A stretch of 64,000 nucleotides of DNA, from the NCBI RefSeq assembly GCF_058153355.1, contig NZ_CM177019.1, one strand, 5' to 3'. The translations under genes were made by a program, and so were the position numbers. Positions within the stretch are counted from its first letter, which is position 1, and every line of letters starts with the position of its first letter. This document shows, piece by piece, positions 1 to 64,000 of this stretch. The notes under the pieces were generated by a model. The model was given only the letters and a program-made list of their open reading frames with translations, did no database searches and was not told where the DNA came from.

Positions 1-246
1 TAACGCAATAAAACATATTTACTGCAATTCTTTGGCCGGTTCTTTTACGTACAACGGAAACCTGCCACTTAAACGGTGAGTACTGGCGATAAAAATCCAA
101 TAAAACGTTCAAGGCAAAAGTAAGAAACAGACAAAGCAAAGGCCGCTCACGATATAGCCAGATAAATGACGGGGATCAATTGGCTTACCCGCGATAAAAT
201 GTTACCATTCTGTTACTTTTATGTATAAGAACAGGTAAGCCCTACC

Positions 247-1647
247 ATGCCACATTCCTACGATTACGATGCCATAGTAATAGGTTCCGGCCCCGGCGGC
301 GAAGGCGCTGCAATGGGCCTGGTTAAGCAAGGTGCGCGCGTCGCAGTTATCGAGCGTTATCAAAATGTTGGCGGCGGTTGCACCCACTGGGGCACCATCC
401 CGTCGAAAGCTCTCCGTCACGCCGTCAGCCGCATTATAGAATTTAATCAAAACCCACTTTACAGTGACCATTCCCGACTGCTCCGCTCTTCTTTTGCCGA
501 TATCCTTAACCATGCCGATAACGTGATTAATCAACAAACGCGTATGCGTCAGGGATTTTACGAACGTAATCACTGTGAAATATTGCAGGGGAACGCTCGC
601 TTTGTTGACGAGCATACGTTGGCGCTGGATTGCCCGGACGGCAGCGTCGAAACACTAACCGCTGAAAAATTTGTTATTGCCTGTGGTTCTCGCCCTTATC
701 ATCCAACAGATGTTGATTTCACCCATCCACGCATTTACGACAGCGACTCAATTCTTAGCATGCACCACGAACCGCGCCATGTACTTATCTATGGTGCTGG
801 AGTGATCGGCTGTGAATATGCGTCGATCTTCCGCGGTATGGATGTAAAAGTAGATCTGATCAATACCCGCGATCGCCTGCTGGCATTTCTCGATCAAGAG
901 ATGTCAGATTCTCTCTCCTATCACTTCTGGAACAGTGGTGTAGTGATTCGTCACAACGAAGAGTACGAGAAGATCGAAGGCTGTGACGACGGTGTGATCA
1001 TGCATCTGAAGTCAGGTAAAAAACTGAAAGCTGACTGTCTGCTCTATGCCAACGGTCGCACCGGTAATACCGATTCGCTAGCGTTACAGAACATTGGGCT
1101 GGAAACTGACAGCCGCGGACAACTTAAAGTCAACAGCATGTACCAGACCGCACAGCCGCACGTTTACGCGGTGGGCGACGTGATTGGTTATCCGAGCCTG
1201 GCGTCGGCGGCCTATGACCAGGGGCGCATTGCCGCGCAGGCGCTGGTGAAAGGCGAAGCCACCGCACATCTGATTGAAGATATCCCTACCGGTATTTACA
1301 CCATCCCGGAAATCAGCTCTGTGGGCAAAACCGAACAGCAGCTGACCGCGATGAAAGTGCCATATGAAGTGGGCCGCGCCCAGTTCAAACATCTGGCACG
1401 CGCACAAATCGTCGGCATGAACGTGGGCACGCTGAAAATTTTGTTCCATCGGGAAACAAAAGAGATTCTGGGCATTCACTGCTTTGGCGAGCGCGCTGCC
1501 GAAATTATTCATATCGGTCAGGCGATTATGGAACAGAAAGGTGGCGGCAACACTATTGAGTACTTCGTCAACACCACCTTTAACTACCCGACGATGGCGG
1601 AAGCCTATCGGGTAGCCGCGTTAAACGGTTTAAACCGCCTGTTTTAA
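247..1647 (+). CDS. sthA: soluble pyridine nucleotide transhydrogenase
   Basis: 466-aa ORF, N-terminus [18 protein letters not shown] with GxGxxG dinucleotide-binding motif; full-length match to E. coli SthA from memory; 3' end overlaps oxyR convergently. Confidence 0.95.
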
Positions 1648-2547
1648 CACTTTATCGAAATGGCCATCCATTCTTGCGCGGATGGCCTCTGCCAGCTGCT
1701 CATAGCGGCTGCGCAGCGGTGAGCCCGGACGATAAACCAGGCCAATAGTGCGGCGTGGTTCCGGCTTAATACACGGCAAATAAACAACCCCATCGCGTTT
1801 GCGCTCCGGCGGCACAGCCAGTGCAGGCAGTAAAGTGATCCCGCTACCTGCCGCCACCATGTTGCGCAGAGTTTCCAGGCTGGTCGCGCGGAAGTGTGTA
1901 TCTTCATCCGCCCCGGCTTCAAAGCAGAAACCCATTGCCTGATCGCGCAAACAGTGACCATCTTCCAGCATCAGCAGTTTTTCCCCTGCCAGATCGGCCA
2001 TCGGTACGCATTCGCGGTTCGCCCACGGGTGATCTTCATAGATAGCCAGCAGCATTGGTTCATCAAACAATGGCACTTCAATGAATGCTTCGCTCTCTTT
2101 CACCAGCGCGAGGATCACGCAATCGAGTTTGCCGCTGTCCAGTTGCGCCAGTAACTGGTGGGTCTGTGCTTCATGCAGATACATTTCCAGCTTTGGAAAG
2201 GTCTGGTGCAGCATCGGGATAATATGCGGTAACAGGTAAGGCCCAACCGTTGGAATCAAACCAATATGCAGCGGTCCGGACATCGTCTCGCCCTGCTGGC
2301 TTGCCATCTCTTTAAGGACTTTCACCTCACGCAGCACGGTACGCGCCTGATCCACCAGCAGCATTCCCGCCTGGGTGAACAACACTTTACGGCTGGTCCG
2401 CTCCAGCAACATCACGCCCAGCTCATCTTCCAGCTTACGAATTTGCCCGCTAAGCGTCGGCTGGCTAACGTGGCAGGAGTCTGCCGCACGCCGAAAATGG
2501 CGGTGTTCAGCCAATGCCACCAGGTACTCAAGATCACGAATATTCAT
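1630..2547 (-). CDS. oxyR: LysR-family hydrogen peroxide-responsive regulator OxyR
   Basis: ORF 1630..2592 contains [44 protein letters not shown]; start trimmed to the MNIRDLEY methionine to give the 305-aa OxyR length. Confidence 0.95.
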
Positions 2548-2642
2548 TATCCATCCTCCATCGCCACGATAGTTCATGGCGATAGGTAGCATAGCAACGA
2601 ACGATTATCCCTATCAAGCATTCTGACTGATAATTGCTCACA

Positions 2643-2755
2643 GAAACGGAGCGGCACCTCTTTTAACCCTTGAAGTCACTGCCCGTTTCGAGAGTTTCTC
2701 AACTCGAATAACTAAAGCCAACGTGAACTTTTGCGGATCCCCAGGATCCGCTTTT
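2643..2755 (+). ncRNA. oxyS: OxyS small regulatory RNA, divergent from oxyR
   Basis: Sequence gaaacggagcggcacctcttttaacccttgaagtcactgcccgtttcgagagtttctcaactcgaataactaaagccaacgtgaacttttgcggatccccaggatccgc matches the OxyS sequence from memory; ends in a hairpin plus T-run. Confidence 0.85.
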
Positions 2756-2759
2756 TTTT
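2733..2759 (+). terminator. intrinsic terminator of oxyS
   Basis: Inverted repeat gcggatcc-cca-ggatccgc followed by ttttttttt. Confidence 0.8.
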
Positions 2760-2798
2760 ATTCTACAGGCCCACAGCAAGAGAGCCTGATAGTAACAG

Positions 2799-4082
2799 TT
2801 ACTCAATCCGATCTTTGACAATAAAGAAGTAACACAGCGCCCCGGTGAACGTCACACAGGCCGCGATAACCAGCGCCAGATTAAACGAGTGCGTGGTATC
2901 CACTACCCAACCGGTTACGATCGGAGCAAAGGAAGCAAAAACAAAACTGCCAAAGTTTTGAATCCCGGCGATGGAAGCCACTTTTGTTTCTGACACCATC
3001 ACCTGCACCAGTCCCCATGCAGATGTTCCCGCGAAATGCACGCAGAACAGCGCCATTGAGATAAACGCTACAGCCTGGGCTGGCGAGGAGGATTGCACGA
3101 CCAGCAACGTGCCTAATGCCGACATCATCAAACCGCAGACAATAGCCGTTTTACGCGTCTTCGCCAGGTCGTAGCCTTTTTTCGCCAGCCGATCGACAAC
3201 AATACCGTTAACCCACATCCCGACCGCCGCCGCGAGGAAAGGAATCGCCGCCACCCAACCGGTTTTCGCCAGACTGAAGCCTTGCTCGGCTTGTAAATAA
3301 CCGGGTAACCACGCGATGTAGAGCCAACCGGTATAATTGACGCCAGAGAAACCTAAAATCATCCCCCAGGTTGTCCGATGCTTAAACAGCGCCAGCCACT
3401 CGCTAAATTGTAATTGTGGACGCGGTTTAACCGGCGCGGAGAGATAGGTCCGTTCTTCGTCGGTCAGGACAAACTGCGCCCGGTTGCGATACCACGCGTA
3501 CCAACAGATCCCAACCAGAATCCCCGCCACGCCGATGATGACGAACATTGCCCGCCAGCCCCATGCCAGCTGCATCAATACAAGAGCAGGAGGCGCAATA
3601 GCCTGACCGATAACGGTAGATGAGTTAAAAATCCCCAGCGCCGTGCCGCGTTCTTTTTGCGCATACCAGTCGGTGATCGACTTTACTCCCGCAGGCATAA
3701 ATGGCGCTTCGCCAATACCCAGACCGATACGCATTAAAATAAAGTGGCTAAAAGAATTAACCATTCCTGTTAATGCCTGCATTAATGACCAGAATATTAA
3801 GCCTGCGCCTAAAACTATTCGTGGGCCAAAGCGGTCTAGCAAAATACCGGAAGGGAGTTGTGAAAAACCATAAGACAGAGAAAATGCAGAAAGCAAAACG
3901 CCAAATTCTGTCGCCGATAATCCTAACTCGCCACGAATCGCTTCGCCTGCCACGCTCAATGACGAACGGTCGAGGAAATTAACGATCCCCGCCATAAATA
4001 ATAAAACCAGCGTTACTGTCTGAATACGACGAATCCGTTGCGGTTTATTACCCGCAACACTGGTTGACACATCAACGTCCAT
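2799..4082 (-). CDS. MFS transporter, anion:cation symporter (ACS) family, probable sugar-acid (aldonate/hexuronate-type) permease
   Basis: 427-aa ORF with multiple hydrophobic helices and the NFLDR-type motif typical of ExuT/GudP/DgoT-like ACS transporters; co-oriented with the downstream ManD-like gene; substrate not inferable. Confidence 0.8.
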   Translation of the reverse strand: MDVDVSTSVAGNKPQRIRRIQTVTLVLLFMAGIVNFLDRSSLSVAGEAIRGELGLSATEFGVLLSAFSLSYGFSQLPSGILLDRFGPRIVLGAGLIFWSLMQALTGMVNSFSHFILMRIGLGIGEAPFMPAGVKSITDWYAQKERGTALGIFNSSTVIGQAIAPPALVLMQLAWGWRAMFVIIGVAGILVGICWYAWYRNRAQFVLTDEERTYLSAPVKPRPQLQFSEWLALFKHRTTWGMILGFSGVNYTGWLYIAWLPGYLQAEQGFSLAKTGWVAAIPFLAAAVGMWVNGIVVDRLAKKGYDLAKTRKTAIVCGLMMSALGTLLVVQSSSPAQAVAFISMALFCVHFAGTSAWGLVQVMVSETKVASIAGIQNFGSFVFASFAPIVTGWVVDTTHSFNLALVIAACVTFTGALCYFFIVKDRIE

Positions 4083-5848
4083 TTTTAGCTCCTTGAGCGG
4101 AATTAATCGATTTGCTGACTATTCAGAAAATAATTAAGCGAACCGTTATTACCAGTTCCACAATGTGCCATCTTCCAGTCGTGCGACGGGGAGATACGCC
4201 GGGTCATACGGATATTTCGCCGCCAGTTTCTCATCGAAAGAAATACCCAGCCCCGGTTCATCGCCTGGGTGCATATAACCTTCATCGAAGCGCCAGCTGT
4301 GCGGGAAGACTTCAAGCATTTGTTCGGAATAGCCCATGTACTCCTGAACGCCAAAGTTTGGCACCCAGAGGTCAAAATGCAGCGCCGCCGCATGACAAAC
4401 AGGCGATAAATCTGAAGGGCCATGCGAACCGGTACGTACCTGATAAAGCGATGCAAAATCGGCAATCCGTCGCATCCCGGTAATGCCGCCTGCATGGGTA
4501 ATCGTCGTGCGAATATAGTCAATCAGCTGCTCTTCGATTAACTGCTTGCAGTCCCAGATACTGTTAAACACTTCACCGACCGCAATCGGCGTCACAGTAT
4601 GCTGGCGAATCAGACGAAAACATTCCTGGTTCTCGGCAGGCGTCGGATCTTCCATCCAGAACAGGCGGTAATCCTCAATGCTCTTCCCAAAGCGCGCCGC
4701 TTCGATAGGAGTCAGGCGATGGTGCATGTCATGCAACAGATGTTCGTTAAAACCGAACTTATTACGCACCGCTTCAAATAACTTCGGTGTAAAATCGAGA
4801 TACTTTTCTGAAGACCACAACTGCTCTTCCGGCCACAGGCCTTTGGTTGCCGGTTCATACGCCAGTCCTTTGCCCTTCGCCAGGCCATAAGTTGTTTGCA
4901 TACCCGGTACACCACACTGCACACGAATCGCCTTAAAGCCCATCTGCTGGTGCTTTGCATAGTCTTCAAGGACTTCATCAATCGTGCGCCCGGTGGTATG
5001 GCAATAAACCATCACGCCTTCACGAGAAGCCCCACCAAGCAGTTGATACAATGGCATATTTGCCGCTTTGGCTTTGATATCCCACAACGCCATATCAATG
5101 GCAGAAATGGCCGACATCGTGACGGGGCCACGTCGCCAGTAAGCACCTTTATAAAAGAATTGCCAGATATCTTCGATACGGCTGGCATCGCGGCCAATTA
5201 ATTGTGGACAAAGATGATCTTTCAGATAAGAAGCGACCGACAATTCGCGACCATTTAATGTGGCATCTCCCAATCCACAAAGTCCGCTTGCAGTGGTTAT
5301 TTTAAGCGTAACGAAATTACGTCCTGGGCAAGTAACAAAAACATCTGCAGCAATAATTTTCATTATTGCAATCTCCTGTGTTGTAAATAGACGCTTCAAA
5401 CTTAATTTTACGCCTACTACCATACAAGAGAGAAAGAGCGATTATTCAACCGTGATCACATTAAAAATAAAAATTTCCGCCGAGGAGAAAAACCCCCCTC
5501 AAAAACCACCTGAATAATTAACCATCATCGTTAAAACAACACGTTAAATAATCACATAACAAACTCCATTAATCATTAAAAATGAGCGCAGCAATAGAAA
5601 TGAATTATATTCAATTAATTAAAATATGTATTGATTGATGTATTGAAAATATGATTTTCATGGGGAGAGTGAAGGTAAAGAAGACGCAAGAATAAAAAGG
5701 AATATGACAAATAATAGTTCTGGTTGGGCGTTAAATTTAAGGTCACCAGAATGCTGACAAATTTCTGCCTGAGGCAGTCCGCCTACGTAGTGTCGCTACT
5801 TTATAGGCGTGGTAAGCTCCCCATTTTCAGGGGAGCAATATAAACCAA
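4083..5848. other. boundary region of a two-gene insertion between oxyS and argH, including a 485-bp AT-rich upstream region (5364..5848)
   Basis: In the K-12 arrangement (from memory) oxyS lies directly between argH and oxyR; here two extra genes and a long AT-rich leader intervene. Confidence 0.6.
4149..5363 (-). CDS. enolase-superfamily D-mannonate dehydratase subgroup protein (RspA paralog)
   Basis: ORF 4149..5423; from [24 protein letters not shown] onward it is nearly collinear with E. coli RspA as I remember it; start trimmed to that methionine (about 404 aa). Confidence 0.85.
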
Positions 5849-7222
5849 TTACTCCAACCGCGCCTGCGCAAAAGCAATCGCCTGCGCCACCTGCTGCGGG
5901 GAGACGCCGCCTTTTGCTGCACGCTTGTCGAGGCACGATTGCAGCGACAGAATCGGATAGACATCTTCGCCAATCACCTGACTGAATTTCTGCAACTCAC
6001 TGAGCGGCAGTTCTTCCAGCGGTTTGCCCTGACGAATGGCTTCCACCACCGCTTCACCCACAATATGGTGCGCCTCGCGGAACGGCACACCTTTCGCCAC
6101 CAGGTAATCCGCCAGTTCAGTGGCGTTCGCATACCCCTGCTGCGCCGCTTCCTGGCAACGCGGACGTTTCACCTGAATCCCGTCCAGCACCAGCGCCGCC
6201 ATATGCAGGCAGTCCAGCCAGGTATCGAGCGCGTCGAACAGACCTTCTTTATCTTCCTGCATATCTTTGTTATAGGCCAGCGGCAGACCTTTCAGCGTCA
6301 TCATCATGCCAGTCAACGCGCCCTGAACACGACCGCATTTACCCCGAATCAGCTCCAGCGCATCCGGGTTTTTCTTCTGCGGCATTAATGATGAACCGGA
6401 AGTAACACGATCAGAAAGCTCCACAAAACCCGCTTCGCCGGTGTTAAAGAAAATCAGATCTTCGGCAAAACGCGACAAATGCACCATACCGATAGCGGCG
6501 GCAGAAAGCAGTTCCAGCACGTGGTCGCGGTCAGAAACGCTGTCGAGACTGTTACGGGTCGCCGAGGCAAAGCCCAGCCAGCCTGCTAACTGTTCACGGT
6601 CGATTTCATAGGCCGTTCCCGCCAGTGCGCCACAGCCTAACGGGCTGACATCCAGACGCTTAAGCGCATCCTGCAAACGGCTTTCATCACGCGCCAGCAT
6701 CTCAACATAGGCCAGGCACCAGTGCGCAAACGTCACCGGCTGGGCGCGTTGCAGGTGAGTATAACCAGGCATTACCGCGTCCTGATTATTCTGCGCGGTC
6801 TCGACCAGAGCGGATTGTAACTGTCGGTTAGCCGTCAGCAACTCGCTAACGGTATCCTTGCACCACAGTTTCAGGTCAGTCGCTACCTGATCATTACGGC
6901 TACGCCCGGTATGCAATTTTTTGCCTAACTGGCCCACTTTGTCGATCAGTTTGCCTTCCACCCAGCTATGGATATCTTCGGCGTCGCTTTCAAGAATTTG
7001 TTGTGGCCTGGCGCGAACATCTTCCAGCAGCACGTTCAGCGCCTCTTCCAGTTGCGCCTGCTCTTCTGCGGTTAACACGCCGACCGTGACCAGGGCTTTG
7101 GACCAGGCCACAGAGCCAACAATATCCTGCTCCGCCAGACGGTAATCAAAGCGCAGTGAGTCGTTGAATTGTTTGAACCGTTGATCTGCTGCCTGGGTAA
7201 AACGCCCGCCCCAAAGTGCCAT
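5849..7222 (-). CDS. argH: argininosuccinate lyase
   Basis: 457-aa [47 protein letters not shown]; fumarate-lyase family signature [12 protein letters not shown] present. Confidence 0.96.
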
Positions 7223-7282
7223 AAATCTGTTTCCTTATTTTGAAATTCAATGCCGGAAAGCTACGTCTCCGGCTAACAAAAC

Positions 7283-8059
7283 TTAAGCTAAAATCCGCGT
7301 ACCCATCGGCATACCGTTAAACAGTGCCGGAAGTTGTTCCGCATGACGCCAGGAGGCGATATCTACCGGGCGACCCAGCGTGCGCGCAGCGTCCAGCGCC
7401 GCGTTCACTTTCACTATCATGCCGTCAGTAATAATGCCCTGCTCAATCAGTTGTTCTGCTTTCGCTGCGGTCATTTCGGCAATACGTTGTCCTTTGCCGT
7501 CGAGAATACCGCTGACATCAGAGAGCAAAATCAGATCCGCGCCCAGCGTTGCCGCCAGCGCCGTCGCCGCCTGGTCAGCATTGACGTTCATCAGTTGCCC
7601 TTCGTCCGTTACGCCAATGGAGCTGACCACTGGTAGATAACCGTTTTCCAGCAACGTGTTGATAAGCTTAGGCGAACCTGGCTGCGCCAGTCCAACATGG
7701 CCTAACTCTTCATCGAGCTGGGTCACTTTTACGCTGTCGCCGTCACCGAGAAACAAACCTACGGCTGCAATCTGATGTTTCTTCGCCCATGCCAGCAGGG
7801 TTTTATTTGCCGTTCCCGCCAGCGCTCCGGTGATAATGTCTATCTGATCCGCAGGCGTCACCCGCAGGCCGTTTTTCTTTTTCACCGGCAGATTCAGTCC
7901 TTTCATCAGCTCATCCACCACGCAGCCGCCGCCGTGGACAATCACCAGCGGACGCTGATGTGACTCGCGATAATTCACCAGGGCGCTAAACAGACGTTCC
8001 AGCGCCTCTTCACTATCCAGCAGTACGCCGCCCAGTTTGATAATTAATGGATTCATCAT
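7283..8059 (-). CDS. argB: acetylglutamate kinase
   Basis: ORF 7283..8092 contains [45 protein letters not shown]; start trimmed to give 258 aa. Confidence 0.95.
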
Positions 8060-8066
8060 TGCACCC

Positions 8067-9071
8067 CTAAATAAGAGACTGCGTTTCCGCATAGCCGAAA
8101 CGAATATTGGCGCACTGTACCGCTTGTGCTGCCGCGCCTTTCAATAAGTTGTCTTCGGTCGCCACAATAATCAGATGTTCCCCCTGAACGGCAAAACCGA
8201 TATCGCAGAACGGCAGCCCGACGACATTTTTCAGCGCCGGAACGCCTTTGTCATACAACCGTACCAGCGGTTTATGGGCATACGCCTGCTGTAACGCTTG
8301 CGCGACTTGCGCCTGGTTCACGCCAGGCTTCAGGCGGCAGGTAATGGTTTCGAGAATGCCGCGCGGGAAATTGCCCAGATGCGGGGTAAAAATAACGTCA
8401 GCACCGAGATGCGTGGCGATCTCCGGCTGGTGGCGATGGGTAAAGACACCATACGGTTGCAGGCTAACTTCACAAAAACTATTTGAAATCGCTGCCTTAC
8501 GTCCTGCTCCGCTCACACCACTGGTGGCGTTGATAACCGGCCACTGATTGAGGTCAAGAAGATCGGCATCAATCAACGGTTTCAGCGCCAATTGCGCCGC
8601 CGTCGGATAACAGCCAGGCACCGCAATTAAGTTCGCTTCTTTTAATTTATGACCGCACCACTCCGCCAGACCGTAAGCTGCCTGTTCCAACAGTTCCGGG
8701 TATTGATGGCTAAAGCCGTAATATTTTTCATAGAAGGTGGCGTCGTTAACACGAAACGCGCCGGAAAGGTCGAACACCACACAGCCCGCTTCAAGAAATT
8801 GTGGCGCTAAATCGTGACTAACTTCATGGGCAGTAGCAAGAAACACCACGTCCACCCCTGGGCTAAACTCACTGATATCCGACATCGGCTGCAACGGCAG
8901 ATCAACGATGCCTTTTAGCTGCGGATGCAAATCGGAGATTAACTTTCCCGCATCATTGCTTTGCGCTGAAACAGTCAAAGCGGTTATGTTCATATGCGGA
9001 TGGCGATTTACATAGGTCACTAGCTCTGCGCCAGCGTAACCGCTGGCACCCACAATCAGCGTATTCAACAT
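8067..9071 (-). CDS. argC: N-acetyl-gamma-glutamyl-phosphate reductase
   Basis: 334-aa [46 protein letters not shown]; matches E. coli ArgC. Confidence 0.95.
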
Positions 9072-9149
9072 CGGGGCTATTCACCTTCTTATGTCTGGTT
9101 GCCTGGTTAAACGTAAAACATTCACCTTACGGCTGGTGGGTTTTATTAC

Positions 9150-9200
9150 GCTCAACGTTAGTGTATTTTTATTCATAAATACTGCATGAATATTGATACT
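9150..9200. promoter_or_regulatory. divergent argE / argCBH control region with ARG-box-like ArgR operator sequences
   Basis: gtgtatttttattcataaatactgcatgaatattgatact contains TGAAT/ATTCA half-sites resembling ARG boxes, between the divergent argC and argE starts. Confidence 0.5.
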
Positions 9201-9224
9201 ATCATGACCAGAGGTGTGTCAACA

Positions 9225-10376
9225 ATGAAAAACAAATTACCGCCATTTATCGAGATTTACCGTGCTCTGATTGCCACACCTTCAATAAGCGCCACGGAAG
9301 AGGCACTCGATCAAAGCAATGCAGATTTAATCACTCTACTGGCGGACTGGTTTAAAGATTTGGGCTTCAATGTGGAAGTGCAGCCCGTGCCGGGAACTCG
9401 CAACAAATTTAATATGCTAGCCAGTTGCGGACAGGGAGCTGGCGGTTTGCTGCTGGCGGGGCATACCGATACGGTGCCATTTGATGACGGCCGCTGGACG
9501 CGCGATCCGTTTACGCTGACAGAGCATGACGGCAAGCTTTACGGCTTAGGCACCGCCGACATGAAAGGCTTTTTTGCGTTTATCCTCGATGCACTACGCG
9601 ATGTCGACGTCACGAAACTGAAAAAACCGCTCTACATTCTGGCGACTGCCGATGAAGAGACCAGTATGGCAGGAGCGCGTTATTTTGCCGAAACTACCGC
9701 CCTGCGCCCGGATTGCGCCATCATTGGCGAACCGACGTCGCTGCAACCGGTACGCGCGCATAAAGGCCATATCTCGAACGCCATCCGTATTCAGGGCCAG
9801 TCGGGGCACTCCAGCGATCCAGCACGCGGAGTTAACGCGATCGAATTGATGCACGACGCCATCGGGCATATTTTGCAATTGCGCGATAATCTGAAAGAAC
9901 GTTATCACTACGAAGCATTTACCGTGCCATACCCTACGCTCAACCTCGGGCATATTCACGGTGGCGATGCATCTAACCGTATTTGCGCTTGCTGTGAGTT
10001 GCATATGGATATTCGTCCGCTGCCAGGCATGACACTCAATGAACTTAATGGTTTGCTCAACGATGCATTGTCTCCGGTGAGCGAGCGCTGGCCGGGTCGT
10101 CTGACGGTCGACGAGCTGCATCCACCGATCCCTGGCTATGAATGCCCACCGAATCATCAACTGGTTGAAGTGGTTGAGAAATTGCTCGGAGCAAAGACCG
10201 AAGTAGTGAACTACTGTACCGAAGCGCCGTTTATTCAGACGTTATGCCCGACGCTGGTGCTGGGACCTGGCTCAATTAATCAGGCTCATCAGCCTGATGA
10301 ATACCTGGAGACACGGTTTATCAAGCCCACCCGCGAACTGATCACCCAGGTGATTCACCATTTCTGCTGGCATTAA
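9225..10376 (+). CDS. argE: acetylornithine deacetylase
   Basis: ORF 9186..10376; [26 protein letters not shown] onward matches ArgE (383 aa); M20 peptidase family. Confidence 0.95.
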
Positions 10377-10377
10377 A

Positions 10378-10430
10378 ACGTAGGCCAAACAATGTCGGAT
10401 GCGATGCTTGCGCATCTTATCCGACCTACA
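10378..10430. repeat. REP (repetitive extragenic palindromic) element
   Basis: gtaggccaaacaatgtcggatgcgatgcttgcgcatcttatccgacctaca, an imperfect palindrome of the GCCGGATG/ATCCGGC REP type downstream of argE. Confidence 0.7.
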
Positions 10431-10677
10431 CCTTTGGTGTTACTCGAGGCGATTTTTTAACATTTCCATAAGTTACGCTTATTTAAAGCGTCGTGAATTT
10501 AATGGCGTAAATTCCTGCTATTTATTCGTTTGCTGAAGCGATTTCGCAGCATTTGACGTCATCGCTTTTACGTGGCTTTATAAAAGACGACGAAAAGCAA
10601 AGCCCGAGCATATTCGCGCCAATGCGACGTGAAGGATACAGGGCTATCAAACGATAAGATGGGGTGTCTGGGGTAAT

Positions 10678-13329
10678 ATGAACGAACAATATTCCGCATT
10701 GCGTAGTAATGTCAGTATGCTCGGCAAAGTGCTGGGGGAAACCATCAAGGATGCGTTGGGAGAACACATTCTTGAACGCGTTGAAACTATCCGTAAGTTG
10801 TCCAAATCTTCACGCGCTGGCAATGATGCTAACCGCCAGGAGTTGCTCACCACTTTACAAAATTTGTCGAACGACGAGCTGCTGCCCGTTGCGCGTGCGT
10901 TTAGTCAGTTCCTGAATCTGGCTAACACCGCCGAGCAATACCATAGCATTTCGCCGAAAGGCGAAGCAGCCAGCAATCCGGAAGTGATCGCCCGCACCCT
11001 GCGTAAACTGAAAAACCAGCCGGAACTGAGCGAAGACACCATCAAAAAAGCAGTTGAATCGCTGTCGCTGGAACTGGTCCTCACGGCTCACCCAACCGAA
11101 ATTACCCGTCGTACGCTGATCCACAAAATGGTGGAAGTGAACGCCTGCTTAAAACAGCTCGACAACAAAGATATCGCCGACTACGAACATAACCAGCTGA
11201 TGCGCCGCCTGCGCCAGTTGATCGCCCAGTCATGGCATACCGATGAAATCCGTAAGCTGCGCCCAAGCCCGGTAGATGAGGCCAAATGGGGCTTTGCCGT
11301 AGTAGAAAACAGCCTGTGGCAAGGCGTACCGAATTACCTGCGCGAACTGAACGAACAACTGGAAGAGAACCTCGGCTACAAACTACCCGTCGAATTTGTT
11401 CCGGTGCGTTTTACCTCGTGGATGGGCGGCGACCGCGACGGAAACCCGAACGTCACTGCCGATATCACCCGCCACGTCCTGCTGCTCAGCCGCTGGAAAG
11501 CCACCGATCTGTTCCTGAAAGATATTCAAGTTCTGGTTTCTGAACTGTCGATGGTTGAAGCAACTCCGGAACTGCTGGCGCTGGTCGGCGAAGAAGGTGC
11601 CGCAGAACCGTATCGCTATCTGATGAAAAACCTGCGTTCCCGCTTGATGGCGACACAGGCATGGCTGGAAGCGCGCCTGAAAGGTGAAGAAGTACCAAAA
11701 CCAGAGGGTCTGCTGACGCAGAACGAAGAACTGTGGGAGCCGCTCTACGCTTGCTACCAGTCCCTTCAGGCGTGTGGCATGGGTATTATTGCCAACGGCG
11801 ATCTGCTCGACACCCTGCGCCGCGTGAAATGTTTCGGTGTACCGCTGGTCCGTATTGATATCCGTCAGGAGAGCACCCGTCATACCGAAGCGCTGGGCGA
11901 ACTGACCCGCTACCTCGGCATCGGCGACTACGAAAGCTGGTCAGAGGCCGACAAACAGGCGTTCCTGATCCGCGAACTGAACTCCAAACGCCCTCTTCTG
12001 CCGCGTAACTGGCAACCGAGCGCCGAAACGCGCGAAGTACTTGATACCTGTCAGGTAATTGCTGAAGCACCGCAAGGTTCCATTGCCGCCTACGTGATCT
12101 CGATGGCAAAAACGCCGTCCGACGTACTGGCTGTACACCTGCTGCTGAAAGAAGCGGGTATTGGATTTGCGATGCCGGTTGCACCGCTGTTTGAAACCCT
12201 TGATGACCTGAACAACGCCAACGATGTCATGACCCAGTTGCTCAATATCGACTGGTATCGCGGCCTGATTCAGGGCAAACAGATGGTGATGATTGGCTAT
12301 TCCGACTCAGCAAAAGATGCGGGGGTGATGGCGGCTTCCTGGGCGCAATATCAGGCACAGGATGCATTAATCAAAACCTGCGAAAAAGCGGGTATTGAAC
12401 TGACGCTGTTCCACGGCCGCGGCGGTTCCATTGGTCGCGGCGGCGCACCTGCCCATGCGGCGCTACTGTCACAACCGCCAGGAAGCCTGAAAGGCGGCCT
12501 TCGCGTGACCGAACAGGGCGAGATGATCCGCTTTAAATATGGTCTGCCAGAAATCACCGTTAGCAGCCTGTCGCTGTACACCGGGGCGATTCTGGAAGCC
12601 AACCTGCTGCCACCGCCGGAGCCGAAAGAGAGCTGGCGTCGCATTATGGATGAACTGTCAGTCATCTCCTGCGATCTCTACCGTGGCTACGTACGTGAAA
12701 ACAAAGATTTTGTGCCGTACTTCCGCTCCGCTACGCCGGAACAAGAGCTGGGCAAACTGCCGTTGGGTTCACGTCCGGCGAAACGTCGCCCGACCGGCGG
12801 CGTCGAGTCACTGCGCGCCATTCCGTGGATTTTTGCCTGGACACAAAACCGCCTGATGCTCCCCGCCTGGCTGGGTGCAGGTACGGCGCTGCAAAAAGTG
12901 GTCGAAGATGGCAAGCAGAGCGAACTGGAAGCCATGTGCCGCGACTGGCCATTCTTCTCGACGCGTCTCGGCATGCTGGAGATGGTCTTCGCCAAAGCAG
13001 ACCTGTGGCTGGCGGAATACTATGATCAACGTCTGGTAGACAAAGCATTGTGGCCGTTAGGTAAAGAGTTACGTAATCTGCAAGAAGAAGACATCAAAGT
13101 GGTGCTGGCGATTGCCAACGATTCTCACCTGATGGCCGATCTGCCGTGGATTGCGGAGTCTATTCAGCTGCGAAATATTTACACCGACCCACTGAACGTA
13201 TTGCAGGCCGAGTTGCTGCACCGCTCCCGCCAGGCAGAAAAAGAAGGCCAGGAACCGGATCCTCGCGTCGAGCAAGCGTTAATGGTTACTATTGCCGGGA
13301 TTGCGGCAGGTATGCGTAATACCGGCTAA
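10678..13329 (+). CDS. ppc: phosphoenolpyruvate carboxylase
   Basis: 883-aa [46 protein letters not shown]; C-terminal ...AGMRNTG. Confidence 0.97.
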
Positions 13330-13346
13330 TCTTCCCCCCTCCTGCA

Positions 13347-13376
13347 AACCCTCGTGCTTTTGCGCGAGGGTTTTCT
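13347..13376 (+). terminator. intrinsic terminator downstream of ppc
   Basis: aaccctcgtgcttttgcgcgagggtttt: GC-rich inverted repeat followed by T-run. Confidence 0.7.
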
Positions 13377-13512
13377 GAAATACTTCTGTTCTAACACCCT
13401 CGTTTTCAATATATTTCTGTCTGCATTTTATTCAAATTCTGGATATCCCTTCAGATATCCTTAAGGAATTGTCGTTACATTCGGCGATATTTTTTCAAGA
13501 CAGGTTCTTACT

Positions 13513-15246
13513 ATGCATTCCACAGAAGTCCAGGCTAAACCTCTTTTTAGCTGGAAAGCCCTGGGTTGGGCACTGCTCTACTTTTGGTTTTTCTCTACTC
13601 TGCTACAGGCCATTATTTACATCAGTGGTTATAGTGGCACTAACGGCATTCGCGACTCGCTGTTATTCAGTTCGCTGTGGTTGATCCCGGTATTCCTCTT
13701 TCCGAAGCGGATTAAAATTATTGCCGCAGTAATCGGCGTAGTGCTATGGGCGGCCTCTCTGGCGGCGCTGTGCTACTACGTCATCTACGGTCAGGAGTTC
13801 TCGCAGAGCGTTCTGTTTGTGATGTTCGAAACCAACACCAACGAAGCCAGCGAGTATTTAAGCCAGTATTTCAGCCTGAAAATTGTGCTTATCGCGCTGG
13901 CCTATACGGCGGTGGCAGTTCTGCTGTGGACACGCCTGCGCCCGGTCTATATTCCAAAGTCGTGGCGTTATGTTGTCTCTTTTGCCCTGCTTTATGGCTT
14001 GATTCTGCATCCGATCGCCATGAATACGTTTATCAAAAACAAGCCGTTTGAGAAAACGTTGGATAACCTGGCATCGCGTATGGAGCCTGCCGCACCGTGG
14101 CAATTCCTGACCGGTTATTATCAGTATCGTCAGCAACTAAACTCGCTAACAAAGCTACTGAATGAAAATAATGCCTTGCCGCCGCTGGCTAATTTCAAAG
14201 ATGAATCAGGTAACGAACCGCGCACCTTAGTGCTGGTGATTGGCGAGTCGACCCAGCGTGGACGCATGAGTCTGTACGGTTATCCGCGTGAAACCACGCC
14301 GGAGCTGGATGCGCTGCATAAAACCGATCCGAATCTGACCGTGTTTAATAACGTGGTGACGTCTCGTCCGTACACCATTGAAATCCTGCAACAGGCGCTG
14401 ACTTTTGCCAATGAAAAGAACCCGGATCTGTATCTGACGCAGCCGTCGCTGATGAACATGATGAAACAGGCGGGTTATAAAACCTTCTGGATCACCAACC
14501 AGCAAACGATGACCGCCCGCAATACCATGCTGACGGTATTTTCGCGCCAGACCGACAAGCAGTACTACATGAACCAGCAACGTACGCAGAGTGCGCGTGA
14601 ATACGACACCAACGTGCTGAAGCCGTTCCAGGAAGTGCTGAATGACCCTGCGCCGAAGAAACTGATCATCGTTCATCTGCTGGGTACGCATATCAAATAC
14701 AAATACCGCTACCCGGAAAATCAGGGCAAGTTTGATGGCAATACCGATCATGTTCCGCCGGGACTAAGCGCAGAAGAGCTGGAGTCATATAACGATTATG
14801 ATAACGCTAACCTGTATAACGATCATGTGGTTGCCAGCCTGATTAAAGACTTTAAAGCAGCAGACCCGAACGGTTTCCTGGTTTACTTCTCTGACCACGG
14901 TGAAGAGGTTTACGACACGCCGCCGCACAAAACTCAGGGGCGTAATGAGGACAACCCGACGCGTCATATGTACACCATTCCGTTCCTGCTGTGGACGTCA
15001 GAAAAATGGCAAGCGACTCATCCGCGTGATTTCTCGCAGGATGTTGATCGTAAATACAGCCTGGCGGAACTGATCCACACCTGGTCAGATTTGGCGGGCT
15101 TATCTTACGACGGTTACGATCCAACCCGTTCAGTGGTGAATCCGCAGTTCAAAGAAACTACCCGCTGGATTGGTAACCCGTACAAGAAAAACGCGCTGAT
15201 CGATTACGACACTCTGCCGTATGGCGATCAGGTGGGTAATCAGTAA
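13513..15246 (+). CDS. eptC: phosphoethanolamine transferase (sulfatase-family membrane enzyme)
   Basis: 577-aa ORF with an N-terminal multi-helix membrane domain and sulfatase-like C-terminal domain; matches E. coli EptC (YijP) from memory. Confidence 0.9.
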   Translation: MHSTEVQAKPLFSWKALGWALLYFWFFSTLLQAIIYISGYSGTNGIRDSLLFSSLWLIPVFLFPKRIKIIAAVIGVVLWAASLAALCYYVIYGQEFSQSVLFVMFETNTNEASEYLSQYFSLKIVLIALAYTAVAVLLWTRLRPVYIPKSWRYVVSFALLYGLILHPIAMNTFIKNKPFEKTLDNLASRMEPAAPWQFLTGYYQYRQQLNSLTKLLNENNALPPLANFKDESGNEPRTLVLVIGESTQRGRMSLYGYPRETTPELDALHKTDPNLTVFNNVVTSRPYTIEILQQALTFANEKNPDLYLTQPSLMNMMKQAGYKTFWITNQQTMTARNTMLTVFSRQTDKQYYMNQQRTQSAREYDTNVLKPFQEVLNDPAPKKLIIVHLLGTHIKYKYRYPENQGKFDGNTDHVPPGLSAEELESYNDYDNANLYNDHVVASLIKDFKAADPNGFLVYFSDHGEEVYDTPPHKTQGRNEDNPTRHMYTIPFLLWTSEKWQATHPRDFSQDVDRKYSLAELIHTWSDLAGLSYDGYDPTRSVVNPQFKETTRWIGNPYKKNALIDYDTLPYGDQVGNQ

Positions 15247-15319
15247 ATGACCTTTGTATCGCGTCTGGCACTATTTGCCGGATGCGATACTGGCACAATG
15301 TTTACATCGCACTCCCATC

Positions 15320-15348
15320 AGGCCACACTTTTCAGGTGGCCTTTTTTA
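15320..15348 (+). terminator. intrinsic terminator downstream of eptC
   Basis: aggccacacttttcaggtggcctttttt hairpin plus T-run. Confidence 0.7.
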
Positions 15349-15394
15349 ATAATGCCAGTTACTGTTTTCCCGACTACCTACCTAAGGGAATAAC

Positions 15395-16246
15395 ATGTAT
15401 CACGACGTCAGCTATCTGCTCTCCCGCCTGATCAACGGCCCGCTGTCGCTGCGCCAGATTTACTTTGCCAGCAGCAACGGCCCGGTGCCCGATCTTGCGT
15501 ATCAGGTCGATTTTCCACGGCTGGAAATTGTGCTGGAAGGCGAGTTTGTTGATACCGGCGCTGGCGCAACGTTAGTTCCCGGCGATGTACTGTACGTTCC
15601 CGCTGGCGGCTGGAATTTCCCACAATGGAAAACACCCGCTACCACCTTTAGTGTGTTGTTTGGCAAACAACAACTCGGTTTCAGCGTCGTGCAATGGGAT
15701 GGCAAACAGTATCAAAATCTGGCGAAGCAACACGTCGCCCGACGCGGCCCGCGCATTGGTTCTTTTCTGCTACAAACGCTCAATGAAATGCAAATGCAGT
15801 CGCAAGAGCAGCAAACGGCAAGGCTTATCGTCGCCAGCCTGCTTAGCCACTGCCGCGATTTGCTTGGTAGCCAAATCCAGACCGCCTCACGCAGCCAGGC
15901 ACTATTCGAAGCTATTCGCGATTATATCGACGAACGCTATGCCTCCGCGCTTACCCGCGAATCTGTCGCACAGGCATTCTATATTTCACCAAACTATCTC
16001 TCGCACCTGTTTCAAAAAACGGGGGCCATTGGTTTTAACGAATACCTGAATCACACGCGACTGGAACACGCTAAGACGTTATTGAAAGGCTATGACCTGA
16101 AGGTAAAAGAAGTGGCGCACGCCTGCGGCTTTGTTGACAGCAACTACTTCTGCCGTCTGTTTCGTAAAAACACCGAACGCTCGCCGTCGGAATATCGTCG
16201 GCAATACCATAGCCAACTGACAGAAAAATCGACTACTCCAGAATAA
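15395..16246 (+). CDS. yijO: AraC-family transcriptional regulator
   Basis: 283-aa ORF; C-terminal AraC-type HTH region (...NYLSHLFQKTGAIGFNEYLNHTRLEHAKTLLK...); position after eptC as in E. coli. Confidence 0.85.
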   Translation: MYHDVSYLLSRLINGPLSLRQIYFASSNGPVPDLAYQVDFPRLEIVLEGEFVDTGAGATLVPGDVLYVPAGGWNFPQWKTPATTFSVLFGKQQLGFSVVQWDGKQYQNLAKQHVARRGPRIGSFLLQTLNEMQMQSQEQQTARLIVASLLSHCRDLLGSQIQTASRSQALFEAIRDYIDERYASALTRESVAQAFYISPNYLSHLFQKTGAIGFNEYLNHTRLEHAKTLLKGYDLKVKEVAHACGFVDSNYFCRLFRKNTERSPSEYRRQYHSQLTEKSTTPE

Positions 16247-16574
16247 GATGGGTTTGCTGCGGCGCAGAAAGCACTTTACGCACCGCGCTCATCACCCGCT
16301 GCGGCTCACGCAGGAACGCGTAGATGCTGCATTGCACGTAGCGGCAATGTTCAAATCGCTCAGCACCGGCAAGTTCAATATCCGTAATCAACAGCGCAAC
16401 ATCCGCCCGGCGGATATCCTCGTCCGCTAAACGATTCTCCGTTCCCAAAGCACCCTGAGTTTCAATTCTGACGCCCCACTTCTCTAACTGGCACAACTTT
16501 TCCAGCCGTTCCGCCGCCATATAAGTATGCGCCACGCCGCTTACGCAGGCGGTTACTGCCACCAGGTATGCCAT
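16233..16574 (-). CDS. frwD: PTS fructose-like EIIB component 2
   Basis: 113-aa ORF MAYLVAVTACVSGVAHTYMAAERLEKL, PTS IIB fold with the active-site Cys in TACxSGVAHTYMAAE. Confidence 0.9.
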   Translation of the reverse strand: MAYLVAVTACVSGVAHTYMAAERLEKLCQLEKWGVRIETQGALGTENRLADEDIRRADVALLITDIELAGAERFEHCRYVQCSIYAFLREPQRVMSAVRKVLSAPQQTHLILE

Positions 16575-16575
16575 T

Positions 16576-17454
16576 TTAACCTCCCACGGTAACCTGAAAT
16601 CCGGCCCGTTCTGCCATTTCGCGCATCGTTGTCACATCGGCTGACGACGGCGCAGGCACCTCTTTCATCGACCATGTTTTCCCCAGCAGGCGGTATTTCG
16701 GTTCGCCGTACTGGTGAAACGGTAACAGATGGATCTGCCTGATATTCAGCGGGATCAGTACGTCCAGCGCCTGCTGCATATTCTCCCGACTGAGCGTGAA
16801 ACCTGGGATCAGTGGCAAGCGCGGTATCACATTAACACCTTCGCTCACCAGCAAACGCAGGTTCTCCAGCACGCGCGGCAGGTTCATCTTCACCACATCC
16901 CGCGCCTGAGTTGCATCCATTATTTTTAAATCGAACAACACTTCATCGCACAATTTCGCCAGCGGTAACAGCTTGCTGGCTGGAGCGTCTCCGGCAGTTT
17001 CGATGGCGCATGACACGCCCCACAGACGAAGTCGCTGTAAAAAACGGGTAGCAAACTCCGCCTGCATTAACACTTCGCCGCCAGAAAGCGTGACGCCACC
17101 GCCGGACGCGCGAAAGAAAATGTCATCTTTCATCACTTCCCGCTCCAGCGCGTCAAGGCTGATATCGCGACCAATCCGTTCAAACGCGCCGGAGGGGCAT
17201 TCATCCGCATCACGCAAACATTTTGCGCAGTGCAGGCATTTCGCCTCTCTGCGCACCGTCTGGATTTTGCCGGAGATCGACTCCGGATTAGCACACCACG
17301 GGCAAAGATGCGGGCAGCCTTTAAAAAAGACCACCGTACGAATGCCCTCGCCGTCATTCAGTGAATAACGCTGAATGTTGAAAATGCGCGCCACATCATC
17401 GCGGCGCGTTTCCACAACGTTACAGCTGATGCGCTGTCCGGCGGATGATGTCAT
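16576..17454 (-). CDS. pflC: glycyl-radical enzyme activating protein (radical SAM)
   Basis: ORF 16576..17481; CPHLCPWCANPE radical-SAM cysteine motif; start trimmed to MTSSAGQRISCNVVE for 292 aa. Confidence 0.9.
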   Translation of the reverse strand: MTSSAGQRISCNVVETRRDDVARIFNIQRYSLNDGEGIRTVVFFKGCPHLCPWCANPESISGKIQTVRREAKCLHCAKCLRDADECPSGAFERIGRDISLDALEREVMKDDIFFRASGGGVTLSGGEVLMQAEFATRFLQRLRLWGVSCAIETAGDAPASKLLPLAKLCDEVLFDLKIMDATQARDVVKMNLPRVLENLRLLVSEGVNVIPRLPLIPGFTLSRENMQQALDVLIPLNIRQIHLLPFHQYGEPKYRLLGKTWSMKEVPAPSSADVTTMREMAERAGFQVTVGG

Positions 17455-19717
17455 CCTGGATCTCCTTCGACAATTCGACAAAGAAGGCGCTGTATCCGGC
17501 TACGCGCACCACCAGCCCGGCATAGTCCTGTGGGCGCTGTTGGGCTTCCCGCAACGTGTCAGCGTTCACCACGTTAAACTGAATATGCTGCAACTTAAGC
17601 TGGGTAAATGCCCGTAAGAAGTCGGCCAGTTTGCGTAATCCCGCTTCACCTTCCAGGGTCGCCGGAGTGAATTTCACGTTCAGCAACGTACCGTTAGAAA
17701 GCAGCGTGTTATCGAGCTTGCTGACTGATTTCAGTACCGCCGTTGGTCCTTGTGCATCCTGGCCCAGCATGGGAGACAAACCACCGTCTGCCAGTTGTTC
17801 CCCGGCAAAACGGCCGTCTGGCGTCGCACCAACCACCGCTCCCAACGGGACGTGAGCAGAAACGGTATACGATCCCGGCGTGAAGTAGCCGCCGCGCGGG
17901 TTCTGGTATTTTTCCACTTCTTTGCAGTAATGACGCAGGAGTTCGGCGCTAATGTTATCCACCTCGTCGATATCGTTACCGTATTTCTCAAAGCGGTTAA
18001 TTAAGCGAGCGCGGATTTTTTCGCCTTCTGGCGTTGCGAAGTTAGCTTTTAATACCGACAGCAATTCGTCAAAACTTAAACGCTGTTGATCAAAAATCAT
18101 CCCTTTCAACGCATGGAGAGAATCGCTCAGGTTGGCGATACCGATCCCCTGTACGCCGGAGAAGTTATAACGCGCGCCGCCATCGGTAATATCGCGGCCT
18201 TTTTCCAGACAATCGCTGATAAACGATGAGAGCAGCGGTACAGGAGCCCAGTCACGATGGCCGATATCACAAATATTGCTGCCTTCAACCATCAGGGTGA
18301 TGTAGTGGCTGATCTTGACGCGGATCTGTTCCAGCAAACCTTCATAACTCAGCGCGGCATTGCCTTCATTTTCATGCAAGCAGATTTCCATCACTTTCAG
18401 CAGGTTAAACATCGCGATGTCATGCAAGCCGTAGGTTCTGCCAGGAATAGATAATTCCACGCAGCCCACTACGGAATAGTCGCGCGCATCTTCCAGCGAA
18501 ACGCCACGGTTGAGGAACGCTGGCACCACCACTTCATCGTTGAAGATTTGCGGAATACCCGTGCCGAGGCGAATGGTTTCTGCGGTTTTCATCAGGAACG
18601 GCGTGTCGATCAAGGCGTTAGTGCGCACACCCAGGTTCGGTTGTGGTAATTGCACGCTTTGATAGGCATCGAGGCAAAGGAACGAAAGCACGTTCACCGC
18701 GCTACGTCCGTTTTCGGTTAACCCACCGAGCAGGGCGGTATAGCCGGTCGGGAAACCTGCAAAATAGCGCGCGCTGCTGGTGGAGCGTAACAGCACGATG
18801 TCGTTGCATTTCACCCATAAAGATTCGAGCAGCTCTTTCAGGAACGCTGGATCTTCGCCCTGGGTTAATGATGCCTGATAGAACGGCAACATATACTGGT
18901 CGAAGCGCCCTAAAGACAGCGAGCTGGCGTTGGATTCGTATTGCAGAATGATGTTCATGTACCAGAACAACTGGCACGCCTGCCAGAATGTCTGTGGCTT
19001 ATGTTCGGCGTTATGGCGGGAGATCTCCGCGATAGTCAGCAGTTCTTCGCGACGCTGGGCATCAGTGCAGTTTGCCGCCATCGTTTCCGCCAGTTCGGCG
19101 TAACGCAAAATGTGTTTCTGCGAGGCTTCGAGCAATAACAGCGCAGCCTGATAAAAGTGATTCTCCGGCTGTTGCTGGCAATGTTGCTGCATCTGCGCCA
19201 CCAGCTCACCCAGCCCGTGATTCAGCAGGCGCGGGTAATCAATAATGATGTGCCCCTGGCCTTTATCTGTCTGGTTGATACTGAAAATCTGCGTGCTGGT
19301 CGCGGCTTTTACTTCATCCGTCATCTGCCCGTTAATAAAATCTTTCATCGAGCGTTTTTCCCAGTATGGGAACAGCTCTTCGCGGTAGATACGTTTATCT
19401 TCTTCACTAATGGCGAAGCGGTCCTGCGGTCGCGTCGGAAATTGATCCAGCTCTTTCAGCAGCCAGTAAGGGTCCATTTCCGGCGACATAATCCCGGCGC
19501 GCGGTTTTACGGTACGGTTACCAGCAATCAGTTCTTCATCACGAATCGAAATTTCAACATGTTCAAGGATATACGCTGTTGCTTTCGCCCGGCGCAATAT
19601 CACTGGTTCGCCTTCGGTTTGCCGATGGCTGGCGGTATAAAGCAGCGCCCGCTCCAGCGAGATTTCACGGGTATTAGCAAACAGTGCAGTTTTAAGGCGA
19701 GAGATACGATTCGTCAT
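17420..19717 (-). CDS. pflD: pyruvate formate-lyase-like glycyl radical enzyme
   Basis: 765-aa ORF with glycyl-radical fingerprint RVAGYSA near the C-terminus; matches E. coli PflD. Confidence 0.93.
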   Translation of the reverse strand: MTNRISRLKTALFANTREISLERALLYTASHRQTEGEPVILRRAKATAYILEHVEISIRDEELIAGNRTVKPRAGIMSPEMDPYWLLKELDQFPTRPQDRFAISEEDKRIYREELFPYWEKRSMKDFINGQMTDEVKAATSTQIFSINQTDKGQGHIIIDYPRLLNHGLGELVAQMQQHCQQQPENHFYQAALLLLEASQKHILRYAELAETMAANCTDAQRREELLTIAEISRHNAEHKPQTFWQACQLFWYMNIILQYESNASSLSLGRFDQYMLPFYQASLTQGEDPAFLKELLESLWVKCNDIVLLRSTSSARYFAGFPTGYTALLGGLTENGRSAVNVLSFLCLDAYQSVQLPQPNLGVRTNALIDTPFLMKTAETIRLGTGIPQIFNDEVVVPAFLNRGVSLEDARDYSVVGCVELSIPGRTYGLHDIAMFNLLKVMEICLHENEGNAALSYEGLLEQIRVKISHYITLMVEGSNICDIGHRDWAPVPLLSSFISDCLEKGRDITDGGARYNFSGVQGIGIANLSDSLHALKGMIFDQQRLSFDELLSVLKANFATPEGEKIRARLINRFEKYGNDIDEVDNISAELLRHYCKEVEKYQNPRGGYFTPGSYTVSAHVPLGAVVGATPDGRFAGEQLADGGLSPMLGQDAQGPTAVLKSVSKLDNTLLSNGTLLNVKFTPATLEGEAGLRKLADFLRAFTQLKLQHIQFNVVNADTLREAQQRPQDYAGLVVRVAGYSAFFVELSKEIQDDIIRRTAHQL

Positions 19718-19767
19718 GAGGAACTCCTGTGGGAAAGCGAACCCGCCCTTACGGGCGGGATAAGAAC

Positions 19768-20088
19768 TTAAGCGGTTTGCGCCAGGTGAGCTTCAATTTT
19801 GCTCATAATGGCATCAGCACGTTTTACCGCGTCGCTGATGTTGACGCGCACAATGGTCTTGCCAGCAAAACGCTCTTCAAACTTGATGCCGATATCTTTG
19901 GTCAGAATCACCATATCGGCGCTCGCCACATCTTCCGCAGTCAGTTCATTTTCCAGACCAATCGAGCCCTGGGTTTCTACTTTCACTTCCCAGCCTTTCG
20001 CTTTCGCGGCACTTTCCAGCGCCTCTGCCGCCATATAAGTATGGGCAACACCAGATGGACATGCGGTTACTGCAATAATTTTCGTCAT
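19768..20088 (-). CDS. frwB: PTS fructose-like EIIB component 1
   Basis: 106-aa ORF MTKIIAVTACPSGVAHTYMAAEALESAAKAKGWEVKVETQG. Confidence 0.9.
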   Translation of the reverse strand: MTKIIAVTACPSGVAHTYMAAEALESAAKAKGWEVKVETQGSIGLENELTAEDVASADMVILTKDIGIKFEERFAGKTIVRVNISDAVKRADAIMSKIEAHLAQTA

Positions 20089-20102
20089 GGCTCGTTCCTC
20101 AA

Positions 20103-21182
20103 TTAATTAATTTCAAAATCCAAATCCAGGTCGTCTTCTTTTTCATCAGTCGAAGACCCATTTTTACGCGCCAGACTTTTCAGCACGTTCACGCAGACTG
20201 CCGTCACCACTGCTCCGACAGCCACTGCGGCGATATAACCCAGCTTGCCTTCAACCACCGGCAGCACAATCAGACCACCCCAGCCTGCATAGCACTGCGC
20301 ACCGACCAGCGCCGCAGTTACTGCACCACAAACTGAACCGACCATGATGGAAGGAATAACACGCAGCGGATCGGCAGCGGCAAAAGGAATCGCCCCTTCA
20401 GTAACCCCAACGCACCCCATCACCAACGCCGCTTTGCCGGTTTCGCGCTCTTCTGCGGAGAAATTTTTACGACCAATCAGCGTCGCCAGCCCCATGCCCA
20501 ACGGTGGAACACAAATCCCAACAGCGGCAATAGCCACCACGGTATAAACACCCTGAGCAACGCAAATCAGCATGAAGGCATAGGCCACTTTGTTAACCGG
20601 ACCGCCCATATCGAACGCCAGCATCAGCCCCATGATCACCGCCAGCATAACAATGCTGCCCTGCTGCATCCCCTGTAGCCACTGAGTCAGGCTGTTGGTC
20701 AACGCCCCCACCGGCTCGCCCAGTCCCCACATCATGACACCAGCGGTAATCAGTGTGCCGACGATCGGAATGATGAAGATTGGCATCACCGAGCGCAGAA
20801 CTTTATGCACCGGAATTTTCTTCAGATAATGCACCACGATGCCGCCGATAATCCCTGCGATCAGCGCACCAAAGAAGCCCGCGCCAAAGCTGTTACCAAC
20901 CCAGGCACCGATGGCGCACGGAGCCAGCGCAGAACGTTCTGCAATGGAATAACCGATGTACGCTGCGAGGAAAGGCACCATCAGCGTCAACCCCGCAACG
21001 CCGATATCAAACAGTTTTTTCAGATTCGGATCGGCTACGGCATCCGGCACTGCGCCTTTGCCATACAACATGACGGAAACCGCCAGCAAAATACCGCCCG
21101 ATACCACGAAGGGAATCATATGTGAAACGCCCGTCATTAAATGCTGACGGGTATTTTTCAGGATCTGCACCAACTCATTCAT
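20103..21182 (-). CDS. frwC: PTS fructose-like EIIC permease
   Basis: ORF 20103..21203; polytopic membrane protein; start trimmed to MNELVQILKNTRQHLMTGVSHMIPF for 359 aa. Confidence 0.9.
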   Translation of the reverse strand: MNELVQILKNTRQHLMTGVSHMIPFVVSGGILLAVSVMLYGKGAVPDAVADPNLKKLFDIGVAGLTLMVPFLAAYIGYSIAERSALAPCAIGAWVGNSFGAGFFGALIAGIIGGIVVHYLKKIPVHKVLRSVMPIFIIPIVGTLITAGVMMWGLGEPVGALTNSLTQWLQGMQQGSIVMLAVIMGLMLAFDMGGPVNKVAYAFMLICVAQGVYTVVAIAAVGICVPPLGMGLATLIGRKNFSAEERETGKAALVMGCVGVTEGAIPFAAADPLRVIPSIMVGSVCGAVTAALVGAQCYAGWGGLIVLPVVEGKLGYIAAVAVGAVVTAVCVNVLKSLARKNGSSTDEKEDDLDLDFEIN

Positions 21183-21490
21183 AAGCTGCTCCCGGGCTTG
21201 CAAAAGCCCATGTCCATATTTTTGATGGAGGAAACAATAGGCAATCGCAGGCGGAGCAAACAGTGGATAAAAAGGCCATTTACTGGACTTTTGTAATATC
21301 AGTACAAAAATGCGATCCGCCTCATAACTTGCGATAACCCGGAAGCATGCCGCAGAACGGCGTCTTGTGAGACGCGTCGCAAATTGACGGTTACATTACA
21401 TTTGTCCAGCTTTTGGCAGATTTGTCACATGGCAGGCCGTTGCCGTGCGCTCTTATCCTGTAAACAGAGAACCGTACCGGGAGAGAGGCA

Positions 21491-23992
21491 ATGGCCCTGA
21501 TTGTGGAATTTATTTGTGAGCTACCTAACGGCGTACATGCGCGTCCGGCAAGCCACGTTGAAACGCTGTGTAATACTTTTTCATCACAAATTGAGTGGCA
21601 TAACCTGCGCACTGACCGCAAGGGCAACGCCAAAAGCGCCCTTGCGCTGATTGGCACCGATACGCTGGTGGGCGATAACTGCCAGTTACTGATTTCCGGG
21701 GCCGACGAGCAGGAAGCGCACCAGCGTTTAAGCCAATGGCTGCGCGATGAATTCCCCCACTGCGACGCGCCGCTGGCGGAAGTAAAATCTGACGAACTGG
21801 AGCCGCTGCCGGTATCATTAACCAACCTGAATCCGCGTATTATCCGCGCCCGCACCGTATGCAGTGGTAGCGCAGGCGGCATTCTGACGCCAATCTCTTC
21901 TTTAGATCTCAACGCGCTGGGTAACCTCCCCGCAACCAACGGCGTTGACGCCGAGCAATCCGCGCTGGAAAACGGCCTGACACTGGTACTGAAAAATATT
22001 GAGTTTCGTCTGCTGGATAGCGACGGTGCTACCAGCGCGATTCTGGAAGCGCACCGCTCCCTGGCTGGCGATACTTCCCTGCGCGAACATTTACTGGCAG
22101 GCGTCAACGCCGGATTAAGCTGCGCCGAAGCAATTGTCGCCAGTGCGAATCACTTTTGCGAAGAGTTCGCCCGTTCCAGCAGCAGCTACCTGCAAGAACG
22201 CGCGCTGGATGTGCGCGATGTCTGCTTCCAGTTACTCCAGCAAATCTACGGCGAGAAACGCTTTCCGGCACCGGGCAAGCTAACGCAGCCCGCCATTTGT
22301 ATGGCGGATGAACTGACCCCTAGCCAGTTCCTCGAACTGGATAAAAATCACCTCAAAGGATTGTTGCTCAAAAGCGGCGGCACCACCTCACACACGGTGA
22401 TCCTTGCCCGTTCGTTCAACATTCCGACGCTGGTTGGTGTGGATATTGATGCCCTTACTCCGTGGCAGCATCAAACGATTTATATCGACGGCAACGCTGG
22501 GGCGATTGTGGTTGAGCCTGGAGAAGCCGTAGCCCGTTATTATCAGCAAGAAGCCCGCGTACAGAACGCCCTTCGTGAGCAACAGCGTGTCTGGCTGACC
22601 CAACAAGCCCGTACCGCTGACGGTATCCGCATTGAAATTGCCGCTAACATCGCTCACTCCGTCGAAGCGCAGGCCGCATTCGGCAATGGTGCGGAAGGCG
22701 TTGGTTTGTTCCGCACTGAAATGCTCTATATGGATCGCACCAGTGCACCGGGCGAAAGCGAGCTGTACAACATTTTTTGTCAGGCGCTGGAGTCCGCCAA
22801 CGGACGCAGCATTATTGTGCGCACTATGGATATTGGCGGTGACAAACCCGTTGATTATCTGAATATTCCCGCAGAGGCAAACCCGTTCCTCGGTTATCGC
22901 GCCATGCGTATTTATGAAGAGTACGCGTCGTTATTTACCACGCAGCTACGATCGATCCTGCGCGCCTCCGCTCATGGCAGCCTGAAAATCATGATCCCGA
23001 TGATCTCTTCAATGGAAGAGATCTTATGGGTGAAAGAAAAACTGGCGGAAGCTAAACAGCAGCTGCGTAACGAACACATTCCGTTTGATGAGAAGATCCA
23101 GCTCGGTATCATGCTTGAGGTGCCGTCAGTAATGTTCATCATTGATCAATGCTGTGAAGAGATTGATTTCTTTAGTATTGGTAGTAATGACCTGACGCAA
23201 TATCTGCTGGCAGTGGATCGCGATAACGCTAAGGTAACTCGTCACTACAACAGCCTGAATCCGGCATTCTTACGAGCGCTTGATTACGCCGTGCAGGCAG
23301 TGCATCGCCAGGGCAAATGGATTGGTCTGTGCGGTGAACTGGGGGCGAAAGGTTCCGTGCTGCCGTTGCTGGTCGGTTTAGGGCTGGATGAGTTGAGCAT
23401 GAGTGCACCGTCAATTCCGGCGGCGAAAGCGCGAATGGCGCAACTTGATAGCCGCGAATGCCGCCAGTTGCTCAACCAGGCAATGGCCTGCCGTACTTCG
23501 CTGGAAGTGGAACACCTGCTGGCACAATTCCGCATGACGCAACAGGACGCACCGTTGGTCACCGCCGAGTGCATCACGCTGGAAAGCGACTGGCGCAGCA
23601 AAGAAGAAGTGCTCAAAGGCATGACCGATAACCTGCTGCTGGCGGGCCGCTGCCGCTATCCGCGTAAACTGGAAGCCGACTTGTGGGCGCGCGAGGCCGT
23701 TTTCTCTACCGGTCTGGGCTTTAGTTTTGCCATTCCACACAGCAAATCAGAACACATTGAGCAGTCCACCATCAGCGTGGCGCGTCTGCAAGCGCCAGTG
23801 CGCTGGGGCGATGATGAAGCACAATTCATCATTATGTTAACCCTTAACAAACACGCTGCCGGCGATCAGCATATGCGCATTTTCTCGCGCCTCGCTCGCC
23901 GCATCATGCACGAAGAATTCCGTAACGCGCTGGTTAACGCCGCCTCTGCCGACGCTATCGCCAGCCTGCTGCAACATGAACTGGAACTGTAA
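21491..23992 (+). CDS. ptsA: multiphosphoryl transfer protein (HPr-EI-EIIA fusion)
   Basis: 833-aa ORF; N-terminal HPr-like segment (GVHARPAS), central PEP-utilising Enzyme I region ([21 protein letters not shown]), C-terminal EIIA-like domain. Confidence 0.92.
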
Positions 23993-24003
23993 AAGGAAAC
24001 ATC

Positions 24004-24666
24004 ATGGAACTGTATCTGGACACCGCTAACGTCGCAGAAGTCGAACGTCTGGCACGCATATTCCCGATTGCCGGGGTAACAACTAACCCGAGCATTATCG
24101 CGGCCAGCAAGGAGTCCATCTGGGAAGTGCTGCCGCGTTTGCAAAAAGCGATTGGTGATGAGGGTATTTTGTTTGCTCAGACCATGAGTCGTGACGCGCA
24201 GGGGATGGTGGAAGAAGCGAAGCGCCTGCGCGACGCCATTCCGGGCATCGTGGTGAAAATCCCGGTGACTTCCGAAGGTCTGGCCGCCATTAAGATGCTG
24301 AAAAAAGAGGGTATTACTACACTTGGCACCGCTGTATATAGCGCCGCACAAGGGTTATTAGCCGCGCTGGCAGGGGCAAAATATGTTGCTCCGTATGTTA
24401 ACCGCGTCGACGCCCAGGGCGGTGACGGCATTCGTACGGTTCAGGAGCTGCAAGCGCTGTTGGAAATGCACGCGCCAGAAAGCATGGTGCTGGCTGCCAG
24501 CTTTAAAACACCGCGTCAGGCGCTGGATTGTTTGCTGGCAGGATGTGAGTCCATCACCCTACCCTTAGATGTAGCGCAACAAATGCTCAACACTCCTGCG
24601 GTAGAGTCGGCTATAGAGAAGTTTGAGCACGACTGGAATGCCGCATTTGGCACTACTCATCTCTAA
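24004..24666 (+). CDS. fsaB: fructose-6-phosphate aldolase 2 (transaldolase family)
   Basis: 220-aa [38 protein letters not shown]. Confidence 0.93.
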
Positions 24667-24676
24667 AGGAGCAATT

Positions 24677-25780
24677 ATGGACCGCATTATTCAATCACCG
24701 GGTAAATACATCCAGGGCGCAGATGTCATTAATCGTCTGGGCGAGTACCTGAAGCCGCTGGCAGAACGCTGGTTAGTGGTGGGTGACAAATTTGTTTTAG
24801 GTTTTGCTCAATCCACTGTCGAGAAAAGCTTTAAAGATGCTGGACTGGTAGTAGAAATTGCGCCGTTTGGCGGTGAATGTTCGCAAAATGAGATCGACCG
24901 TCTGCGTGGCATCGCGGAGACTGCGCAGTGTGGCGCAATTCTCGGTATCGGTGGCGGAAAAACCCTCGATACTGCCAAAGCGCTGGCACATTTCATGGGT
25001 GTTCCGGTAGCGATCGCACCGACTATTGCCTCTACCGACGCACCGTGCAGCGCGCTGTCTGTTATCTACACCGATGATGGTGAGTTTGACCGCTATTTGC
25101 TGTTGCCAAATAACCCGAATATGGTCATTGTCGACACCAAAATCGTCGCGGGCGCACCTGCACGTCTGTTAGCGGCGGGTATCGGCGATGCGCTGGCGAC
25201 CTGGTTTGAAGCGCGTGCTTGCTCTCGTAGCGGTGCGACCACAATGGCGGGCGGTAAGTGTACTCAGGCAGCGCTGGCGCTGGCTGAACTGTGCTACAAC
25301 ACGCTGCTGGAAGAAGGCGAAAAAGCGATGCTTGCCGCCGAACAGCATGTAGTAACTCCAGCACTGGAACGCGTGATTGAAGCGAACACCTATTTGAGCG
25401 GCGTTGGCTTTGAAAGCGGTGGGCTGGCGGCGGCGCACGCGGTGCATAACGGCCTGACTGCAATCCCTGATGCCCATCACTATTATCATGGTGAAAAAGT
25501 GGCATTCGGTACGCTGACGCAGCTGGTTCTGGAAAATGCGCCGGTGGAAGAAATCGAAACCGTAGCTGCACTTAGCCATGCGGTAGGTTTGCCAATAACC
25601 CTCGCTCAACTGGATATTAAAGAAGATGTCCCGGCGAAAATGCGGATTGTGGCAGAAGCGGCATGTGCAGAAGGTGAAACCATCCACAACATGCCTGGCG
25701 GCGCGACGCCAGATCAGGTTTACGCCGCACTGCTGGTAGCCGACCAGTACGGTCAGCGTTTCCTGCAAGAGTGGGAATAA
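24677..25780 (+). CDS. gldA: glycerol dehydrogenase
   Basis: ORF 24623..25780; [41 protein letters not shown] onward (367 aa); iron-type alcohol dehydrogenase family. Confidence 0.95.
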
Positions 25781-25788
25781 TCTATGCC

Positions 25789-25813
25789 AAACTCCCGGCT
25801 TGTCCGGGAGTTT
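25789..25813 (+). terminator. probable terminator hairpin after gldA
   Basis: aaactcccggcttgtccgggagttt inverted repeat immediately after the stop; weak T-run. Confidence 0.5.
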
Positions 25814-25824
25814 GAACGCAAAAT

Positions 25825-25925
25825 TGCCTGATGCGCTACGCTTATCAGGCCTACGAAATATCTGCAATGCATTGAATTTACGTGTTTTTTATGTCTGACA
25901 AGGCGTTCAAGCCGCATCCGGCACT
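25825..25925. repeat. REP/BIME repeat pair
   Basis: gcctgatgcgctacgcttatcaggcctac and gacaaggcgttcaagccgcatccggca: two REP-type palindromes in opposite orientation. Confidence 0.75.
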
Positions 25926-26051
25926 CTGTGCCATTAATCTGATACTCCCACGTTGTTCGGGAGTTTTTATCCGCTTCTGGACATTTTCTCCACAGAACAA
26001 TCGTTAGCCCGGAAGGTCGAATCTGTGAATATTTTTTCACGGACGAAACAG

Positions 26052-26669
26052 ATGAAAGCTTCACTGGCGTTGTTCAGTCTTCTGACGGTATTTACCAGTT
26101 ACTCCTTAAAATCTCCCGCTGTTCTACCAACCGTGGTACAAATCCAGGCCAACACCAATCTTGCCATCGCAGACGGTGCCAGACAGCAAATTGGCAGCAC
26201 GCTATTTTACGATCCGGCGTATGTGCAGCTTACTTATCCTGGCGGTGATGTCCCACAAGAACGCGGTGTATGTTCCGATGTGGTGATCCGCGCCCTGCGC
26301 AGCCAGAAGGTCGATTTGCAAAAACTGGTTCACGAAGATATGGCGAAGAATTTTGCCGATTATCCGCAAAAGTGGAAGTTAAAGCGCCCGGACAGCAACA
26401 TCGATCACCGTCGGGTGCCTAATCTGGAAACCTGGTTTACCCGCCACGATAAAACACGCCCCACCAGCAAAAACGCCAGTGACTACCAAGCGGGCGATAT
26501 TGTCTCCTGGCGATTAGATAATGGGCTGGCGCATATCGGAGTGGTGTCAGATGGCTTTGCCCGCGACGGTACGCCGCTGGTGATACATAACATTGGCGCA
26601 GGCGCGCAGGAAGAAGACGTGCTGTTTAGCTGGCGGATGGTGGGGCATTATCGGTATTTTGCTAAATAA
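26052..26669 (+). CDS. yijF: DUF1287-family secreted protein
   Basis: ORF 25953..26669; from MKASLALFSLLTVFTSYSL (signal peptide) 205 aa; matches E. coli YijF from memory. Confidence 0.85.
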   Translation: MKASLALFSLLTVFTSYSLKSPAVLPTVVQIQANTNLAIADGARQQIGSTLFYDPAYVQLTYPGGDVPQERGVCSDVVIRALRSQKVDLQKLVHEDMAKNFADYPQKWKLKRPDSNIDHRRVPNLETWFTRHDKTRPTSKNASDYQAGDIVSWRLDNGLAHIGVVSDGFARDGTPLVIHNIGAGAQEEDVLFSWRMVGHYRYFAK

Positions 26670-26693
26670 GCGCTCGCCCCACCTGTAAAAAAT

Positions 26694-27602
26694 TCAGATC
26701 CTTTTTACGCTGACGGCTTCTTTTTTCTTACGGCTCACCAGCGCCAGTGCCAGCACAATCAGCACAATACCGCTGCCTTCAACCGCGCCGGGATTTTCAC
26801 CGAGCAGCCACCAGGAAAAGAGTACGCCGCAAACGGGAACCGCCAGCGTACTTAAGCTGGCGATACTGGCGGGCAAGTTTTTCAGCACAAACAACCATAA
26901 GCTCCAGGCCAGCGCCCAGAATACGGTGGGCTGCCAGTCAATTTCACGTTGCGGCACCAGTAAAGCGACCGCACTCATCACCAGCGCCGCATACAACATC
27001 TGCCAAGATGTTAACGACAATAAATCTACGCGCGGATGACGGGCGTAAAGGCGTTTAGCGACAATGGCACTCGCCCCCCAACTGACACCAGAGAGGATCG
27101 CCAGCATGGCGCTTTTCATCGAAGAGAAATCGAGTTGCCACGGCTGCAACACCAAAAATAAGCCGAAAGCGGCAATCAGAATCGCCAAATATTGCCCGCG
27201 TCGCAGGCGTTCACCGAGAAACAACGCGGCGAAAATCACCACCCAGAATGGCATGGTATAGCTCAGGATTGCCACCTTCCCTGCTCCGCCGCTCACCAGC
27301 GCCCACTGCGCCAGGCCAACCATCCCGCAGGTTTGTAACAGGGCAATGGCTAAGGTGTATTTAAAGGGCGTCGGGCGCATGCCGCGACCGCGTAATAAAA
27401 GGACGATGAATAAAACGAGAGCGCCGAAAATGCAGCGTAAAGCGGTAAAGTCGAAGGCACCGATGTAGCTGGTGACTTGCTTCATGAAAATCCAGCTATA
27501 ACTCCAGATAAGTGTGAGCACAACCAGGCCACTGATTGCCAGTGGGTTGCTCTTTCCTGCGGCAGACATGAGAGATCCAGTGTGTAGTTTTCCTGTGGAC
27601 AC
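26694..27602 (-). CDS. yijE: EamA/DMT-family transporter
   Basis: 302-aa ORF with about 10 hydrophobic helices; position and sequence consistent with E. coli YijE. Confidence 0.85.
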
Positions 27603-27662
27603 TATACGCTGGTAAAGAAACTTCAGCGACTGCCAGACAGACAGTCGCTGAAGAAGGTCAGA

Positions 27663-29897
<2,235 letters not shown>

Positions 29898-30171
29898 TTA
29901 TAATTGAATTAATCCACGGATGCGATAGTTGAGATCTTACATATTGTTGGTTAAAGAGATGTAGATCAAATTGATCGTAATTAAGCTTTTTTGATTATGT
30001 CCGAATTCGGACAAATGCTTTATAAAAAAGGGTTTTAGCTTCCTATTCTTCAAGGAAGGAGGGCGAAAACAAAGCTGACAACCTTATTTTTCCGCCCTCA
30101 TTTCGAGGCAGCATTTTGTGCTCTGTTTAAAATTTGTGATCACAGTGTGATTTTCACAAAAGGCACACTAT

Positions 30172-31065
<894 letters not shown>

Positions 31066-31118
31066 TTACCTCATCAATCGCTTGTAGTTATATGTTGTGT
31101 TGTGCACATCTATCCGTT

Positions 31119-31146
31119 TAGACGTCCAGATGTAAAGATGAAGGAA
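31119..31146. promoter_or_regulatory. tandem MetJ boxes in the metF promoter
   Basis: tagacgtccagatgtaaagatgaa: consecutive 8-bp repeats resembling the AGACGTCT met-box consensus, about 60-85 bp upstream of the metF start. Confidence 0.7.
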
Positions 31147-31414
31147 AAGCTGAAGGGCGTCAACCGAAAAATGACCAATGATGGTGAGGAAAAATCAGGG
31201 AAGATGAAAAAAATTCAGGATAAAGGCCAAAGTTCCTCGTACCTGAACATGTGGAATATACCTCATTTAAGATGATATTTATTTGTTTAATTATTTTTTC
31301 TATTAACCGGTGCAACGAGTGTTAAAGCGTGTAATTTTAGGATTATATCAATAGTCACGGTTATACAAACAGTGATAATTTATGAAATAATTTTATTTAC
31401 CAGAGGAATAGCGC

Positions 31415-32389
31415 ATGTATCTTAATACTCAAGTTCAATATAATAAGTTAAATAAAGATGAAAAAAAGATCCTGTTGTTACAAAAGCTAGCCCATTTAAC
31501 TGATTTTACTTTTGACAGAATAGAGACATTTTCAGCATTTGGACAATCTACTGAAACAGGTGTTTTTAAATATAAAGATGGCAATGAATTTGTTGTTGTC
31601 CCCGGGGATACAGTAATATTAGGGTGGGATGCCAGTCTCAATAATATGGATGGTCCGACAAAACAAGAATTTGAAGAGATGTTGGAACCAGAAGGTTTAG
31701 ATTTGAATAATTATCTCACCGACTCTTGCACACCTGTCAGGAAGGTTACAATTTCCCCGATGCTGGTTGAAAGAAACGTTCACGCCGAACCAAGTTGGAA
31801 GGAAGTATCTCTTACGGACCCCCGCATCACAGAGAACAGCATGCTGCAAAAATTTCTGTCTGATTATATGGAAAAAATTAATCCTGGAGTTCACGAATTA
31901 AACGCAAGATTGAAATTACAATATATAGATGGGGATTTATTTGCACAAATATATGAATCAATTAGCTATGATGAGTTACTTCAAAATATCCAAAGCAATA
32001 GTTTTGATCTTCCGAGCGAAGATGAATGGGAATATTTATGTGGCGGTGGTTCCAGGACACTCTGGCGCTGGGGGAATAATTTCGACTATCAAATGAAAAT
32101 CCCATTTATTACTTCAGAAGAACCAACAACCTGGGATATAGAATGGCCTAATCAGTTTGGGTTGCAGATTGCATTTGATCCCTATCTTCAGGAAATTATT
32201 AATGATAAAGATATTCTTCTGAAAGGTGGCGATGGTGGGTGCAATCTCTGCGGAGGTGCTAATGTTGTATTAGGATTCTTGCCTGTGGCAACTTATTACA
32301 AAGGATATAATAAACATACGGACGAATTAGAATATATGGATGACATTGGAGACAATTATACTTCTTATCGCAGAATAATTCGTTTATGA
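31415..32389 (+). CDS. hypothetical protein, FGE-sulfatase (SUMF1/EgtB/PvdO-like) domain suspected
   Basis: 324-aa ORF, very AT-rich by eye; motifs FVVVPGDTVILGWDAS, SEDEWEYLCGGGSRTLWRWGNNF and NQFGLQI resemble the MVxIPGGxFxMG, AEWEYAxRGG...PWG and NxxGLxDM motifs of formylglycine-generating-enzyme-like domains; no signal peptide. Confidence 0.5.
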   Translation: MYLNTQVQYNKLNKDEKKILLLQKLAHLTDFTFDRIETFSAFGQSTETGVFKYKDGNEFVVVPGDTVILGWDASLNNMDGPTKQEFEEMLEPEGLDLNNYLTDSCTPVRKVTISPMLVERNVHAEPSWKEVSLTDPRITENSMLQKFLSDYMEKINPGVHELNARLKLQYIDGDLFAQIYESISYDELLQNIQSNSFDLPSEDEWEYLCGGGSRTLWRWGNNFDYQMKIPFITSEEPTTWDIEWPNQFGLQIAFDPYLQEIINDKDILLKGGDGGCNLCGGANVVLGFLPVATYYKGYNKHTDELEYMDDIGDNYTSYRRIIRL

Positions 32390-32440
32390 GTAAAAATTAT
32401 ATTTCAGGACAAGAAGTTATGCTCGGGTCAAGCTAATGAA

Positions 32441-33952
32441 TTGCTTAACGCAAGGAATAAAAACGTATTGATGAACACTGGGAATTTCGAGTCGATACAA
32501 ATCATGATCGACGCGCAAGAGTGGCGTAGCCTGCCGCTGCATCTGCGTCTGTATCACGCTTTTCGCCAATTGGTGATTTCCGGCGCATTGTCTGATGGCG
32601 CAAAACTGCCTTCCGCTCGCGCACTGGCCCAGCAACTTGGTCTTTCCAGAGATACCATCGAAAATGCCTATTCCCAGCTCCACCGCGACGGTTTTATGGC
32701 TCGCAGGCAGGGGGCCGGGAGTTTCGCCAGCCGCCAGGGGATACCGCATATTCAGGGCCAGCATGCGCAACCACCCTCGCCCGGACAAGTACCGGCTTTA
32801 AGCGCTCGCTGGCAGCCAATTGCCGATCGCGCAGTCTCTTTCGATGCCCGCCAGATGCAGACCTTTACGCTTGGCCTGCCGGAAACGCGAAACTTCCCGC
32901 TAAACATTTGGCAGAACTTTTCCCGCCAGATCCAACGTGAGCAGGCACATACGCTGATGTTAAATAGCGATCCGCAGGGCGAGCCACAGCTGCGCCAGCA
33001 AATTGCGCATTACCTTAATTTTGAACGCGGCGCGAAGGTAGATGCCGGGCAGATTGTGATTGTCAGCGGCGCACGGCAGGCGTTCTGGCTGTGCGGGCAA
33101 CTGCTGGCAGAGGCCGGACAGTCGGTGGCGATGGAAAATCCGGGCTATCCCGGCGCGCGTCAGGCGTTTTCTGCCGCACAGCTTAATCTTCTTCCCGTTG
33201 AAGTGGATGACGCCGGGATCCGGGTGGATAAACTGCCGCCCGCGCCGCTGGTTTACGTCACGCCCTCGCACCAGTTTCCTTCCGGTCATTTGCTCACGCT
33301 GGCGCGGCGTCATGCCCTGATTGCCTGGGCGCAGGCGCACAATGCGTGGATTATCGAAGACGACTACGACAGCGAATTTCACTACACCAGCGCGCCCGTC
33401 GCCTGTCTGCAAGGGTTAGACTGCGAGCAACGCACCCTGTATGTCGGCACTTTCAGCAAAACGCTCTATCCCGGCCTGCGCATCGGTTATCTGGTGGTGC
33501 CGACGTCGCTGGCTGCGCACTTTGCCGCCGCGCGTAATTTGCTTGATGGCGCAACGCCTGCGTTATCCCAACTAACGCTGGCGCGATTTATCGAGTCCGG
33601 TCATTTTGCCGCCCATATTCGCAACATGCGTAGTATGTATGCGGTGCGACAGGGGTGCCTGGCAGAGGCTATTCATCAGCACTTAAGTGAATGGGTCACG
33701 CCAGTGGTGACATCCGGTGGATTGCAAATGCCCTGCTGGCTGCATGGAGGTATTGATGAGCAACAGACGCTGAATGCCGCGCGCCGCGCCGGGTTAAACA
33801 TCGCCGGAATGCGCCAGTTCTGGCTGACGCACCCCGCGCACGCGGGCTGGCTGCTGGGATTCGCCGCCTTTACCCCCTACGAGATTGAACAGGGCGTCAA
33901 GCGTCTGCGGGCTGCATTATGCACTGAAAACGTGCGCCCAGCCGGGTCATAA
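32441..33952 (+). CDS. MocR/GabR-type regulator (GntR HTH fused to a PLP aminotransferase-like domain)
   Basis: 503-aa ORF; N-terminal GntR-like HTH (LPSARALAQQLGLSRDTIENAYSQLHRDGFMARRQGAGSF) followed by a roughly 350-aa aminotransferase class I/II-like region; true start may be an internal Met; GC-rich by eye. Confidence 0.8.
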   Translation: MLNARNKNVLMNTGNFESIQIMIDAQEWRSLPLHLRLYHAFRQLVISGALSDGAKLPSARALAQQLGLSRDTIENAYSQLHRDGFMARRQGAGSFASRQGIPHIQGQHAQPPSPGQVPALSARWQPIADRAVSFDARQMQTFTLGLPETRNFPLNIWQNFSRQIQREQAHTLMLNSDPQGEPQLRQQIAHYLNFERGAKVDAGQIVIVSGARQAFWLCGQLLAEAGQSVAMENPGYPGARQAFSAAQLNLLPVEVDDAGIRVDKLPPAPLVYVTPSHQFPSGHLLTLARRHALIAWAQAHNAWIIEDDYDSEFHYTSAPVACLQGLDCEQRTLYVGTFSKTLYPGLRIGYLVVPTSLAAHFAAARNLLDGATPALSQLTLARFIESGHFAAHIRNMRSMYAVRQGCLAEAIHQHLSEWVTPVVTSGGLQMPCWLHGGIDEQQTLNAARRAGLNIAGMRQFWLTHPAHAGWLLGFAAFTPYEIEQGVKRLRAALCTENVRPAGS

Positions 33953-33956
33953 TCTC

Positions 33957-35003
33957 CTACGGGATGGTGTTGCAGGCAGCGGCAACCTGTTCCAGCGTCT
34001 GGCCTGCGCCAATAAATTCCACCTTATCGCCCGCTGTCGGCGTGACGGAGCTGGCATCGACCATAAAGCTGTCCATACAAACCCGCCCCAATACCGGTAA
34101 CCGCACGCCGCGCCAGCATACGCCCGCCGGAGGACGCATATTTCGCGGAACGCCATCCGCGTAACCCGCGGATATCGTAGCGATACGCAGCGGACGCGTG
34201 GCGGTAATCGTGCTGCCGTAGCCAACTGGCGTTCCCGCCGGGACATCCTGCACGCGCAGAATAGTTAGCGTCAGCGTAAAAGCCGGTTTTAGCGGCCTGG
34301 AAAACCACGGCTGGGCGACGCCAAACAGCGCAATCCCCGGACGGCAGAGATCTTCCCGCCAACCTGGTTGCAAAAACATTCCGCAGGAGTTCGCCAGCGA
34401 AAATCGGCTGCTGGGGAAAACCGTTTTTGCCTGCTGGAATAGCGCGTGTTGCGCCATATTTAACGCATGATCCGGCCTGTCGGCGTTCGCCAGATGGCTG
34501 ATGATATAGTCCGGCGCAGGCCAGTTACGCTCACGAAAAATCGCCGCCAGACGCATCAGTTGTTGCGGCATCATGCCCAGCCGCGACATACCAGAATCGA
34601 GCTGAATCATCACCGCGCTCCGTTGCTGGCGCGTTTCCAGTAACGTAAGCCACGCCATCACCTGGTCTACGGAATTGAGCAATGGCGTGATCTGCTGCGC
34701 GTAACAATACGCCATCGCCTCCGGCATAACCCCATTAAGCACTACCACCATCGCATCAGTGGGCAGGATTTTACGCAACGCCACGCCTTCAGAAAGCTGT
34801 GCGACAAAAAAGATCCGGCAGTTCGCCGCATACAGGGCGGGCGCAATCGCCTCCGCCCCCAGACCATAGGCATTGGCTTTCAACACCGCGCCACATTGCG
34901 CAGGGGCAGCATGGCGGGCCAGCATACGATAATTGTCGACGATGGCGGCGCGATTAACGCACATAACACCGCACGCCGCCTGGATTTCAGTAGAAGTCAT
35001 CAT
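33957..35003 (-). CDS. alanine racemase-family PLP enzyme (amino-acid racemase, specificity unknown)
   Basis: 348-aa ORF; VLKANAYGLG (PLP-lysine motif, cf. VVKANAYGHG in Alr) and SAGYADGVPR (cf. MGYGDGYPR catalytic Tyr region). Confidence 0.8.
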   Translation of the reverse strand: MMTSTEIQAACGVMCVNRAAIVDNYRMLARHAAPAQCGAVLKANAYGLGAEAIAPALYAANCRIFFVAQLSEGVALRKILPTDAMVVVLNGVMPEAMAYCYAQQITPLLNSVDQVMAWLTLLETRQQRSAVMIQLDSGMSRLGMMPQQLMRLAAIFRERNWPAPDYIISHLANADRPDHALNMAQHALFQQAKTVFPSSRFSLANSCGMFLQPGWREDLCRPGIALFGVAQPWFSRPLKPAFTLTLTILRVQDVPAGTPVGYGSTITATRPLRIATISAGYADGVPRNMRPPAGVCWRGVRLPVLGRVCMDSFMVDASSVTPTAGDKVEFIGAGQTLEQVAAACNTIP

Positions 35004-36238
35004 TAATAAGGCAACGGGTAGCGGTTGGTTAGTTGTATTACTTTTTGCTCAATATCGGCGCAAATGTCTGCAATATCTGATGAATTAATGGCGAAAATAA
35101 TTTCACTTATCCAGTCGGCAATCAGCGCAAAGTCATCCGCCTTCATCCCACGCGTGGTGCAGGCCGCGCTGCCAATACGAACGCCGGAGGTAATCAACGG
35201 CGGCTGCGGATCGCCCGGCAGGGTGTTTTTATTGACCGTGATCCCCGCCAGTTCGAGAAAGTACTCCACCTGTGCGCCGGTTAACCCCTGCGGGCGCAGG
35301 TCGATAATCCCCAGATGGCAGTCGGTGCCGTCCGTTAACAGCGTCAGGCCGCGCAGCGCCAGTTGCTGGCACATCGCCTGCGCATTGTCGATAACCTGCC
35401 CGGCATAACGTTTAAATTCCGGTTGTAATGCCTCGCCAAGCGCCACCGCTTTCGCTGCGATAACGTGCATCAACGGCCCGCCCTGCAAACCGGGAAAAAT
35501 GGCACTGTCGATTTTTTTCGCAAGCCTGGCGTCGTTGGTGAGGATCATGCCGCCGCGCGGCCCGCGCAATGTTTTATGCGTGGTGGTGGTGACCACATCA
35601 GCATACGCCAGCGGCGAAGGGAAACAGCCGCCCGCCACCAGCCCGGCAAAGTGCGCCATATCCACCAGCAAAATGGCGTCAACGGCATCGGCAATGCGGC
35701 GAAAACGGGCAAAATCATAGTGACGTGGATAAGCCGATCCTCCGGCAATAATCAACCGCGGGCGCTCACGCAGCGCGATCATCTCGACCTGATCCATATC
35801 AATCAAACCACTGTGCGCATCGACGCCATAGTGAAAAGCGTTAAACCATTTGCCGGATTGATTGACCGGCGAACCGTGCGTGAGATGCCCGCCGCATTGC
35901 AGGCTCATGCCAAGAATTTTGTCGCCGGGTTTCAGCAACGCCAGATGGACCGCCTGATTCGCCTGGCTGCCGGAGTGAGGCTGCACATTGACGTAACGCG
36001 CGCCAAAGAGCTGCTGCGCGCGGGTTATCGCCAGCATCTCAACCTCATCAATAAACTTACAGCCGCCGTAATAGCGATGCTGGTAATAACCTTCGGCGTA
36101 TTTATTGGTTAACACCGACCCCTGCGCCGCGAGAACGGCGGGGCTTACGAAATTCTCCGAGGCAATCAGTTCCAGCGACTGCTGCTGGCGCTGTTGCTCC
36201 TGGTTAATCAATGCAAAAAGTGGATCGTTATTTATCAT
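35003..36238 (-). CDS. serine hydroxymethyltransferase-family PLP enzyme (GlyA paralog)
   Basis: ORF 35003..36304; from [30 protein letters not shown] collinear with E. coli GlyA including [16 protein letters not shown] (PLP lysine); start at the internal Met preceded by gggggaag is more plausible, coordinate +/- a few bases. Confidence 0.85.
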
Positions 36239-36513
36239 GCGCTTCCCCCGCAAATTCATCATGCGATGATTTTCGCAGGGAAAACCTCGTCCGCACCCTG
36301 CCACTTTTTTGGGCAGGTGCAGACCACCTGTATGTCGTATTACTTAAAAGAAGAGAACATCGCTGACAATACCGGTATTAACTCCGAAATGAAGAGGGAA
36401 GAAGGCTCCGGCCATCTCCATGTGCGATTCTGGCTAGTAAAACATCATATTCCAGCTGCTCTTATCCGCCTACGTTATTGCATATACGGATAAGGCAGCC
36501 TCAATACGTACTT

Positions 36514-38067
36514 TTACTTGATATCTTTCACGCGCATACCGTTGATCTGTTCATCCGTGATGGTGTTACCCGCTTTAAAGTAATCAACCACCGCGTGATA
36601 AACGTAATAACCGCCCGTCGTATTGCGCGCTTTACCCTCGGTAAACGCGGTAAAACCATCTCCACCATCAGCAAGGAAACTCTGAGTGGCAATGTGGTAA
36701 ACCGTCGCATCTTCAATCGGTTTGCCATTCAAAGTCAGTGAGATAACCCGCTGACCAACCGGCTTGCTGCTGTCGTACTTCATTTCCAGGCCTTTCGATA
36801 CCTGTAAAACGCCATTACTTAAACTTGCGCCGTGTTCCATCAAACTGCGTAATTGTTTACCCGTGAGTTCCATCGTCACCAGTTCGTTGGGGAACGGGAA
36901 GGTACTGATGACGCCACCCATCGTAATTGCACCCGCCGGGATCTCATTGCGGATACCGCCAGAGTTGGTTAACGCCAACTGGGTATTTTTACCCGCCGCT
37001 GCCAGTAAAGCATCTGCCGCCAGGTTCCCGAGAGAAGCCGATTCACCATAGGCACGTTTTAGTTCAACCGGCGATTGCGCCACCGTTTGCTGCACGACTT
37101 CATCCAGCTTTTTATTCCAACTATCAATCACCTGTTTTGTTTGCGGATCGGGCTTCCACTCGTCGGCGTAAAGGGTTTTAAGCTCGAAGTTTTTCACCGT
37201 AAAAGTGTGCGGCTTCTCTTTGTAGTCCAGTACCAGTTTACCCACATCAATCCCACCGCTGTCAGTGGAGAGGATGAGCGTATTGCCGACTTTAATCGGT
37301 TCCGGCGTACCCACATGTGCATGCCCGGTGATCAAAATATCCAGCCCTTTCACCTGACTTGCCGTCTGAATATCTTTATCCAGTGCGCGGCGCACATCTG
37401 TGCCCCCCATACTGGACTGGCGGGCCGGAACACCTTCGTGAATCAGCGCAACGGTCAAATCAACCTTGCCTTTGAGTTCATCGATATAACGTTGTAGCCA
37501 TTTAATTTCATCACGCGCCTCAATACCCACTCGCGTTGCCGCAGATACCGTATCATTAAAGGCAAATACACCGTGCAAACCAATCACGCCAATTTTCACG
37601 CCGTCTTTTTCAATGATGGTATAGGGCTTATCCCAGAATGATTTACTGCTGTTCTGATAAAAAACATTACCCTGCACAATCGGGAATTTTGCCTGACTCA
37701 ACTGTAATAACGTATTGTCCCAGCCGTGATCAAATTCATGATTACCTATAGTGGCCGCATCGAACGGCATGGTATTCATAATATCGATAATCGCCTTGCC
37801 TTTAGTCAGGCTGCTGATATACGGCCCGGTAAAATAGTCACCCGCATCAAAAAACCAGGTCGCTTTGTTTTTAGCTTTTTCTTGTTTAACAAGCGTAGTG
37901 ATATTTGCCCAGCCGCCAATATCTCGTTTACCGTCAGCAATCCACGGCACTTTATAAGGCTCTACATGTGCATGGAGGTCGTTGGTATAAATGATGGTGA
38001 CATCTTTGGCGCAAGCCCAAAACGGCAGTGTTAATGCGATACCCGCAGCAAGCATTTTAATTTTCAT
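36514..38067 (-). CDS. secreted 5'-nucleotidase / metallophosphoesterase-family protein (UshA-like), paralog 1
   Basis: ORF 36514..38073; signal peptide [20 protein letters not shown]; calcineurin-like motifs NDLHAH, GDYFTG, GNHEFD, ITGHAHV and a C-terminal 5'-nucleotidase-type region; start trimmed to the ATG preceded by a purine-rich SD. Confidence 0.85.
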
Positions 38068-38125
38068 AAACAATCCCTTCCAGTGAGATAAAGGATTGCT
38101 ACATTACGTTCTGAAAGGCTTTTTT

Positions 38126-38143
38126 ATGTGAGAATACTCACAT
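38126..38143. promoter_or_regulatory. 7-4-7 inverted repeat (candidate operator) in the divergent promoter region between the paralog-1 nucleotidase and the zinc-ribbon protein gene
   Basis: atgtgag-aata-ctcacat lies centrally in the 132-bp divergent intergenic region 38068..38199. Confidence 0.4.
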
Positions 38144-38199
38144 CCAGAGGCGATAACTGTAGGACAAAATCAACGACCTTATGAAATCGTTGGTGATAT

Positions 38200-39327
38200 A
38201 TGTCAAATCTGTTTGCGATTAATGTCTGTAAAACGTTCGGTTGTCGAAATTTGGGATTGGCCTCATCGGAAGATTACAGTTGGCCAGACTATAAACTGGG
38301 TTTTCCGGCACTGCACTGCCAGGCATGCGGAAGTTACCCCCCTTTGTTTGATGAACAACAATTTCGTGACTGGTTGTCAGTTCACATGACTGCGTGTGCC
38401 ATAGAAACAGGGCATTTTTGTCCATCATGCTATTGTAAAGAAAAGATTTTTTATGGCCACAACCCGCAGGGAACACAACGCGTTCAATGCCGTTCATGCA
38501 AAAAAGTCTGGACTCCGAAACAGCAGCCAGCAAGAGAAATTACGTATCCCCAGTCCATTGAAACCGTTCAACTGTTCATGCCCTTTCAAGGAGCCAGCGC
38601 AGTACAAAAGCTCTATGTTTTAGTCAGTCTTGACGCCACTCGTGGCAACATCCTTCATCTCTCCACGAATTATACGCAACATCAGACAGGAGACAGTCTG
38701 CGGTACAGTTACAGAGGCAATACAGAACCAACTGAGCACCATAGCGATATTGTGCAGAGGGTAGATATGCGTGAAGCGCAATTCTTGCGCCGGAGCCAGT
38801 TCGATGAAATTCAGTATGGCAGTGCTGTGCTCAAGCGCAACGGCAAGGGAGCCATACTACGCCCGGTTATCACGGCACACGGGCATTTCAGAATACTGAA
38901 AATCCGCTTTCCACATGTCAAAACGCATATCATTTCACACGAATGTTTTCTGAGAGGCGCAATTATTACAGCCTGGGCAGATCAGTTCCGCCAACAACAA
39001 GGCGAACTTTGGTTCGTAGAAGAAGAAATCAGCGACCGTAACGCTGATATTCCCTGGCATTTTCAGGGAACGACATACCATGGTTGGTGGCAAAATCAGT
39101 GGCAACGCTGGGGGCAGGGGAATAACAGCAAGATGGTCTGCCTGCTCACAGGAGTCTCCTTAGAAAGGGGCGCAAATGTTTCTCTGGCAACCAGTCGTTG
39201 CTTTATCACATGGCTGACAGACCAACACGACTTTACCCAAAGCGCGTTATTATCCGCAGGTCGCGTAACGAAAATGCTGACCTCACTGGCGTTAAAATAC
39301 AATGAATCGCTCAATCCATCTTGTTAG
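38200..39327 (+). CDS. hypothetical Cys-rich protein with N-terminal zinc-ribbon(s), possibly transposase-derived DNA-binding protein
   Basis: 375-aa ORF; Cys pairs CKTFGC...CQAC and CPSCYCKEK-x14-RVQCRSCKKVWT resemble the IS1 InsA / IS1595-type zinc ribbon (CPSC...QRYLCSHCRKTWQ); remainder not recognisable; no signal peptide. Confidence 0.45.
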   Translation: MSNLFAINVCKTFGCRNLGLASSEDYSWPDYKLGFPALHCQACGSYPPLFDEQQFRDWLSVHMTACAIETGHFCPSCYCKEKIFYGHNPQGTQRVQCRSCKKVWTPKQQPAREITYPQSIETVQLFMPFQGASAVQKLYVLVSLDATRGNILHLSTNYTQHQTGDSLRYSYRGNTEPTEHHSDIVQRVDMREAQFLRRSQFDEIQYGSAVLKRNGKGAILRPVITAHGHFRILKIRFPHVKTHIISHECFLRGAIITAWADQFRQQQGELWFVEEEISDRNADIPWHFQGTTYHGWWQNQWQRWGQGNNSKMVCLLTGVSLERGANVSLATSRCFITWLTDQHDFTQSALLSAGRVTKMLTSLALKYNESLNPSC

Positions 39328-39556
39328 TCAATACACTCGACAAACGACCATAAATTAATGGGATCACTATTTCTCATTTAATTAAATATATGAATGTATG
39401 ACTGAAAAATATAATCACAGTCAATGTTTAATTAATAACATTATTTGTTACTAAGATCACATAATACTTTCCTGACCTATGCTTACATAAAAATAAGACA
39501 CGGAGTTCCTTTTATTTAAATAATTCAACCAATGTAACAACCCCTATCAAGGAGGG

Positions 39557-41110
39557 ATGATGAGAACTGTATTTACGACTTTATCAGTCATATTCAGCGT
39601 GATGTTTTCTCACAGTATACTAGCTCAGGACGTTACTATTTATTATACGAATGATATTCACGCACATGTCAATCCGGCAAAAATTCCCGCTGTTGATAAG
39701 AACAGACTTGTAGGTGGTATGGCTAATATTGCAGGCATCGTTAATGAAGCGAAGAAAAAAAACAAAGATGTCTTTTTCTTTGATGCAGGCGACTATTTTA
39801 CCGGTCCGTATATCAGTACCCTGACCAAAGGTGAAGCTATTATTGATATCATGAACACCATGCCCTTTGATGCGGTATCCGTTGGTAATCACGAGTTCGA
39901 TCACGGCGTGCCCAATATGGTATCTCAGTTATCAAAAGCAAAATTCCCCATTCTGCTGGGAAATATTTACTACACCGATACAAATAAACCAGTTTGGGAT
40001 CATCCGTGGACCATTATCGAAAAAGATGGTTTAAAGATTGGTGTGATTGGATTGCATGGTGCATTCGCTTTCTATGATACAGTCGCGGCAAAAGCACGTG
40101 AAGGCGTAGAAGCCAGAGACGAAATTAAATATTTAAATAAAGCACTTGCAGAATTAAAAGGTAAAGTCGACATTACCGTTTTGCTAATTCACGAAGGTGT
40201 TCCGGCGCGTCAATCAAGCTTTGGTAGTAAAGATGTGGAGCGGCTACTACAGGCAGATATTGAGACAGCTAAAAAAGTGAATGGTGTTGATGTCTTAATT
40301 ACCGGTCACGCACATGTCGGAACACCGCAACCAATAAAAGTTAATAACACATTAATTGTATCTACCGATGCATACGGCACCGACATCGGAAAACTTGTGC
40401 TTGATTACAATCCGAAAACGAAGAAAATTGATAGTTATAATGGTGAGTTAATCACCATCTTCGCAGATCAATTTAAACCTGACACCATCGTTCAAAATAC
40501 TATCGATAAATGGAGTGCAAAGCTTAACAAAATAACACAGGAAGTTGTCGGCCATTCTCCCGTAGTTTTAACACGTGAGTATGGCAGTTCTTCTTCTACC
40601 GGTAACCTTATTCTTGATGCAATGATGGAAAAAACACCAGATGCCATTGCCGGATTTCAAAATAGCGGTGGGATGCGAGCTGATTTTCCTAAAGGTGATA
40701 TCACGCTGGGAGATGTTATTAGCACATTCCCCTTTAATAATGACCTCATCGAGATGGATTTGACGGGCCGCGATCTCAAATCGTTGATGACGCATGCAAC
40801 CAATCTAACTAACGGTGTGTTACAGGTTTCAAAAAGCGTTGCGGTTGTCTATGACAGCAAAAAACCACTGAACCAACGGTTAATCTCTTTCACCATTAAC
40901 GGCAAACCCGTGGAAGATAATCAAACATATCGTATTGTCACGCACTCCTTTTGTGCCAGTGGTGGTGACGGTTTTGAAGCATTTTTGAATGGAAAAAATG
41001 TGAAGACGATACCGGGAACAACCTCGGCGGAATCTATCATCGATTATTTCAAAAATCATAAACCTGTCACCCCAGACTTAACTAAACGAGTAATGGACGT
41101 CGCCAAATAA
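39557..41110 (+). CDS. secreted 5'-nucleotidase / metallophosphoesterase-family protein, paralog 2
   Basis: 517-aa ORF, AT-rich; signal peptide MMRTVFTTLSVIFSVMFSHSILA; same motif set (NDIHAH, GDYFTG, GNHEFD, ITGHAHV); collinear with paralogs 1 and 3. Confidence 0.85.
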   Translation: MMRTVFTTLSVIFSVMFSHSILAQDVTIYYTNDIHAHVNPAKIPAVDKNRLVGGMANIAGIVNEAKKKNKDVFFFDAGDYFTGPYISTLTKGEAIIDIMNTMPFDAVSVGNHEFDHGVPNMVSQLSKAKFPILLGNIYYTDTNKPVWDHPWTIIEKDGLKIGVIGLHGAFAFYDTVAAKAREGVEARDEIKYLNKALAELKGKVDITVLLIHEGVPARQSSFGSKDVERLLQADIETAKKVNGVDVLITGHAHVGTPQPIKVNNTLIVSTDAYGTDIGKLVLDYNPKTKKIDSYNGELITIFADQFKPDTIVQNTIDKWSAKLNKITQEVVGHSPVVLTREYGSSSSTGNLILDAMMEKTPDAIAGFQNSGGMRADFPKGDITLGDVISTFPFNNDLIEMDLTGRDLKSLMTHATNLTNGVLQVSKSVAVVYDSKKPLNQRLISFTINGKPVEDNQTYRIVTHSFCASGGDGFEAFLNGKNVKTIPGTTSAESIIDYFKNHKPVTPDLTKRVMDVAK

Positions 41111-41144
41111 AATATCATTTATCAGTCTATTTATTTAACAAGGA

Positions 41145-42770
41145 ATGCGAATGAAAACAGTGCAGCGTACTTTACTTGCCGCAACATTGCTGACTATTTT
41201 TTCGGTCTCAGCCATGGCGCAGGATGTCACGATTATTTATACCAATGATCTTCACGCTCATGTGGATTCTTATAAAGTGCCGTATATCGCAGACGGAAAA
41301 CGCGACATTGGCGGCTTTGCCAATATATCTACTTTAGTAAAACAAGAGAAAGCGAAAAATAAAGCCACCTTTTATTTTGATGCTGGAGACTATTTCACCG
41401 GCCCTTATATCAGCAGTCTGACAAAGGGCGAAGCAATAATTGACATTATGAATACCATGCCTTTTGACGCAGTATCAATCGGTAATCATGAGTTTGACCA
41501 TGGCTGGGATAATGCCCTGCGACAATTAAGCAAAGCGAATTTTCCTGTTTTATTGGGCAATGTTTATCATAAAGAGAGTGAGAAACCCTTCTGGAACAAG
41601 CCCTACACCATCCTGGAAAAAGATGGCATCAAGATTGGTATTATTGGGCTACACGGCGTATTTGCATTTAATGATACGGTCTCGGAGCTCTCTCTCCAGG
41701 GACTCGATAATGACAATAATAACCGCTTTGATAAATCTTCCGAGACCCTTAAGAATCAGGGGATTGAAGCACGTGATGAAGTGAAGTATTTGCAGCATTA
41801 TATCGACGAGTTACGTGATAAGGTTGACCTCACTGTGGCGCTGGTTCATGAAGGCGTTCCGGCGCGTCAGTCCAGCATTGGCATTACAGATGTTAGACGC
41901 GCTCTTGATAAAGATATTCAAACCGCTAGCAAGGTGAAAGGATTGGATATTCTGATTACCGGGCATGCCCACGTCGGAACGCCAGAACCAATCAAAGTCG
42001 GCAACACCTTAATCCTTTCAACTGATAGTGGCGGTATCGATATTGGTAAATTAGTCCTTGATGTCAACCCTACAGCTCGTACCCATAAAATGAAGAGCTT
42101 TGAGCTGAAAACAGTTTATGCCGATGAATGGATACCCGATCCAACGACACAAAAAGTTATCAATGGCTGGAATAAAAAACTGGCGGATATTGTACGCCAA
42201 CCAGTGGGTGAATCATCGATTGCATTAACTCGCGCCTATGGTGAGTCATCGCAACTAGGCAACCTGTTTACCGATGCAATGCTTGTCGCTGCTCCGACTG
42301 CACAGATTGCATTGATAAACTCCGGCAGCTTACGTGCGGATATAAATGCAGGCACGATTACCTTTGGCGACATTACCAGTACATTCCCCTTCAAGAATGA
42401 ACTTACTGAAATGGATCTCAGCGGTAAGGATCTGCGTAACCTACTGGAACACGGGGCATCGCTTACCAATGGCATCCTGCAAATGTCAAAAGGCGCAGAA
42501 ATGCGCTATACCCCGCAGAAACCAGTAGGTCAGCGCATAGTATCTTTTAAAATTAATGGTGAAGAGATCGTTGATACGAATATTTACCATGTTGCAACAA
42601 CGACTTTCCTTGCACTGGGGGGCGATGGTTTTCTGGCATTCAAAGAAGGGAAAAATGTTCAGGTCCGCGCCGGAAAAAACATGTCCGATGTCGTGATCGA
42701 TTATTTGAAGAAAGGCCACAAGATTACGCCTGCACAGGTAAATGAAATGCGGGTGGACGTTAGCAAATAA
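41145..42770 (+). CDS. secreted 5'-nucleotidase / metallophosphoesterase-family protein, paralog 3
   Basis: 541-aa ORF; signal peptide MRMKTVQRTLLAATLLTIFSVSAMA; highly similar to paralog 1 but with an extra Asp/Asn-rich insertion of about 25 aa (SELSLQGLDNDNNNRFDKSSETLKNQG). Confidence 0.85.
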   Translation: MRMKTVQRTLLAATLLTIFSVSAMAQDVTIIYTNDLHAHVDSYKVPYIADGKRDIGGFANISTLVKQEKAKNKATFYFDAGDYFTGPYISSLTKGEAIIDIMNTMPFDAVSIGNHEFDHGWDNALRQLSKANFPVLLGNVYHKESEKPFWNKPYTILEKDGIKIGIIGLHGVFAFNDTVSELSLQGLDNDNNNRFDKSSETLKNQGIEARDEVKYLQHYIDELRDKVDLTVALVHEGVPARQSSIGITDVRRALDKDIQTASKVKGLDILITGHAHVGTPEPIKVGNTLILSTDSGGIDIGKLVLDVNPTARTHKMKSFELKTVYADEWIPDPTTQKVINGWNKKLADIVRQPVGESSIALTRAYGESSQLGNLFTDAMLVAAPTAQIALINSGSLRADINAGTITFGDITSTFPFKNELTEMDLSGKDLRNLLEHGASLTNGILQMSKGAEMRYTPQKPVGQRIVSFKINGEEIVDTNIYHVATTTFLALGGDGFLAFKEGKNVQVRAGKNMSDVVIDYLKKGHKITPAQVNEMRVDVSK

Positions 42771-42792
42771 TAAAAAAATTATAATGCCATTC

Positions 42793-42826
42793 ATTCACTG
42801 AATGGCATTATTTTCTCTAAATCAAC
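42793..42826 (+). terminator. intrinsic terminator after nucleotidase paralog 3
   Basis: aatgccattcattcactgaatggcatt inverted repeat followed by attttctc. Confidence 0.65.
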
Positions 42827-42847
42827 AATAGATAATGAGATATATTT

Positions 42848-43708
42848 ATGTGTATAAAAAAGCACGGGATAGCTTTATCGATTCTATTAATACCTTGCAT
42901 TGGAAACGCTCAGGAAATTAAAAGTGAGGAAGGCTGGTTACATCAAAGCTTGAATGTCATTGGTCGCACAGACTCTCGCTTTGGCCCAAGGCTGACTAAC
43001 GACCTCTACCCTGAATATACTGTAGCAGGAAGAAAAGACTGGTTTGATTTTTATGGTTATGTTGATCTACCAAAATTCTTTGGCGTCGGCAGTCACTATG
43101 ATGTTGGGATCTGGGATGAGGGCTCACCACTATTTACGGAAATAGAACCTCGGTTTTCCATTGACAAATTGACCGGATTAAATCTTGCGTTCGGCCCTTT
43201 TAAAGAATGGTTCATTGCAAACAACTATGTCTATGATATGGGTGACAACCAGTCATCCCGGCAAAGTACATGGTATATGGGGCTTGGTACAGATATCGAC
43301 ACGGGTCTACCAATTAAGCTTTCTGCCAATATATACGCCAAGTATCAGTGGCAAAACTATGGTGCCGCTAATGAAAATGAATGGGACGGATATCGATTCA
43401 AAATAAAATATAGCATTCCTCTTACCCATTTATTCGGAGGGCGATTGGTATACAATAGTTTTACTAACTTTGATTTTGGATCCGATCTTGCGGACAAATC
43501 ACACAATAATAAACGAACCAGTAATGCTATTGCTTCAAGCCATATCCTTTCCCTGCTATATGAACACTGGAAATTTGCATTTACACTACGTTATTTTCAC
43601 AACGGTGGACAATGGAATGCTGGGGAGAAAGTTAACTTCGGAGATGGTCCATTTGAATTAAAAAACACAGGATGGGGAACCTATACTACTATTGGTTATC
43701 AATTTTAA
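42848..43708 (+). CDS. Tsx-family outer-membrane nucleoside-specific channel protein (paralog of tsx)
   Basis: 286-aa ORF, AT-rich; signal peptide then blocks matching E. coli Tsx from memory ([97 protein letters not shown]) and a C-terminal aromatic residue. Confidence 0.85.
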
Positions 43709-43854
43709 ATCAGGTGATGTTTTAGATATTTTTACTTAATGCCATTTTGTAATTGTCATAAATAACTTCACCATTCACACTGTGAATTCATCGCTCAACA
43801 CAAAAGCCCCCTTATTACCGGGGCACTGACCAAAGGCAAAATGACAATCAATCA

Positions 43855-43876
43855 CCACCTCCGCAGGAGGTGGTTT
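43855..43876 (+). terminator. terminator hairpin after the Tsx-like gene
   Basis: ccacctccgcaggaggtgg followed by ttt. Confidence 0.5.
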
Positions 43877-43887
43877 AGAGGTGACAA

Positions 43888-43914
43888 CAAAAGCTGGCAA
43901 CTGCCAGCTTTTGT
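43888..43914 (-). terminator. terminator hairpin immediately downstream of metL
   Basis: aaaagctggcaactgccagctttt palindrome flanked by A/T runs, directly 3' of the metL stop on the minus strand. Confidence 0.6.
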
Positions 43915-43924
43915 TCAATAATCA

Positions 43925-46357
43925 CTACAACAACTGCGCCAGACGGTTAATATCCGACTGAATCGCCCCGGCGGTGACGTCGCGCCCTGCGCCTGGCCCA
44001 CGGATCACCAGCGGGTTGTCGCGATACCAGCGGCTTTCGATGGCAAAGACGTTATCGCACGGTAGTAGTGATGCCAGCGGATGGTCTTCTCGCACCGCTT
44101 CCACGCCTACTCGCGCTTTGCCGTTAGCATCGAAACGCGCCACGTAGCGCAACACCAGCCCCATTTCACGGGCCGCTTCCAACCGTTGTACCATCTGCTC
44201 ATTAAGTTCATCGCCATTTTCAAAGAAATGGTCGATGCTGCCACCTTCGCAATGGGTTGGCACCAGTGATTCAACACGCACCTGGTCCGGTTCAATGTTG
44301 TAACCCGCTTCACGCGCCAGAATCACCAGCTTGCGCATCACATCTTTGCCGGAGAGGTCATCACGCGGGTCAGGTTCAGTTAAGCCCTGCTGCCACGCCT
44401 GATCCACCAGCTCAGTAAACGGCACGCTACCGTCGAATTGCAGGAACAGCCAGGAGAGCGTGCCGGAGAAGATCCCGCTGATCGACAAAATAGTGTCGCC
44501 GCTGTCGATCAGATCGCGCACGGTATGGTTGATCGGCAAACCTGCGCCGACGGTGGCGTTGTATAGCCAGTGACGCCCGGTTTTTTCGAACGCGTCGTGG
44601 ATCTGTCGATATTTATTGCTGTCGCTGGCTCCCGCCAGTTTGTTGGCACTGATGACGTGGAAACCGTGGCTGGCGAAATCGAGATACTGATCAGCAAGCT
44701 GCTGGCTGGCAGTAACGTCCAGCACCACTAAATCATCATACGGATGGGCACGCATCCACAGGAACAGCGACTCTTCATCCTGTTCGACGGCTTCATCATT
44801 AAAGAAGGCTAGCGCACGGCTGGCGTCCAGCCCGTCATAGCTCAACAGGCTGCGACGGCTGTCCACCACGCCTGCCAGCACAAATTCAAAGCCGGTGCGC
44901 GCCGAGAGCGTGCTCTGCTCACGGGCGAACAGTTCCAGCCAGCGGGAACCGATATTGCCCTTACCGAACAATACCAGGCCGATGCGTTTTTCTGCGCGGA
45001 AGACGGACTGATGCAGCCCCTGAATCAGGCTTTCGGTCGGCCCGGTGCGCAGTACTGCCACCAGGCTGATGCCGTCATCGGACTGCCAGGTAAACTCGAC
45101 CGGCTGGCCTTTCAGTTGCTGCCAGAAGCGGTGGCAATGCAGCGGGTTACGGGTGACGCCCGCCCCAACCATCGCCACCAGCGCCAGCCCCTGACGCAGG
45201 CGCAGTTCGCCGGGTAATCCTGCTTCGTCGAGGATTTTCAGCGCACTGTCGGCCACTTCCGAGGTGTAGCAAAATTGCAGCAACTGGCGATCGTTATGCA
45301 CGCCAACTGCCAGTGGGCGCACCTGAGCACGTTTCAGGATTTGGTCGATCTCTTTATGCGCCAGTTTAAAATCCTGACTGGCGGGCACCTGAAACTCAAT
45401 CAAACAGACATCATCGTGGCTGGTGACAATACGCGCGCCAGTACCTGAGGCCAGCACGCGTTCAATACGCGTAGATCCTTGATCCGGTGTATAGCTACAG
45501 CGCAGCTGCAGGTCGATTTCGCTGCCAGAAACTGGCTGTAAAGTACGCGCGTGCAACACTGGCGCGGCAAGACGCGCCAGTTCACTGGCTTCATCAAGAC
45601 GCAGCAATGGCAGCAGACAGGCATCTTTCACTTTACGCGGGTCGGCACTATATACCCCGGCGACATCGCTCCAGATGGTTACGCGGGAAACCCCCGCCAG
45701 CGCACCGATTTGTGTCGCGGAATAGTCGGAACCGTTACGCCCCAGCAGCACCGTTTCACCGGCGTTGTTACGGCTGATAAACCCGGTCACCACCAGACGT
45801 TTGCCCGGATGTTGTACCAGTAGCTGTTGCAGCAACGGGTAAGAAAGCCCTTCATCAACCTGCGGCTGCGCGGCGCGTTCAGCGCGTAAAAACTCGCGGG
45901 CATCAAGCCAGGCCGCTGGCAGCCCTTGTTGATTAAGTACCGCAGACATCAGGCGCGCCGACCACACTTCACCGTGGCCCACCACTTCCGCATACACCGC
46001 ATCGTTAATACCGCTGTCGAGCAGCGCCGCCAGGCGTTCCAGATCGCTGACAAAAGCGCTAATGAGGCTATCGGCTTCTTCAGCGGGTAGCAGGCCGCTA
46101 ATCAGATCGCACTGATAGCGACGCAGCGTTTGTTGAACCTGATGCGCAGAGAGACGATCGGTCTGGCTTAGTTTCAACCAGTTAATCAACTGGTTAGTGG
46201 TGCTACCGGCGGCGGAAACCACCATCATATCGTCAGGCTGAGAGTACTCCGCCATAATGCCCGCGACACGCAAATAACACTTCACATCAGCCAGACTACT
46301 GCCACCAAATTTATGCAGTTGACGACCTTTCGCCCCTGCCTGCGCAATCACACTCAT
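43925..46357 (-). CDS. metL: bifunctional aspartokinase II / homoserine dehydrogenase II
   Basis: 810-aa ORF MSVIAQAGAKGRQLHKFGGSSLADVKCYLRVAGIMAEYSQPDDMMVVSAAG. Confidence 0.96.
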   Translation of the reverse strand: MSVIAQAGAKGRQLHKFGGSSLADVKCYLRVAGIMAEYSQPDDMMVVSAAGSTTNQLINWLKLSQTDRLSAHQVQQTLRRYQCDLISGLLPAEEADSLISAFVSDLERLAALLDSGINDAVYAEVVGHGEVWSARLMSAVLNQQGLPAAWLDAREFLRAERAAQPQVDEGLSYPLLQQLLVQHPGKRLVVTGFISRNNAGETVLLGRNGSDYSATQIGALAGVSRVTIWSDVAGVYSADPRKVKDACLLPLLRLDEASELARLAAPVLHARTLQPVSGSEIDLQLRCSYTPDQGSTRIERVLASGTGARIVTSHDDVCLIEFQVPASQDFKLAHKEIDQILKRAQVRPLAVGVHNDRQLLQFCYTSEVADSALKILDEAGLPGELRLRQGLALVAMVGAGVTRNPLHCHRFWQQLKGQPVEFTWQSDDGISLVAVLRTGPTESLIQGLHQSVFRAEKRIGLVLFGKGNIGSRWLELFAREQSTLSARTGFEFVLAGVVDSRRSLLSYDGLDASRALAFFNDEAVEQDEESLFLWMRAHPYDDLVVLDVTASQQLADQYLDFASHGFHVISANKLAGASDSNKYRQIHDAFEKTGRHWLYNATVGAGLPINHTVRDLIDSGDTILSISGIFSGTLSWLFLQFDGSVPFTELVDQAWQQGLTEPDPRDDLSGKDVMRKLVILAREAGYNIEPDQVRVESLVPTHCEGGSIDHFFENGDELNEQMVQRLEAAREMGLVLRYVARFDANGKARVGVEAVREDHPLASLLPCDNVFAIESRWYRDNPLVIRGPGAGRDVTAGAIQSDINRLAQLL

Positions 46358-46359
46358 TT

Positions 46360-47520
46360 TTACCCCTTGTTTGCAGCCCGGAAGCCATTTTCCAGGTCGG
46401 CAATTAAATCTTCGCCATCTTCAATACCGGTGGAGATACGCAGCAGCGTCTCGGAGATCCCGGCGGCAGCACGCGCTTCTGGTGCCATGCCTGCATGTGT
46501 CATGGTTGCGGCGTGAGAGATTAAACTTTCCACTCCCCCTAATGATTCCGCCAGCGTAAACAACGACAACCCGCCCAGGAAACGACGCAGCGTCTGCTCA
46601 TCGCCATCCAGTTCAAAACTCAACATTGCGCCAAAGCCTTTTTGCTGGCGCGCGGCAATTTCATGCCCCTGATTTTCCGGCAGCGACGGGTGATACAGTT
46701 TTTTCACCAACGGCTGGGTTTGCAGATATTTCACAATCGTCTGCGCGTTGCGCTGCGCCAGCTCCATACGCGGCACCAGCGTTCGCAACCCGCGTAGCAG
46801 CAGATAGCTGTCAAACGCGCCGCCCGTCACACCAATATTGTTTGCCCACCAGGCCAGTTCGGTGACAACGTCCGGGTCTTTAGCAATCACCACGCCAGCC
46901 ACTACATCTGAGTGACCGTTCAGATATTTCGTGCATGAATGCAACACCAGATCGGCACCTAATGCCAGTGGATTTTGTAATGCCGGGCTTAAGAAGGTGT
47001 TATCCACCACGCTCACCGCCCCGACTTCCCTTGCCAGATGGCAGATTTTCGCAATATCCACGACGCGTAACAATGGATTACTTGGGCTTTCTACCAGTAC
47101 TAGTTTGGGTTTTTCTGCCAGTGCCGCCTGCAATGCCTGCTCATCTCCTTGATCAACAAACAGCACGCGATAACAGCCGCGTTTCGCCAGGCTGTCGAAC
47201 AGGCGATAGCTGCCGCCGTAGCAGTCGTGCGGTGCAACCAGCAAATCGCCAGGTTTCAAAAAGACAGTCGTTACCAGGTGGATGGCAGACATGCCGGTAT
47301 TAGTCAGCACTGCACCAGCACCGCCTTCCAGTTCTGCCAGCGCACGCTGAACCACATCGCGCGTTGGGTTGCCGCGACGCGAGTAATCATGCGCGCGCGG
47401 TTCATTAAATCCGATAAAGTTATAGGTGCTGGAAAGATGGATGGGAGGGACAACGCAACCATACTGTTCGTCGTCATTTAACCCGCTACGCACTGCGATG
47501 GTGGCCTGTTTACGCGTCAT
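46360..47520 (-). CDS. metB: cystathionine gamma-synthase
   Basis: ORF 46360..47697; MTRKQATIAVRSGLNDDEQYGCVVPPIHLSSTY onward (386 aa). Confidence 0.95.
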   Translation of the reverse strand: MTRKQATIAVRSGLNDDEQYGCVVPPIHLSSTYNFIGFNEPRAHDYSRRGNPTRDVVQRALAELEGGAGAVLTNTGMSAIHLVTTVFLKPGDLLVAPHDCYGGSYRLFDSLAKRGCYRVLFVDQGDEQALQAALAEKPKLVLVESPSNPLLRVVDIAKICHLAREVGAVSVVDNTFLSPALQNPLALGADLVLHSCTKYLNGHSDVVAGVVIAKDPDVVTELAWWANNIGVTGGAFDSYLLLRGLRTLVPRMELAQRNAQTIVKYLQTQPLVKKLYHPSLPENQGHEIAARQQKGFGAMLSFELDGDEQTLRRFLGGLSLFTLAESLGGVESLISHAATMTHAGMAPEARAAAGISETLLRISTGIEDGEDLIADLENGFRAANKG

Positions 47521-47583
47521 GTGATGAAGTTCCCTGGGCTTGGTCGGTGAAATGTCAGGCACCAGAGTAAACATTGTGTTAAT

Positions 47584-47615
47584 GGACGTCAATACATCTG
47601 GACATCTAAACTTCT
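47584..47615. promoter_or_regulatory. MetJ boxes in the divergent metBL / metJ control region
   Basis: ggacgtcaatacatctggacatctaaacttct: tandem 8-bp met-box-like repeats. Confidence 0.7.
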
Positions 47616-47796
47616 TTGCGTATAGATTGAGCAAATCCCAAATAGCCGTTAAAATTATATGCATTATCACGCCGACAGGTGCATTACACGATGTCACGGT
47701 AACGCCTGTACGGTAAACTATGCGGGTTTACGGTCAGTACCCACATAAATTGTGTGGTCTGGTCTCAATTTATTGACGAAGAGGATTAAGTATCTC

Positions 47797-48114
47797 ATGG
47801 CTGAATGGAGCGGCGAATATATCAGCCCATACGCTGAGCACGGCAAGAAGAGTGAACAAGTCAAAAAGATTACGGTTTCCATTCCTCTTAAGGTGTTAAA
47901 AATCCTCACCGATGAACGCACGCGTCGTCAGGTGAACAACCTGCGTCACGCTACCAACAGCGAGCTGCTGTGCGAAGCGTTTCTGCATGCCTTTACCGGG
48001 CAACCTCTGCCGGATGATGCCGACCTGCGTAAAGAGCGCAGCGACGAAATCCCGGAAGCGGCAAAAGAGATCATGCGTGAGATGGGGATTAACCCGGAAA
48101 CGTGGGAATACTAA
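47797..48114 (+). CDS. metJ: methionine repressor MetJ
   Basis: ORF 47752..48114; [66 protein letters not shown] (105 aa). Confidence 0.96.
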
Positions 48115-48173
48115 AGCGGAAAAGAGCGGCGCGGAGTTAACCAGCCGCTTTTTTCATACATGGACGTTTAACT

Positions 48174-48782
48174 ATGAAATACAGGCTACTGATCCTCAGC
48201 ATGCTGGTTTCTGTGCCTGCCCTTGCCTGGCAGCCGGAAACTGGCGACATCATCTTTCAGATCTCTCGCTCATCGCAAAGTAAAGCAATCCAACTGGCGA
48301 CCCATTCCGATTACAGCCACACCGGTATGCTGGTGATGCGTAACAAAAAGCCCTACGTTTTTGAAGCGGTCGGCCCGGTGAAATACACCCCGCTCAAGCA
48401 GTGGATCGCCCATGGTGAAAAGGGCAAATACGTTGTTCGCCGCGTTGAAGGCGGACTGAGTGTTGAACAACAGCAAAAACTGGCGCAAACGGCAAAACGT
48501 TATCTCGGCAAACCGTACGATTTCAGCTTCTCGTGGAGTGATGATCGCCAGTACTGTTCGGAAGTAGTGTGGAAGGTTTACCAGAACGCACTGGGAATGC
48601 GCGTGGGTGAACAGCAAAAACTGAAAGAGTTCGATCTCAGCAACCCGCTGGTTCAGGCGAAGCTCAAAGAACGTTACGGGAAAAATATTCCGCTTGAAGA
48701 AACGGTGGTCTCGCCACAAGCCGTTTTCGATGCGCCACAACTCACCACAGTCGCCAAAGAATGGCCGCTGTTTTCGTGGTAA
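48174..48782 (+). CDS. yiiX: YiiX-family lipoprotein / permuted papain-like hydrolase
   Basis: 202-aa ORF with signal peptide MKYRLLILSMLVSVPALA; position between metJ and rpmE as in E. coli. Confidence 0.85.
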   Translation: MKYRLLILSMLVSVPALAWQPETGDIIFQISRSSQSKAIQLATHSDYSHTGMLVMRNKKPYVFEAVGPVKYTPLKQWIAHGEKGKYVVRRVEGGLSVEQQQKLAQTAKRYLGKPYDFSFSWSDDRQYCSEVVWKVYQNALGMRVGEQQKLKEFDLSNPLVQAKLKERYGKNIPLEETVVSPQAVFDAPQLTTVAKEWPLFSW

Positions 48783-48802
48783 TACGACCAAAATTCAGGC
48801 AC

Positions 48803-48830
48803 AAAAAAAGCGCCGTGCGGCGCTTTTTTC
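48803..48830. terminator. bidirectional intrinsic terminator between convergent yiiX and rpmE
   Basis: aaaaaaagcgccgtgcggcgcttttttc: GC hairpin flanked by A-run and T-run. Confidence 0.8.
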
Positions 48831-48842
48831 GGAAATCCGGTC

Positions 48843-49094
<252 letters not shown>

Positions 49095-49098
49095 CTAA

Positions 49099-51456
<2,358 letters not shown>

Positions 51457-51611
51457 TGCGCAAACGATGCGAGGCGGATCGAAAAATTCAATATTCATCA
51501 CACTTTTCATGAAAATTCTGTAACCGTTTTCACGCGCTATCTGCTAAAAATGTTGCCGATGTGAAGTAAACATGGAAGTAGTACGCCTGCCGTGCCGGGC
51601 GAGGAGTGAGT

Positions 51612-52637
51612 GTGAAAGCGAAGAAGCAGGAAACTGCCGCGACCATGAAAGACGTTGCCCTGAAGGCAAAAGTCTCTACAGCGACCGTCTCCCGAGCATT
51701 AATGAATCCCGATAAAGTCTCCCAGGCCACCCGTAATCGGGTTGAAAAAGCGGCCCGGGAAGTAGGTTATTTGCCGCAGCCTATGGGGCGCAACGTCAAG
51801 CGTAATGAATCCCGTACCATTCTGGTGATTGTCCCGGATATCTGCGATCCCTTCTTTAGCGAAATTATTCGCGGTATCGAAGTTACGGCGGCAAATCACG
51901 GATATCTGGTGCTGATTGGCGACTGTGCGCATCAAAATCAGCAGGAAAAAACCTTTATCGATTTGATCATCACCAAGCAAATTGATGGCATGTTGCTGCT
52001 GGGTTCAAGGCTGCCGTTTGATGCCAGCATTGAGGAACAGCGTAATCTGCCGCCGATGGTGATGGCGAACGAATTTGCACCGGAACTGGAGCTACCAACA
52101 GTTCATATCGACAATCTGACCGCCGCATTTGATGCAGTAAATTATTTATATGAGCAAGGGCATAAACGGATTGGCTGTATAGCCGGTCCCGAAGAGATGC
52201 CGCTGTGTCACTACCGCCTGCAAGGCTACGTTCAGGCGCTGCGTCGCTGCGGCATTATGGTTGATCCGCAATACATCGCCCGGGGCGACTTCTCCTTTGA
52301 AGCCGGAAGCAAAGCGATGCAACAGCTGCTTGCTCTTCCGCAACCGCCTACTGCTGTCTTCTGCCATAGTGATGTGATGGCGCTCGGCGCACTTTCTCAG
52401 GCAAAACGCCAGGGGCTGAAAGTCCCGGATGATCTGTCCATAATCGGTTTTGATAACATCGACCTGACGCAATTTTGTGATCCGCCGCTGACAACCATCG
52501 CGCAGCCGCGTTACGAAATCGGTCGGGAAGCTATGCTGTTATTGCTTGATCAAATGCAGGGGCAACACGTTGGCAGTGGCTCTCGTTTAATGGACTGCGA
52601 ACTTATCATCCGGGGATCAACACGCGCGTTACCTTAA
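51612..52637 (+). CDS. cytR: LacI-family transcriptional repressor CytR
   Basis: ORF from 51606; MKAKKQETAATMKDVALKAKVSTATVSRALMNPDKVS... (341 aa if started at the GTG two codons in). Confidence 0.93.
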   Translation: MKAKKQETAATMKDVALKAKVSTATVSRALMNPDKVSQATRNRVEKAAREVGYLPQPMGRNVKRNESRTILVIVPDICDPFFSEIIRGIEVTAANHGYLVLIGDCAHQNQQEKTFIDLIITKQIDGMLLLGSRLPFDASIEEQRNLPPMVMANEFAPELELPTVHIDNLTAAFDAVNYLYEQGHKRIGCIAGPEEMPLCHYRLQGYVQALRRCGIMVDPQYIARGDFSFEAGSKAMQQLLALPQPPTAVFCHSDVMALGALSQAKRQGLKVPDDLSIIGFDNIDLTQFCDPPLTTIAQPRYEIGREAMLLLLDQMQGQHVGSGSRLMDCELIIRGSTRALP

Positions 52638-52728
52638 AGTAAACCTTTAAGACTGCCGTGACTGGTCAAAGGCCCGCCGCTTAAGTAACATGGCGGGCTG
52701 ACGAACGAATAAATACAGCGAAACGATA

Positions 52729-53676
52729 GTGGCACAACGAGATTATGTACGCCGCAGCCAACCGGCACCTTCGCGGCGAAAAAAAAGCACCTCACGGAAA
52801 AAGCAACGAAATCTGCCTGCGGTTTCTCCCGCAATGGTCGCTATTGCTGCCGCCGTTCTTGTGACCTTTATCGGTGGTCTGTACTTCATTACGCATCACA
52901 AGAAAGAAGAGTCCGAGACGCTGCAAAGCCAGAAAGTGACCGGAAACGGATTACCACCGAAACCAGAAGAACGCTGGCGCTACATTAAAGAGCTGGAAAG
53001 TCGCCAGCCGGGTGTGCGTGCACCAACAGAACCTTCTGCCGGTGGTGAAGTGAAAACGCCGGAACAACTGACACCAGAACAACGTCAGCTTCTTGAACAA
53101 ATGCAGGCTGATATGCGCCAGCAACCAACGCAACTGGTTGAAGTCCCATGGAATGAACAGACGCCGGAACAGCGTCAGCAAACGCTTCAACGTCAGGCAC
53201 AACAGCGTCAGATTCAGGCGGCTCAACAGCAGCAGCGTCAGGCTGAGCAGGCATATCAACAACCGCGTACCGCGCAAGCGCAGCAACCACCGCGCCAGAC
53301 GCAGCAGACTCGCCAGGCGGCTCAGCAGCCGTACCAGGATCTCCTGCAAACGCCAGCACACACTGCCGCGGCGCAGCCGAAGTCACAGCAAGTCGCGCCT
53401 GTTAGCCGGGCCGCTGACGCGCCAAAACAGACGGCAGAGAAAAAAGACGAGCGGCGCTGGATGGTACAGTGCGGTTCGTTCCGAGGCGCGGAACAGGCAG
53501 AGACGGTACGTGCTCAGCTGGCGTTCGAAGGCTTTGACTCGAAAATTACCACCAACAATGGCTGGAATCGTGTGGTGATTGGCCCGATTAAAGGGAAAGA
53601 AAATGCCGACGGCACCCTGAATCGCCTGAAGATGGCGGGTCATACAAACTGTATTCGACTCGCCGCCGGGGGTTGA
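52729..53676 (+). CDS. ftsN: cell division protein FtsN
   Basis: 315-aa ORF MAQRDYVRRSQPAPSRRKKSTSRKKQRNL, TM helix, Gln-rich linker, C-terminal SPOR domain (WMVQCGSFRGAEQAETVRAQLAFEGF). Confidence 0.93.
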   Translation: MAQRDYVRRSQPAPSRRKKSTSRKKQRNLPAVSPAMVAIAAAVLVTFIGGLYFITHHKKEESETLQSQKVTGNGLPPKPEERWRYIKELESRQPGVRAPTEPSAGGEVKTPEQLTPEQRQLLEQMQADMRQQPTQLVEVPWNEQTPEQRQQTLQRQAQQRQIQAAQQQQRQAEQAYQQPRTAQAQQPPRQTQQTRQAAQQPYQDLLQTPAHTAAAQPKSQQVAPVSRAADAPKQTAEKKDERRWMVQCGSFRGAEQAETVRAQLAFEGFDSKITTNNGWNRVVIGPIKGKENADGTLNRLKMAGHTNCIRLAAGG

Positions 53677-53700
53677 AACCCTCAAAATCCCCCCCATCTA
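53673..53700 (+). promoter_or_regulatory. sigma-32 (heat-shock) promoter of hslVU
   Basis: ttgaaa (-35) and ccccatcta (-10) with about 13-bp spacing, matching the sigma-32 consensus, about 70 bp upstream of hslV. Confidence 0.7.
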
Positions 53701-53768
53701 TAATTGCATTATGCCCCGTACTTTTGTACGGGGTTTGTACTCTGTATTCGTAACCAAGGGGTCAGCTC

Positions 53769-54299
53769 GTGACAACTATAGTAAGCGTACGCCGTAACGG
53801 CCATGTGGTCATCGCTGGTGATGGTCAGGCCACGTTGGGCAATACCGTAATGAAAGGTAACGTGAAAAAGGTCCGCCGTCTGTACAACGACAAAGTCATC
53901 GCGGGCTTTGCGGGCGGTACTGCGGATGCTTTTACGCTGTTCGAACTGTTTGAACGTAAACTGGAAATGCATCAGGGCCATCTGGTCAAAGCCGCCGTTG
54001 AACTGGCAAAAGACTGGCGTACCGATCGCATGTTACGCAAACTTGAAGCACTGCTGGCAGTCGCGGATGAAACCGCTTCACTGATCATCACCGGTAACGG
54101 TGACGTGGTGCAGCCAGAAAACGATCTTATTGCTATCGGCTCCGGCGGCCCTTACGCCCAGGCTGCGGCGCGCGCGCTGTTAGAAAACACTGAACTAAGC
54201 GCCCGTGAAATTGCTGAAAAGGCGTTGGATATTGCAGGCGACATTTGCATCTATACCAACCATTTCCACACCATCGAAGAATTAAGCTACAAAGCGTAA
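53769..54299 (+). CDS. hslV: ATP-dependent protease subunit HslV
   Basis: 176-aa ORF (GTG start) [31 protein letters not shown]-terminal Thr nucleophile. Confidence 0.96.
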
Positions 54300-54308
54300 G
54301 GATCTCCC

Positions 54309-55640
54309 ATGTCTGAAATGACCCCACGCGAAATCGTCAGCGAACTGGATAAACACATCATCGGCCAGGATAACGCCAAGCGTTCCGTGGCGATTGCACT
54401 GCGTAACCGCTGGCGTCGCATGCAGCTTAACGAAGAGCTGCGCCATGAAGTGACCCCGAAAAATATCCTGATGATCGGCCCGACCGGTGTCGGTAAAACT
54501 GAAATCGCTCGTCGTCTGGCTAAGCTGGCGAATGCGCCGTTCATTAAAGTTGAAGCGACCAAATTCACCGAAGTGGGCTATGTAGGTAAGGAAGTGGATT
54601 CTATTATCCGCGATCTGACCGATGCCGCCGTGAAAATGGTACGCGTCCAGGCTATTGAGAAAAACCGTTATCGCGCTGAAGAACTGGCAGAAGAACGTAT
54701 TCTCGACGTGCTGATCCCACCGGCTAAAAACAACTGGGGACAGACCGAACAACAGCAGGAACCGTCCGCTGCTCGTCAGGCATTCCGCAAAAAACTGCGT
54801 GAAGGCCAGCTCGATGACAAAGAAATCGAGATCGATCTTGCCGCAGCACCGATGGGCGTTGAAATTATGGCGCCTCCGGGAATGGAAGAGATGACCAGCC
54901 AGCTGCAGTCCATGTTCCAGAACCTGGGTGGTCAGAAACAAAAAGCGCGTAAGCTGAAAATCAAAGACGCCATGAAGCTGCTGATTGAAGAAGAAGCGGC
55001 GAAACTGGTGAATCCGGAAGAGCTGAAGCAAGACGCTATCGACGCCGTTGAACAGCACGGGATCGTGTTTATCGACGAAATCGACAAAATCTGTAAGCGC
55101 GGCGAGTCTTCCGGTCCGGATGTTTCTCGTGAAGGTGTTCAGCGTGACCTGCTGCCGCTGGTAGAAGGTTGCACCGTTTCCACCAAACACGGGATGGTCA
55201 AAACTGACCACATTCTGTTTATCGCTTCTGGCGCGTTCCAGATTGCGAAACCGTCTGACCTGATCCCGGAACTGCAAGGTCGTCTGCCAATCCGCGTTGA
55301 ACTGCAGGCACTGACCACCAGCGACTTCGAGCGTATTCTGACCGAGCCGAATGCCTCTATCACCGTGCAGTACAAAGCACTGATGGCGACTGAAGGCGTA
55401 AATATCGAGTTCACCGACTCCGGTATTAAGCGGATCGCGGAAGCAGCATGGCAGGTGAACGAATCTACCGAAAACATCGGTGCTCGTCGTTTACATACTG
55501 TTCTGGAGCGTTTAATGGAAGAGATTTCCTACGACGCCAGCGATTTAAGCGGTCAAACCATCACTATTGACGCAGATTATGTGAGCAAACATCTGGATGC
55601 GTTGGTGGCAGATGAAGATCTGAGCCGTTTTATCCTATAA
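54309..55640 (+). CDS. hslU: ATP-dependent protease ATPase subunit HslU
   Basis: 443-aa [43 protein letters not shown], Walker A GPTGVGKT. Confidence 0.97.
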
Positions 55641-55671
55641 TCGCGTTCAATCATTTTCATCATTGTTTGAT

Positions 55672-55694
55672 GGGGCTGAAAGGCCCCATTTTTA
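55672..55694 (+). terminator. intrinsic terminator after hslU
   Basis: ggggctgaaaggcccc followed by attttta. Confidence 0.7.
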
Positions 55695-55706
55695 TTGGCG
55701 CGTATT

Positions 55707-56633
55707 ATGACTGAACAACAAATTAGCCGAACTCAGGCGTGGCTGGAAAGTTTACGACCTAAAACCCTCCCCCTCGCCTTTGCTGCAATTATCGTCGGGA
55801 CGGCGCTGGCATGGTGGCAAGGTCACTTCGATCCGCTGGTCGCCCTGCTGGCACTGATTACCGCCGGACTGCTTCAAATTCTCTCTAACCTCGCTAATGA
55901 TTACGGCGATGCAGTAAAAGGCAGCGATAAACCTGACCGCATTGGCCCGCTACGTGGCATGCAAAAAGGGGTCATTACCCAGCAAGAGATGAAACGGGCG
56001 CTCATTATTACCGTCGTCCTCATCTGTCTCTCCGGGCTGGCGTTGGTTGCAGTGGCGTGCCATACGCTGGCCGATTTTGTCGGCTTCCTGATTCTTGGCG
56101 GGTTGTCGATCATTGCCGCTATCACCTACACCGTGGGCAATCGTCCTTATGGTTATATCGGTCTGGGTGATATTTCCGTACTGGTTTTCTTTGGCTGGTT
56201 AAGCGTCATGGGCAGCTGGTATTTACAGGCTCATACGTTGATTCCGGCGTTGATCCTTCCGGCGACCGCATGCGGCCTGCTGGCAACGGCAGTACTGAAC
56301 ATTAATAACCTGCGTGATATCAATAGCGACCGCGAAAACGGCAAAAACACGCTGGTGGTGCGCTTAGGTGCAGTAAACGCGCGTCGTTATCATGCCTGCC
56401 TGCTGATGGGCTCTCTGGTGTGTCTGGCGCTGTTTAATCTCTTTTCGCTGCATAGCCTGTGGGGCTGGCTGTTCCTGCTGGCGGCACCATTACTGGTGAA
56501 GCAAGCCCGTTATGTGATGCGGGAAATGGACCCGGTGGCGATGCGACCGATGCTGGAACGCACTGTCAAGGGAGCGTTACTGACTAACCTGCTGTTTGTT
56601 TTAGGGATATTCCTAAGCCAGTGGGCAGCATAA
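55707..56633 (+). CDS. menA: 1,4-dihydroxy-2-naphthoate octaprenyltransferase
   Basis: ORF 55695..56633; MTEQQISRTQAWLESLRPKTLPLAFAAI onward (308 aa); UbiA-family polytopic membrane protein. Confidence 0.93.
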   Translation: MTEQQISRTQAWLESLRPKTLPLAFAAIIVGTALAWWQGHFDPLVALLALITAGLLQILSNLANDYGDAVKGSDKPDRIGPLRGMQKGVITQQEMKRALIITVVLICLSGLALVAVACHTLADFVGFLILGGLSIIAAITYTVGNRPYGYIGLGDISVLVFFGWLSVMGSWYLQAHTLIPALILPATACGLLATAVLNINNLRDINSDRENGKNTLVVRLGAVNARRYHACLLMGSLVCLALFNLFSLHSLWGWLFLLAAPLLVKQARYVMREMDPVAMRPMLERTVKGALLTNLLFVLGIFLSQWAA

Positions 56634-56725
56634 CTGACAAATATCAATTAACAATTGATGATTTTGCCAACAGCCCACATAGCGCGATATACTGAAAATT
56701 CTCGCAGCAACTGAATGTTAAGCCT

Positions 56726-57211
56726 ATGAAATACGATACTTCCGAGCTTTGTGACATCTATCAAGAAGATGTTAACGTCGTGGAACCGCTGTTCTCCAAT
56801 TTTGGCGGACGGGCGTCGTTTGGCGGACAAATAATCACGGTAAAATGTTTCGAGGACAACGGGTTGCTGTACGATCTGCTCGAACAGAATGGCCGTGGTC
56901 GTGTTCTCGTCGTTGATGGCGGTGGTTCTGTTCGTCGCGCACTGGTCGATGCTGAGCTGGCGCGTCTGGCAGTACAAAATGAATGGGAAGGCCTGGTCAT
57001 TTACGGCGCGGTGCGTCAGGTAGATGACCTGGAAGAGCTGGATATCGGCATCCAGGCGATGGCAGCAATTCCAGTCGGTGCCGCTGGCGAAGGCATTGGC
57101 GAAAGCGATGTCCGCGTTAATTTTGGCGGCGTCACCTTCTTCTCCGGTGACCATCTTTATGCCGACAATACCGGAATTATTCTTTCAGAAGATCCGCTGG
57201 ATATTGAATAA
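56726..57211 (+). CDS. rraA: RNase E inhibitor RraA
   Basis: 161-aa [49 protein letters not shown]. Confidence 0.95.
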
Positions 57212-57228
57212 GTACCTGCCATGCGTTA

Positions 57229-57254
57229 AAAGGGGAATTAAATTCCCCTTTTTT
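57229..57254 (+). terminator. intrinsic terminator after rraA
   Basis: aaaaggggaattaaattcccctttttta. Confidence 0.75.
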
Positions 57255-57469
57255 ATATGCAAAATATTCATAAAGACTATCGTTTGTTTTTATTTAATTC
57301 ATTTTAAATATCAATAGTTCACATCTGACAATATAAATTAATTATCGATAAATCATTTCATAAAAATATGCAGCATTAAAAATTAATGCTATATGGTAAA
57401 TTAACTATTCTGGGAATAGGGATATGAATCATCGTTAGTAGCGAACGTATTATATAATAAGGGACTGAT

Positions 57470-58186
57470 ATGAGATACGTTATCTTATTAATACTATGGA
57501 TAATAACTACTTTTCTTAGTCATCTTCAGCACAGCAACCTACTGTCTGGAGATCCTGGCATGGTTGGCGAGTATATCGGTTCAGTATTTCTGGGGCCGTT
57601 GTTACTTCCCGTGCTTGTGTCAGGTATTCTGTGCGCATTTATTAAAAAAAAACGTAACTTCGCCAGTTTTACTCGCGGGTGCTGTTGGGTATTGGGAATC
57701 CTGCTTTTATCCAAAGTCGGCAATACGTTTCGTATGTTTACCCCGTGGCAATATACCTTTGAGAATGCTGCGATAACCGTGACTATCCCGAACCGACACT
57801 GGAATACGGTTTCCATCAGTACTAATAAAACCATTGATATAAGAAGTGAGGATAATAGCGTCTTCATTTCTGCTTTCCGCCTGCCCGCAGGACGTAGCGC
57901 CGATGACCCGCTGGAAGCGTTAAAGAAGAAGCAGCGAGACAATCTCAAGGATCAATACAATGAGGAAGCCTTCCAGTTTCATGATTGTAATGCCAAACAT
58001 TTCACCTGTAAGTATCAGGATGTGTTGATAAATTTTGATGGTCAGCAGAAAAGAACCATCAGTGTTTATCTTGAAGACACCCCCAGGGCTGTGGGGATCA
58101 TTGCATTAATGGCGCCAGATACGGCAGATAAATATCGCCAACAGGCGATGGAGATTATGCTTTCCGCTAAAAATGCAGTGAAGTAA
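57470..58186 (+). CDS. hypothetical small membrane protein (2-3 N-terminal TM helices plus soluble C-terminal domain)
   Basis: 238-aa ORF, AT-rich by eye, preceded by a 215-bp AT-rich region; hydrophobic segments VILLILWIITTFL, VFLGPLLLPVLVSGILCAFI, CCWVLGILLL; no recognisable family; lies between the rraA and zapB terminators. Confidence 0.6.
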   Translation: MRYVILLILWIITTFLSHLQHSNLLSGDPGMVGEYIGSVFLGPLLLPVLVSGILCAFIKKKRNFASFTRGCCWVLGILLLSKVGNTFRMFTPWQYTFENAAITVTIPNRHWNTVSISTNKTIDIRSEDNSVFISAFRLPAGRSADDPLEALKKKQRDNLKDQYNEEAFQFHDCNAKHFTCKYQDVLINFDGQQKRTISVYLEDTPRAVGIIALMAPDTADKYRQQAMEIMLSAKNAVK

Positions 58187-58192
58187 AAAATA

Positions 58193-58210
58193 AGGCGCCT
58201 TGCGGCGCCT
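58193..58210 (-). terminator. intrinsic terminator of zapB (minus strand)
   Basis: aggcgccttgcggcgcct hairpin; on the minus strand it is followed by ttatttttt. Confidence 0.7.
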
Positions 58211-58224
58211 CTGCGTGGAAGAGA

Positions 58225-58518
<294 letters not shown>

Positions 58519-58739
58519 TTACCGGTGACGCCTTAATAAATACGAGCGCACTTTAGTTAGCTCCGATTGTATGAAGCCGCGCCATCGCTGTCCAGCGGCA
58601 CGCCTTGCAGATTACGGTTTGCCACACTTTTCATCCTTCTCCTGGAGACATAATCCACGCAAATCGAAAATGTTAATAAATTTGTTGCGCGAATGATCTA
58701 ACAAACATGCATCATGTACAACCAGATGGAATAAATGGC

Positions 58740-58840
58740 GCGATAACGCTCATTTTATGACGAAGCACACACATTTTAAGTTCGATATTTCTCGTTTTTG
58801 CTCGTTAACGATAAGTTTACAGCATGCCTACAAGCATCGT
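58740..58840. promoter_or_regulatory. glpFKX promoter region with probable GlpR operator and CRP site
   Basis: Repeated TCGAT/TCGTT-AACGA half-site-like sequences (ttcgatatttctcgtttttgctcgttaacgataag) and a TGTGT-N6-CGTCA-like element upstream of glpF; assignment by consensus recall only. Confidence 0.4.
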
Positions 58841-58894
58841 GGAGGTCCGTGACTTTCACGCATACAACAAACATTAACTCTTCAGGATCCGATT

Positions 58895-61271
<2,377 letters not shown>

Positions 61272-61306
61272 TATCAGGCATCTGAACCAATTGCCTGATA
61301 CTGATC

Positions 61307-61395
61307 GCCTGATGCGACGCTTACGCGTCTTATCAGGCCTACGAGCCGATGCCATTTTGTGTAGGCCGGATAAGGCGTTCACGCCGCATCCGGCA
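61307..61395. repeat. REP/BIME repeat pair
   Basis: gcctgatgcgacgcttacgcgtcttatcaggcctac and tgtaggccggataaggcgttcacgccgcatccggca in opposite orientations. Confidence 0.8.
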
Positions 61396-61501
61396 TGTCG
61401 TAGACTCTAAAATCGTGCGGGGGCAACCCCCGCACACATCAATAATCCTGCCCTTCCCCTGTGCTACACTTCGCGCCATTCCTTACTGCTTAGAGTTTGC
61501 T

Positions 61502-62512
61502 ATGAGACGAGAACTTGCCATCGAATTTTCCCGCGTCACCGAATCTGCGGCGCTGGCTGGCTACAAATGGTTAGGACGCGGCGATAAAAACACCGCGGAC
61601 GGCGCAGCGGTTAACGCCATGCGCATTATGCTCAACCAGGTCAACATTGACGGTACCATCGTCATTGGTGAAGGTGAAATCGACGAAGCGCCGATGCTCT
61701 ACATTGGTGAAAAAGTCGGTACCGGTCGCGGCGATGCGGTAGATATTGCTGTTGATCCGATTGAAGGCACGCGCATGACGGCGATGGGCCAGGCTAACGC
61801 GCTGGCGGTGCTGGCAGTAGGCGATAAAGGCTGCTTCCTCAACGCGCCGGATATGTATATGGAGAAGCTGATCGTCGGACCGGGAGCGAAAGGCGTCATT
61901 GATCTGAACCTGCCGCTGGCGGATAACCTGCGCAATGTTGCGGCGGCGCTCGGCAAACCGTTAAGCGAACTGACGGTAACGATTCTGGCGAAACCACGCC
62001 ACGATGCTGTTATCGCAGAAATGCAGCAACTCGGCGTGCGCGTATTTGCTATTCCGGATGGCGATGTGGCAGCCTCAATTCTCACCTGTATGCCAGACAG
62101 CGAAGTTGACGTGCTGTACGGTATTGGTGGCGCGCCGGAAGGCGTGGTTTCTGCGGCGGTGATCCGCGCATTAGATGGTGACATGAACGGTCGTCTGCTG
62201 GCACGTCATGACGTCAAAGGCGACAACGAAGAAAATCGCCGCATTGGCGAGCAGGAGCTGGCGCGCTGCAAAGCGATGGGCATCGAAGCCGGTAAAGTAT
62301 TGCGTCTGGGCGATATGGCACGCAGCGATAACGTTATCTTCTCTGCCACCGGTATTACCAAAGGCGATCTGCTGGAAGGTATTAGCCGCAAAGGCAATAT
62401 CGCCACCACCGAAACACTGCTGATCCGCGGTAAATCACGCACCATTCGTCGCATTCAATCCATCCACTATCTGGATCGTAAAGACCCGGAAATGCAGGTG
62501 CACATTCTCTGA
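61502..62512 (+). CDS. glpX: fructose-1,6-bisphosphatase class II
   Basis: ORF 61349..62512; MRRELAIEFSRVTESAALAGYKWLGRGDKNTADGAAVNAMR onward (336 aa). Confidence 0.96.
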   Translation: MRRELAIEFSRVTESAALAGYKWLGRGDKNTADGAAVNAMRIMLNQVNIDGTIVIGEGEIDEAPMLYIGEKVGTGRGDAVDIAVDPIEGTRMTAMGQANALAVLAVGDKGCFLNAPDMYMEKLIVGPGAKGVIDLNLPLADNLRNVAAALGKPLSELTVTILAKPRHDAVIAEMQQLGVRVFAIPDGDVAASILTCMPDSEVDVLYGIGGAPEGVVSAAVIRALDGDMNGRLLARHDVKGDNEENRRIGEQELARCKAMGIEAGKVLRLGDMARSDNVIFSATGITKGDLLEGISRKGNIATTETLLIRGKSRTIRRIQSIHYLDRKDPEMQVHIL

Positions 62513-62534
62513 GTGATTTGATCGATTGAGCCTT

Positions 62535-62561
62535 CCAGTCCTTCGGGACTGGAATTTTTTT
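62535..62561 (+). terminator. intrinsic terminator after glpX
   Basis: ccagtccttcgggactgg followed by aattttttt. Confidence 0.8.
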
Positions 62562-62608
62562 GTTCGGAGAACGAAGATAAGGCAAGTCAATCAAAACAGG
62601 AGAAAAAC

Positions 62609-63355
62609 ATGGCTGATTGGGTAACAGGCAAAGTCACTAAAGTGCAGAACTGGACCGACGCCCTGTTTAGTCTCACCGTTCACGCTCCCGTGCTTCCATT
62701 TACTGCCGGGCAATTCACCAAACTAGGCCTTGAAATTGACGGCGAACGCGTCCAGCGTGCCTATTCCTACGTTAACTCTCCTGATAATCCCGATCTGGAG
62801 TTTTACCTGGTGACCGTCCCCGATGGAAAATTAAGCCCACGATTAGCGGCACTGAAACCGGGCGATGAAGTACAGGTGGTTAGCGAAGCAGCTGGCTTCT
62901 TTGTGCTGGATGAGGTCCCTGACTGCGAAACACTGTGGATGCTGGCAACCGGTACAGCGATTGGCCCTTATTTATCAATTCTGCAACGGGGCAAAGATTT
63001 AGATCGCTTCAAAAATCTGGTTCTGGTTCACGCCGCACGTTATGCCGCCGACTTAAGTTATCTGCCACTGATGCAAGAACTGGAAAAACGCTACGAAGGG
63101 AAACTGCGCATTCAGACGGTGGTCAGTCGGGAAACGGCGGCGGGTTCGCTCACCGGGCGAATACCGGCGTTAATTGAAAGTGGTGAACTGGAAAGTGCGG
63201 TGGGCTTGCCGATGGATAAAGAAACCAGCCATGTGATGCTGTGCGGCAATCCACAGATGGTTCGCGATACGCAACAGTTGCTAAAAGAAACCCGGCAGAT
63301 GACGAAACATTTACGTCGTCGACCGGGCCATATGACAGCGGAGCATTACTGGTAA
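62609..63355 (+). CDS. fpr: ferredoxin/flavodoxin-NADP(+) reductase
   Basis: 248-aa ORF MADWVTGKVTKVQNWTDALFSLTVHAPVLPFTAGQFTKLGLEIDGERVQRAYSYVN. Confidence 0.96.
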   Translation: MADWVTGKVTKVQNWTDALFSLTVHAPVLPFTAGQFTKLGLEIDGERVQRAYSYVNSPDNPDLEFYLVTVPDGKLSPRLAALKPGDEVQVVSEAAGFFVLDEVPDCETLWMLATGTAIGPYLSILQRGKDLDRFKNLVLVHAARYAADLSYLPLMQELEKRYEGKLRIQTVVSRETAAGSLTGRIPALIESGELESAVGLPMDKETSHVMLCGNPQMVRDTQQLLKETRQMTKHLRRRPGHMTAEHYW

Positions 63356-63359
63356 GCGG

Positions 63360-63788
63360 TTACTTGTCGATAAACGGCACGATGAGCAGATCCGCTTTCA
63401 ACTTATTGATCATCCCGCGGTATGCCGGCATCAAACGGTTGATAAATGAGTGGTGATGACCACAGACAAGGAGGTCGCACTGCTCTTGTTGCATAATATC
63501 CAGCAGTGTTTCCGGCATTTCCCCACGTTCAATACGCAGTTTTGTCTTCGGCCATTGAATATTTTTCGTCAGTTTATACAGCTTGTTATCCGACTTATTC
63601 TTCAACAATTGAAGAATATCCTCTGTTGCAGGGAAGTAGATACCCGGATACAACTCGCTTAAGCCATCATCAATATGAATTAACGTCAGGTGAGCGTCAT
63701 TATGTCTGGCGAGCTCCAGGGCTTTATTCACCAGTAAGGCATCTTCTTCATTCCCGGAAATTGCCACGCCAATGTGTTTATAAGCCAT
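63360..63788 (-). CDS. uspD: universal stress protein D
   Basis: 142-aa [45 protein letters not shown]. Confidence 0.93.
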
Positions 63789-63814
63789 GTTTAACTCCTT
63801 CTAAAGCAACTCCA

Positions 63815-64000
63815 TCAAGCTAACGAACGCAGTGATAACTCAAAAATAATCATCTCGGCCTGGCATGAGAAGGTGAAGGCCGCATCAAGCTCAACTTGCC
63901 CCTCCAGATCCTTAATCTTATAGGCCACGCTGGCCCCTTCATCCGCAGAGGATGCAGCGGCGGCAAGCTCTTTCAGTTTAGTCATAAAGGACTCTGCTTC
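63815..64000 (-). CDS. small protein upstream of uspD, probably yiiS-like; possibly truncated at the window edge
   Basis: Manual minus-strand translation from the ATG at about 63985 gives [56 protein letters not shown] then stop near 63815; the true start may lie beyond the window; not in the ORF track. Confidence 0.4.

Follow-up and report, generated by a model that had tools for sequence, protein, structure and literature searches.

The locus analysed here lies between metF and metL on the E. coli chromosome, in a window of 64 kb (the whole stretch of DNA that was analysed). It comprises five genes, with control elements and hairpins between and after them:

36514-38067, minus strand: nt5-1, predicted periplasmic 5'-nucleotidase-family enzyme, 517 aa from the RefSeq-annotated ATG; conserved core gene.
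38068-38199, no strand: divergent control region of 132 bp separating nt5-1 from the 375-aa gene.
38200-39327, plus strand: 375-aa gene, named "cytoplasmic protein" in RefSeq; zinc ribbons followed by an RNase H-like domain.
39446-39461, plus strand: CRP-like site TGTTACTAAGATCACA, one mismatch, inside the 229-bp gap 5' of nt5-2.
39495-39524: promoter-like site, 3' of this CRP-like site and 5' of nt5-2.
39557-41110, plus strand: nt5-2, predicted periplasmic 5'-nucleotidase-family enzyme, 517 aa.
41145-42770, plus strand: nt5-3, predicted periplasmic 5'-nucleotidase-family enzyme, 541 aa.
42781-42811, plus strand: hairpin with a 13-bp stem, between nt5-3 and tsx2.
42848-43708, plus strand: tsx2, Tsx-family outer-membrane nucleoside channel, 286 aa.
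43854-43915, no strand: terminator hairpins between tsx2 and the convergent metL.

The hairpin between nt5-3 and tsx2 may be either a weak terminator/attenuator or a structure of the tsx2 5'-UTR. The GC content of the island is low (about 42%), which suggests H-NS silencing under laboratory conditions. A search of the island flanks returned no terminal inverted repeats, and PADLOC defence-system models gave no match to the five island proteins at E <= 0.01.

The original prediction described three UshA-superfamily genes (517, 517, and 541 aa) next to a Tsx-family channel, and read them as a candidate periplasmic nucleotide-processing system, with salvage as one possible role; the ORFs and their Pfam domains are confirmed. 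The 375-aa ORF (38200-39327), although within its interval, and the CRP sites were left out. The locus is not new, being an already annotated and published E. coli accessory island. In the avian pathogenic strain (APEC) BEN2908, it has been named "GR 31" (PMC12928451, PLoS One 2026), where the same metL..metF island is described, with UshA-like ORFs of 1554, 1551, and 1620 bp and a Tsx-like ORF of 861 bp, and where the same hypothesis is offered. The passages available from this paper leave aside the fifth gene, the CRP sites, how the island is distributed outside E. coli, and the topology issue (see below). The original prediction had named as a refutation the finding of a known, annotated ushA/tsx paralog locus with established function: half of this applies, the locus being known, annotated, and published, but not the established function.

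The three nucleotidases all possess the Metallophos (PF00149) and 5_nucleotid_C (PF02872) domains of Pfam, and the motifs NDxHAH, GDYFTG, GNHEFD, and GHAHV are invariant among them. Their alignment to K-12 UshA reveals that the dimetal and catalytic residues, equivalent to D41, H43, D84, N116, H117, D120, H217, and H252, are kept in all three, as had been anticipated. The substrate residues R410, F429, N431, F498, and D504 are kept as well, with the nucleoside-clamping Phe pair (F429/F498) and the ribose-binding Asp of UshA among the conserved features. The list of metal and catalytic residues of UshA follows the Knofel and Strater structures. In all three island enzymes, UshA Q254 is replaced by a His, and the R375/R379 region is a shorter loop with a single Arg. 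All the UshA-mapped contact residues are identical in the three copies, and distinct substrate specificities are not readable from sequence. With E. coli UshA they share the two-domain architecture, the dimetal site, the His-Asp dyad, the Phe base clamp, and the periplasmic location (predicted for the island enzymes); they differ from it by an identity of 24-27% only, and UshA is a core gene found at another locus.

By domains and aligned residues, nt5-1, nt5-2, and nt5-3 are thus members of the 5'-nucleotidase/UshA superfamily. Orthology to UshA, NadN, or CpdB is rejected for each copy, all scores falling far under the NCBIfam cut-offs: the UshA equivalog NF007109 yields 153, 165, and 156 bits (cut-off 600), NadN (TIGR01530) 122-134 bits (cut-off 436), and CpdB (NF006938) 81-105 bits, over the N-terminal domain only (cut-off 486). 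Among characterised or solved proteins outside the subfamily, the highest scores, at about 27-28% identity, belong to the C-terminal 5'-nucleotidase half of B. subtilis YfkN (NF006934, 189-199 bits, far under the cut-off) and the Thermus thermophilus 5'-nucleotidase (PDB ID: 2Z1A, E 1e-46). YfkN differs in being a fused trifunctional, wall-associated protein.

The paralogues are 56-68% identical to each other, which indicates old paralogues and not recent duplicates. Nt5-3 groups as sister to the nt5-1 clade, at 68% identity, and its N-terminal domain contains an additional segment of about 20 residues; nt5-2 belongs to a separate clade. Nt5-1 is 89-98% identical among E. coli, Citrobacter, and Enterobacter, with dN/dS values of 0.026-0.044. 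An orthologue of nt5-1 has been deposited by structural genomics as "Nucleotidase" (PDB ID: 3IVD and 3IVE; residues 19-517, about 98% identity; 56% to nt5-2), and the fold of the subfamily is therefore already solved. This protein is c4898 of E. coli CFT073, reportedly with uridine or cytidine bound. The literature search found no paper on the 3IVD/3IVE structure or on an enzyme assay.

Sec signal peptides are predicted by a heuristic check in the three nucleotidases and in the Tsx-like protein, with n/h/c regions, -3/-1 cleavage sites (ACA↓KD, ILA↓QD, AMA↓QD, and GNA↓QE for the four proteins), and no lipobox. The PDB construct of the nt5-1 orthologue starts at about residue 19.

The product of tsx2 matches Channel_Tsx (PF03502) in Pfam with E 5.6e-70 and scores 491.8 bits with NCBIfam NF011686 (cut-off 311), a family common to K-12 Tsx. 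It is 62% identical to the latter, with long identical stretches, and on this basis it is a Tsx-family channel. The alignment displays an 8-residue gap near the N-terminus and a deletion of K-12 residues 228-232 (AINGI); if these gaps fall in surface loops, the phage T6/colicin K receptor surface of Tsx2 may be different. In contrast to K-12 tsx, tsx2 ends an nt5 operon. The original prediction envisaged enzymes feeding nucleosides to a dedicated channel, and here the topology was reversed: with Tsx in the outer membrane and the enzymes predicted as periplasmic, the products lie on the inner side of Tsx and require inner-membrane carriers such as NupC or NupG. The only expression datum found for the island is that of tsx2 (c4894 in CFT073), up 3.3 log2 upon TosR overexpression.

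The fifth protein, of 375 residues, harbors two four-Cys zinc ribbons, the second of them InsA-like, followed by an RNase H-like domain. The profile of its family matches residues 4-85 of IS1 InsA, covering the zinc ribbon and the helix-turn-helix (HTH), with 96.7% probability. The E. coli copy in the window retains the zinc ribbon, with a gap in place of the HTH segment of the full-length relatives, and the missing HTH-like segment weakens the DNA-binding argument for this copy. A DDE triad was not found in the 46-sequence alignment, in which only E248 is uniformly acidic and D202 reaches 85%; the positions expected for the DDE Asp residues (in strand 1 and directly following strand 4) are T/S122 and P222, as mapped on the secondary structure of a model and not by superposition. 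InsB similarity is absent (hhalign probability 0.2%). An active IS1 transposase was considered and rejected, NF033558 giving 20.4 bits, over the zinc ribbon only, with a cut-off of 100. Compared with IS1 InsA and InsAB', the 375-aa gene occupies a fixed syntenic position and lacks the D-D-E set, the terminal inverted repeats, and, in its E. coli form, the HTH.

The gene adjoins this nucleotidase subfamily in every locus that allowed a check. Among 37 species loci, it adjoins nt5 in every enterobacterial locus in which the upstream flank is retained, and its position beside nt5 between metF and metL is fixed in many genera. It also adjoins nt5 in four distant loci, where the partner protein is only about 20-24% identical and its gene is co-directional with nt5, 35-103 bp downstream, a placement compatible with a regulator and equally with any other functional partner. 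The 375-aa protein is viewed as a candidate regulator that originated from an IS1-type transposase.

The 132-bp control region between nt5-1 and this gene displays a perfect CRP motif (TGTGA-N6-TCACA), TGTGAGAATACTCACA, at 38127-38142, the centre of which is about 1 bp off the midpoint of the region. It is the sole perfect CRP match within the 64-kb window, and two of the three best CRP matches of the window lie in the two promoter regions of the island. The second, TGTTACTAAGATCACA, shows no change in Nissle 1917 or strain E200086. The divergent region also possesses a conserved inverted repeat (CAACGA..TCGTTG, 38171-38192) and a conserved block, GCTACNTTACGTTCTGAAAG. Citrobacter and E. hormaechei share the CRP half-sites of TGTGAGAATACTCACA and the other blocks, and the mean column identity of the region across genera is 87%. 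Upstream of tsx2, no CRP match is found within one mismatch. From these motifs, we infer that the island is under cAMP-CRP control.

The full island is found in 658 of 5426 complete E. coli genomes, including those of CFT073, APEC O2:K1, CE10, E2348/69, ATCC 25922, and Nissle 1917. The core pair, made of nt5-1 and its partner, is present in about a third of them, for example in ST131, Nissle 1917, and CFT073. The core pair and expanded arrays occur equally in Citrobacter, Klebsiella, Kosakonia, Phytobacter, Kluyvera, and Enterobacter. Arrays combining tsx and nt5 recur in varied gene orders in E. hormaechei, E. asburiae, E. vonholyi, Citrobacter sp. wls619, and Escherichia sp. MOD1-EC7003, from which it follows that nt5-tsx clustering is not due to chance. 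Further away, a Serratia homologue adjoins nupC-deoCABD, and a Providencia homologue adjoins a PNP/UDP-family phosphorylase gene. All five genes are under purifying selection in comparison with Nissle 1917 (dN/dS 0.03-0.25), the four secreted proteins being at 0.03-0.11 and the 375-aa gene at 0.09-0.25, and their ORFs are intact. Split or frameshifted copies exist, with fragments among the AFDB matches, and strain DA61218 carries one IS1 insertion.

Taken together, the island is probably a catabolite-controlled accessory module of Enterobacteriaceae, with five genes inserted between metF and metL, and would widen the use of extracellular nucleotides and nucleosides. In the absence of glucose, when cAMP-CRP is high, CRP would bind the perfect site in the region where nt5-1 and the "cytoplasmic protein" gene diverge, as well as the second site 5' of nt5-2, nt5-3, and tsx2. 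The three nucleotidases would be exported by Sec to the periplasm, which nucleotides would reach via general porins. There, the two-metal centres would remove the 5'-phosphate, and might also split diphosphate-linked compounds; nucleosides and phosphate would then be taken up by ordinary inner-membrane carriers. Tsx2 would act in parallel and not downstream, by increasing the outer-membrane permeability to free nucleosides and deoxynucleosides. The fifth gene would encode a catalytically dead IS1-like transposase derivative, a constant partner of the nucleotidase subfamily and most likely its specific DNA-binding regulator. The salvage role originally put forward fits the conserved linkage to tsx, nupC-deoCABD, and a phosphorylase gene in other genera, as well as the CRP motifs.

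An unlikely alternative, yet the best placed of those considered, is a host-interaction module, in which the enzymes would destroy signalling or danger nucleotides (ATP, ADP, AMP, NAD, or cyclic dinucleotides) or produce immunosuppressive adenosine, in the manner of AdsA, Nt5e, CD73, or CpdB, and would contribute to the fitness or virulence of extraintestinal E. coli. The strains harboring the full form, from CFT073 to Nissle 1917, and the induction of tsx2 by TosR, a regulator of uropathogenic E. coli (UPEC), speak for it, and periplasmic UshA and CpdB are pro-virulent according to the abstracts of PMC10454023 and PMC9958556. However, the core pair and the arrays occur equally in the six genera listed above, the nt5-partner pair extends to the distant loci, the neighbours elsewhere are catabolic (nupC, deo), and the CRP sites point to nutrient control; moreover, periplasmic enzymes meet host nucleotides only via porins. 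The case for a host-signalling role is circumstantial, and such a role does not exclude scavenging.

Quite unlikely is a phosphate-starvation module, namely a Pho-controlled release of phosphate from nucleotides or extracellular DNA, as with UshA and CpdB of Vibrio cholerae. The enzymes are of the same family as in this precedent (PMC4714964), and the reaction necessarily yields phosphate. Nevertheless, the island contains no Pho-box-like sequence with up to 3 mismatches allowed, and the conserved regulatory motif is a CRP site.

The genomic neighbourhoods outside E. coli bring in another class of substrates. Genes for an arylsulfotransferase (PF05935), or for a sulfatase paired with a candidate sulfatase-maturating enzyme of the radical-SAM/SPASM type, recur beside the homologues in six genera (Enterobacter, Pluralibacter, Silvania, Salmonella, Serratia, and Providencia). 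These recurrent neighbours are unexplained by nucleotide scavenging. It is very unlikely, though, that the true substrates are sulfated or modified phosphoesters (APS- or PAPS-like) or nucleotide sugars, with a functional tie to these genes. An NCBIfam match to SoxB, a sulfur enzyme of the same superfamily, also speaks for such substrates, but stays at about 150 bits, far under the cut-off of 550; the island in the window contains no sulfur-related gene, and the Phe clamp and the ribose-binding Asp of UshA are kept. For the nt5-1 orthologue, the depositors moreover reportedly obtained crystals with uridine and cytidine. Lastly, the low GC, the 375-aa protein devoid of DDE residues and of the HTH segment, and the split, frameshifted, fragmentary, or IS1-interrupted copies might evoke a cryptic, decaying island acquired horizontally, with no current function and a dead IS remnant as its fifth gene, but this is scarcely credible given the dN/dS values of both gene groups, the intact ORFs at a fixed chromosomal position in many genera, and a non-coding control region so well conserved across genera.

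Within the favoured reading of a catabolite-controlled scavenging module, a broader proposal can be made for the partner protein, which we hold tentatively and at somewhat less than even chances. A domesticated family of IS1-like transposases, with InsA-type zinc ribbons and a DDE-less RNase H-like core, might have been recruited across Gammaproteobacteria as a transcription factor, or nucleotide-responsive sensor, dedicated to this periplasmic 5'-nucleotidase subfamily and to its associated outer-membrane channels, the E. coli island being one expanded regulon.

As originally described, the island is of limited significance: hundreds of complete E. coli genomes already have the cluster annotated, one structure has been deposited, and the hypothesis is already in print. 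With the core pair in about a third and the full array in one in eight complete E. coli genomes, it is a reasonable experimental target. If the transposase-derived partner is indeed the regulator, it would provide a clear bacterial case in which a metabolic regulon has come under a domesticated IS transposase, and would account for the control of this nucleotidase subfamily in many genera.

The island between metF and metL is real and is composed of five genes. The original prediction of three 5'-nucleotidase-family paralogues (nt5-1, nt5-2, and nt5-3) and a Tsx-like channel gene (tsx2) at 36514-43708 holds for these four ORFs, but its count missed a fifth, the 375-aa ORF referred to here as the partner gene:

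36514-38067, minus strand, nt5-1, 517 aa from the RefSeq ATG
38200-39327, plus strand, partner gene, 375-aa ORF
39557-41110, plus strand, nt5-2, 517 aa
41145-42770, plus strand, nt5-3, 541 aa
42848-43708, plus strand, tsx2, 286 aa

The three nucleotidases each harbor the Metallophos and 5_nucleotid_C domains (Pfam), and tsx2 matches Channel_Tsx (Pfam, E 5.6e-70) and scores 491.8 bits on the NCBIfam Tsx model (cut-off 311); these matches bear out the family assignments. The metal-binding motifs NDxHAH, GDYFTG, GNHEFD, and GHAHV are intact, as predicted, and common to all three enzymes. A simple analysis predicts signal peptides in nt5-1, nt5-2, nt5-3, and tsx2, each showing the charged n-region, hydrophobic core, and -3/-1 site expected of one; it detects no lipobox in these four secreted candidates and no signal peptide in the 375-aa protein. 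Purifying selection acts on all five genes, with dN/dS values against Nissle 1917 of 0.026 for nt5-1, 0.09-0.11 for nt5-2, nt5-3, and tsx2, and 0.25 for the partner gene. The gap between nt5-2 and nt5-3 is 34 bp, and a hairpin with a 13-bp stem lies between nt5-3 and tsx2. A PADLOC defence-system search with the five island proteins returned no match.

The flanking genes are metF and, at the opposite end, metL-metB-metJ, and the GC content of the island is ~42%, against ~53% in the flanks. Alignment of the window with the K-12 metF-metL spacer is confined to 31032-31221 and the sequence from 43926 on, and 31222-43925 is therefore accessory DNA. The long inverted repeats are the paralogous nt5 genes lying in opposite orientation. 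Most carriers possess the 7.6-kb nucleotidase module alone (as in the homologous locus L002). Among 5426 complete E. coli genomes, nt5-2, nt5-3, and tsx2 are found together in 658, and at least the pair of nt5-1 and the partner gene in 1840. The full form is present in E2348/69, ATCC 25922, Nissle 1917, CE10, and APEC O2:K1; CFT073 carries at least the island tsx2 (tag c4894), and ST131 carries the two-gene form.

The stretch from metF to the nucleotidase island carries a second accessory module of ~5 kb (31222-36500), which encodes a hypothetical 324-aa protein with no NCBIfam match, a MocR/PdxR-like PLP-dependent regulator, an alanine-racemase-family enzyme, and a serine hydroxymethyltransferase (SHMT) paralogue. 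This module is rare (3/5426 complete E. coli genomes); its SHMT gene is annotated as a pseudogene in strain 2013C-4282 and is an intact ORF in the window. Elsewhere, Rfam identifies three elements, all of them ordinary features of the E. coli chromosome that fit the oxyR...metF...metL...rpmE...hslVU context:

2643-2752, OxyS sRNA
49062-49114, L31 ribosomal-protein leader
53714-53771, ClpQY promoter element

The locus and the scavenging hypothesis are already known, the functions being predicted ones. RefSeq names the products "bifunctional metallophosphatase/5'-nucleotidase" (three times), "cytoplasmic protein", and "nucleoside-specific channel-forming protein Tsx". The structures PDB 3IVD and 3IVE ("Nucleotidase") are those of an nt5-1 orthologue (~98% identity, residues 19-517), reportedly CFT073 c4898 in complex with uridine or cytidine. 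The APEC BEN2908 genome paper (2026, PMC12928451) lists the same metL..metF region as "GR 31" and describes three ORFs resembling UshA, with 27-28% identity to YfkN, and one resembling Tsx, with 67% identity to Tsx. Literature searches on CFT073 c4894-c4898, the RefSeq tags, and 3IVD yielded a single paper, which provides the sole expression datum: tsx2 (c4894) is up 3.3 log2 on TosR overexpression in CFT073 (PMC5956150). The search found no functional study of island genes, and nothing relevant on tsx-like/tsx2 or on a domesticated IS1/InsA transposase with a nucleotidase; in a review of ushA-like genes (PMC10454023), a term search turned up neither paralogues nor tsx.

The three nucleotidases share 56-68% pairwise identity. 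None is an orthologue of UshA (153-165 bits, cut-off 600), NadN (122-134 bits, cut-off 436), or CpdB (81-105 bits, cut-off 486) on the NCBIfam models. Beyond the subfamily, which is widespread in Enterobacterales, they come closest to YfkN, in its 5'-nucleotidase half, and to 2Z1A from Thermus. Aligned with K-12 UshA, all three keep the His-Asp dyad and every dimetal ligand, Q254 being a His here, as well as the nucleotide-holding residues of the C-domain (R410, the Phe clamp F429/F498, N431, and D504). As all the substrate-contact residues mapped from UshA are identical in the three copies, the sequence gives no handle on differing specificities. A neighbour-joining tree resolves three lineages. 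The nt5-1 lineage is a highly conserved orthologue group (89-97% identity among its E. coli, Citrobacter, and Enterobacter members), and nt5-3 forms an older sister lineage to it (68% identity). A separate clade contains nt5-2, together with 70-73% identical copies from E. hormaechei and one further Enterobacteriaceae genome. Given these identities and lineages, the copies are ancient paralogues brought together rather than recent local duplicates.

The partner gene is tied to this subfamily well beyond E. coli. In a scan of 37 loci, with one genome per species, all enterobacterial loci retaining the upstream flank display an nt5 gene directly upstream of the partner gene and divergent from it, of the nt5-1 type in all but one. 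The pair lies between metF and metL in E. coli, E. whittamii, Citrobacter species, Klebsiella pneumoniae, K. oxytoca, K. spallanzanii, Kosakonia, Phytobacter, Kluyvera, Superficieibacter, Pseudocitrobacter, and Salmonella arizonae, and this site looks like its ancestral position. An array of nt5-3, tsx, nt5-2, and nt5-1 divergent from the partner gene occurs in E. asburiae, Citrobacter sp. wls619, Escherichia sp. MOD1-EC7003, and at a second locus of one E. coli strain, and smaller tsx-containing arrays in E. hormaechei and E. vonholyi. The extra genes are located on the nt5-1 side in those arrays and downstream of the partner gene in the window; similar gene sets were therefore assembled in different orders.

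Distant members of the partner family, at 20-27% identity, are likewise tied to nucleotide genes. Four lie immediately downstream of a co-directional nt5 gene that belongs to this subfamily in the broad sense and whose product is 31-34% identical to the window enzymes, versus 25-27% to UshA; a Providencia member lies immediately upstream of nt5, and two Motilimonas members adjoin a Tsx-family gene with nupC nearby. The Tsx-family gene adjoining the Salmonella homologue has no BLASTP similarity to tsx2, so that this linkage holds at the family level only. These associations are strong evidence for a functional link between the partner gene and the nt5 subfamily, the simplest reading being that the partner protein is a candidate specific regulator of nt5 genes.

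Other neighborhoods were also recorded. In homologous locus L020 (2023-5013), an operon that encodes a porin, a class-B acid phosphatase, and a class-II cyclic-nucleotide phosphodiesterase runs divergently from a distant member; by predicted function, it is a different extracytoplasmic nucleotide-processing gene set tied to the partner family. An arylsulfate sulfotransferase (PF05935), or a sulfatase with a radical-SAM/SPASM candidate sulfatase maturase, recurs immediately beside the nt5 subfamily in six genera: Enterobacter, Pluralibacter, Silvania, Salmonella, Serratia, and Providencia (loci L015 9282-10808; L008 1650-3365, 6053-7546, 10618-12336; L006 7098-8789; L004 5700-7184; L025, L029, L030, L032, L050). 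When the window is compared with the two-gene E. coli allele, dS is 0.32 for nt5-1 and rises to 1.88 for the neighboring partner gene, which suggests that a recombination event long ago left its junction in the divergent spacer (window 38068-38199 versus L013 7869-8000). Sequence divergence points to two deeply diverged partner-gene alleles circulating in E. coli.

This 132-bp spacer between nt5-1 and the partner gene (38068-38199) harbors a perfect CRP consensus, TGTGAGAATACTCACA, at 38127-38142, centred ~1 bp off its midpoint and the sole perfect match in the 64-kb window. Citrobacter and E. hormaechei retain the predicted site and several other spacer blocks, although the adjoining partner protein is only 62-67% identical. 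A CRP-like match with one mismatch upstream of nt5-2 (39446-39461) is invariant in three E. coli lineages. Just upstream of the partner start codon, an inverted repeat, CAACGAcc-N-TCGTTG, followed by GGTGAT (38171-38192), is invariant in Citrobacter and E. hormaechei and might serve as an operator or form a hairpin in the 5'-UTR. Sigma-70 promoter-like matches are no commoner in the region than in shuffled sequence, hence promoter positions are not claimed.

The Serratia homologue is linked to nupC-deoCABD and the Providencia homologue to a PNP/UDP-family phosphorylase gene; together with the predicted CRP sites, these linkages point to catabolic scavenging. Degradation of host signals and action on unusual substrates are possible alternatives. 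Phosphate scavenging is possible as well, but a motif search found no Pho box in the island. For catabolic scavenging, nucleotides would reach the periplasm via porins and be dephosphorylated there by the nt5 enzymes, and the released nucleosides and phosphate would go on across the inner membrane. As a channel of the outer membrane, Tsx can help only external nucleosides inward; it cannot receive the enzymes' products, and the proposal that the enzymes feed nucleosides to it does not stand. The role of Tsx2 would be limited to the entry of external nucleosides. Tsx2 departs from K-12 Tsx mainly in an alignment gap of 8 residues close to the N-terminus and in the loss of the 5 residues that are 228-232 in K-12 (AINGI). 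Should these correspond to surface loops, this second channel might make carriers differ in their sensitivity to phage T6 or colicin K.

The partner family is small, with 214 matches (60 below 1e-30) among 1.84 billion representative proteins searched, and its full-length members are mostly 400-500 residues long. A marginal InsA zinc ribbon is the sole Pfam domain of the 375-aa protein, and PHROGs returned a weak transposase zinc-ribbon match and nothing else; eight Cys, invariant or nearly so, make two zinc ribbons. The family profile aligns with IS1 InsA at 96.7% probability, spanning the zinc ribbon and the helix-turn-helix, and the E. coli protein is gapped across the latter part. An AlphaFold model was built from a 46-sequence alignment. 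In the family, a single column is acidic throughout, E248, where the helix that follows strand 5 begins, and T/S122 and P222 would occupy the positions expected for the two DDE Asp, as mapped from predicted secondary structure. This single acidic column, the lack of similarity to IS1 InsB in an hhalign comparison, and the lack of terminal inverted repeats flanking the island speak against an active transposase, and the protein is therefore read as a domesticated, predicted catalytically inactive IS1-like protein. This transposase-derived partner gene is the most interesting remaining thread of the locus.

What the first reader, a model, noticed from the sequence alone, without database searches (positions are those of the whole stretch)
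36514..42770. Nucleotidase paralogs 1 and 3 form a diverged inverted repeat flanking the zinc-ribbon gene and paralog 2
Paralog 1 (minus strand, 36514-38067) and paralog 3 (plus strand, 41145-42770) are the most similar pair: by eye, high identity over the first roughly 120 mature residues, with visibly related nucleotide sequence (for example gatgtcaccatcatttataccaacgacctccatgcacatgt versus gatgtcacgattatttataccaatgatcttcacgctcatgt). They are in inverted orientation and bracket about 3.1 kb containing the Cys-rich gene and paralog 2. Paralog 3 carries an Asp/Asn-rich insertion that could be a calcium-binding or surface loop. The arrangement suggests duplication and inversion, and could permit recombinational inversion or gene conversion between copies.
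Basis: seen in the sequence. Interest (0 to 1): 0.5.

Follow-up and report, generated by a model that had tools for sequence, protein, structure and literature searches.

The report
Ancient inverted nucleotidase paralogs, rarely recombining
Two of the three periplasmic nucleotidase genes in a known E. coli accessory island do face each other as a roughly 67%-identical inverted repeat, but they are ancient paralogs that do not flip the DNA between them; the only hint of exchange is a patch of one gene copied into the other in two draft genomes.

Summary
Observation confirmed. P1 (36514-38067, -) and P3 (41145-42770, +) are the closest pair among three periplasmic 5'-nucleotidase paralogs: 68.6% aa and 66.7% nt, against about 56% and 58.5% with P2. 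They form a 75-76%-complementary inverted repeat around the Cys-rich gene and P2. P3 carries a 20-aa Asp/Asn-rich insertion.

- The locus is the known E. coli metL-metF accessory island (GR31), and P1 is PDB 3IVD.
- The paralogs are ancient. Synonymous sites are saturated, and each paralog has its own orthologue clade in several genera. P1-P3 identity is the same (about 67%) in clusters where the two genes are co-oriented.
- The longest identical run is 17 nt, and the window shows no conversion tract (p=0.16).
- All 658 complete E. coli genomes that carry P3 are colinear, so no inversion isoform is seen.
- The layout reflects a conserved divergent pair (P1 and the Cys-rich gene, with a perfect CRP core between them) next to a P2-P3-Tsx block.

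One qualification: two draft assemblies carry P1 alleles with clean, independent 394-452-nt P3-derived tracts that include the insertion. One metagenome contig carries a P2::P3 fusion. These are either rare homeologous exchange or assembly artefacts, and only the reads can decide. The finding is mostly ordinary and of modest interest.

The parts
36500..43925 (.). Five-gene accessory island in the metF-metL gap (GR31 of the literature)
   Evidence: Alignments with E. coli loci that lack the extra left module begin at window 36500/36501. Alignments with the 2-gene-variant loci resume at 43926, next to metL. The island is present and colinear in 658 of 5426 complete E. coli genomes. It is named GR31 metL..metF in PMC12928451. 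GC is 0.40-0.50 against 0.57-0.60 in the flanks.
36514..38067 (-). P1, periplasmic-type 5'-nucleotidase paralog 1 (517 aa)
   Evidence: Pfam Metallophos plus 5_nucleotid_C. About 98% identical to PDB 3IVD/3IVE 'Nucleotidase'. GC 0.479, GC3 0.513.
37226..38004 (-). P1 arm of the diverged inverted repeat (N-terminal catalytic domain coding region)
   Evidence: the repeat finder I1 37544-38004 and I3 37226-37528, 75-76% complementary to the P3 arms.
37325..37782 (-). P1 stretch that is replaced by P3 sequence in the two mosaic alleles found elsewhere (ch7 equivalent 37424-37782; ch8 equivalent 37325-37716)
   Evidence: Informative-site analysis of L007 and L008, with coordinates mapped. In the window itself this stretch is ordinary P1.
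38068..38199 (.). Divergent P1 / Cys-rich intergenic region
   Evidence: 132 bp, alignable across the E. coli haplotypes and the E. albertii-type cluster.
38127..38142 (.). Perfect CRP-type core TGTGA-N6-TCACA
   Evidence: It is the only zero-mismatch match in the 64-kb window. The core is conserved in L003, L006 and L009, and with one mismatch in the distant locus L012.
38171..38192 (.). Conserved hairpin CAACGA..TCGTTG just upstream of the Cys-rich start codon
   Evidence: Flagged. The stems are unchanged in four loci. Function unknown.
38200..39327 (+). Cys-rich 'cytoplasmic protein' (375 aa): two Cys4 zinc-ribbon motifs plus a DDE-transposase/integrase-like RNase H fold
39446..39461 (.). 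CRP-like site (one mismatch) about 100 nt upstream of P2
   Evidence: Position only; not tested.
39557..41110 (+). P2, nucleotidase paralog 2 (517 aa)
   Evidence: Pfam Metallophos plus 5_nucleotid_C. GC 0.407. Forms its own clade together with the two P2-type genes of the E. albertii-type cluster.
41145..42770 (+). P3, nucleotidase paralog 3 (541 aa by first ATG; RefSeq start 41151)
   Evidence: Pfam. Present once in each of 658 complete genomes. Orthologues of 536-539 aa occur in Citrobacter, Enterobacter and E. albertii.
41223..42061 (+). P3 arm of the diverged inverted repeat (interrupted by the insertion)
   Evidence: the repeat finder I1 41223-41683 and I3 41759-42061.
41694..41753 (+). 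P3-specific 20-aa Asp/Asn-rich insertion (LQGLDNDNNNRFDKSSETLK)
   Evidence: Alignment gap in P1 and P2. Conserved in all 12 other P3 orthologue clusters aligned, and absent from the sister Cronobacter/Atlantibacter group.
41445..41962 (+). P3 stretch that acted as donor in the two mosaic P1 alleles (ch7 41445-41863; ch8 41511-41962)
   Evidence: The left junction of ch7 lies in the 17-nt identical run ATTATGAATACCATGCC (41445-41461).
42781..42811 (.). 13-bp-stem hairpin between P3 and the Tsx-like gene
   Evidence: Terminator-like on both strands.
42848..43708 (+). Tsx-family nucleoside channel (286 aa)
   Evidence: Pfam Channel_Tsx E 4.9e-70. NCBIfam NF011686 scores 491.8 against a cut-off of 311.
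43854..43915 (.). Hairpins between the Tsx-like gene and the 3' end of metL
   Evidence: (43854-43874) and perfect inverted repeat I9 at 43886-43915.

Best explanation
The 'inverted repeat' is two old paralogous genes, not a recombination device. The segment is the known E. coli accessory island in the metF-metL gap (GR31). It encodes three secreted two-domain 5'-nucleotidases (P1, P2, P3), a Tsx-type outer-membrane nucleoside channel, and a Cys-rich protein with a transposase-like fold. P1 and P3 share nucleotide similarity only because their catalytic N-terminal domains are conserved at the protein level (81-82% aa). Their C-terminal substrate-binding domains are 56% identical, and synonymous sites are saturated. 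The P1/P3 split predates the spread of these clusters among Enterobacteriaceae. The inverted orientation arises because P1 always sits head-to-head with the Cys-rich gene, while in this island type the P2-P3-Tsx block lies downstream of the Cys-rich gene. In the other cluster type the same paralogs all point the same way. With 75-76% arm identity and at most 17 identical bases in a row, the pair does not support inversion in practice (0 of 658 genomes). Inferred, not shown: the island is a cAMP-CRP-controlled system that dephosphorylates external nucleotides in the periplasm and admits nucleosides. The three enzymes would differ in substrate range, and the Cys-rich protein would act as the local regulator. 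Exchange between the paralogs, if it occurs at all, is very rare.
For: - Identity, saturation and run lengths.
- No conversion signal in the window. Identical-codon fraction is 0.445 against 0.389 expected from codon usage. The permutation test gives p=0.155 for P1-P3.
- Each paralog forms a clade with bootstrap 100 and has orthologues in other genera. P3 is sister to a Cronobacter/Atlantibacter group (bootstrap 99).
- P1-P3 nucleotide identity is 0.664-0.676 in four clusters, inverted or direct.
- Two architectures exist. Type A, at metF-metL in E. coli and Citrobacter enshiensis, runs P1<- Cys-> P2-> P3-> Tsx->. Type B, in the E. albertii-type and Enterobacter chuandaensis clusters, runs <-Cys P1-> P2-> Tsx-> P3->.
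- About 1180 further E. coli genomes carry only P1 plus the Cys-rich gene, so that pair is a unit.
- P3 is in 658 genomes, once each. The same number have the whole segment colinear.
- Domains and motifs. P1 matches PDB 3IVD.
- A perfect CRP core at 38127-38142 is conserved across loci.
- Literature: PMC12928451 describes GR31 with three UshA-like ORFs plus a Tsx homologue.
Against: - Two draft assemblies carry P1 alleles with P3-derived tracts, and a metagenome contig carries a P2::P3 fusion. Exchange is therefore not excluded.
- Function, localisation, CRP dependence and the regulator role are inferred from sequence and context only.
- Complete genomes are consensus assemblies and would miss a minority inversion isoform within a culture.
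Confidence: 0.85

Rival explanations
1. The paralogs do exchange sequence at a low rate. Homeologous gene conversion from P3 into P1 across the inverted repeat, and microhomology-mediated deletion between the tandem P2 and P3, create mosaic enzymes in natural E. coli. This complements rather than replaces the best explanation.
For: - P0015 (WP_059327147, GCA_001520995.1, L007) is P1 with 165 of 165 consecutive informative sites in the P3 state. The tract is 394-419 nt, 99.7% identical to the P3 allele of the same island haplotype, and includes the 60-nt insertion in frame.
- P0121 (WP_059334829, GCA_001520215.1, L008) is a second mosaic on the B2-type haplotype. It has different junctions, a 445-452-nt tract, 177 of 179 sites in the P3 state, and 99.6% identity to the B2 P3 allele.
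- Gene order in L007 is unchanged, so this is conversion and not inversion.
- The L007 contig ends inside P3 exactly 20 nt into the region shared with the mosaic. That is what a k=21 de Bruijn assembler does at a genuine repeat, and such assemblers cannot invent junction k-mers when only 17 nt are shared.
- No Ns occur in the contigs.
- L011 shows a clean single P2-to-P3 switch inside CCGGCGCGTCA, with 1657 bp lost.
Against: - None of 5426 complete genomes has a chimeric P1 or a second copy of any P3 segment.
- No further mosaic cluster appeared in a search of 5.8 billion protein clusters.
- The two mosaics come from draft assemblies with neighbouring accession numbers, probably one project and one pipeline. 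That is what an artefact would look like.
- The ch8 left junction falls in a 2-nt interval.
- Recombination at 58-60% tract identity is expected to be extremely rare (established knowledge of mismatch-repair barriers).
- The end of the L008 contig is not explained by any repeat.
Confidence: 0.55
2. The mosaic P1 alleles and the P2::P3 fusion are assembly or gap-filling artefacts, and the paralogs never exchange sequence.
For: - All three are short-read assemblies.
- Both P1 mosaics come from the same accession block.
- There are zero cases in complete genomes.
- Contigs break at or near paralogous regions.
Against: - Junctions share only 2-17 identical bases, too few for k-mer graph mis-joins.
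- The two mosaics sit on different haplotypes, and each uses its own haplotype's P3 allele.
- The reading frames stay intact at 537 aa.
- Tract and recipient are only 58-60% identical with a 60-nt indel, beyond bubble-merging tolerances (inference from how assemblers work).
Confidence: 0.4
3. This is an invertible segment: recombination between P1 and P3 flips 38068-41144 and swaps the 5' parts of the two genes as a switch.
For: The geometry is right: inverted homologous arms of about 780 nt lie 3.2 kb apart. A protein with a DDE-type recombinase fold is encoded between them.
Against: - 658 of 658 genomes are colinear.
- The arms are 75-76% identical and the longest exact run is 17 nt.
- No serine or tyrosine invertase domain is present in the island.
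- The same paralogs are co-oriented in type B clusters.
- The Cys-rich gene also occurs with P1 alone in about 1180 genomes.
Confidence: 0.02
4. P3 arose from P1 by a recent duplication and inversion inside E. coli.
For: P1 and P3 are each other's closest paralogs within the island.
Against: - pS is 0.79, which is saturated.
- P3 is closer to the single-type genes of Cronobacter and Atlantibacter than to P1 (bootstrap 99).
- Orthologues of both paralogs coexist in Citrobacter, Enterobacter and E. albertii-type clusters.
- GC3 differs between the two genes (0.51 vs 0.44).
Confidence: 0.02

Closest known systems
E. coli 'Nucleotidase' PDB 3IVD / 3IVE (from memory: structural-genomics entry for CFT073 c4898 with bound uridine/cytidine)
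   Same: P1 aligns over residues 19-517 with about 98% identity, so P1 is this protein. P3 aligns to it end to end except for the 20-aa insertion.
   Different: No paper on the entry was found in the searched library. P2 and P3 have no solved structure, and the substrate range of all three is untested.
Genomic region GR31 (metL..metF) of ExPEC/APEC strain BEN2908 and B2 strains (PMC12928451)
   Same: Same locus and same genes: three UshA-like ORFs of 1554, 1551 and 1620 bp plus a Tsx homologue. The authors propose a nucleoside-processing system.
   Different: In the passages retrieved, the paper does not analyse several things reported here. These are paralog relationships, orientation, the Cys-rich gene, the 2-gene variant, the type B architecture and mosaic alleles.
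UshA, the chromosomal periplasmic 5'-nucleotidase / UDP-sugar hydrolase of E. coli
   Same: Two-domain architecture (Metallophos plus 5_nucleotid_C), the metal-site motifs and an N-terminal signal sequence.
   Different: Scores of 153-165 bits against the UshA equivalog cut-off of 600. The best PDB match to UshA covers only the N-terminal ~145 residues, at E about 1e-23. These genes are not UshA orthologues.
tufA/tufB of Salmonella and E. coli: inverted duplicate genes that co-evolve by gene conversion and can invert the chromosome (established knowledge, recalled, not tested here)
   Same: Paralogous genes in inverted orientation on one chromosome, where conversion without inversion is the expected outcome of exchange.
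   Different: The tuf genes are about 99% identical and show concerted evolution. P1 and P3 are 67% identical and show none. At most two isolated events are seen.
IS1 InsA / IS1595-type and other DDE transposases (for the Cys-rich gene between the arms)
   Different: - It is single-copy at fixed chromosomal sites, and no terminal inverted repeats were found.
- Candidate acidic residues D145, D202 and E248 are acidic in 41, 47 and 55 of 55 members respectively, so they are not all invariant.
- It is paired with nucleotide-scavenging operons in 4 of 5 further loci examined, 3 of them with distant homologues.

Membership tests
Two-domain 5'-nucleotidase family (Pfam Metallophos PF00149 + 5_nucleotid_C PF02872) | Both domains score above the Pfam gathering thresholds | tested here: met
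   P1 scores 47.7 and 137.9 bits, P2 50.3 and 125.6, P3 42.0 and 127.6, against cut-offs of 21.5 and 23.6.
Two-domain 5'-nucleotidase family (Pfam Metallophos PF00149 + 5_nucleotid_C PF02872) | Dimetal-site motifs (D-x-H, G-D, G-N-H-E, H, G-H-x-H) retained | tested here: met
   [25 protein letters not shown] and ITGHAHVG are present in all three paralogs in the alignment.
Two-domain 5'-nucleotidase family (Pfam Metallophos PF00149 + 5_nucleotid_C PF02872) | Export signal (periplasmic location) | tested here: inconclusive
   By inspection only. Each has a basic N-terminus, a hydrophobic core and an A-x-A type site before (K/Q)DVT. The Cys in P1's WACA is replaced in orthologues (WAGA, WASA), which argues against a lipobox. 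The PDB chain aligns from P1 residue 19 onward. No signal-peptide predictor was available.
Two-domain 5'-nucleotidase family (Pfam Metallophos PF00149 + 5_nucleotid_C PF02872) | Nucleotide phosphohydrolase activity | not testable with these tools
   Needs enzyme assays.
UshA equivalog (NCBIfam NF007109) | Whole-protein score at or above the curated cut-off (600 bits) | tested here: not met
   152.9, 165.0 and 155.6 bits. All other equivalogs (NadN, CpdB, SoxB, YfkN-type) are also far below their cut-offs.
Invertible DNA segment / recombinational switch | Both orientations found among genomes | tested here: not met
   658 genomes carry P3. The same 658 have a single colinear place covering at least 80% of 36514-42770.
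Invertible DNA segment / recombinational switch | Near-identical inverted repeats at the boundaries | tested here: not met
   The arms are 75-76% complementary. The longest identical run is 17 nt.
Invertible DNA segment / recombinational switch | Adjacent serine or tyrosine invertase | tested here: not met
   No such Pfam domain occurs in any island protein. The Cys-rich protein has a DDE-like fold instead.
Paralogs under concerted evolution by gene conversion | Paralogs within a genome more alike than orthologues between genomes | tested here: not met
   Sequences group by paralog type with bootstrap 100. P1-P3 identity is constant at 0.664-0.676 across four clusters.
Paralogs under concerted evolution by gene conversion | Conversion tract detectable in the copies at hand | tested here: not met
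   Permutation test on 810 polymorphic sites gives P1-P3 p=0.155, P1-P2 p=0.046 (uncorrected) and P2-P3 p=0.26.
Paralogs under concerted evolution by gene conversion | Mosaic alleles with a donor-identical tract somewhere in the population | tested here: inconclusive
   Two draft-assembly alleles carry tracts of 394-452 nt that are 99.6-99.7% identical to P3. None occurs in complete genomes. No reads were available.
Tsx nucleoside channel (NCBIfam NF011686, Pfam PF03502) | Score above the curated cut-off | tested here: met
   491.8 bits against 311. Pfam gives 236.5 bits against 27.2.
DDE transposase (IS1/IS1595-like) for the Cys-rich protein | RNase H-like catalytic core fold | tested here: met
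   [not shown]
DDE transposase (IS1/IS1595-like) for the Cys-rich protein | Invariant D-D-E triad | tested here: inconclusive
   Acidic residues occur at D145 in 41 of 55 members, at D202 in 47 of 55 and at E248 in 55 of 55. Their placement in the active-site geometry was not checked.
DDE transposase (IS1/IS1595-like) for the Cys-rich protein | Mobile element hallmarks (multiple copies, terminal inverted repeats) | tested here: not met
   There is one copy per genome at a fixed locus, and no inverted repeats flank the gene.

The most novel reading that the evidence does not exclude
Natural homeologous exchange really happens among these diverged paralogs. Two independent P3-to-P1 conversion events, with tracts of 394-452 nt between sequences only about 58-60% identical over the tract, moved the conserved P3-specific Asp/Asn loop into P1. 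These occurred on two different island haplotypes. A P2::P3 fusion arose at an 11-nt microhomology. That would make the cluster a natural case of loop and domain shuffling among periplasmic nucleotidases, across an inverted repeat far below the usual identity limit for RecA-dependent recombination. A still more speculative extension is that the DDE-fold protein encoded between the arms contributes to the process.
Probability: 0.5. Interest if true: 0.5.

Novelty: new member of a known kind. Interest (0 to 1): 0.35.

Why it matters
For the finding as stated, it matters little. The finding describes an ordinary cluster of old paralogs in an accessory island that is already catalogued (GR31), and one of its proteins is already in the PDB. 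The inverted layout has no detectable consequence in 658 genomes.

Two by-products could matter.
1. If the two mosaic P1 alleles are real, they document gene conversion between paralogs far more diverged than those normally seen to exchange. That gives a concrete pair of isolates in which to test it.
2. The gene between the arms belongs to a small family of zinc-ribbon, transposase-fold proteins. They sit head-to-head with nucleotide or nucleoside scavenging operons in 4 of the 5 further loci examined, 3 of them around distant homologues. Those operons encode 5'-nucleotidases, a porin with acid phosphatase and cyclic-nucleotide phosphodiesterase, and NupC with a nucleoside phosphorylase. This makes the family a testable candidate for a domesticated-transposase regulator.

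The island's enrichment in B2/ExPEC strains also makes its untested biochemistry relevant to growth on host-derived nucleotides.

Tried and rejected
- **'Two places' in B2 genomes.** These looked like a possible second copy or an inversion. They turned out to be the weak cross-hit of window P1 on the B2 allele of P2 (75% over 326 nt, opposite strand).
- **Chimeric P1 in complete genomes.** The search for a chimeric P1 found none.
- **Further mosaics by protein search.** A search with the mosaic as query found only its own two-member cluster.
- **Literature.** Searches for the two WGS accessions and for 3IVD/3IVE/c4898 gave nothing relevant. A search on nucleotidase/tsx/uropathogenic/metF returned only the BEN2908 paper.
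- **Other contigs of the two draft assemblies.** I could not retrieve them to check for an orphan P1 middle fragment or for the state of P3. The look-up tools work by exact protein only.
- **Contig-end logic.** The k=21 argument that fits L007 does not explain the end of L008. I therefore treat that argument as suggestive only.
- **Structure of the Cys-rich protein.** The first AF2 run used 22 close homologues and failed (pLDDT 40). A 55-sequence alignment from the representative search fixed it. Foldseek against PDB gave only weak hits, the afdb50 library was unavailable, and a profile search of PDB sequences found nothing.
- **Bootstrap tree.** The first Biopython bootstrap run timed out and was redone with a numpy distance matrix.
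- **P1-like signal peptide in type B P3.** I considered that it might mark a recent 5' conversion. I rejected this because identity there (75-78% nt) is no higher than in the rest of the N-terminal domain.
- **P1 'WAC' as a lipobox.** I considered it and rejected it on orthologue variation.

Full report
**1. What is at the coordinates.**
The ORF list places three long genes of one family at these positions:
- P1 at 36514-38067 (-)
- P2 at 39557-41110 (+)
- P3 at 41145-42770 (+)

A 375-aa Cys-rich gene lies at 38200-39327 (+), and a 286-aa gene lies at 42848-43708 (+). All three long proteins carry Metallophos plus 5_nucleotid_C domains, and the last gene is a Tsx-family channel.

| Pair | aa identity | nt identity |
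|---|---|---|
| P1-P3 | 68.6% | 66.7% |
| P1-P2 | 56.3% | 58.5% |
| P2-P3 | 56.3% | 58.8% |

The repeat finder recovers the inverted arms independently: 37544-38004 vs 41223-41683 (461 nt, 76%) and 37226-37528 vs 41759-42061 (303 nt, 75%). It also finds a weaker P1/P2 inverted match (410 nt, 70%). Both quoted 41-mers are present, and 34 of 41 bases match. The insertion is 20 residues (nt 41694-41753).

**2. Where the window comes from, and whether the thing is known.**
The segment is E. coli chromosome between metF and metL. The five-gene island (36500-43925) is present and colinear in 658 of 5426 complete E. coli genomes. These include the type strain ATCC 11775, E2348/69, LF82 and ATCC 25922.

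A 2026 paper lists the region as GR31 (metL..metF) in BEN2908 and other B2/ExPEC strains. It notes three UshA-like ORFs and a Tsx homologue and proposes nucleoside processing. The passages I retrieved show sequence comparisons only (PMC12928451).

P1 is about 98% identical to PDB 3IVD/3IVE 'Nucleotidase'. The three proteins fall far below every NCBIfam equivalog cut-off (UshA 153-165 bits against 600). They are family members but not UshA orthologues.

**3. Age of the paralogs.**
The proportion of synonymous differences is 0.79-0.81 for all three pairs, beyond Jukes-Cantor saturation. Third-position identity is 35-41%.

At conserved degenerate residues the same codon is used in 44.5% of cases for P1-P3, against 38.9% expected from codon usage alone.

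That conservation is domain-specific. P1-P3 identity is 81-82% in the catalytic N-terminal part and 56% in the C-terminal substrate-binding part. GC3 also differs: 0.51, 0.38 and 0.44 for P1, P2 and P3.

A database search with P3 and sorting of the hits by identity gave these results:
- P3 orthologues of 536-539 aa, 81-88% identical, occur in Citrobacter, Enterobacter and E. albertii.
- P1 orthologues (86-98%) occur in Kluyvera and Enterobacter.
- P2-type genes (71-76%) occur in Kluyvera and others.

In a neighbour-joining tree with 100 bootstraps, each paralog is a clade with support 100. P3 is sister to a Cronobacter/Atlantibacter group with support 99. P1 joins that pair with support 100. 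The P1/P3 split is therefore older than the P3/Cronobacter-group split, and there is no concerted evolution.

**4. Why the two genes are inverted.**
Two further facts explain the layout.

First, about 1180 additional E. coli genomes carry only P1 and the Cys-rich gene at the same locus. They are 87-89% identical in nucleotides to the window, and the 3' end of the Cys-rich gene overlaps metL. The head-to-head pair P1/Cys-rich is thus a unit of its own.

Second, clusters elsewhere show two architectures:
- **Type A**, at metF-metL in E. coli and Citrobacter enshiensis: P1<- | Cys-> P2-> P3-> Tsx->.
- **Type B**, at other loci, in a cluster whose P3 orthologue NCBI names E. albertii and in Enterobacter chuandaensis: <-Cys | P1-> P2(-> P2')-> Tsx-> P3->. 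All the nucleotidases are co-oriented.

P1-P3 nucleotide identity is 0.664-0.676 in all four clusters, whatever the orientation.

In type B, P3 keeps a P1-like signal peptide (75-78% nt, no higher than the neighbouring region). In type A, the first ~66 nt of P3 are unrelated to P1 (~40%). The type A arrangement therefore involved a rearrangement with a breakpoint at the junction between signal peptide and mature protein (the direction of change is inferred).

The inverted orientation is thus a by-product of module order. It is not a local duplication-inversion.

**5. Can the repeat recombine?**
*In the window.* The longest identical runs are 17 nt (P1-P3), 20 nt (P1-P2) and 14 nt (P2-P3). A GENECONV-like permutation test on 810 polymorphic sites gives p=0.155, 0.046 (uncorrected for three tests) and 0.26.

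*In the population.* P3 occurs in 658 complete genomes, once each and full length. Exactly 658 genomes have one same-strand place covering at least 80% of 36514-42770. An inversion of the 3.1-kb middle would cap coverage near 50%. No inversion isoform exists among these assemblies, and no genome has a second copy of any P3 segment.

The 'second place' reported in B2 genomes is only the P1 x P2 cross-hit.

**6. The exceptions.**
Sorting the protein hits exposed P0015, a 537-aa 'P1' that is 90% identical to P1 and 76% to P3.

*First mosaic (ch7).* At the DNA level (L007, GCA_001520995.1) the gene is P1 except for a block of 165 consecutive informative sites, all in the P3 state. The block is 394-419 nt and includes the 60-nt insertion. 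It is 99.7% identical to the P3 allele of the same island haplotype but only 58% identical to P1. Its left junction lies inside the 17-nt identical run ATTATGAATACCATGCC, and its right junction lies in GTTCCGGC.

*Second mosaic (ch8).* A second cluster member (P0121, L008, GCA_001520215.1) sits on the B2-type haplotype. It has different junctions, a 445-452-nt tract, and 177 of 179 sites matching the B2 P3 allele.

Gene order in L007 is unchanged, so these would be conversions and not inversions.

*P2::P3 fusion.* A metagenome contig (L011) carries a P2::P3 fusion with a single switch inside CCGGCGCGTCA. It has lost 1657 bp and sits next to Tsx and metL.

*For authenticity.*
- The junctions share too few bases (2-17) for k-mer graph mis-joins.
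- Each mosaic uses its own haplotype's donor.
- The reading frames are intact.
- The L007 contig stops in P3 exactly 20 nt into the sequence shared with the mosaic. This is the signature of a true repeat in a k=21 graph.

*Against authenticity.*
- None of 5426 complete genomes has such an allele.
- No other mosaic cluster turned up in a search of 5.8 billion protein clusters.
- The two assemblies have neighbouring accession numbers and so probably share a pipeline.
- The end of L008 is unexplained.

I put authenticity at about 0.5-0.6. Only reads or PCR can decide.

**7. What the island most likely does (inferred).**
All three nucleotidases keep the dimetal-site motifs. Their N-termini look like signal peptides with A-x-A sites. 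P2, P3 and the Tsx-like gene are separated by 34 and 77 nt, with hairpins after P3 and after Tsx.

The P1/Cys-rich intergenic region holds the only perfect TGTGA-N6-TCACA core in the 64-kb window (38127-38142). That core is conserved in the other E. coli haplotypes, in the type B cluster and, with one mismatch, in a distant locus. A one-mismatch site lies about 100 nt upstream of P2.

CRP-dependent control is the rule for nucleoside-scavenging genes such as tsx, deo, cdd, udp and nupG (established knowledge). The most economical model is a cAMP-CRP-activated periplasmic nucleotide-to-nucleoside system. Its three enzymes would share a catalytic core and differ in the substrate-binding domain. 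None of this was tested.

**8. The insertion.**
The sequence ELS[LI]QGLDNDNNNRFDKS..LKNQ is conserved in every P3 orthologue examined. It is absent from P1, P2 and the sister group. It interrupts the alignment to 3IVD between FAFNDTVS and GIEARDE.

A conserved clade-specific loop is shown. A role in calcium binding is a guess: the D-x-D-x-N spacing resembles an EF-hand loop, but the Gly at position 6 and the acidic residue at position 12 do not fit (my reading of the sequence).

**9. The gene between the arms.**
The Cys-rich protein has two Cys4 motifs. The second resembles the InsA zinc ribbon of IS1.

The family is small, with 141 representative clusters. The gene is single-copy at fixed loci and lacks flanking inverted repeats.

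Besides the window, the family member sits head-to-head with a nucleotide or nucleoside scavenging operon in four of five further loci examined. One of these is a close homologue and three are distant homologues:
- 5'-nucleotidases (L009, L018)
- a NupC-family transporter plus a nucleoside phosphorylase (L013/L014)
- a porin plus class B acid phosphatase plus class II cyclic-nucleotide phosphodiesterase (L015/L016)

One context (L017) shows no such link.

A domesticated transposase acting as the local regulator is the best guess. The partly conserved acidic residues D145, D202 and E248 leave catalytic activity open.

**10. Verdict.**
The 'duplication and inversion, recombination-prone repeat' reading is mostly wrong. 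The island and one of its proteins are already known. What is new is descriptive:
- the age and orthology of the paralogs
- the two cluster architectures
- the 2-gene variant
- two candidate conversion alleles and one fusion, all of which need read-level confirmation
- the nature of the Cys-rich partner gene

Noticed in passing
[not shown]
   Followed up: partly
window 38127-38142 and 39446-39461: A perfect CRP-type core TGTGA-N6-TCACA lies in the P1/Cys-rich divergent promoter region. It is the only zero-mismatch site in the 64 kb and is conserved in other haplotypes and genera. A one-mismatch site lies upstream of P2.
   Followed up: partly
window 38171-38192: A conserved hairpin, CAACGA-N10-TCGTTG, ends 7 nt before the start codon of the Cys-rich gene. 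Its stems are unchanged in four loci, including the E. albertii-type cluster. Whether it is an operator or a 5'-UTR structure is unknown.
   Followed up: no
window 31218-36499: An extra four-gene module lies between metF and P1: a hypothetical gene, a MocR/GntR-aminotransferase regulator at 32441-33952, an alanine racemase at 33957-35003 and a serine hydroxymethyltransferase at 35003-36304. It occurs in only 3 of 5426 complete E. coli genomes. The SHMT gene is annotated as a pseudogene (internal stop) in strain 2013C-4282 but is an open 433-aa ORF here.
   Followed up: partly
loci L003, L004 (E. coli), equivalent to window 36500-39119: About 1180 complete genomes have a 2-gene variant, with P1 plus a 376-aa Cys-rich allele that is only 73% identical in protein. 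The 3' end of that allele overlaps the 3' end of metL by 37 nt. One genome (L005) has remnants of both genes next to a PTS/MalI insert.
   Followed up: partly
locus L011 (metagenome scaffold, ENA ERZ28638772): A P2::P3 hybrid gene (492 aa called) has a single switch inside the 11-nt run CCGGCGCGTCA and has lost 1657 bp, directly upstream of Tsx and metL. It is either a deletion between the tandem paralogs or an assembly chimera.
   Followed up: partly
plasmid records H151-H156: P1-type nucleotidase genes, some with part of the Cys-rich gene, occur at 76-82% nt identity on plasmids. The plasmids belong to Salmonella enterica (80-194 kb), Citrobacter freundii (425 kb) and a Pseudomonas sp. (51 kb). 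Two 4.9-Mb 'plasmid' records are evidently chromosomes.
   Followed up: no
window 41145-41215 vs L009 9001-9070, L020 9001-9070: P3 of the metF-metL island type (E. coli, Citrobacter) has a signal-peptide coding region unrelated to that of P1. P3 of the co-oriented cluster type keeps a P1-like one. The 5' end was therefore replaced during cluster rearrangement.
   Followed up: partly
locus L008 position 1 (equivalent to window 39816): The draft contig that carries the second mosaic allele ends inside P2 at a stretch similar to P1. No exact repeat of 20 nt or more among the known paralog alleles explains the break. This ch8 allele also has GAA, as in P2 and P3, where the P1 reference allele has AAG.
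   Followed up: partly
window 31001-32000: This is the lowest-GC kilobase of the window (0.363). It coincides with the 975-nt hypothetical gene at the left end of the extra module (WP_000281214.1 in strain 2013C-4282).
   Followed up: no

Follow-up and report, generated by a model that had tools for sequence, protein, structure and literature searches.

The divergent start codons of a nucleotidase gene and a zinc-ribbon gene are separated by an intergenic region of 132 bp (38068-38199; all positions refer to the whole 64-kb stretch of DNA that was analysed, hereafter the window), within which lies a perfect inverted repeat with two 7-bp arms and 4 bp between them (ATGTGAG-AATA-CTCACAT, ATGTGAGAATACTCACAT). 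The question raised by this locus is which protein recognizes this element, if any does, and which of the two flanking genes it serves. In a preliminary description the repeat was placed midway between the two starts and was regarded as a typical operator of a dimeric regulator, either a repressor or an activator. Its sequence and its coordinates (38126-38143) were borne out by a re-reading of the window, as was its central position, the dyad centre at 38134.5 being 67.5 bp from the nucleotidase-1 start and 65.5 bp from the zinc-ribbon start. The ATG of nucleotidase 1 was set at 38067 after the annotated E. coli homologue, which is 99.2% identical. The genes and the element concerned are the following.

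36514..38067, minus strand: nucleotidase 1, a UshA-like metallophosphatase/5'-nucleotidase (Pfam Metallophos and 5_nucleotid_C; E. coli annotation agrees), presumed CRP target
38124..38145, no strand: predicted 22-bp cAMP-CRP site TTATGTGAGAATACTCACATCC, core 38127-38142
38126..38143, no strand: the 7-4-7 palindrome, a minority allele form of the CRP box
38200..39327, plus strand: zinc-ribbon ("cytoplasmic protein") gene, 375 aa, rich in CxxC motifs, two Cys4 ribbons, presumed CRP target

As a bare 7-4-7 palindrome the element is not beyond chance here, the window containing 15 perfect inverted repeats of this form versus 3.5 expected from shuffles. However, when its inner part is divided differently, TGTGAG-AATA-CTCACA becomes TGTGA-GAATAC-TCACA, which is a perfect CRP core (38127-38142) with the canonical 6-bp spacer of the consensus TGTGA-N6-TCACA (PMC3105977). 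The resemblance of the arms to CRP half-sites had been noticed in the preliminary description and is in fact an exact match to the core, but CRP had been set aside there on the ground that a 4-bp spacing does not match the canonical site. This was a miscount made from the arm edge; as 4 bp between 7-bp arms equal 6 bp between 5-bp cores, the spacing is canonical for CRP. The sequence TGTGA-N6-TCACA occurs once in the window versus 0.03 times expected, and any match to it was obtained in only 3 of 100 shuffles. The site is not of the Sxy-dependent CRP-S form (TGCGA-N6-TCGCA), its halves in E. coli being TGTGA and TCACA, and one TGCGA half is present only in Enterobacter alleles.

The site was also scored with a position weight matrix derived from 107 ChIP-seq CRP sites of ETEC H10407 (PMC4287617). 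The window allele has a score of 13.7 bits versus a median of 13.0 bits for the 107 bound sites, 43 of which score higher, and the commoner E. coli allele of the box reaches 15.6 bits, corresponding to the 81st percentile of the matrix sites. The two best matrix matches of the window are this site and a box at 39446-39461, which is part of the same island. Chance would give 0.55 scores of 13.7 bits or more per 64 kb, so that the score by itself does not settle the matter. As a positive control, the sequence TGCGATCCGCCTCATA at 21311-21326 is identical to the ptsA/frwC CRP site identified by ChIP-seq in ETEC H10407 (PMC4287617, Table 1). Neither K-12 nor H10407 carries the island, and it is for the latter reason that the ChIP-seq data of H10407 contain no peak at this locus. 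A search of the literature by locus tag and by topic found nothing on the regulation of the locus.

The conservation of the element was examined in 30 orthologous loci that were recovered by a search with the zinc-ribbon protein and which represent ten genera, viz. Escherichia (coli, albertii, whittamii and unnamed species), Citrobacter, Pseudocitrobacter, Pluralibacter, Silvania, Enterobacter, Klebsiella, Superficieibacter, Kluyvera, and Salmonella, the last of these by Salmonella enterica subsp. arizonae. A nucleotidase gene lies beside the zinc-ribbon gene on the opposite strand in 29 of these loci, and in the remaining one (L013) the contig ends first. In all loci the box is found at a fixed place, 64-74 bp (mostly 65-66 bp) upstream of the zinc-ribbon ATG, and its CRP core is perfect in 22, with one mismatch in 7 and two in 1. 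For the ten columns of the CRP core (28 distinct intergenic sequences) the majority fraction is 0.968 and the entropy 0.15 bit. The corresponding values are 0.62 and 1.22 bit for the six columns of the CRP spacer, of which 14 different versions are present, and 0.597 and 1.32 bit for 142 four-fold degenerate sites of the adjacent nucleotidase gene, which served as the neutral reference. The spacer columns are thus as variable as the neutral four-fold sites, whereas the core is almost invariant. A majority fraction of 0.9 is reached by just 3.5% of the neutral sites, and in 200,000 resamplings no draw of ten neutral columns matched the conservation of the core. The combination of a conserved core with a neutral spacer indicates that selection acts on the bases contacted by CRP and not on those between them.

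The preliminary description had itself proposed conservation in orthologous islands as a check on the palindrome, and the outcome differs for its two aspects, the CRP core being conserved and the 7-4-7 form not. The window allele of the box is found in 89 of 1841 E. coli carrier genomes, and the other 1752 have more divergent alleles, those sampled reading ATGTGA-GAGTAA-TCACAT or ATGTGA-GAGCAA-TCACAT. In every E. coli allele read outside the window type the right arm is ATCACAT and not CTCACAT. The seventh arm pair (G38132/C38137), on which the emphasis on 7-bp arms depended, is accordingly broken in the alleles of about 95% of the E. coli carriers (1752/1841) and in many other genera, with A or T in place of C38137 in most alleles and in several genera, but the 5-bp cores remain intact where this pair is broken.

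Several individual loci deserve mention. In S. arizonae (L033, 5900-6040) codons 1-126 of the zinc-ribbon gene have been deleted together with the adjoining half of the intergenic region, and nucleotidase 1 is retained with a perfect CRP box (TGTGAGAATCCTCACA). In the E. coli strain IH5 (L038) the sequence to the left of the CRP box has been replaced by unrelated fragments (acfD, casA), all of them partial pseudogenes, an arrangement that looks like a scrambled assembly rather than biology. The identity of the nucleotidase 1 protein across genera is 88-99% and that of the zinc-ribbon protein 38-80% (L005-L034); judged from these sequences, either constraint acts very unequally on the two proteins or their histories differ.

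The box is rare, it is identical to the CRP consensus, it matches sites that are bound in vivo, and purifying selection is seen on exactly those of its bases that CRP contacts. We consider it quite likely, on the strength of these sequence comparisons, that 38124-38145 is a functional CRP site controlling at least one of the flanking promoters. It has the features of a canonical and strongly conserved CRP site, of a familiar kind, in an unstudied accessory locus.

This locus belongs to an accessory island of E. coli that is inserted between metF and metL and is present in 1844 of 5426 complete E. coli genomes (about a third), including CFT073 and ATCC 25922. The island has been listed as 'GR 31 metL..metF' in a comparative paper that does not mention its regulation (PMC12928451). 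In one form it consists of the divergent nucleotidase/zinc-ribbon pair alone; in another, seen in CFT073 and ATCC 25922, the pair is accompanied by two more nucleotidases and a Tsx-like channel; and a long form, found in the window and in strain 2013C-4282 (L001), additionally carries a MocR-like regulator, an alanine racemase and a serine hydroxymethyltransferase. The module formed by this MocR-like PLP-dependent regulator and the two enzymes (32441-36304) is limited to the long form among the examined loci, and in 2013C-4282 the serine hydroxymethyltransferase gene has an internal stop. The genes that follow the zinc-ribbon gene in the window are:

39557-41110, plus strand: nucleotidase 2 (Pfam, annotation)
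41145-42770, plus strand: nucleotidase 3 (Pfam, annotation)
42848-43708, plus strand: Tsx-like nucleoside channel (Pfam Channel_Tsx, annotation)

All three nucleotidases and the channel have N-termini resembling signal peptides, and together with the Pfam families this makes the module look like one for the dephosphorylation of nucleotides in the periplasm and the admission of the resulting nucleosides. The interval separating the zinc-ribbon gene from nucleotidase 2 yielded no terminator. In six of the orthologous loci (L012, L014, L015, L028, L030, L034) extra nucleotidase and tsx-like genes are located downstream of nucleotidase 1 and on its strand, and not behind the zinc-ribbon gene. This gene order is that of Enterobacter, some Citrobacter and a second E. 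coli/Escherichia locus, and both types of locus are present together in three genomes. In loci of this order the same CRP box would control the extra genes from the other side, and no strong CRP boxes were found in their internal intergenic regions. The Tsx-like gene of the island in CFT073 (c4894 = C_RS23130, L048) is among the genes of that strain most induced by TosR, its log2 fold change on TosR overexpression being 3.3 (PMC5956150), which shows that this gene has at least one CRP-independent input.

The arrangement of possible promoters around the site was examined next to these gene data. Predicted starts were placed 6-7 bases after each -10 hexamer.

38165..38170, plus strand: predicted -10 CAAAAT of the zinc-ribbon promoter, putative start ~38176, CRP site at about -41.5
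38101..38106, minus strand: predicted -10 TAATGT of the nucleotidase-1 promoter, putative start ~38094, CRP site at about -40.5

Of the 30 sequences, 29 have CAAAAT, CAGAAT or TAACAT on the plus side, always equally far from the CRP centre, and 29 have a TAANNT hexamer (TAATGT, TAAAGT, TAACGT, TAACTT, TAAAAT) on the minus side, again with unchanged spacing. Free drift is seen in the 21 bp that separate the box from the plus-side -10 hexamer. The -10 hexamers of both promoters are weak, and at the -35 positions, which are within the CRP site, the sequence agrees with TTGACA at a single base of six (ATCCAG at 38142-38147 on the plus side, ACATAA on the minus side). A sigma-70 promoter scan of the intergenic region found no complete promoter, which fits with dependence on an activator. 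The predicted starts of the divergent promoters are ~83 bp apart. CRP sites occupied in vivo are most often centred at about -40.5 (PMC4287617). A single CRP site between divergent promoters is known from 11 natural E. coli cases, and model promoters with a shared CRP site were studied by El-Robh and Busby, both as cited in PMC3105977.

These observations suggest the following model, for which we infer from the sequence the positions of the starts, activation as the direction of the effect, and service to both promoters. When glucose is absent and cAMP rises, a CRP dimer would bind to 38124-38145 and bend the DNA, and the bound CRP would bring RNA polymerase to two promoters arranged back to back, each with a weak -10 hexamer and lacking a -35 that could be used. 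The leftward promoter would lead to periplasmic nucleotidase 1, and the rightward one to the zinc-ribbon gene and probably onward to nucleotidases 2 and 3 and the Tsx-like channel. With the site located ~41 bp upstream of each predicted start, the arrangement would be of class II, and its outcome would be catabolite control of a module that scavenges extracellular nucleotides as nucleosides. Genes for periplasmic nucleotidases and for a channel of the Tsx type make biological sense under CRP control, and the ChIP targets of CRP include tsx, cdd, udp, nupC, nupG, and deoC (PMC4287617). That one CRP site activates both promoters in class II fashion is a reading towards which we lean, with somewhat better than even confidence.

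Intergenic conservation outside the box averages 0.80, which is above the neutral 0.60 and is concentrated in two blocks. Other factors must therefore act in this region, and they could dominate its regulation. These blocks, and two further elements in the 229 bp that separate nucleotidase 2 from the zinc-ribbon gene, are:

38105..38118, no strand: conserved block TTACGTTCTGAAAG, between the CRP site and the nucleotidase-1 -10, columns mostly 0.9-1.0
38171..38192, no strand: inverted repeat CAACGA-N10-TCGTTG, over the predicted zinc-ribbon start and 5' UTR
39446..39461, no strand: second CRP-like box TGTTACTAAGATCACA
39522..39538, minus strand: two direct CytR-like octamers, GTTACATT-G-GTTGAATT, beside the nucleotidase-2 start

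The TCTG of the first block is located 17 bp from the core even in relatives that are 38-42% identical. The inverted repeat is contained in the conserved stretch ACAAAATCAACGACC...AAATCGTTGGTG; left-arm changes have no compensating change in the right arm, AAATCGTTGG, which is invariant. The repeat could represent a second operator, and both blocks, placed where repressor operators usually sit, may be operators for another factor. An RNA hairpin formed by CAACGA and TCGTTG was considered and rejected, as it folds no better than shuffles (z = -1.0), and no Rfam families were matched in 37900-39700. In the leader of nucleotidase 1 (38071-38098, minus-strand RNA) the sequence UCUUU could pair with the ribosome-binding AAAGG; this pairing is weak, with 5 conserved pairs, one of them covarying, and a consensus energy of -0.87 kcal/mol. 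The second CRP-like box has the top matrix score of the whole window (14.66 bits) and agrees with the CRP core at 9 of 10 positions. ATCC 25922 has the identical box in a region that is 95% identical as a whole, and this identity therefore carries little information. The paired octamers conform to the CytR octamer motif and its 1-bp spacing (PMC3454398) and overlap the sole sigma-70-like match upstream of nucleotidase 2 (39495-39524); such pairs are expected ~0.03 times per window by chance, a rough value calculated from the 63 octamers with at most one mismatch in the window.

The zinc-ribbon protein encoded beside the site contains two Cys4 ribbons, one of them InsA-like, and a predicted RNase H-like integrase/transposase fold, the prediction being confident (pLDDT 93) with an alignment of 56 sequences and having a pLDDT of 39.6 with 17 close homologues. 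No significant Pfam or NCBIfam assignment was obtained, and matches below the cut-off point to IS1/InsA zinc ribbons. A Foldseek search of the PDB gave no significant match (best E 7e-3), and a sequence-profile search of the PDB gave no match. The eight ribbon cysteines are nearly invariant and the candidate acidic residues are partly conserved, D145 being acidic in 42 and D202 in 48 of 56 sequences. The gene is present in a median of one copy per genome, at a fixed syntenic site across genera. An active insertion sequence of the IS1 type was rejected on these grounds, i.e. its single copy, its fixed site and an acidic triad that is not strictly conserved. Unlike IS1 InsA and DDE transposase/integrase proteins, which it otherwise recalls, this protein is single-copy and syntenic and lies beside nucleoside genes, not at transposon ends. 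It looks like a domesticated transposase-type protein.

Distant relatives of this protein (19-42% identity; loci L039-L047) adjoin nucleoside/nucleotide genes in 6 of the 7 cases examined. Their neighbours include 5'-nucleotidases; a NupC-type transporter with a nucleoside phosphorylase; and a deoB-like gene with a phosphorylase and a nucleoside symporter, NupG-type being among the transporters. All three of the divergent intergenic regions scanned in these relatives contain strong CRP boxes (16.5, 16.7, and 12.8 bits), and none was found in the one tandem nucleotidase arrangement that was scanned. These boxes support CRP control of the zinc-ribbon family, and the company that its members keep suggests, from sequence, a regulatory or sensing role linked to nucleosides. 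Because of the gene neighbourhood of the distant relatives the family can be read as regulators of scavenging. We put forward, as a tentative possibility with the balance against it, that the protein belongs to an undescribed family of transposase-derived DNA-binding proteins and would act beside CRP, through 38105-38118 and 38171-38192, as a regulator or sensor of nucleoside/nucleotide scavenging.

Other readings of the palindrome can be weighed against these data. The frequency of 7-4-7 repeats in the window speaks for a chance palindrome without function, but this explanation has a negligible probability in view of the rarity of the core, its near-invariance at a fixed position in ten genera, and the drift of the adjacent bases at the neutral rate while the core was held. 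It is also very improbable that the element is the operator of a dedicated regulator reading the full 7-bp arms, either the zinc-ribbon protein or a repressor of the LacI type. The seventh pair is not conserved, C38137 being A or T in most alleles and genera; the spacer is free, with its 14 variants, and the conserved bases are exactly those of the CRP core; and LacI-type operators have 0-1 bp between 10-bp halves, a geometry unlike that found here. These facts weigh more with us than the resemblance of the arms TGTGAG/CTCACA to the symmetric lac operator, the perfect symmetry of the window allele over 7 bp, and the presence next door of a gene for a likely DNA-binding protein.

The preliminary description also brought in CytR, for which the gene was said to be within the window, as it is (51606-52637, CytR equivalog, 710 bits), 13 kb away. 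CytR would in this case contact CRP at the palindrome and prevent activation, and cytidine or adenosine would lift the repression. Such a role is consistent with a nucleoside-related cluster that has a tsx-like gene, and every CytR-regulated promoter has at least one CRP site (PMC3454398). However, in the typical cassette two CRP boxes enclose a pair of GTTGCATT-like octamers, and such flanking boxes are present in all known members except cytR itself (PMC3454398), whereas the intergenic region has only one CRP box, the next best having 2 mismatches, overlapping the start codon and not being conserved. There is in addition no CytR octamer with at most one mismatch, and no TTGCAA, in 38050-38215, and the 21 bp that adjoin the box towards the zinc-ribbon gene evolve neutrally. 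An anti-activation cassette of this kind at the palindrome is hence improbable, and if CytR acts anywhere in the island, the octamers at 39522-39538 would be a better candidate. A more serious alternative, which we nevertheless hold to be unlikely, is that CRP binds as proposed but serves one promoter alone, or activates one and hinders the other through its -35 region. It speaks against the two-promoter model, and for this alternative, that polymerases at two class II promoters with a common site exclude each other and cannot be bound together. The retention of the box with nucleotidase 1 alone in S. arizonae points in the same direction, as does one distant relative in which the box is 69.5 bp from a catabolic operon and 201.5 bp from the zinc-ribbon gene. 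In other distant relatives, however, a distance of 66.5-70.5 bp separates the box from the zinc-ribbon start; -10-like hexamers are conserved at class II distance on either side of the site; and single sites working in both directions are documented (PMC3105977). Taken together, the earlier idea that a dimeric regulator, activating or repressing, has its operator in the divergent promoter region of a nucleoside-related cluster has held, and its reliance on 7-bp arms, its appeal to CytR and its dismissal of CRP have not.

The reading of the locus as a CRP target predicts that carbon limitation switches on the dephosphorylation of nucleotides in the periplasm and the entry of nucleosides through a second Tsx-type channel, and such a switch is plausible in the gut or the urinary tract, where extracellular nucleotides are available. 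Regulon databases based upon K-12 cannot list this locus, and its recognition adds a well-supported predicted CRP target to the accessory genome of E. coli and to those of Citrobacter, Klebsiella, Enterobacter and other genera. It also illustrates that a spacer counted from the wrong edge can hide a canonical CRP site. A transposase-like zinc-ribbon family whose members accompany nucleoside genes and CRP boxes is, in our opinion, a more interesting lead than the site itself.

Among known systems, the lac CRP site (TGTGAGTTAGCTCACT), the sequence of which was confirmed upstream of lacZ in 5141 E. coli genomes, has TGTGAG...CTCAC arms and, as in the palindrome, 6 bp between the 5-bp cores. The scores of the two sites on the same matrix are similar (14.5 bits for lac and 13.7 bits for the palindrome). 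The right half of the lac site is imperfect (TCACT) and the site is centred at -61.5, i.e. class I, whereas the palindrome has a perfect core, is predicted to lie at about -41 (class II) and would work in two directions. In the divergent pairs served by a single CRP site, such as araBAD-araC and glpEGR-glpD (PMC3105977), one dimer is accommodated in a short spacer, as is proposed here; the present locus differs from them in that both promoters are predicted to be of class II with starts ~83 bp apart, and in being part of an accessory island that is absent from K-12. The promoters regulated by CytR and CRP (tsx-p2, deoP2, cdd, udp, nupG) place nucleoside scavenging, including a Tsx-type channel, under catabolite control, and the same is proposed for this locus. 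Unlike them, the palindrome is without a tandem CRP pair or CytR octamers, and its putative targets are periplasmic nucleotidases and a transposase-like protein.

Follow-up and report, generated by a model that had tools for sequence, protein, structure and literature searches.

A domesticated relative of IS1-like DDE transposases, proposed as a local regulator beside enterobacterial 5'-nucleotidase genes

A 375-aa protein encoded within the window (the whole 64,000-nucleotide stretch of contig NZ_CM177019.1 analysed here) is, on well-supported evidence, a descendant of an IS1-like DDE transposase. Our preferred reading, held with moderate confidence, is that it has been domesticated, is catalytically inactive and acts as a local regulator. 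The regulatory part of this reading is inferred from the striking recurrence of nucleoside and nucleotide genes beside members of the family, and it is weakened by deletion of the helix-turn-helix (HTH) in the clade to which the window protein belongs.

The open reading frame starts with ATG, agrees with the RefSeq CDS and encodes the Cys-rich protein of 375 aa described in the first-pass annotation. In E. coli IAI39 it corresponds to WP_000067197.1, a "hypothetical protein", and in E. coli strain 2013C-4282 the matching CDS is labelled "cytoplasmic protein". Elsewhere in the family, which is found in E. coli, Salmonella, Klebsiella, Citrobacter, Enterobacter, Vibrio and Photobacterium, labels range from "cytoplasmic protein" to "IS1 family transposase" and even "lactate dehydrogenase". 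No account of the family was found in the searchable literature, and a PADLOC profile search with the window protein gave no anti-phage defence match. The gene and the parts of its product are as follows.

38200..39327, + strand: gene of the window protein, a 375-aa domesticated homolog of IS1-like transposases (ORF call and RefSeq CDS)
38227..38328, + strand: zinc ribbon 1, residues 10-43, with C10, C15, C40 and C43 (Cys conservation and AF2 model)
38419..38514, + strand: zinc ribbon 2 of the InsA/IS1 type, residues 74-105, with C74, C77, C97 and C100 (profile matches and hhalign)
38545..39324, + strand: RNase H-like (DDE-transposase-type) core, residues 116-375

Zinc ribbons, helix-turn-helix and RNase H-like core

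The four Cys pairs (C10/C15, C40/C43, C74/C77 and C97/C100) had been proposed to form two zinc ribbons, and their conservation bears this out. Across 18 orthologs (61-89 % identity), none of the eight paired cysteines varies, so the pairs are not a chance pattern. In a 58-member family alignment reaching down to 19 % identity, C97 and C100 are still invariant and C10, C15, C40 and C43 are conserved at 90 % or more; C66 and C79 show no conservation. Zinc ribbon 1, modelled with a pLDDT of ~97 by AlphaFold 2 (AF2) from the 58-member alignment, is a family-specific module that IS1 InsA lacks. Zinc ribbon 2 is basic and conserved in the 18-ortholog alignment.

Taken singly, the window protein matched transposase profiles only marginally: Pfam Zn_ribbon_InsA at E 0.043, NCBIfam IS1_IS1595_Zn (NF050000) at E 0.026, NCBIfam transpos_IS1 (NF033558) at E 4e-4 with 20.4 bits against a cutoff of 100, and, as the single match in a PHROG search, a transposase zinc ribbon at E 0.0027. 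At the family level, hhalign against IS1 InsAB' (a query with 99.1 % identity to IS1B) gave 97.2 % and E 4.5e-11 over an alignment spanning zinc ribbon and HTH. Zn_ribbon_InsA was matched by 8 of the 58 members at E <= 1e-3 (best 1.4e-7) and transpos_IS1 by 8 of 10 distant members (E 1e-10 to 1e-4). Judged from these profiles, the InsA-type resemblance of ribbon 2 is weak for the window protein alone and solid for the family. The companion suggestion of an IS1595-type ribbon did not hold, as Zn_ribbon_IS1595 failed to match the window protein and matched 5/58 members, all at E 3.6e-3 or worse, while DDE_Tnp_IS1595 matched neither the window protein nor any member.

Residues 5-88 of IS1 InsA are homologous to the CxxC...CxxC zinc ribbon and, in most family members, to the HTH that follows it. 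In the window protein this InsA-type HTH is gone between residues 108 and 109, leaving a 43-residue gap relative to P0123 and empty HTH columns in the hhalign of the family against InsAB'. The clade without it consists of proteins of 371-391 aa, and every other family member has kept it. DNA recognition by the window protein would therefore need the zinc ribbons or the core.

AF2 produced an unusable model (pLDDT 39.6) when the 18 close orthologs served as alignment and became confident only once the 58-member alignment was supplied. The core is complete and shows the five-stranded mixed sheet with flanking helices that defines the RNase H-like, DDE transposase-integrase fold; residues 269-317 form an additional insertion of four strands. 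The roughly 270 residues first reported as unrecognisable are thus a DDE-type core; the accompanying remark that no clear DDE triad is present stands, with two positions non-acidic. The catalytic positions fall at about residues 121-123 (E-T-V), V223 and E248, as mapped by alignment and secondary structure rather than by 3D superposition, with the register at D1 ambiguous by two residues (E121/V123). Of the three, E248 alone is retained. Its position holds E or D in 57/58 members, whereas D1 is non-acidic in most of the 58 and D2 is Val in 38 of them, with D or E there confined to IS-like members. Many aromatic, His and Arg residues are conserved in this core missing two carboxylates.

Foldseek against the PDB returned nothing at E <= 1e-3, the weak matches being RNase H-like and mostly PIWI and EndoV; PDB sequence searches, whether started from the window protein or from a profile, returned only cysteine-biased C2H2 zinc-finger matches and left the core unmatched. 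The Pfam domain DDE_Tnp_IS1 matched neither the window protein nor any of the 58 members, and hhalign against a single IS1 sequence did not reliably align the DDE core past the beta2-beta3 hairpin. The core alone, by contrast, aligned with transposases P0235, P0245, P0249, P0253 and P0288 at 99.8 % and E 8.6e-29 over 280 columns. Its origin is therefore established by homology to these IS-like relatives and not through a single IS1 sequence, which extends the earlier label "transposase-derived", prompted by the ribbons, to the entire protein.

These five relatives (570-620 aa) share the family architecture of two ribbons, HTH and core and, unlike the window protein, carry acidic residues at all three catalytic positions. 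P0253 belongs to a bona fide IS, a 2.24-kb element that is identical in three contigs with differing flanks and is bounded by 34-35-bp inverted repeats, with a 10-bp target duplication in L076. It occurs in varied contexts unrelated to nucleoside genes; the window gene has no such range of contexts, terminal inverted repeats or target duplication. Compared with IS1 itself, the window protein likewise places an RNase H-type core C-terminal of the DNA-binding part, and the D2-to-Glu spacing is 25 residues in both. It differs in its additional N-terminal zinc ribbon, in its much larger core (~260 aa including the beta insertion, unmatched by the Pfam and NCBIfam IS1 DDE models), in lacking two catalytic carboxylates and the HTH, and in being encoded by a single-copy gene without inverted repeats that is inherited at a fixed chromosomal locus.

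Scavenging genes and the divergent region

The features around the gene are given below; regulatory sites are listed without strand.

36514..38067, - strand: 5'-nucleotidase/metallophosphatase (5'-NT) paralog 1, the conserved divergent partner (RefSeq annotation)
38068..38199: 132-bp divergent regulatory region between 5'-NT paralog 1 and the window gene (conservation alignments)
38104..38117: Box A, TTACGTTCTGAAAG, candidate operator (near-invariant in a 23-locus alignment)
38127..38142: perfect CRP-consensus core TGTGA-GAATAC-TCACA (sole perfect match in the 64-kb window)
38165..38194: Box B, CAAAATCAACGACC-TTATG-AAATCGTTGGT, candidate auto-operator or leader hairpin (23-locus alignment)
39446..39461: CRP-like site TGTTA-CTAAGA-TCACA, one mismatch, upstream of paralog 2
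39557-41110, + strand: 5'-NT paralog 2 (ORF call and RefSeq annotation)
41145-42770, + strand: 5'-NT paralog 3 (ORF call and RefSeq annotation)
42848-43708, + strand: Tsx nucleoside channel (ORF call and RefSeq annotation)

The gene is transcribed divergently from paralog 1 and lies directly upstream of paralogs 2 and 3, an arrangement noted at first pass on which ORFs and RefSeq annotation agree. Paralog 1, the presumed target of the window protein, is a periplasmic member of the UshA/CpdB/NadN superfamily whose NCBIfam matches fall far under the equivalog cutoffs. The 5'-NT/5'-NT/Tsx set is found at the opposite flank of the regulator homolog in Enterobacter, in Citrobacter and at a second locus in E. 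coli. A 5'-NT gene was immediately adjacent in 52 of 57 genome loci, a count obtained with scan patterns taken from subfamilies already linked to 5'-NT genes. Nine contexts were distinguished in which the family adjoins nucleoside or nucleotide scavenging genes, usually divergently. They include a divergent 5'-NT with or without additional 5'-NT and Tsx genes; an apparent 5'-NT-X operon in Vibrionaceae and Psychromonas, the family gene being downstream of the 5'-NT in Vibrionaceae; a porin, acid phosphatase B and PDEase II; NupC-PNP; PNP; TAL-Add-DeoC-DeoA-DeoB-DeoD; and DeoB-DeoD-NupG-like. In many gut and marine bacteria, throughout Enterobacterales and Vibrionales, the family is firmly tied to genes that scavenge extracellular nucleotides and nucleosides.

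The region between paralog 1 and the window gene is highly conserved in a dozen enterobacterial genera (86 % mean column identity over four genera), and an alignment of 23 loci resolved three near-invariant blocks within it; no consensus sigma-70 promoter was found there. The perfect 7-4-7 palindrome previously reported between the divergent genes was located at 38126-38143 (ATGTGAG-AATA-CTCACAT) and contains the CRP core, whose centre is separated by 67.5 bp from the start codon of the 5'-NT gene and by 65.5 bp from that of the window gene. TCACA is invariant in 23/23 loci, the left half keeps 3-5 of its 5 positions and the spacer varies. Since CRP-like sites also adjoin family genes in 7 of 8 contexts, the palindrome is more readily accounted for by a canonical CRP site than by an operator of the window protein's own.

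The other two blocks are candidate operators. Box A falls in the stretch that separates the CRP site from the presumed -10 element of 5'-NT and is unique in the window at two or fewer mismatches. Within Box B, which was flagged as a stem-loop, the 11-mer AAATCGTTGGT is invariant in 23/23 loci, has its sole exact copy in the window here and ends 6 nt 5' of the window gene ATG. Neither box turned up when the DNA preceding paralog 2, paralog 3 and Tsx was searched, and control of the whole cluster is therefore unsupported. A resemblance of Box A to the inverted repeat of the P0253 element (11/13 positions with a gap) was discarded, its score being reached by 475 of 2000 shuffles for the left repeat and 46 of 2000 for the right.

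A proposed role at CRP-dependent promoters

We propose that the window protein regulates transcription of the divergent 5'-nucleotidase and of its own gene. InsA is a DNA-binding repressor that acts by binding IS ends, which provides a precedent; by analogy, the window protein would most likely bind Box A and/or Box B, on either side of the central cAMP-CRP site. It would probably repress these CRP-dependent promoters, or act on them as an anti-activator in the manner of CytR, and the former active site, remodelled with conserved His, Glu, Arg, Trp and Asn residues, may now provide a surface for oligomerisation or a pocket sensing a nucleoside or nucleotide. In Enterobacteria and Vibrio, the LacI-family anti-activator CytR governs nucleoside catabolism and transport, acting on promoters with cAMP-CRP sites at deo, udp, cdd, tsx and nup-type genes. 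The likeness would be functional only and lies in the CRP sites adjoining family genes, since Pfam searches found no LacI or PBP domain in the family, which has no sequence or fold relationship to CytR, and no CytR-type operator was recognised. A comparable evolutionary route was taken by FHY3/FAR1, eukaryotic transcription factors derived from Mutator-like DDE transposases, and by TldR, bacterial repressors derived from TnpB; in both, the DNA-binding apparatus was kept, catalysis was lost and a host regulator resulted, in other superfamilies and hosts.

The most serious alternative, which we consider unlikely without being negligible, is that the protein was domesticated into something other than a DNA-binding factor, for instance a cytoplasmic sensor of nucleosides, nucleotides or oligonucleotides, a post-transcriptional regulator that binds RNA, or a protein partner; in each case it would modulate nucleoside scavenging by way of the remodelled RNase H-like pocket. 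Deletion of the HTH in this clade points in that direction, as do the many conserved aromatic, His and Arg residues in a core without two of its carboxylates and the leader hairpin that Box B could form just 5' of the ribosome-binding site. The apparent operon with 5'-NT in Vibrionaceae can also be cited for it, and that gene order is compatible with a regulator as well as with a non-regulatory partner. Against it, most family members retain the full InsA-like zinc ribbon and HTH module, ribbon 2 is basic and conserved, and local transcription factors typically show such a divergent layout, with strong conservation of the DNA between the two genes. A DNA-binding local regulator is the reading that we retain.

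Domestication and its implications

Of 5426 E. coli genomes, 1841 carry the gene, each in a single copy, and the metF/metL locus is used alike in Escherichia, Citrobacter, Klebsiella, Kosakonia, Phytobacter and Salmonella. The reading frame is intact and of conserved length in more than 12 genera, its dN/dS is 0.13-0.24 and more than 150 residues are invariant among the 18 orthologs. Among 72,556 plasmid records, 18 carry the gene, all typed non-mobilizable; several of these are chromosome- or chromid-sized, and the one inspected resembles a mis-assigned chromosomal fragment. IS1 itself occurs in at least 5000 plasmid records. The absence of flanking terminal inverted repeats noted at first pass was also confirmed: the only bracketing pair (16 nt, 88 %, 38121-38136 and 39478-39493) was rejected as a relic terminal repeat because of its overlap with the CRP site and the lack of any counterpart to its right arm where orthologs abut metL. 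Immobility, an orthologous position, purifying selection and loss of catalysis, the marks of an exapted transposase, are thus all observed, and the initial guess of domestication is supported by single copy, synteny across genera, purifying selection and two lost catalytic positions.

These data leave little room for two readings that keep the gene within the biology of mobile elements. That it is a decaying IS remnant which mediated the nucleotidase duplications and is now functionless, as had been suggested from its transposase ancestry and the three 5'-NT paralogs around it, is very improbable, and we regard the idea as refuted by the selection and synteny data together with the lack of IS ends; moreover, the gene predates the paralog expansion, because the ancestral unit consists of a single 5'-NT and the gene. 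An active transposase of an unrecognised IS element is just as improbable. Several sources name its relatives "IS1 family transposase" and distant relatives are real IS transposases, but the gene occupies one place per genome, is flanked by conserved host regulatory DNA and metL rather than by inverted repeats, scores far below the NCBIfam IS1 cutoff, is rare on plasmids and encodes two non-acidic catalytic positions. Least probable of all is the earlier option of an unrelated zinc-binding enzyme with a chance likeness to transposase ribbons, for which the marginal matches of the single protein could be cited; family-level profile comparisons and the fold assignment decide against it, and searches of Pfam, NCBIfam, PADLOC and PDB sequences matched the window protein to no enzyme family.

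For eukaryotes, it is textbook knowledge that DDE transposases have been domesticated into transcription factors. The searchable literature yielded no description of a bacterial transcription factor with such an ancestry, and the terms "DDE" and "IS1" are absent from a 2022 review on how prokaryotes recruit mobile elements. Here, an entire family appears to have taken the transposase-to-regulator route around one physiological theme, nucleotide and nucleoside scavenging (5'-nucleotidases, Tsx, NupC/NupG, deo genes and phosphatases). A bolder version, which we hold tentatively and consider somewhat less than an even bet, is that the family forms a new class of transcription factors made from a DDE transposase, working with cAMP-CRP and using the dead RNase H-like pocket to sense a nucleoside or nucleotide in the control of scavenging across Enterobacterales and Vibrionales.

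If the regulatory role is true, the family would add a new transcription-factor architecture for bacteria and would identify the missing regulator of an uncharacterised subfamily of periplasmic 5'-nucleotidases in pathogens. Annotations that count family genes as IS elements would be corrected, and, with living IS relatives at hand, the family would offer a clean system in which to study how a transposase becomes a regulator.

Transposase ancestry of the window protein

Four N-terminal Cys pairs claimed in the first-pass annotation (C10/C15, C40/C43, C74/C77 and C97/C100) are invariant across 18 orthologs (61-89 % identity) and essentially invariant in a 58-member family alignment with identities down to 19 %. 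Based on this conservation, they are assigned as real metal-binding modules and a chance pattern is ruled out. The resemblance of the second ribbon to InsA was marginal when the window protein was searched alone (Pfam Zn_ribbon_InsA, E 0.043; NCBIfam IS1_IS1595_Zn, E 0.026; PHROG transposase, E 0.0027; NCBIfam transpos_IS1, E 4e-4, 20.4 bits, cutoff 100), but was reconfirmed at family level. A profile search recovered 139 relatives among 1.84 billion representative proteins, some of them full-length (400-620 aa), and hhalign matched the 58-member alignment to IS1 InsAB' (query 99.1 % identical to annotated IS1B transposases) with a probability of 97.2 % and E 4.5e-11 over the second zinc ribbon and the following helix-turn-helix (HTH; InsA residues 5-88). 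Zn_ribbon_InsA was detected in 8/58 members at E <= 1e-3 and transpos_IS1 in 8 of 10 distant members (E 1e-10 to 1e-4), each below cutoff. No IS1595 profile matched the window protein, which places it outside that family.

The HTH segment itself is missing from the window protein and its clade of 371-391-aa proteins (gapped alignment row), with members in Escherichia, Citrobacter, Klebsiella, Enterobacter and Salmonella. BLASTP against family member P0123 (39 % identical) left a clean 43-residue gap immediately after the ribbon, and the window protein is ~60 residues shorter at the HTH than the Vibrio-type member P0162. Separately, the called start of P0129, the Photobacterium nomapromontoriensis member, is probably too far downstream, as the supposed intergenic DNA (L014 6645-7000), read by eye, seems to encode N-terminal zinc-ribbon motifs.

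The remaining ~270 residues, first described as unrecognisable, are indeed uncovered by any Pfam or NCBIfam model when searched with the window protein and family members; however, hhalign and structure prediction point to a transposase-type RNase H-like core. AlphaFold2 gave no usable model with a shallow ortholog alignment (pLDDT 39.6), whereas the 58-member alignment produced a confident single-body model (pLDDT 94.3, pTM 0.93) with a predicted beta-beta-beta-alpha-beta-alpha-beta-alpha order after the ribbons, a four-strand insertion (269-317) and C-terminal helices. Foldseek found no PDB match at E <= 1e-3, and the weak matches were RNase H-like folds without exception. When cores only (from residue 116 onward) were compared, 49 main-family members matched five IS-like transposases at 99.8 % (hhalign, E 8.6e-29, 280 columns), so transposase ancestry covers the whole protein.

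The most distant family members (P0235, P0245, P0248/P0288, P0249 and P0253) retain three acidic residues, one on beta1 and the others immediately following beta4 and beta5. P0253 (613 aa), an IS1-like transposase with two zinc ribbons, HTH and a large DDE core, is encoded within a ~2.24-kb element that also holds a 68-aa Cys-rich ORF:

L076 503-2744, L077 24-2267 and L078: P0253 element on three metagenome contigs

The copies are 100 % identical with different flanks, their termini form 34-35-bp inverted repeats (91 % complementary), and a 10-bp direct repeat, CGACGTGGTC, brackets the L076 copy as a target duplication; the element is therefore a bona fide IS, apparently undescribed so far. 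In L076 it is inserted into a palindrome that follows a dctP fragment, and the neighbourhoods of P0253 and P0288 are unrelated to nucleoside genes.

Mapping the catalytic positions from alignment and secondary structure suggests that the after-beta4 position is Val in the main family (V223; Val in 38/58, preceded by Pro in 51/58). The beta1 position, whose register is ambiguous by two residues (E121 or V123 in the window protein, neither column conserved as acidic), would be non-acidic in most members, and the after-beta5 Glu is retained as E248 (E 49/58, D 8/58), 25 residues from position 223 and thus at the spacing counted in IS1. By fold the window protein is assigned to the RNase H-like DDE class, and it is related to an IS1-like IS group; membership of IS1 itself is excluded by the score, the missing HTH, the catalytic triad, the element ends and the copy number.

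Immobility, selection and gene neighbourhoods

The window derives from an Escherichia coli chromosome. The order of the island agrees with the first reading, in which the window gene was divergent from paralog 1 and upstream of paralogs 2 and 3:

36514-38067, minus strand: 5'-nucleotidase (5'-NT) paralog 1
38200-39327, + strand: window gene, ATG start, 375 aa
39557-41110: 5'-NT paralog 2
41145-42770: 5'-NT paralog 3
42848-43708: Tsx nucleoside channel, next to metL

The window ORF coincides with RefSeq coding sequences named "hypothetical protein" (WP_000067197.1, IAI39) and "cytoplasmic protein". All three 5'-NT paralogs fall in the UshA/CpdB/NadN superfamily and, because their matches lie far below every equivalog cutoff (UshA model, 153-165 bits; cutoff 600), are classed by sequence as an uncharacterised subfamily of periplasmic metallophosphatases. 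Tsx is intact and exceeds the NCBIfam cutoff (491.8 vs 311 bits); in IAI39, where metF and metL flank the island, the Tsx copy (L001 13850-14695) is annotated as a pseudogene with its C-terminus missing. An additional cluster separates metF from the island in the window (31415-36304; a 324-aa hypothetical protein, a MocR-type PLP-dependent regulator, an alanine-racemase-like gene and a second SHMT-like gene), an arrangement found whole in just 3/5426 complete E. coli genomes. Its SHMT copy is an open 433-aa ORF here and an annotated pseudogene (internal stop) in 2013C-4282.

A 1.5-kb query containing the gene plus the beginning of paralog 1 matched 1841 of the 5426 complete E. coli genomes (>=80 % of the query covered in 658) at a maximum of one place per genome, making the window gene single-copy. 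As previously noted, no terminal inverted repeats bracket it; the sole candidate, a 16-nt 88 % pair, overlaps the CRP site and is absent from loci in which metL abuts or overlaps the 3' end of the gene. By tblastn, 18 of 72,556 plasmid records carry the gene, all typed non-mobilizable and several of chromosome or chromid size, compared with at least 5000 records matched by IS1 itself. One 148-kb record, Salmonella Senftenberg 'plasmid 3' (L083, NZ_LN868945.1), looks like a mis-assigned chromosomal fragment because it carries the chromosomal katG-metF-5'NT-homolog-...-metL-metB locus. Between orthologs, dN/dS was 0.13-0.24 (Nei-Gojobori) for pairs with unsaturated dS (0.20-0.83), more divergent pairs being saturated. 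The window gene is a host gene, and IS status is rejected.

Nucleotide and nucleoside scavenging was the theme of every context examined.

Table. Genomic contexts of family genes.
E. coli variants, Citrobacter, Photobacterium nomapromontoriensis: divergent 5'-NT
Enterobacter, another chromosomal site: divergent 5'-NT, 5'-NT and Tsx
Enterovibrio: 5'-NT with family gene directly downstream
Salmonella P0141: divergent porin, class B acid phosphatase, class II phosphodiesterase
P0136: divergent NupC and nucleoside phosphorylase
P0152: divergent transaldolase, adenosine deaminase, DeoC, DeoA, DeoB, DeoD; TatD and Bmp-type ABC transporter nearby
P0305: divergent DeoB, DeoD, nucleoside:H+ symporter
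Photobacterium P0274: adjoining nucleoside phosphorylase

In a one-genome-per-species scan (blastp on neighbouring ORFs), 52 of 57 loci had a 5'-NT immediately adjacent, a proportion biased by search patterns drawn from subfamilies already linked to 5'-NT; the remaining five were contig ends or partial matches. Most pairs in Enterobacterales are divergent (gaps 115-160 bp), and in Vibrionaceae and Psychromonas the family gene usually follows the 5'-NT on the same strand, with 37-103 bp in between. Two diverged paralogous copies of the locus occur in some genomes, and both have 5'-NT genes of their own. The common form is the single divergent pair, which argues against the earlier idea that the gene mediated the paralog expansion. 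Promoters of Vibrionaceae operons made up of a 5'-NT and a family gene (L056-L074) share a PurR box-like palindrome, GCAAACGTTTGC, in 4-5/17 species, and also AAATGTGA, which resembles a CRP half-site.

Foldseek against AFDB50 placed the family in Salmonella, Klebsiella, Enterobacter, Atlantibacter, Serratia, Proteus, Vibrio, Photobacterium and Enterovibrio under the names "cytoplasmic protein", "IS1 family transposase", "InsA N-terminal domain protein" and "lactate dehydrogenase". Several Photobacterium (P0274-P0284) and Vibrio genomes use the last label, others 'IS1 family transposase'; the two names appear wrong for domesticated members.

The divergent intergenic region

The 132-bp intergenic region shows unusually high conservation (86 % mean column identity) across four genera, in which the proteins are 62-73 % identical. 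When 23 loci are aligned, representing about a dozen genera, three conserved blocks stand out: a palindrome and two boxes. A further CRP-like site lies downstream.

38104-38117: Box A, TTACGTTCTGAAAG (alignment of 23 loci)
38165-38194: Box B, CAAAATCAnCGACC-N5-AAATCGTTGGT (alignment of 23 loci)
39446-39461: CRP-like site with 1 mismatch, TGTTACTAAGATCACA, within the 229 bp of AT-rich spacer DNA preceding 5'-NT paralog 2

The palindrome reported at first pass is real and lies in the divergent region, but is not conserved as a 7-4-7 operator. It reads TGTGA-GAATAC-TCACA, a perfect cAMP-CRP consensus core that the 64-kb window contains only once. TCACA does not vary between genera and the left pentamer keeps 3-5/5 positions; because the pentamers are conserved and the spacer is free to vary, the pattern is that expected of a predicted CRP site. 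Measured from the centre of the site, the 5'-NT ATG is 67.5 bp away and the window gene ATG 65.5 bp away, a spacing that would suit class II-like activation at either promoter. A consensus scan of the region found no sigma-70 promoter, as expected for activator-dependent promoters. Two of the three CRP-like matches at <=1 mismatch in the window fall inside the island, and such sites occur in regulatory DNA beside family genes in 7/8 different contexts.

The Box B 11-mer AAATCGTTGGT is invariant in 23/23 enterobacterial loci and ends 6 nt before the ATG. In the left arm, CAnCGA, n is A (13), G (7), C (2) or T (1); CAnCGA and TCGTTG could pair as a leader RNA hairpin, or Box B could be an operator. 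Neither box recurs within the 64-kb window.

Proposed role of the domesticated protein

The window protein is a transposase homolog that is immobile, catalytically compromised and under selection, and it is firmly tied to genes for scavenging nucleosides and nucleotides, whose promoters have predicted CRP sites. The earlier proposal of a transposase-derived regulator stands as to IS1-like origin and domestication, which are well supported (hhalign, dN/dS, single copy); that the protein acts as a local regulator we infer. Box A would separate the CRP site from the presumed 5'-NT promoter -10, and Box B would cover the presumed -10 to +20 of the window gene's own promoter. IS1 InsA is a repressor that binds IS ends. 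Given this precedent and the repressor-type box positions, a repressor or anti-activator with autoregulation, acting against cAMP-CRP in a CytR-like manner, is favoured by analogy. CytR is the closest functional analogue, although unrelated in sequence and fold. The remodelled pocket (conserved T122, N157, Y169, R198, P222, H229, H247/E248, R252/G253/A254, W296/W297/W301 and Y367/N368) might sense a pathway effector. The main weakness of the regulator model is the loss of the HTH in this clade, and substantial weight is consequently kept on a non-DNA-binding role as sensor or partner.

A literature search for the family found no paper. Evolutionary parallels to a domesticated regulator include eukaryotic transcription factors derived from transposases and the bacterial TldR repressors derived from TnpB. 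In the window protein a DDE transposase has been domesticated, probably into a bacterial metabolic regulator.

Follow-up and report, generated by a model that had tools for sequence, protein, structure and literature searches.

A second Tsx-family channel gene beside three 5'-nucleotidase genes in a metF–metL island of Escherichia coli

Tsx is a textbook substrate-specific channel, through which the antibiotic albicidin, colicin K and phages of the T6 type also gain entry. Why would a cell that already has Tsx carry a second member of the family, and what would that second protein do? The question is raised by an open reading frame, here called Tsx2, in a 64,000-nucleotide stretch of DNA (the window; NCBI RefSeq assembly GCF_058153355.1, contig NZ_CM177019.1). 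An earlier note on this DNA had described the frame as a second Tsx-family porin, borne on an island, that may import the products of adjacent nucleotidases and may also change phage or bacteriocin susceptibility. The features discussed below are collected in Table 1.

Table 1. Positions in the window of the Tsx2 gene, its neighbors and the putative regulatory elements of the island.
Feature	Coordinates	Strand	Remarks
5'-Nucleotidase paralog A	36514..38073	-	c4898 ortholog; RefSeq start gives 36514..38067 = 517 aa; ~98% identical to PDB 3IVD/3IVE
Perfect CRP core	38127..38142	+	TGTGAgaatacTCACA (TGTGAGAATACTCACA; TGTGA-N6-TCACA); in the 126-bp divergent promoter region
Conserved inverted repeat	38171..38192	+	CAACGACC-N6-AATCGTTG; just 5' of the 375-aa gene
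Cys-rich zinc-ribbon-like cytoplasmic protein, 375 aa	38200..39327	+	c4897 ortholog; no Pfam family; candidate regulator
CRP-like site	39446..39461	+	TGTTACTAAGATCACA; one mismatch; within the 229-bp leader ahead of nucleotidase B
5'-Nucleotidase paralog B, 517 aa	39557..41110	+	c4896 ortholog; signal peptide
5'-Nucleotidase paralog C, 541 aa	41145..42770	+	c4895 ortholog; signal peptide
13-bp perfect hairpin and U-rich tract	42781..42811	+	between nucleotidase C and Tsx2; MFE -20.5 kcal/mol, z -5.3
Tsx2 (Tsx paralog) ORF, 286 aa	42848..43708	+	ATG start, stop included; CFT073 c4894/C_RS23130 ortholog
Signal peptide of Tsx2, predicted	42848..42910	+	21 aa, then QE; cleavage site by inspection of alignment
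Extracellular loop L5 of Tsx2	43478..43525	+	residues 211-226; 5-residue deletion vs K-12 Tsx within mature 198-207
Extracellular loop L6 of Tsx2	43601..43669	+	residues 252-274; N249 equivalent is Asn, N254 equivalent is Pro

Tsx2 is encoded by a real, intact gene of the Tsx family. The protein matches the Pfam profile Channel_Tsx (PF03502) over profile positions 4–244 of 244, with an E-value of 4.9e-70 and a score of 236.5 bits (cut-off 27.2), and it scores 491.8 bits against the NCBIfam model PRK15106 (cut-off 311). Among PDB sequences the sole solved relative is E. coli Tsx itself (1TLW, 1TLY and 1TLZ; E = 1.4e-114), and a BLASTP alignment of 262 residues with K-12 Tsx is 65% identical, so the family assignment of the earlier note is borne out. 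By inspection, Tsx2 also has the features of outer-membrane targeting, namely a Sec signal peptide, whose cleavage site aligns with that of K-12 Tsx (between VNA and AE), and a C-terminal aromatic residue, its final IGYQF matching the GYNF of K-12 Tsx. The mature protein has a net charge of −6 and a pI of 5.6, compared with −12 and 4.9 for K-12 Tsx.

An AlphaFold2 model of Tsx2, built with 67 homologs, has a mean pLDDT of 88 and 12 long strands, with disorder confined to the signal peptide. Searched with Foldseek, the model has 1tlw as its top match (E = 3e-34, target-normalised TM 0.87, rmsd 2.3–2.5 Å) and superposes on that structure; a failure to fold as a beta-barrel, which had been named as grounds for giving up the assignment, was not seen. 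Tsx2 is predicted to form a 12-strand monomeric Tsx-like barrel.

The gene is an additional one. Of 5426 complete E. coli genomes, 660 carry Tsx2 (~12%, about one in eight), always on the chromosome and in a single copy, and 658 of the 660 copies are full-length. All but two of the same genomes (5424) have canonical tsx, with at least 80% coverage in 5420, so that at least 658 Tsx2 carriers own both genes. Strain CFT073 is annotated with both genes: tsx is C_RS02405, between yajD and yajI, and Tsx2 is C_RS23130 (old tag c4894), adjoining metL. The description of Tsx2 as a paralog therefore holds, and a check for genomes in which it might be the only tsx homolog came out negative, canonical tsx being kept in essentially all of them. 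Tsx2 likewise lacks the marks of a primary tsx, since it lies at metF-metL rather than at yajD-tsx-yajI/nrdR and belongs to a separate NJ clade. A search for plasmid-borne Tsx2 found none on true plasmids; the plasmid matches were canonical tsx, or OmpK on large replicons. One E. coli sequence that seemed to be a Tsx of a third kind (P0117) proved to be canonical tsx in a frameshift-ridden assembly, and one further match (H62) was set aside because it came from a chimeric assembly.

The window carries the rarer allele of the island, 99.9% identical to that of SMS-3-5. Between the window and CFT073 alleles of Tsx2 there are 20 nucleotide differences, affecting 14 codons synonymously and 6 non-synonymously; of the six resulting amino-acid changes, five affect the signal peptide or N-terminus, and no loop is touched. 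Compared with the copy in Citrobacter enshiensis, the codon changes are 103 synonymous and 42 non-synonymous. Judged by these codon counts, Tsx2 is under purifying selection and its loops are not diversifying inside E. coli. As for expression, RNA-seq of CFT073 placed c4894 among the top 25 genes induced by overexpression of TosR, with a log2 change of 3.3 (PMC5956150). This response, taken with the low GC content of the region, suggests that Tsx2 may be silent in many conditions.

Tsx2 belongs to an island of ~7.5 kb between metF and metL, which further contains three 5'-nucleotidase paralogs and a Cys-rich protein; the GC content is ~42% over 38–44 kb, compared with ~52% in the flanks. In K-12, metL and metF lie 348 bp apart, and similarity to the window ends at the metL stop codon (43925/43926) and restarts at 31221. 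The note's description of an island-borne gene next to nucleotidase genes is thereby confirmed, with three such enzymes beside Tsx2. Three states of the locus are found in E. coli: empty, as in K-12; full, in ~660 genomes; and a deletion form, in ~92 genomes, which keeps nucleotidase A and the 375-aa gene and has lost nucleotidases B and C together with Tsx2. The window has, in addition, four genes between metF and the island (31.4–36.3 kb), encoding an FGE-sulfatase-like protein, a MocR-type regulator, an alanine racemase and SHMT; this insert is rare in E. coli. Searches at the island for the hallmarks of mobile islands, namely a tRNA gene, flanking repeats and integrase or transposase domains, found none of these, and an Rfam scan returned no family. 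Raised divergence at the 3' end of metL might mark the recombination tract, but metL is mosaic across E. coli generally.

The three nucleotidases share 54–66% identity with one another and each has a Sec-type signal peptide. They match the UshA, NadN and YfkN models, although their scores fall well short of the equivalog cut-offs of UshA and NadN, and form a subfamily of their own that includes PDB 3IVD, a structure reportedly deposited with pyrimidine nucleoside ligands. These properties bear directly on the proposal that Tsx2 imports what the adjacent nucleotidases produce. That proposal is at odds with the topology: enzymes of this UshA-type family with such signal peptides would be periplasmic, and their products would form in the periplasm, already inside the outer membrane, so a passive outer-membrane channel cannot import them.

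The island also has putative control elements of its own. Apart from the perfect CRP core in the divergent promoter region between nucleotidase A and the 375-aa gene, no other occurs in the 64 kb, and chance alone would give 0.03. Across E. coli alleles and C. enshiensis the half-sites of this core do not change, while the spacer does. One-mismatch CRP sites stand in the same region of related Enterobacter and Citrobacter modules, described below. Together with the second, imperfect site ahead of nucleotidase B, these sites indicate that the module probably depends on CRP. A simple scan of the island intergenic regions for CytR-like (GTTGCATT-type repeats) and Pho-box motifs found none, so that regulation may differ from that of canonical tsx, whose P2 is CRP-dependent and CytR-regulated; CytR sites are degenerate, however, and could escape such a scan. 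The hairpin that separates Tsx2 from nucleotidase C resembles a terminator or an attenuator; a hairpin is also found in C. enshiensis, and it is degenerate in the CFT073 allele. With such an element between them, co-transcription of Tsx2 with the nucleotidases is not assured. The Shine-Dalgarno sequence of Tsx2 is weak, and synthesis of the protein probably relies on transcripts of the nucleotidase operon that read through the hairpin.

The 375-aa Cys-rich protein is probably the regulator of the module. Pfam and PDB sequence searches with it gave only noise, apart from a single weak hint of an IS1 InsA-type zinc ribbon, and its AlphaFold model has a pLDDT of 42. Every version of the module includes a gene for it.

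These versions extend beyond E. coli. In C. enshiensis the same island occupies the same locus, and its Tsx, at 85% identity, is the closest homolog of Tsx2; all others are at 68% identity or less. In Enterobacter hormaechei, at another locus, the gene for a 391-aa protein (67% identical to the 375-aa protein of the window) diverges from the series nucleotidase, nucleotidase, Tsx, and in Citrobacter freundii, again at another locus, the corresponding gene diverges from the series nucleotidase, nucleotidase, Tsx, nucleotidase. A metagenome contig has a nucleotidase followed by Tsx. Altogether, the linkage of Tsx to nucleotidases is kept in five independent contexts. The E. hormaechei and C. freundii modules (loci L009 and L011) resemble the island in having a divergent gene for a Cys-rich protein of ~375–390 aa followed by 5'-nucleotidases and then Tsx, in having CRP-like sites in the divergent region, and in the clade signature of their Tsx, described below. 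They differ from it in their loci, in a Tsx that is 59% identical to Tsx2 with longer L5 and L6 loops, and in having no hairpin ahead of tsx; the C. freundii module differs further by its third nucleotidase, a radical-SAM gene and an HTH gene.

How far has Tsx2 itself moved from K-12 Tsx? The earlier note supposed that conserved barrel blocks are separated by altered loops, and this is true in part. By structural class, identity between the two proteins is 68% in the strands, 54% in the extracellular loops and 75% in the periplasmic turns, so that the extracellular loops are the least conserved class, and the six internal gap positions all lie within loops L2 and L5. However, strands S1, S2, S11 and S12, at 36–55% identity, have diverged as much as the loops, whereas loop L4 is 100% identical; L1 is at 67%. 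The changes most distinctive of Tsx2 sit in barrel strands, as set out below, and the loops are not the main seat of the difference. Hydrophobic periodicity does not separate the lumen face from the lipid face, both faces of Tsx strands being highly conserved.

Genetic work on K-12 Tsx has identified substitutions that abolish nucleoside transport (F27L, G28R/E, S217R, G239D and G240D) and others that affect the reception of Tsx-specific phages (N249K, N254K/Y and the segment 198–207) (PMC6499177). In an alignment to K-12 Tsx, all five transport positions (F27, G28, S217, G239 and G240) are identical in Tsx2, and channel function is likely to have been kept. The T6-receptor determinants fared differently: one of three, N249, is retained, N254 is replaced by proline, and segment 198–207 is short by five residues, so that at the level of sequence Tsx2 does not have the K-12 receptor form. 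Because its surface differs at two of the three mapped determinants, Tsx2 is probably not a T6 receptor. Of note, a short L5 is normal in the Tsx orthologs of Salmonella and Klebsiella as well.

In an NJ tree without support values, Tsx2 and the module-borne Tsx proteins of Enterobacter, Citrobacter and the metagenome contig group together with one more protein, P0004, outside the primary Tsx orthologs. P0004 is the clade member with no nucleotidase linkage, its gene adjoining sprT and endA. All six accessory members share a signature of L37P, E40T/V/R, H228K/R/S/N, V232T and V267T/N (numbering of mature Tsx). In primary Tsx these five positions vary little or not at all (55–58 of 58 proteins agree), and since they are changed throughout the accessory clade, its barrel interior may not be equivalent to that of Tsx. 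Tsx2 departs from primary Tsx at 18 positions that are at least 90% conserved there, 17 of them in strands, mostly S1, S2, S11 and S12. Its charge changes include the loss of an acidic residue at 40 and the gain of basic residues at 22 and 228.

Taken as a whole, the module, of which Tsx2 is the last gene, looks built to scavenge the products of nucleic-acid breakdown. We think it fairly probable that Tsx2 is a functional accessory outer-membrane channel that adds nucleoside permeability, timed by CRP, to a module for scavenging nucleotides and nucleosides. Its substrate, regulation and receptor properties are what we infer here, the substrate from homology alone. In the absence of glucose, cAMP-CRP would switch on the divergent promoter at ~38.1 kb and the promoter at ~39.45 kb, to judge from the sites alone. 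The nucleotidases, periplasmic by their signal peptides and family, would strip phosphate from nucleotides. When nucleosides or close derivatives are scarce outside the cell, Tsx2 would give them an additional passive, substrate-specific way across the outer membrane. It would act beside or upstream of the nucleotidases rather than downstream of them, and the standard inner-membrane nucleoside transporters would complete uptake. Since these cells already have canonical Tsx, the benefit of a second nucleoside channel would be less than obvious.

Alternatively, Tsx2, as a member of the accessory clade, may have a shifted specificity and admit nucleoside monophosphates or phosphorylated or otherwise modified nucleosides, which would feed the nucleotidases. 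A passive outer-membrane channel is useful upstream and not downstream of periplasmic enzymes, and such a role would fit the conserved linkage, the signature found in every clade member and the less acidic mature protein. All five residues known to be critical for transport are unchanged, however, and the pore-forming blocks are overall 65% identical to Tsx; moreover, the clade to which the argument appeals includes P0004, which is not beside a nucleotidase, and comes from a tree without support values. We regard a shifted specificity as rather unlikely. Somewhat more doubtful again is the fuller proposal that the accessory clade is a distinct subtype with a re-lined barrel, co-evolved with the nucleotidases and a zinc-ribbon regulator into a self-contained nucleotide-feeding pathway under CRP control. 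If true, this would make it the first substrate-specific outer-membrane nucleotide channel in Enterobacteriaceae.

Tsx2 could instead be a silenced and functionally irrelevant remnant of horizontally acquired DNA, as might be read from the GC content of the island relative to its flanks, the weak Shine-Dalgarno sequence and terminator-like hairpin upstream, the ~92 genomes with the deletion form, and a frameshift of nucleotidase B in one strain. Yet a remnant would hardly be expected to retain a full-length frame in 658 of 660 genomes, to show clearly more synonymous than non-synonymous changes, to be inducible in CFT073 (PMC5956150) or to be kept with its module across genera, and we consider this explanation improbable.

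The suggestion that Tsx2 may change phage or bacteriocin susceptibility stands only in part. In its stronger form, the value of Tsx2 would lie in phage and bacteriocin encounters, either as a loop-altered spare that allows Tsx to be lost or to vary, or as the receptor of some other phage or colicin. N254P and the residues missing from L5 do coincide with mapped T6-receptor determinants, and the extracellular loops are the least conserved class. Against this, no replacement of canonical tsx is seen among the complete genomes (coverage of at least 80% in 5420 of 5426), and since that gene is retained a second receptor cannot confer resistance and could at most add susceptibility. The loops of the E. 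coli Tsx2 alleles are identical, without the diversifying selection that would be the sign of an arms race, the short L5 is ordinary in Salmonella and Klebsiella, and the tight linkage to nucleotidases points to metabolism. This makes a phage or bacteriocin role a decidedly remote prospect. The weakest reading, that Tsx2 is the sole tsx of its genome, an ortholog at a rearranged locus, is already refuted by the genome counts, by the annotation of both genes in CFT073, and by a protein only 65% identical to E. coli Tsx that groups outside the primary orthologs.

Carriage of Tsx2 by ~12% of complete E. coli genomes, among them the uropathogen CFT073 and other B2 ExPEC and AIEC strains, has a practical side. 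Results obtained in K-12 on nucleoside uptake, albicidin entry and the host range of Tsx-dependent phages may not transfer directly to strains that carry it. The linkage of Tsx2 to three private periplasmic nucleotidases suggests nucleic-acid scavenging, which may matter in nucleotide-rich host niches.

Among the closest known systems is K-12 Tsx (b0411; 1TLW, 1TLY and 1TLZ), with which Tsx2 shares family, 65% identity, barrel, transport residues, cleavage site and C-terminal Phe. It differs from K-12 Tsx in its place at metF-metL instead of yajD-yajI, in being accessory (12% of genomes) and linked to nucleotidases, in the 5-aa deletion of L5, N254P, R32T and a less acidic composition, and in having a CRP site with no recognisable CytR motif nearby.

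The island itself is already known: the Tsx2 gene is annotated as Tsx throughout RefSeq, the PDB has a structure for one of the nucleotidases, and the island has been published as GR 31, all of which will leave a specialist unsurprised. GR 31, between metL and metF in APEC BEN2908 and in B2 ExPEC/AIEC strains, is the same island, described in silico (PLoS One 2026; PMC12928451). There ORF 131 is an 861-bp Tsx homolog adjoining three UshA-domain ORFs, and its authors propose coordinated nucleoside processing and transport (PMC12928451). The passages of that account consulted here do not mention the CRP site, the 375-aa protein, other genera, the clade substitutions or the phage-receptor residues, and the window differs from GR 31 by its rarer allele and by the extra four-gene insert beside metF. 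What is new here is the CRP site, the cross-genus module with its Cys-rich protein, the clade signature, the mapping of receptor residues and the topological correction.

A literature search on a second or Tsx-like Tsx and on PDB 3IVD found nothing relevant, and no characterised case was found of a dedicated Tsx-type channel genetically linked to 5'-nucleotidases. The logic of the module nevertheless has precedents in E. coli UshA and in Haemophilus NadN with OmpP2, where nucleosides pass the outer membrane in phosphorylated form, lose their phosphate in the periplasm and then enter the cell through a carrier in the inner membrane. The island would follow the same logic with enzymes that match the UshA, NadN and YfkN models; it differs in that these enzymes fall below the equivalog cut-offs and belong to the separate subfamily represented by 3IVD.

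Of the genes in the low-GC island between metF and metL, the one encoding a cysteine-rich protein of 375 amino acids is a candidate for a new regulator. Pfam and PDB searches with this protein returned no family and no structural relative, and its similarity to the zinc ribbon of IS1 InsA is weak. The AlphaFold model has a pLDDT of only 42, too low to give a usable fold. The protein is confined to Enterobacteriaceae, and in all versions of the module examined its gene adjoins the nucleotidases. The inverted repeat upstream of the gene is almost unchanged between the E. coli alleles and Citrobacter enshiensis, and could serve as an operator or as a hairpin in the 5'-UTR.

Features of the island and its surroundings (window coordinates)
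Feature	Position	Remarks
Four-gene insert	31222-36400	between metF promoter region and nucleotidase island
Nucleotidase A	36514-38073	
Inverted repeat CAACGACC..AATCGTTG	38171-38192	immediately 5' of 375-aa gene
375-aa Cys-rich protein	38200-39327	several CxxC pairs
metL	43925-46357	mosaic among E. coli lineages
cytR	51606-52637	usual chromosomal location; ~8 kb from Tsx2

Nucleotidase A is an ortholog (~98% identity) of the protein in PDB entries 3IVD and 3IVE, which originate from structural genomics; a literature search found no paper on that protein. In E. coli ECCNB12-2 (locus L001, 5714-7263), nucleotidase B is annotated as frameshifted even though the Tsx2 protein, the accessory Tsx paralog of the island, is identical to the copy in the window. 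The frameshift in this strain is a hint that the three island nucleotidases are partly redundant.

A deletion variant of the island was also observed. Namely, in E. coli AR_451 and G5 (loci L006 and L016) the island is reduced to nucleotidase A and the 375-aa gene, with a 37-bp overlap between the 3' ends of metL and the 375-aa gene. This variant occurs in ~92 genomes, and its 375-aa gene shares only ~77% DNA identity with the copy in the window. Between island carriers, metL is 91–100% identical per 200-bp block. Relative to K-12, the 3' end of metL, adjoining the island, is 88–96% identical, compared with 98.8% for the flank on the metF side.

The additional insert next to metF, in which GC content rises to 0.58–0.59, is rare in E. 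coli, with 2013C-4282 among the few genomes that share it. Its four products are a 324-aa protein that matches FGE-sulfatase weakly, a 503-aa regulator of the MocR type (GntR/aminotransferase), a 348-aa alanine racemase and a second serine hydroxymethyltransferase, of 433 aa.

Another accessory Tsx, P0004, is encoded in an enterobacterial assembly (locus L004, 8001-8849) and shares 68% identity with Tsx2. At this locus no nucleotidase adjoins the gene, which is flanked by sprT/endA on one side and by a sugar MFS transporter adjoining metK on the other; endA, which encodes the periplasmic endonuclease I, is two genes away.

CytR represses canonical tsx together with the nucleoside catabolic regulon, and its gene lies near Tsx2. 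A motif scan of the island intergenic regions found no CytR-like motif. Because cytR occupies its normal chromosomal position, its closeness to Tsx2 is probably a coincidence.
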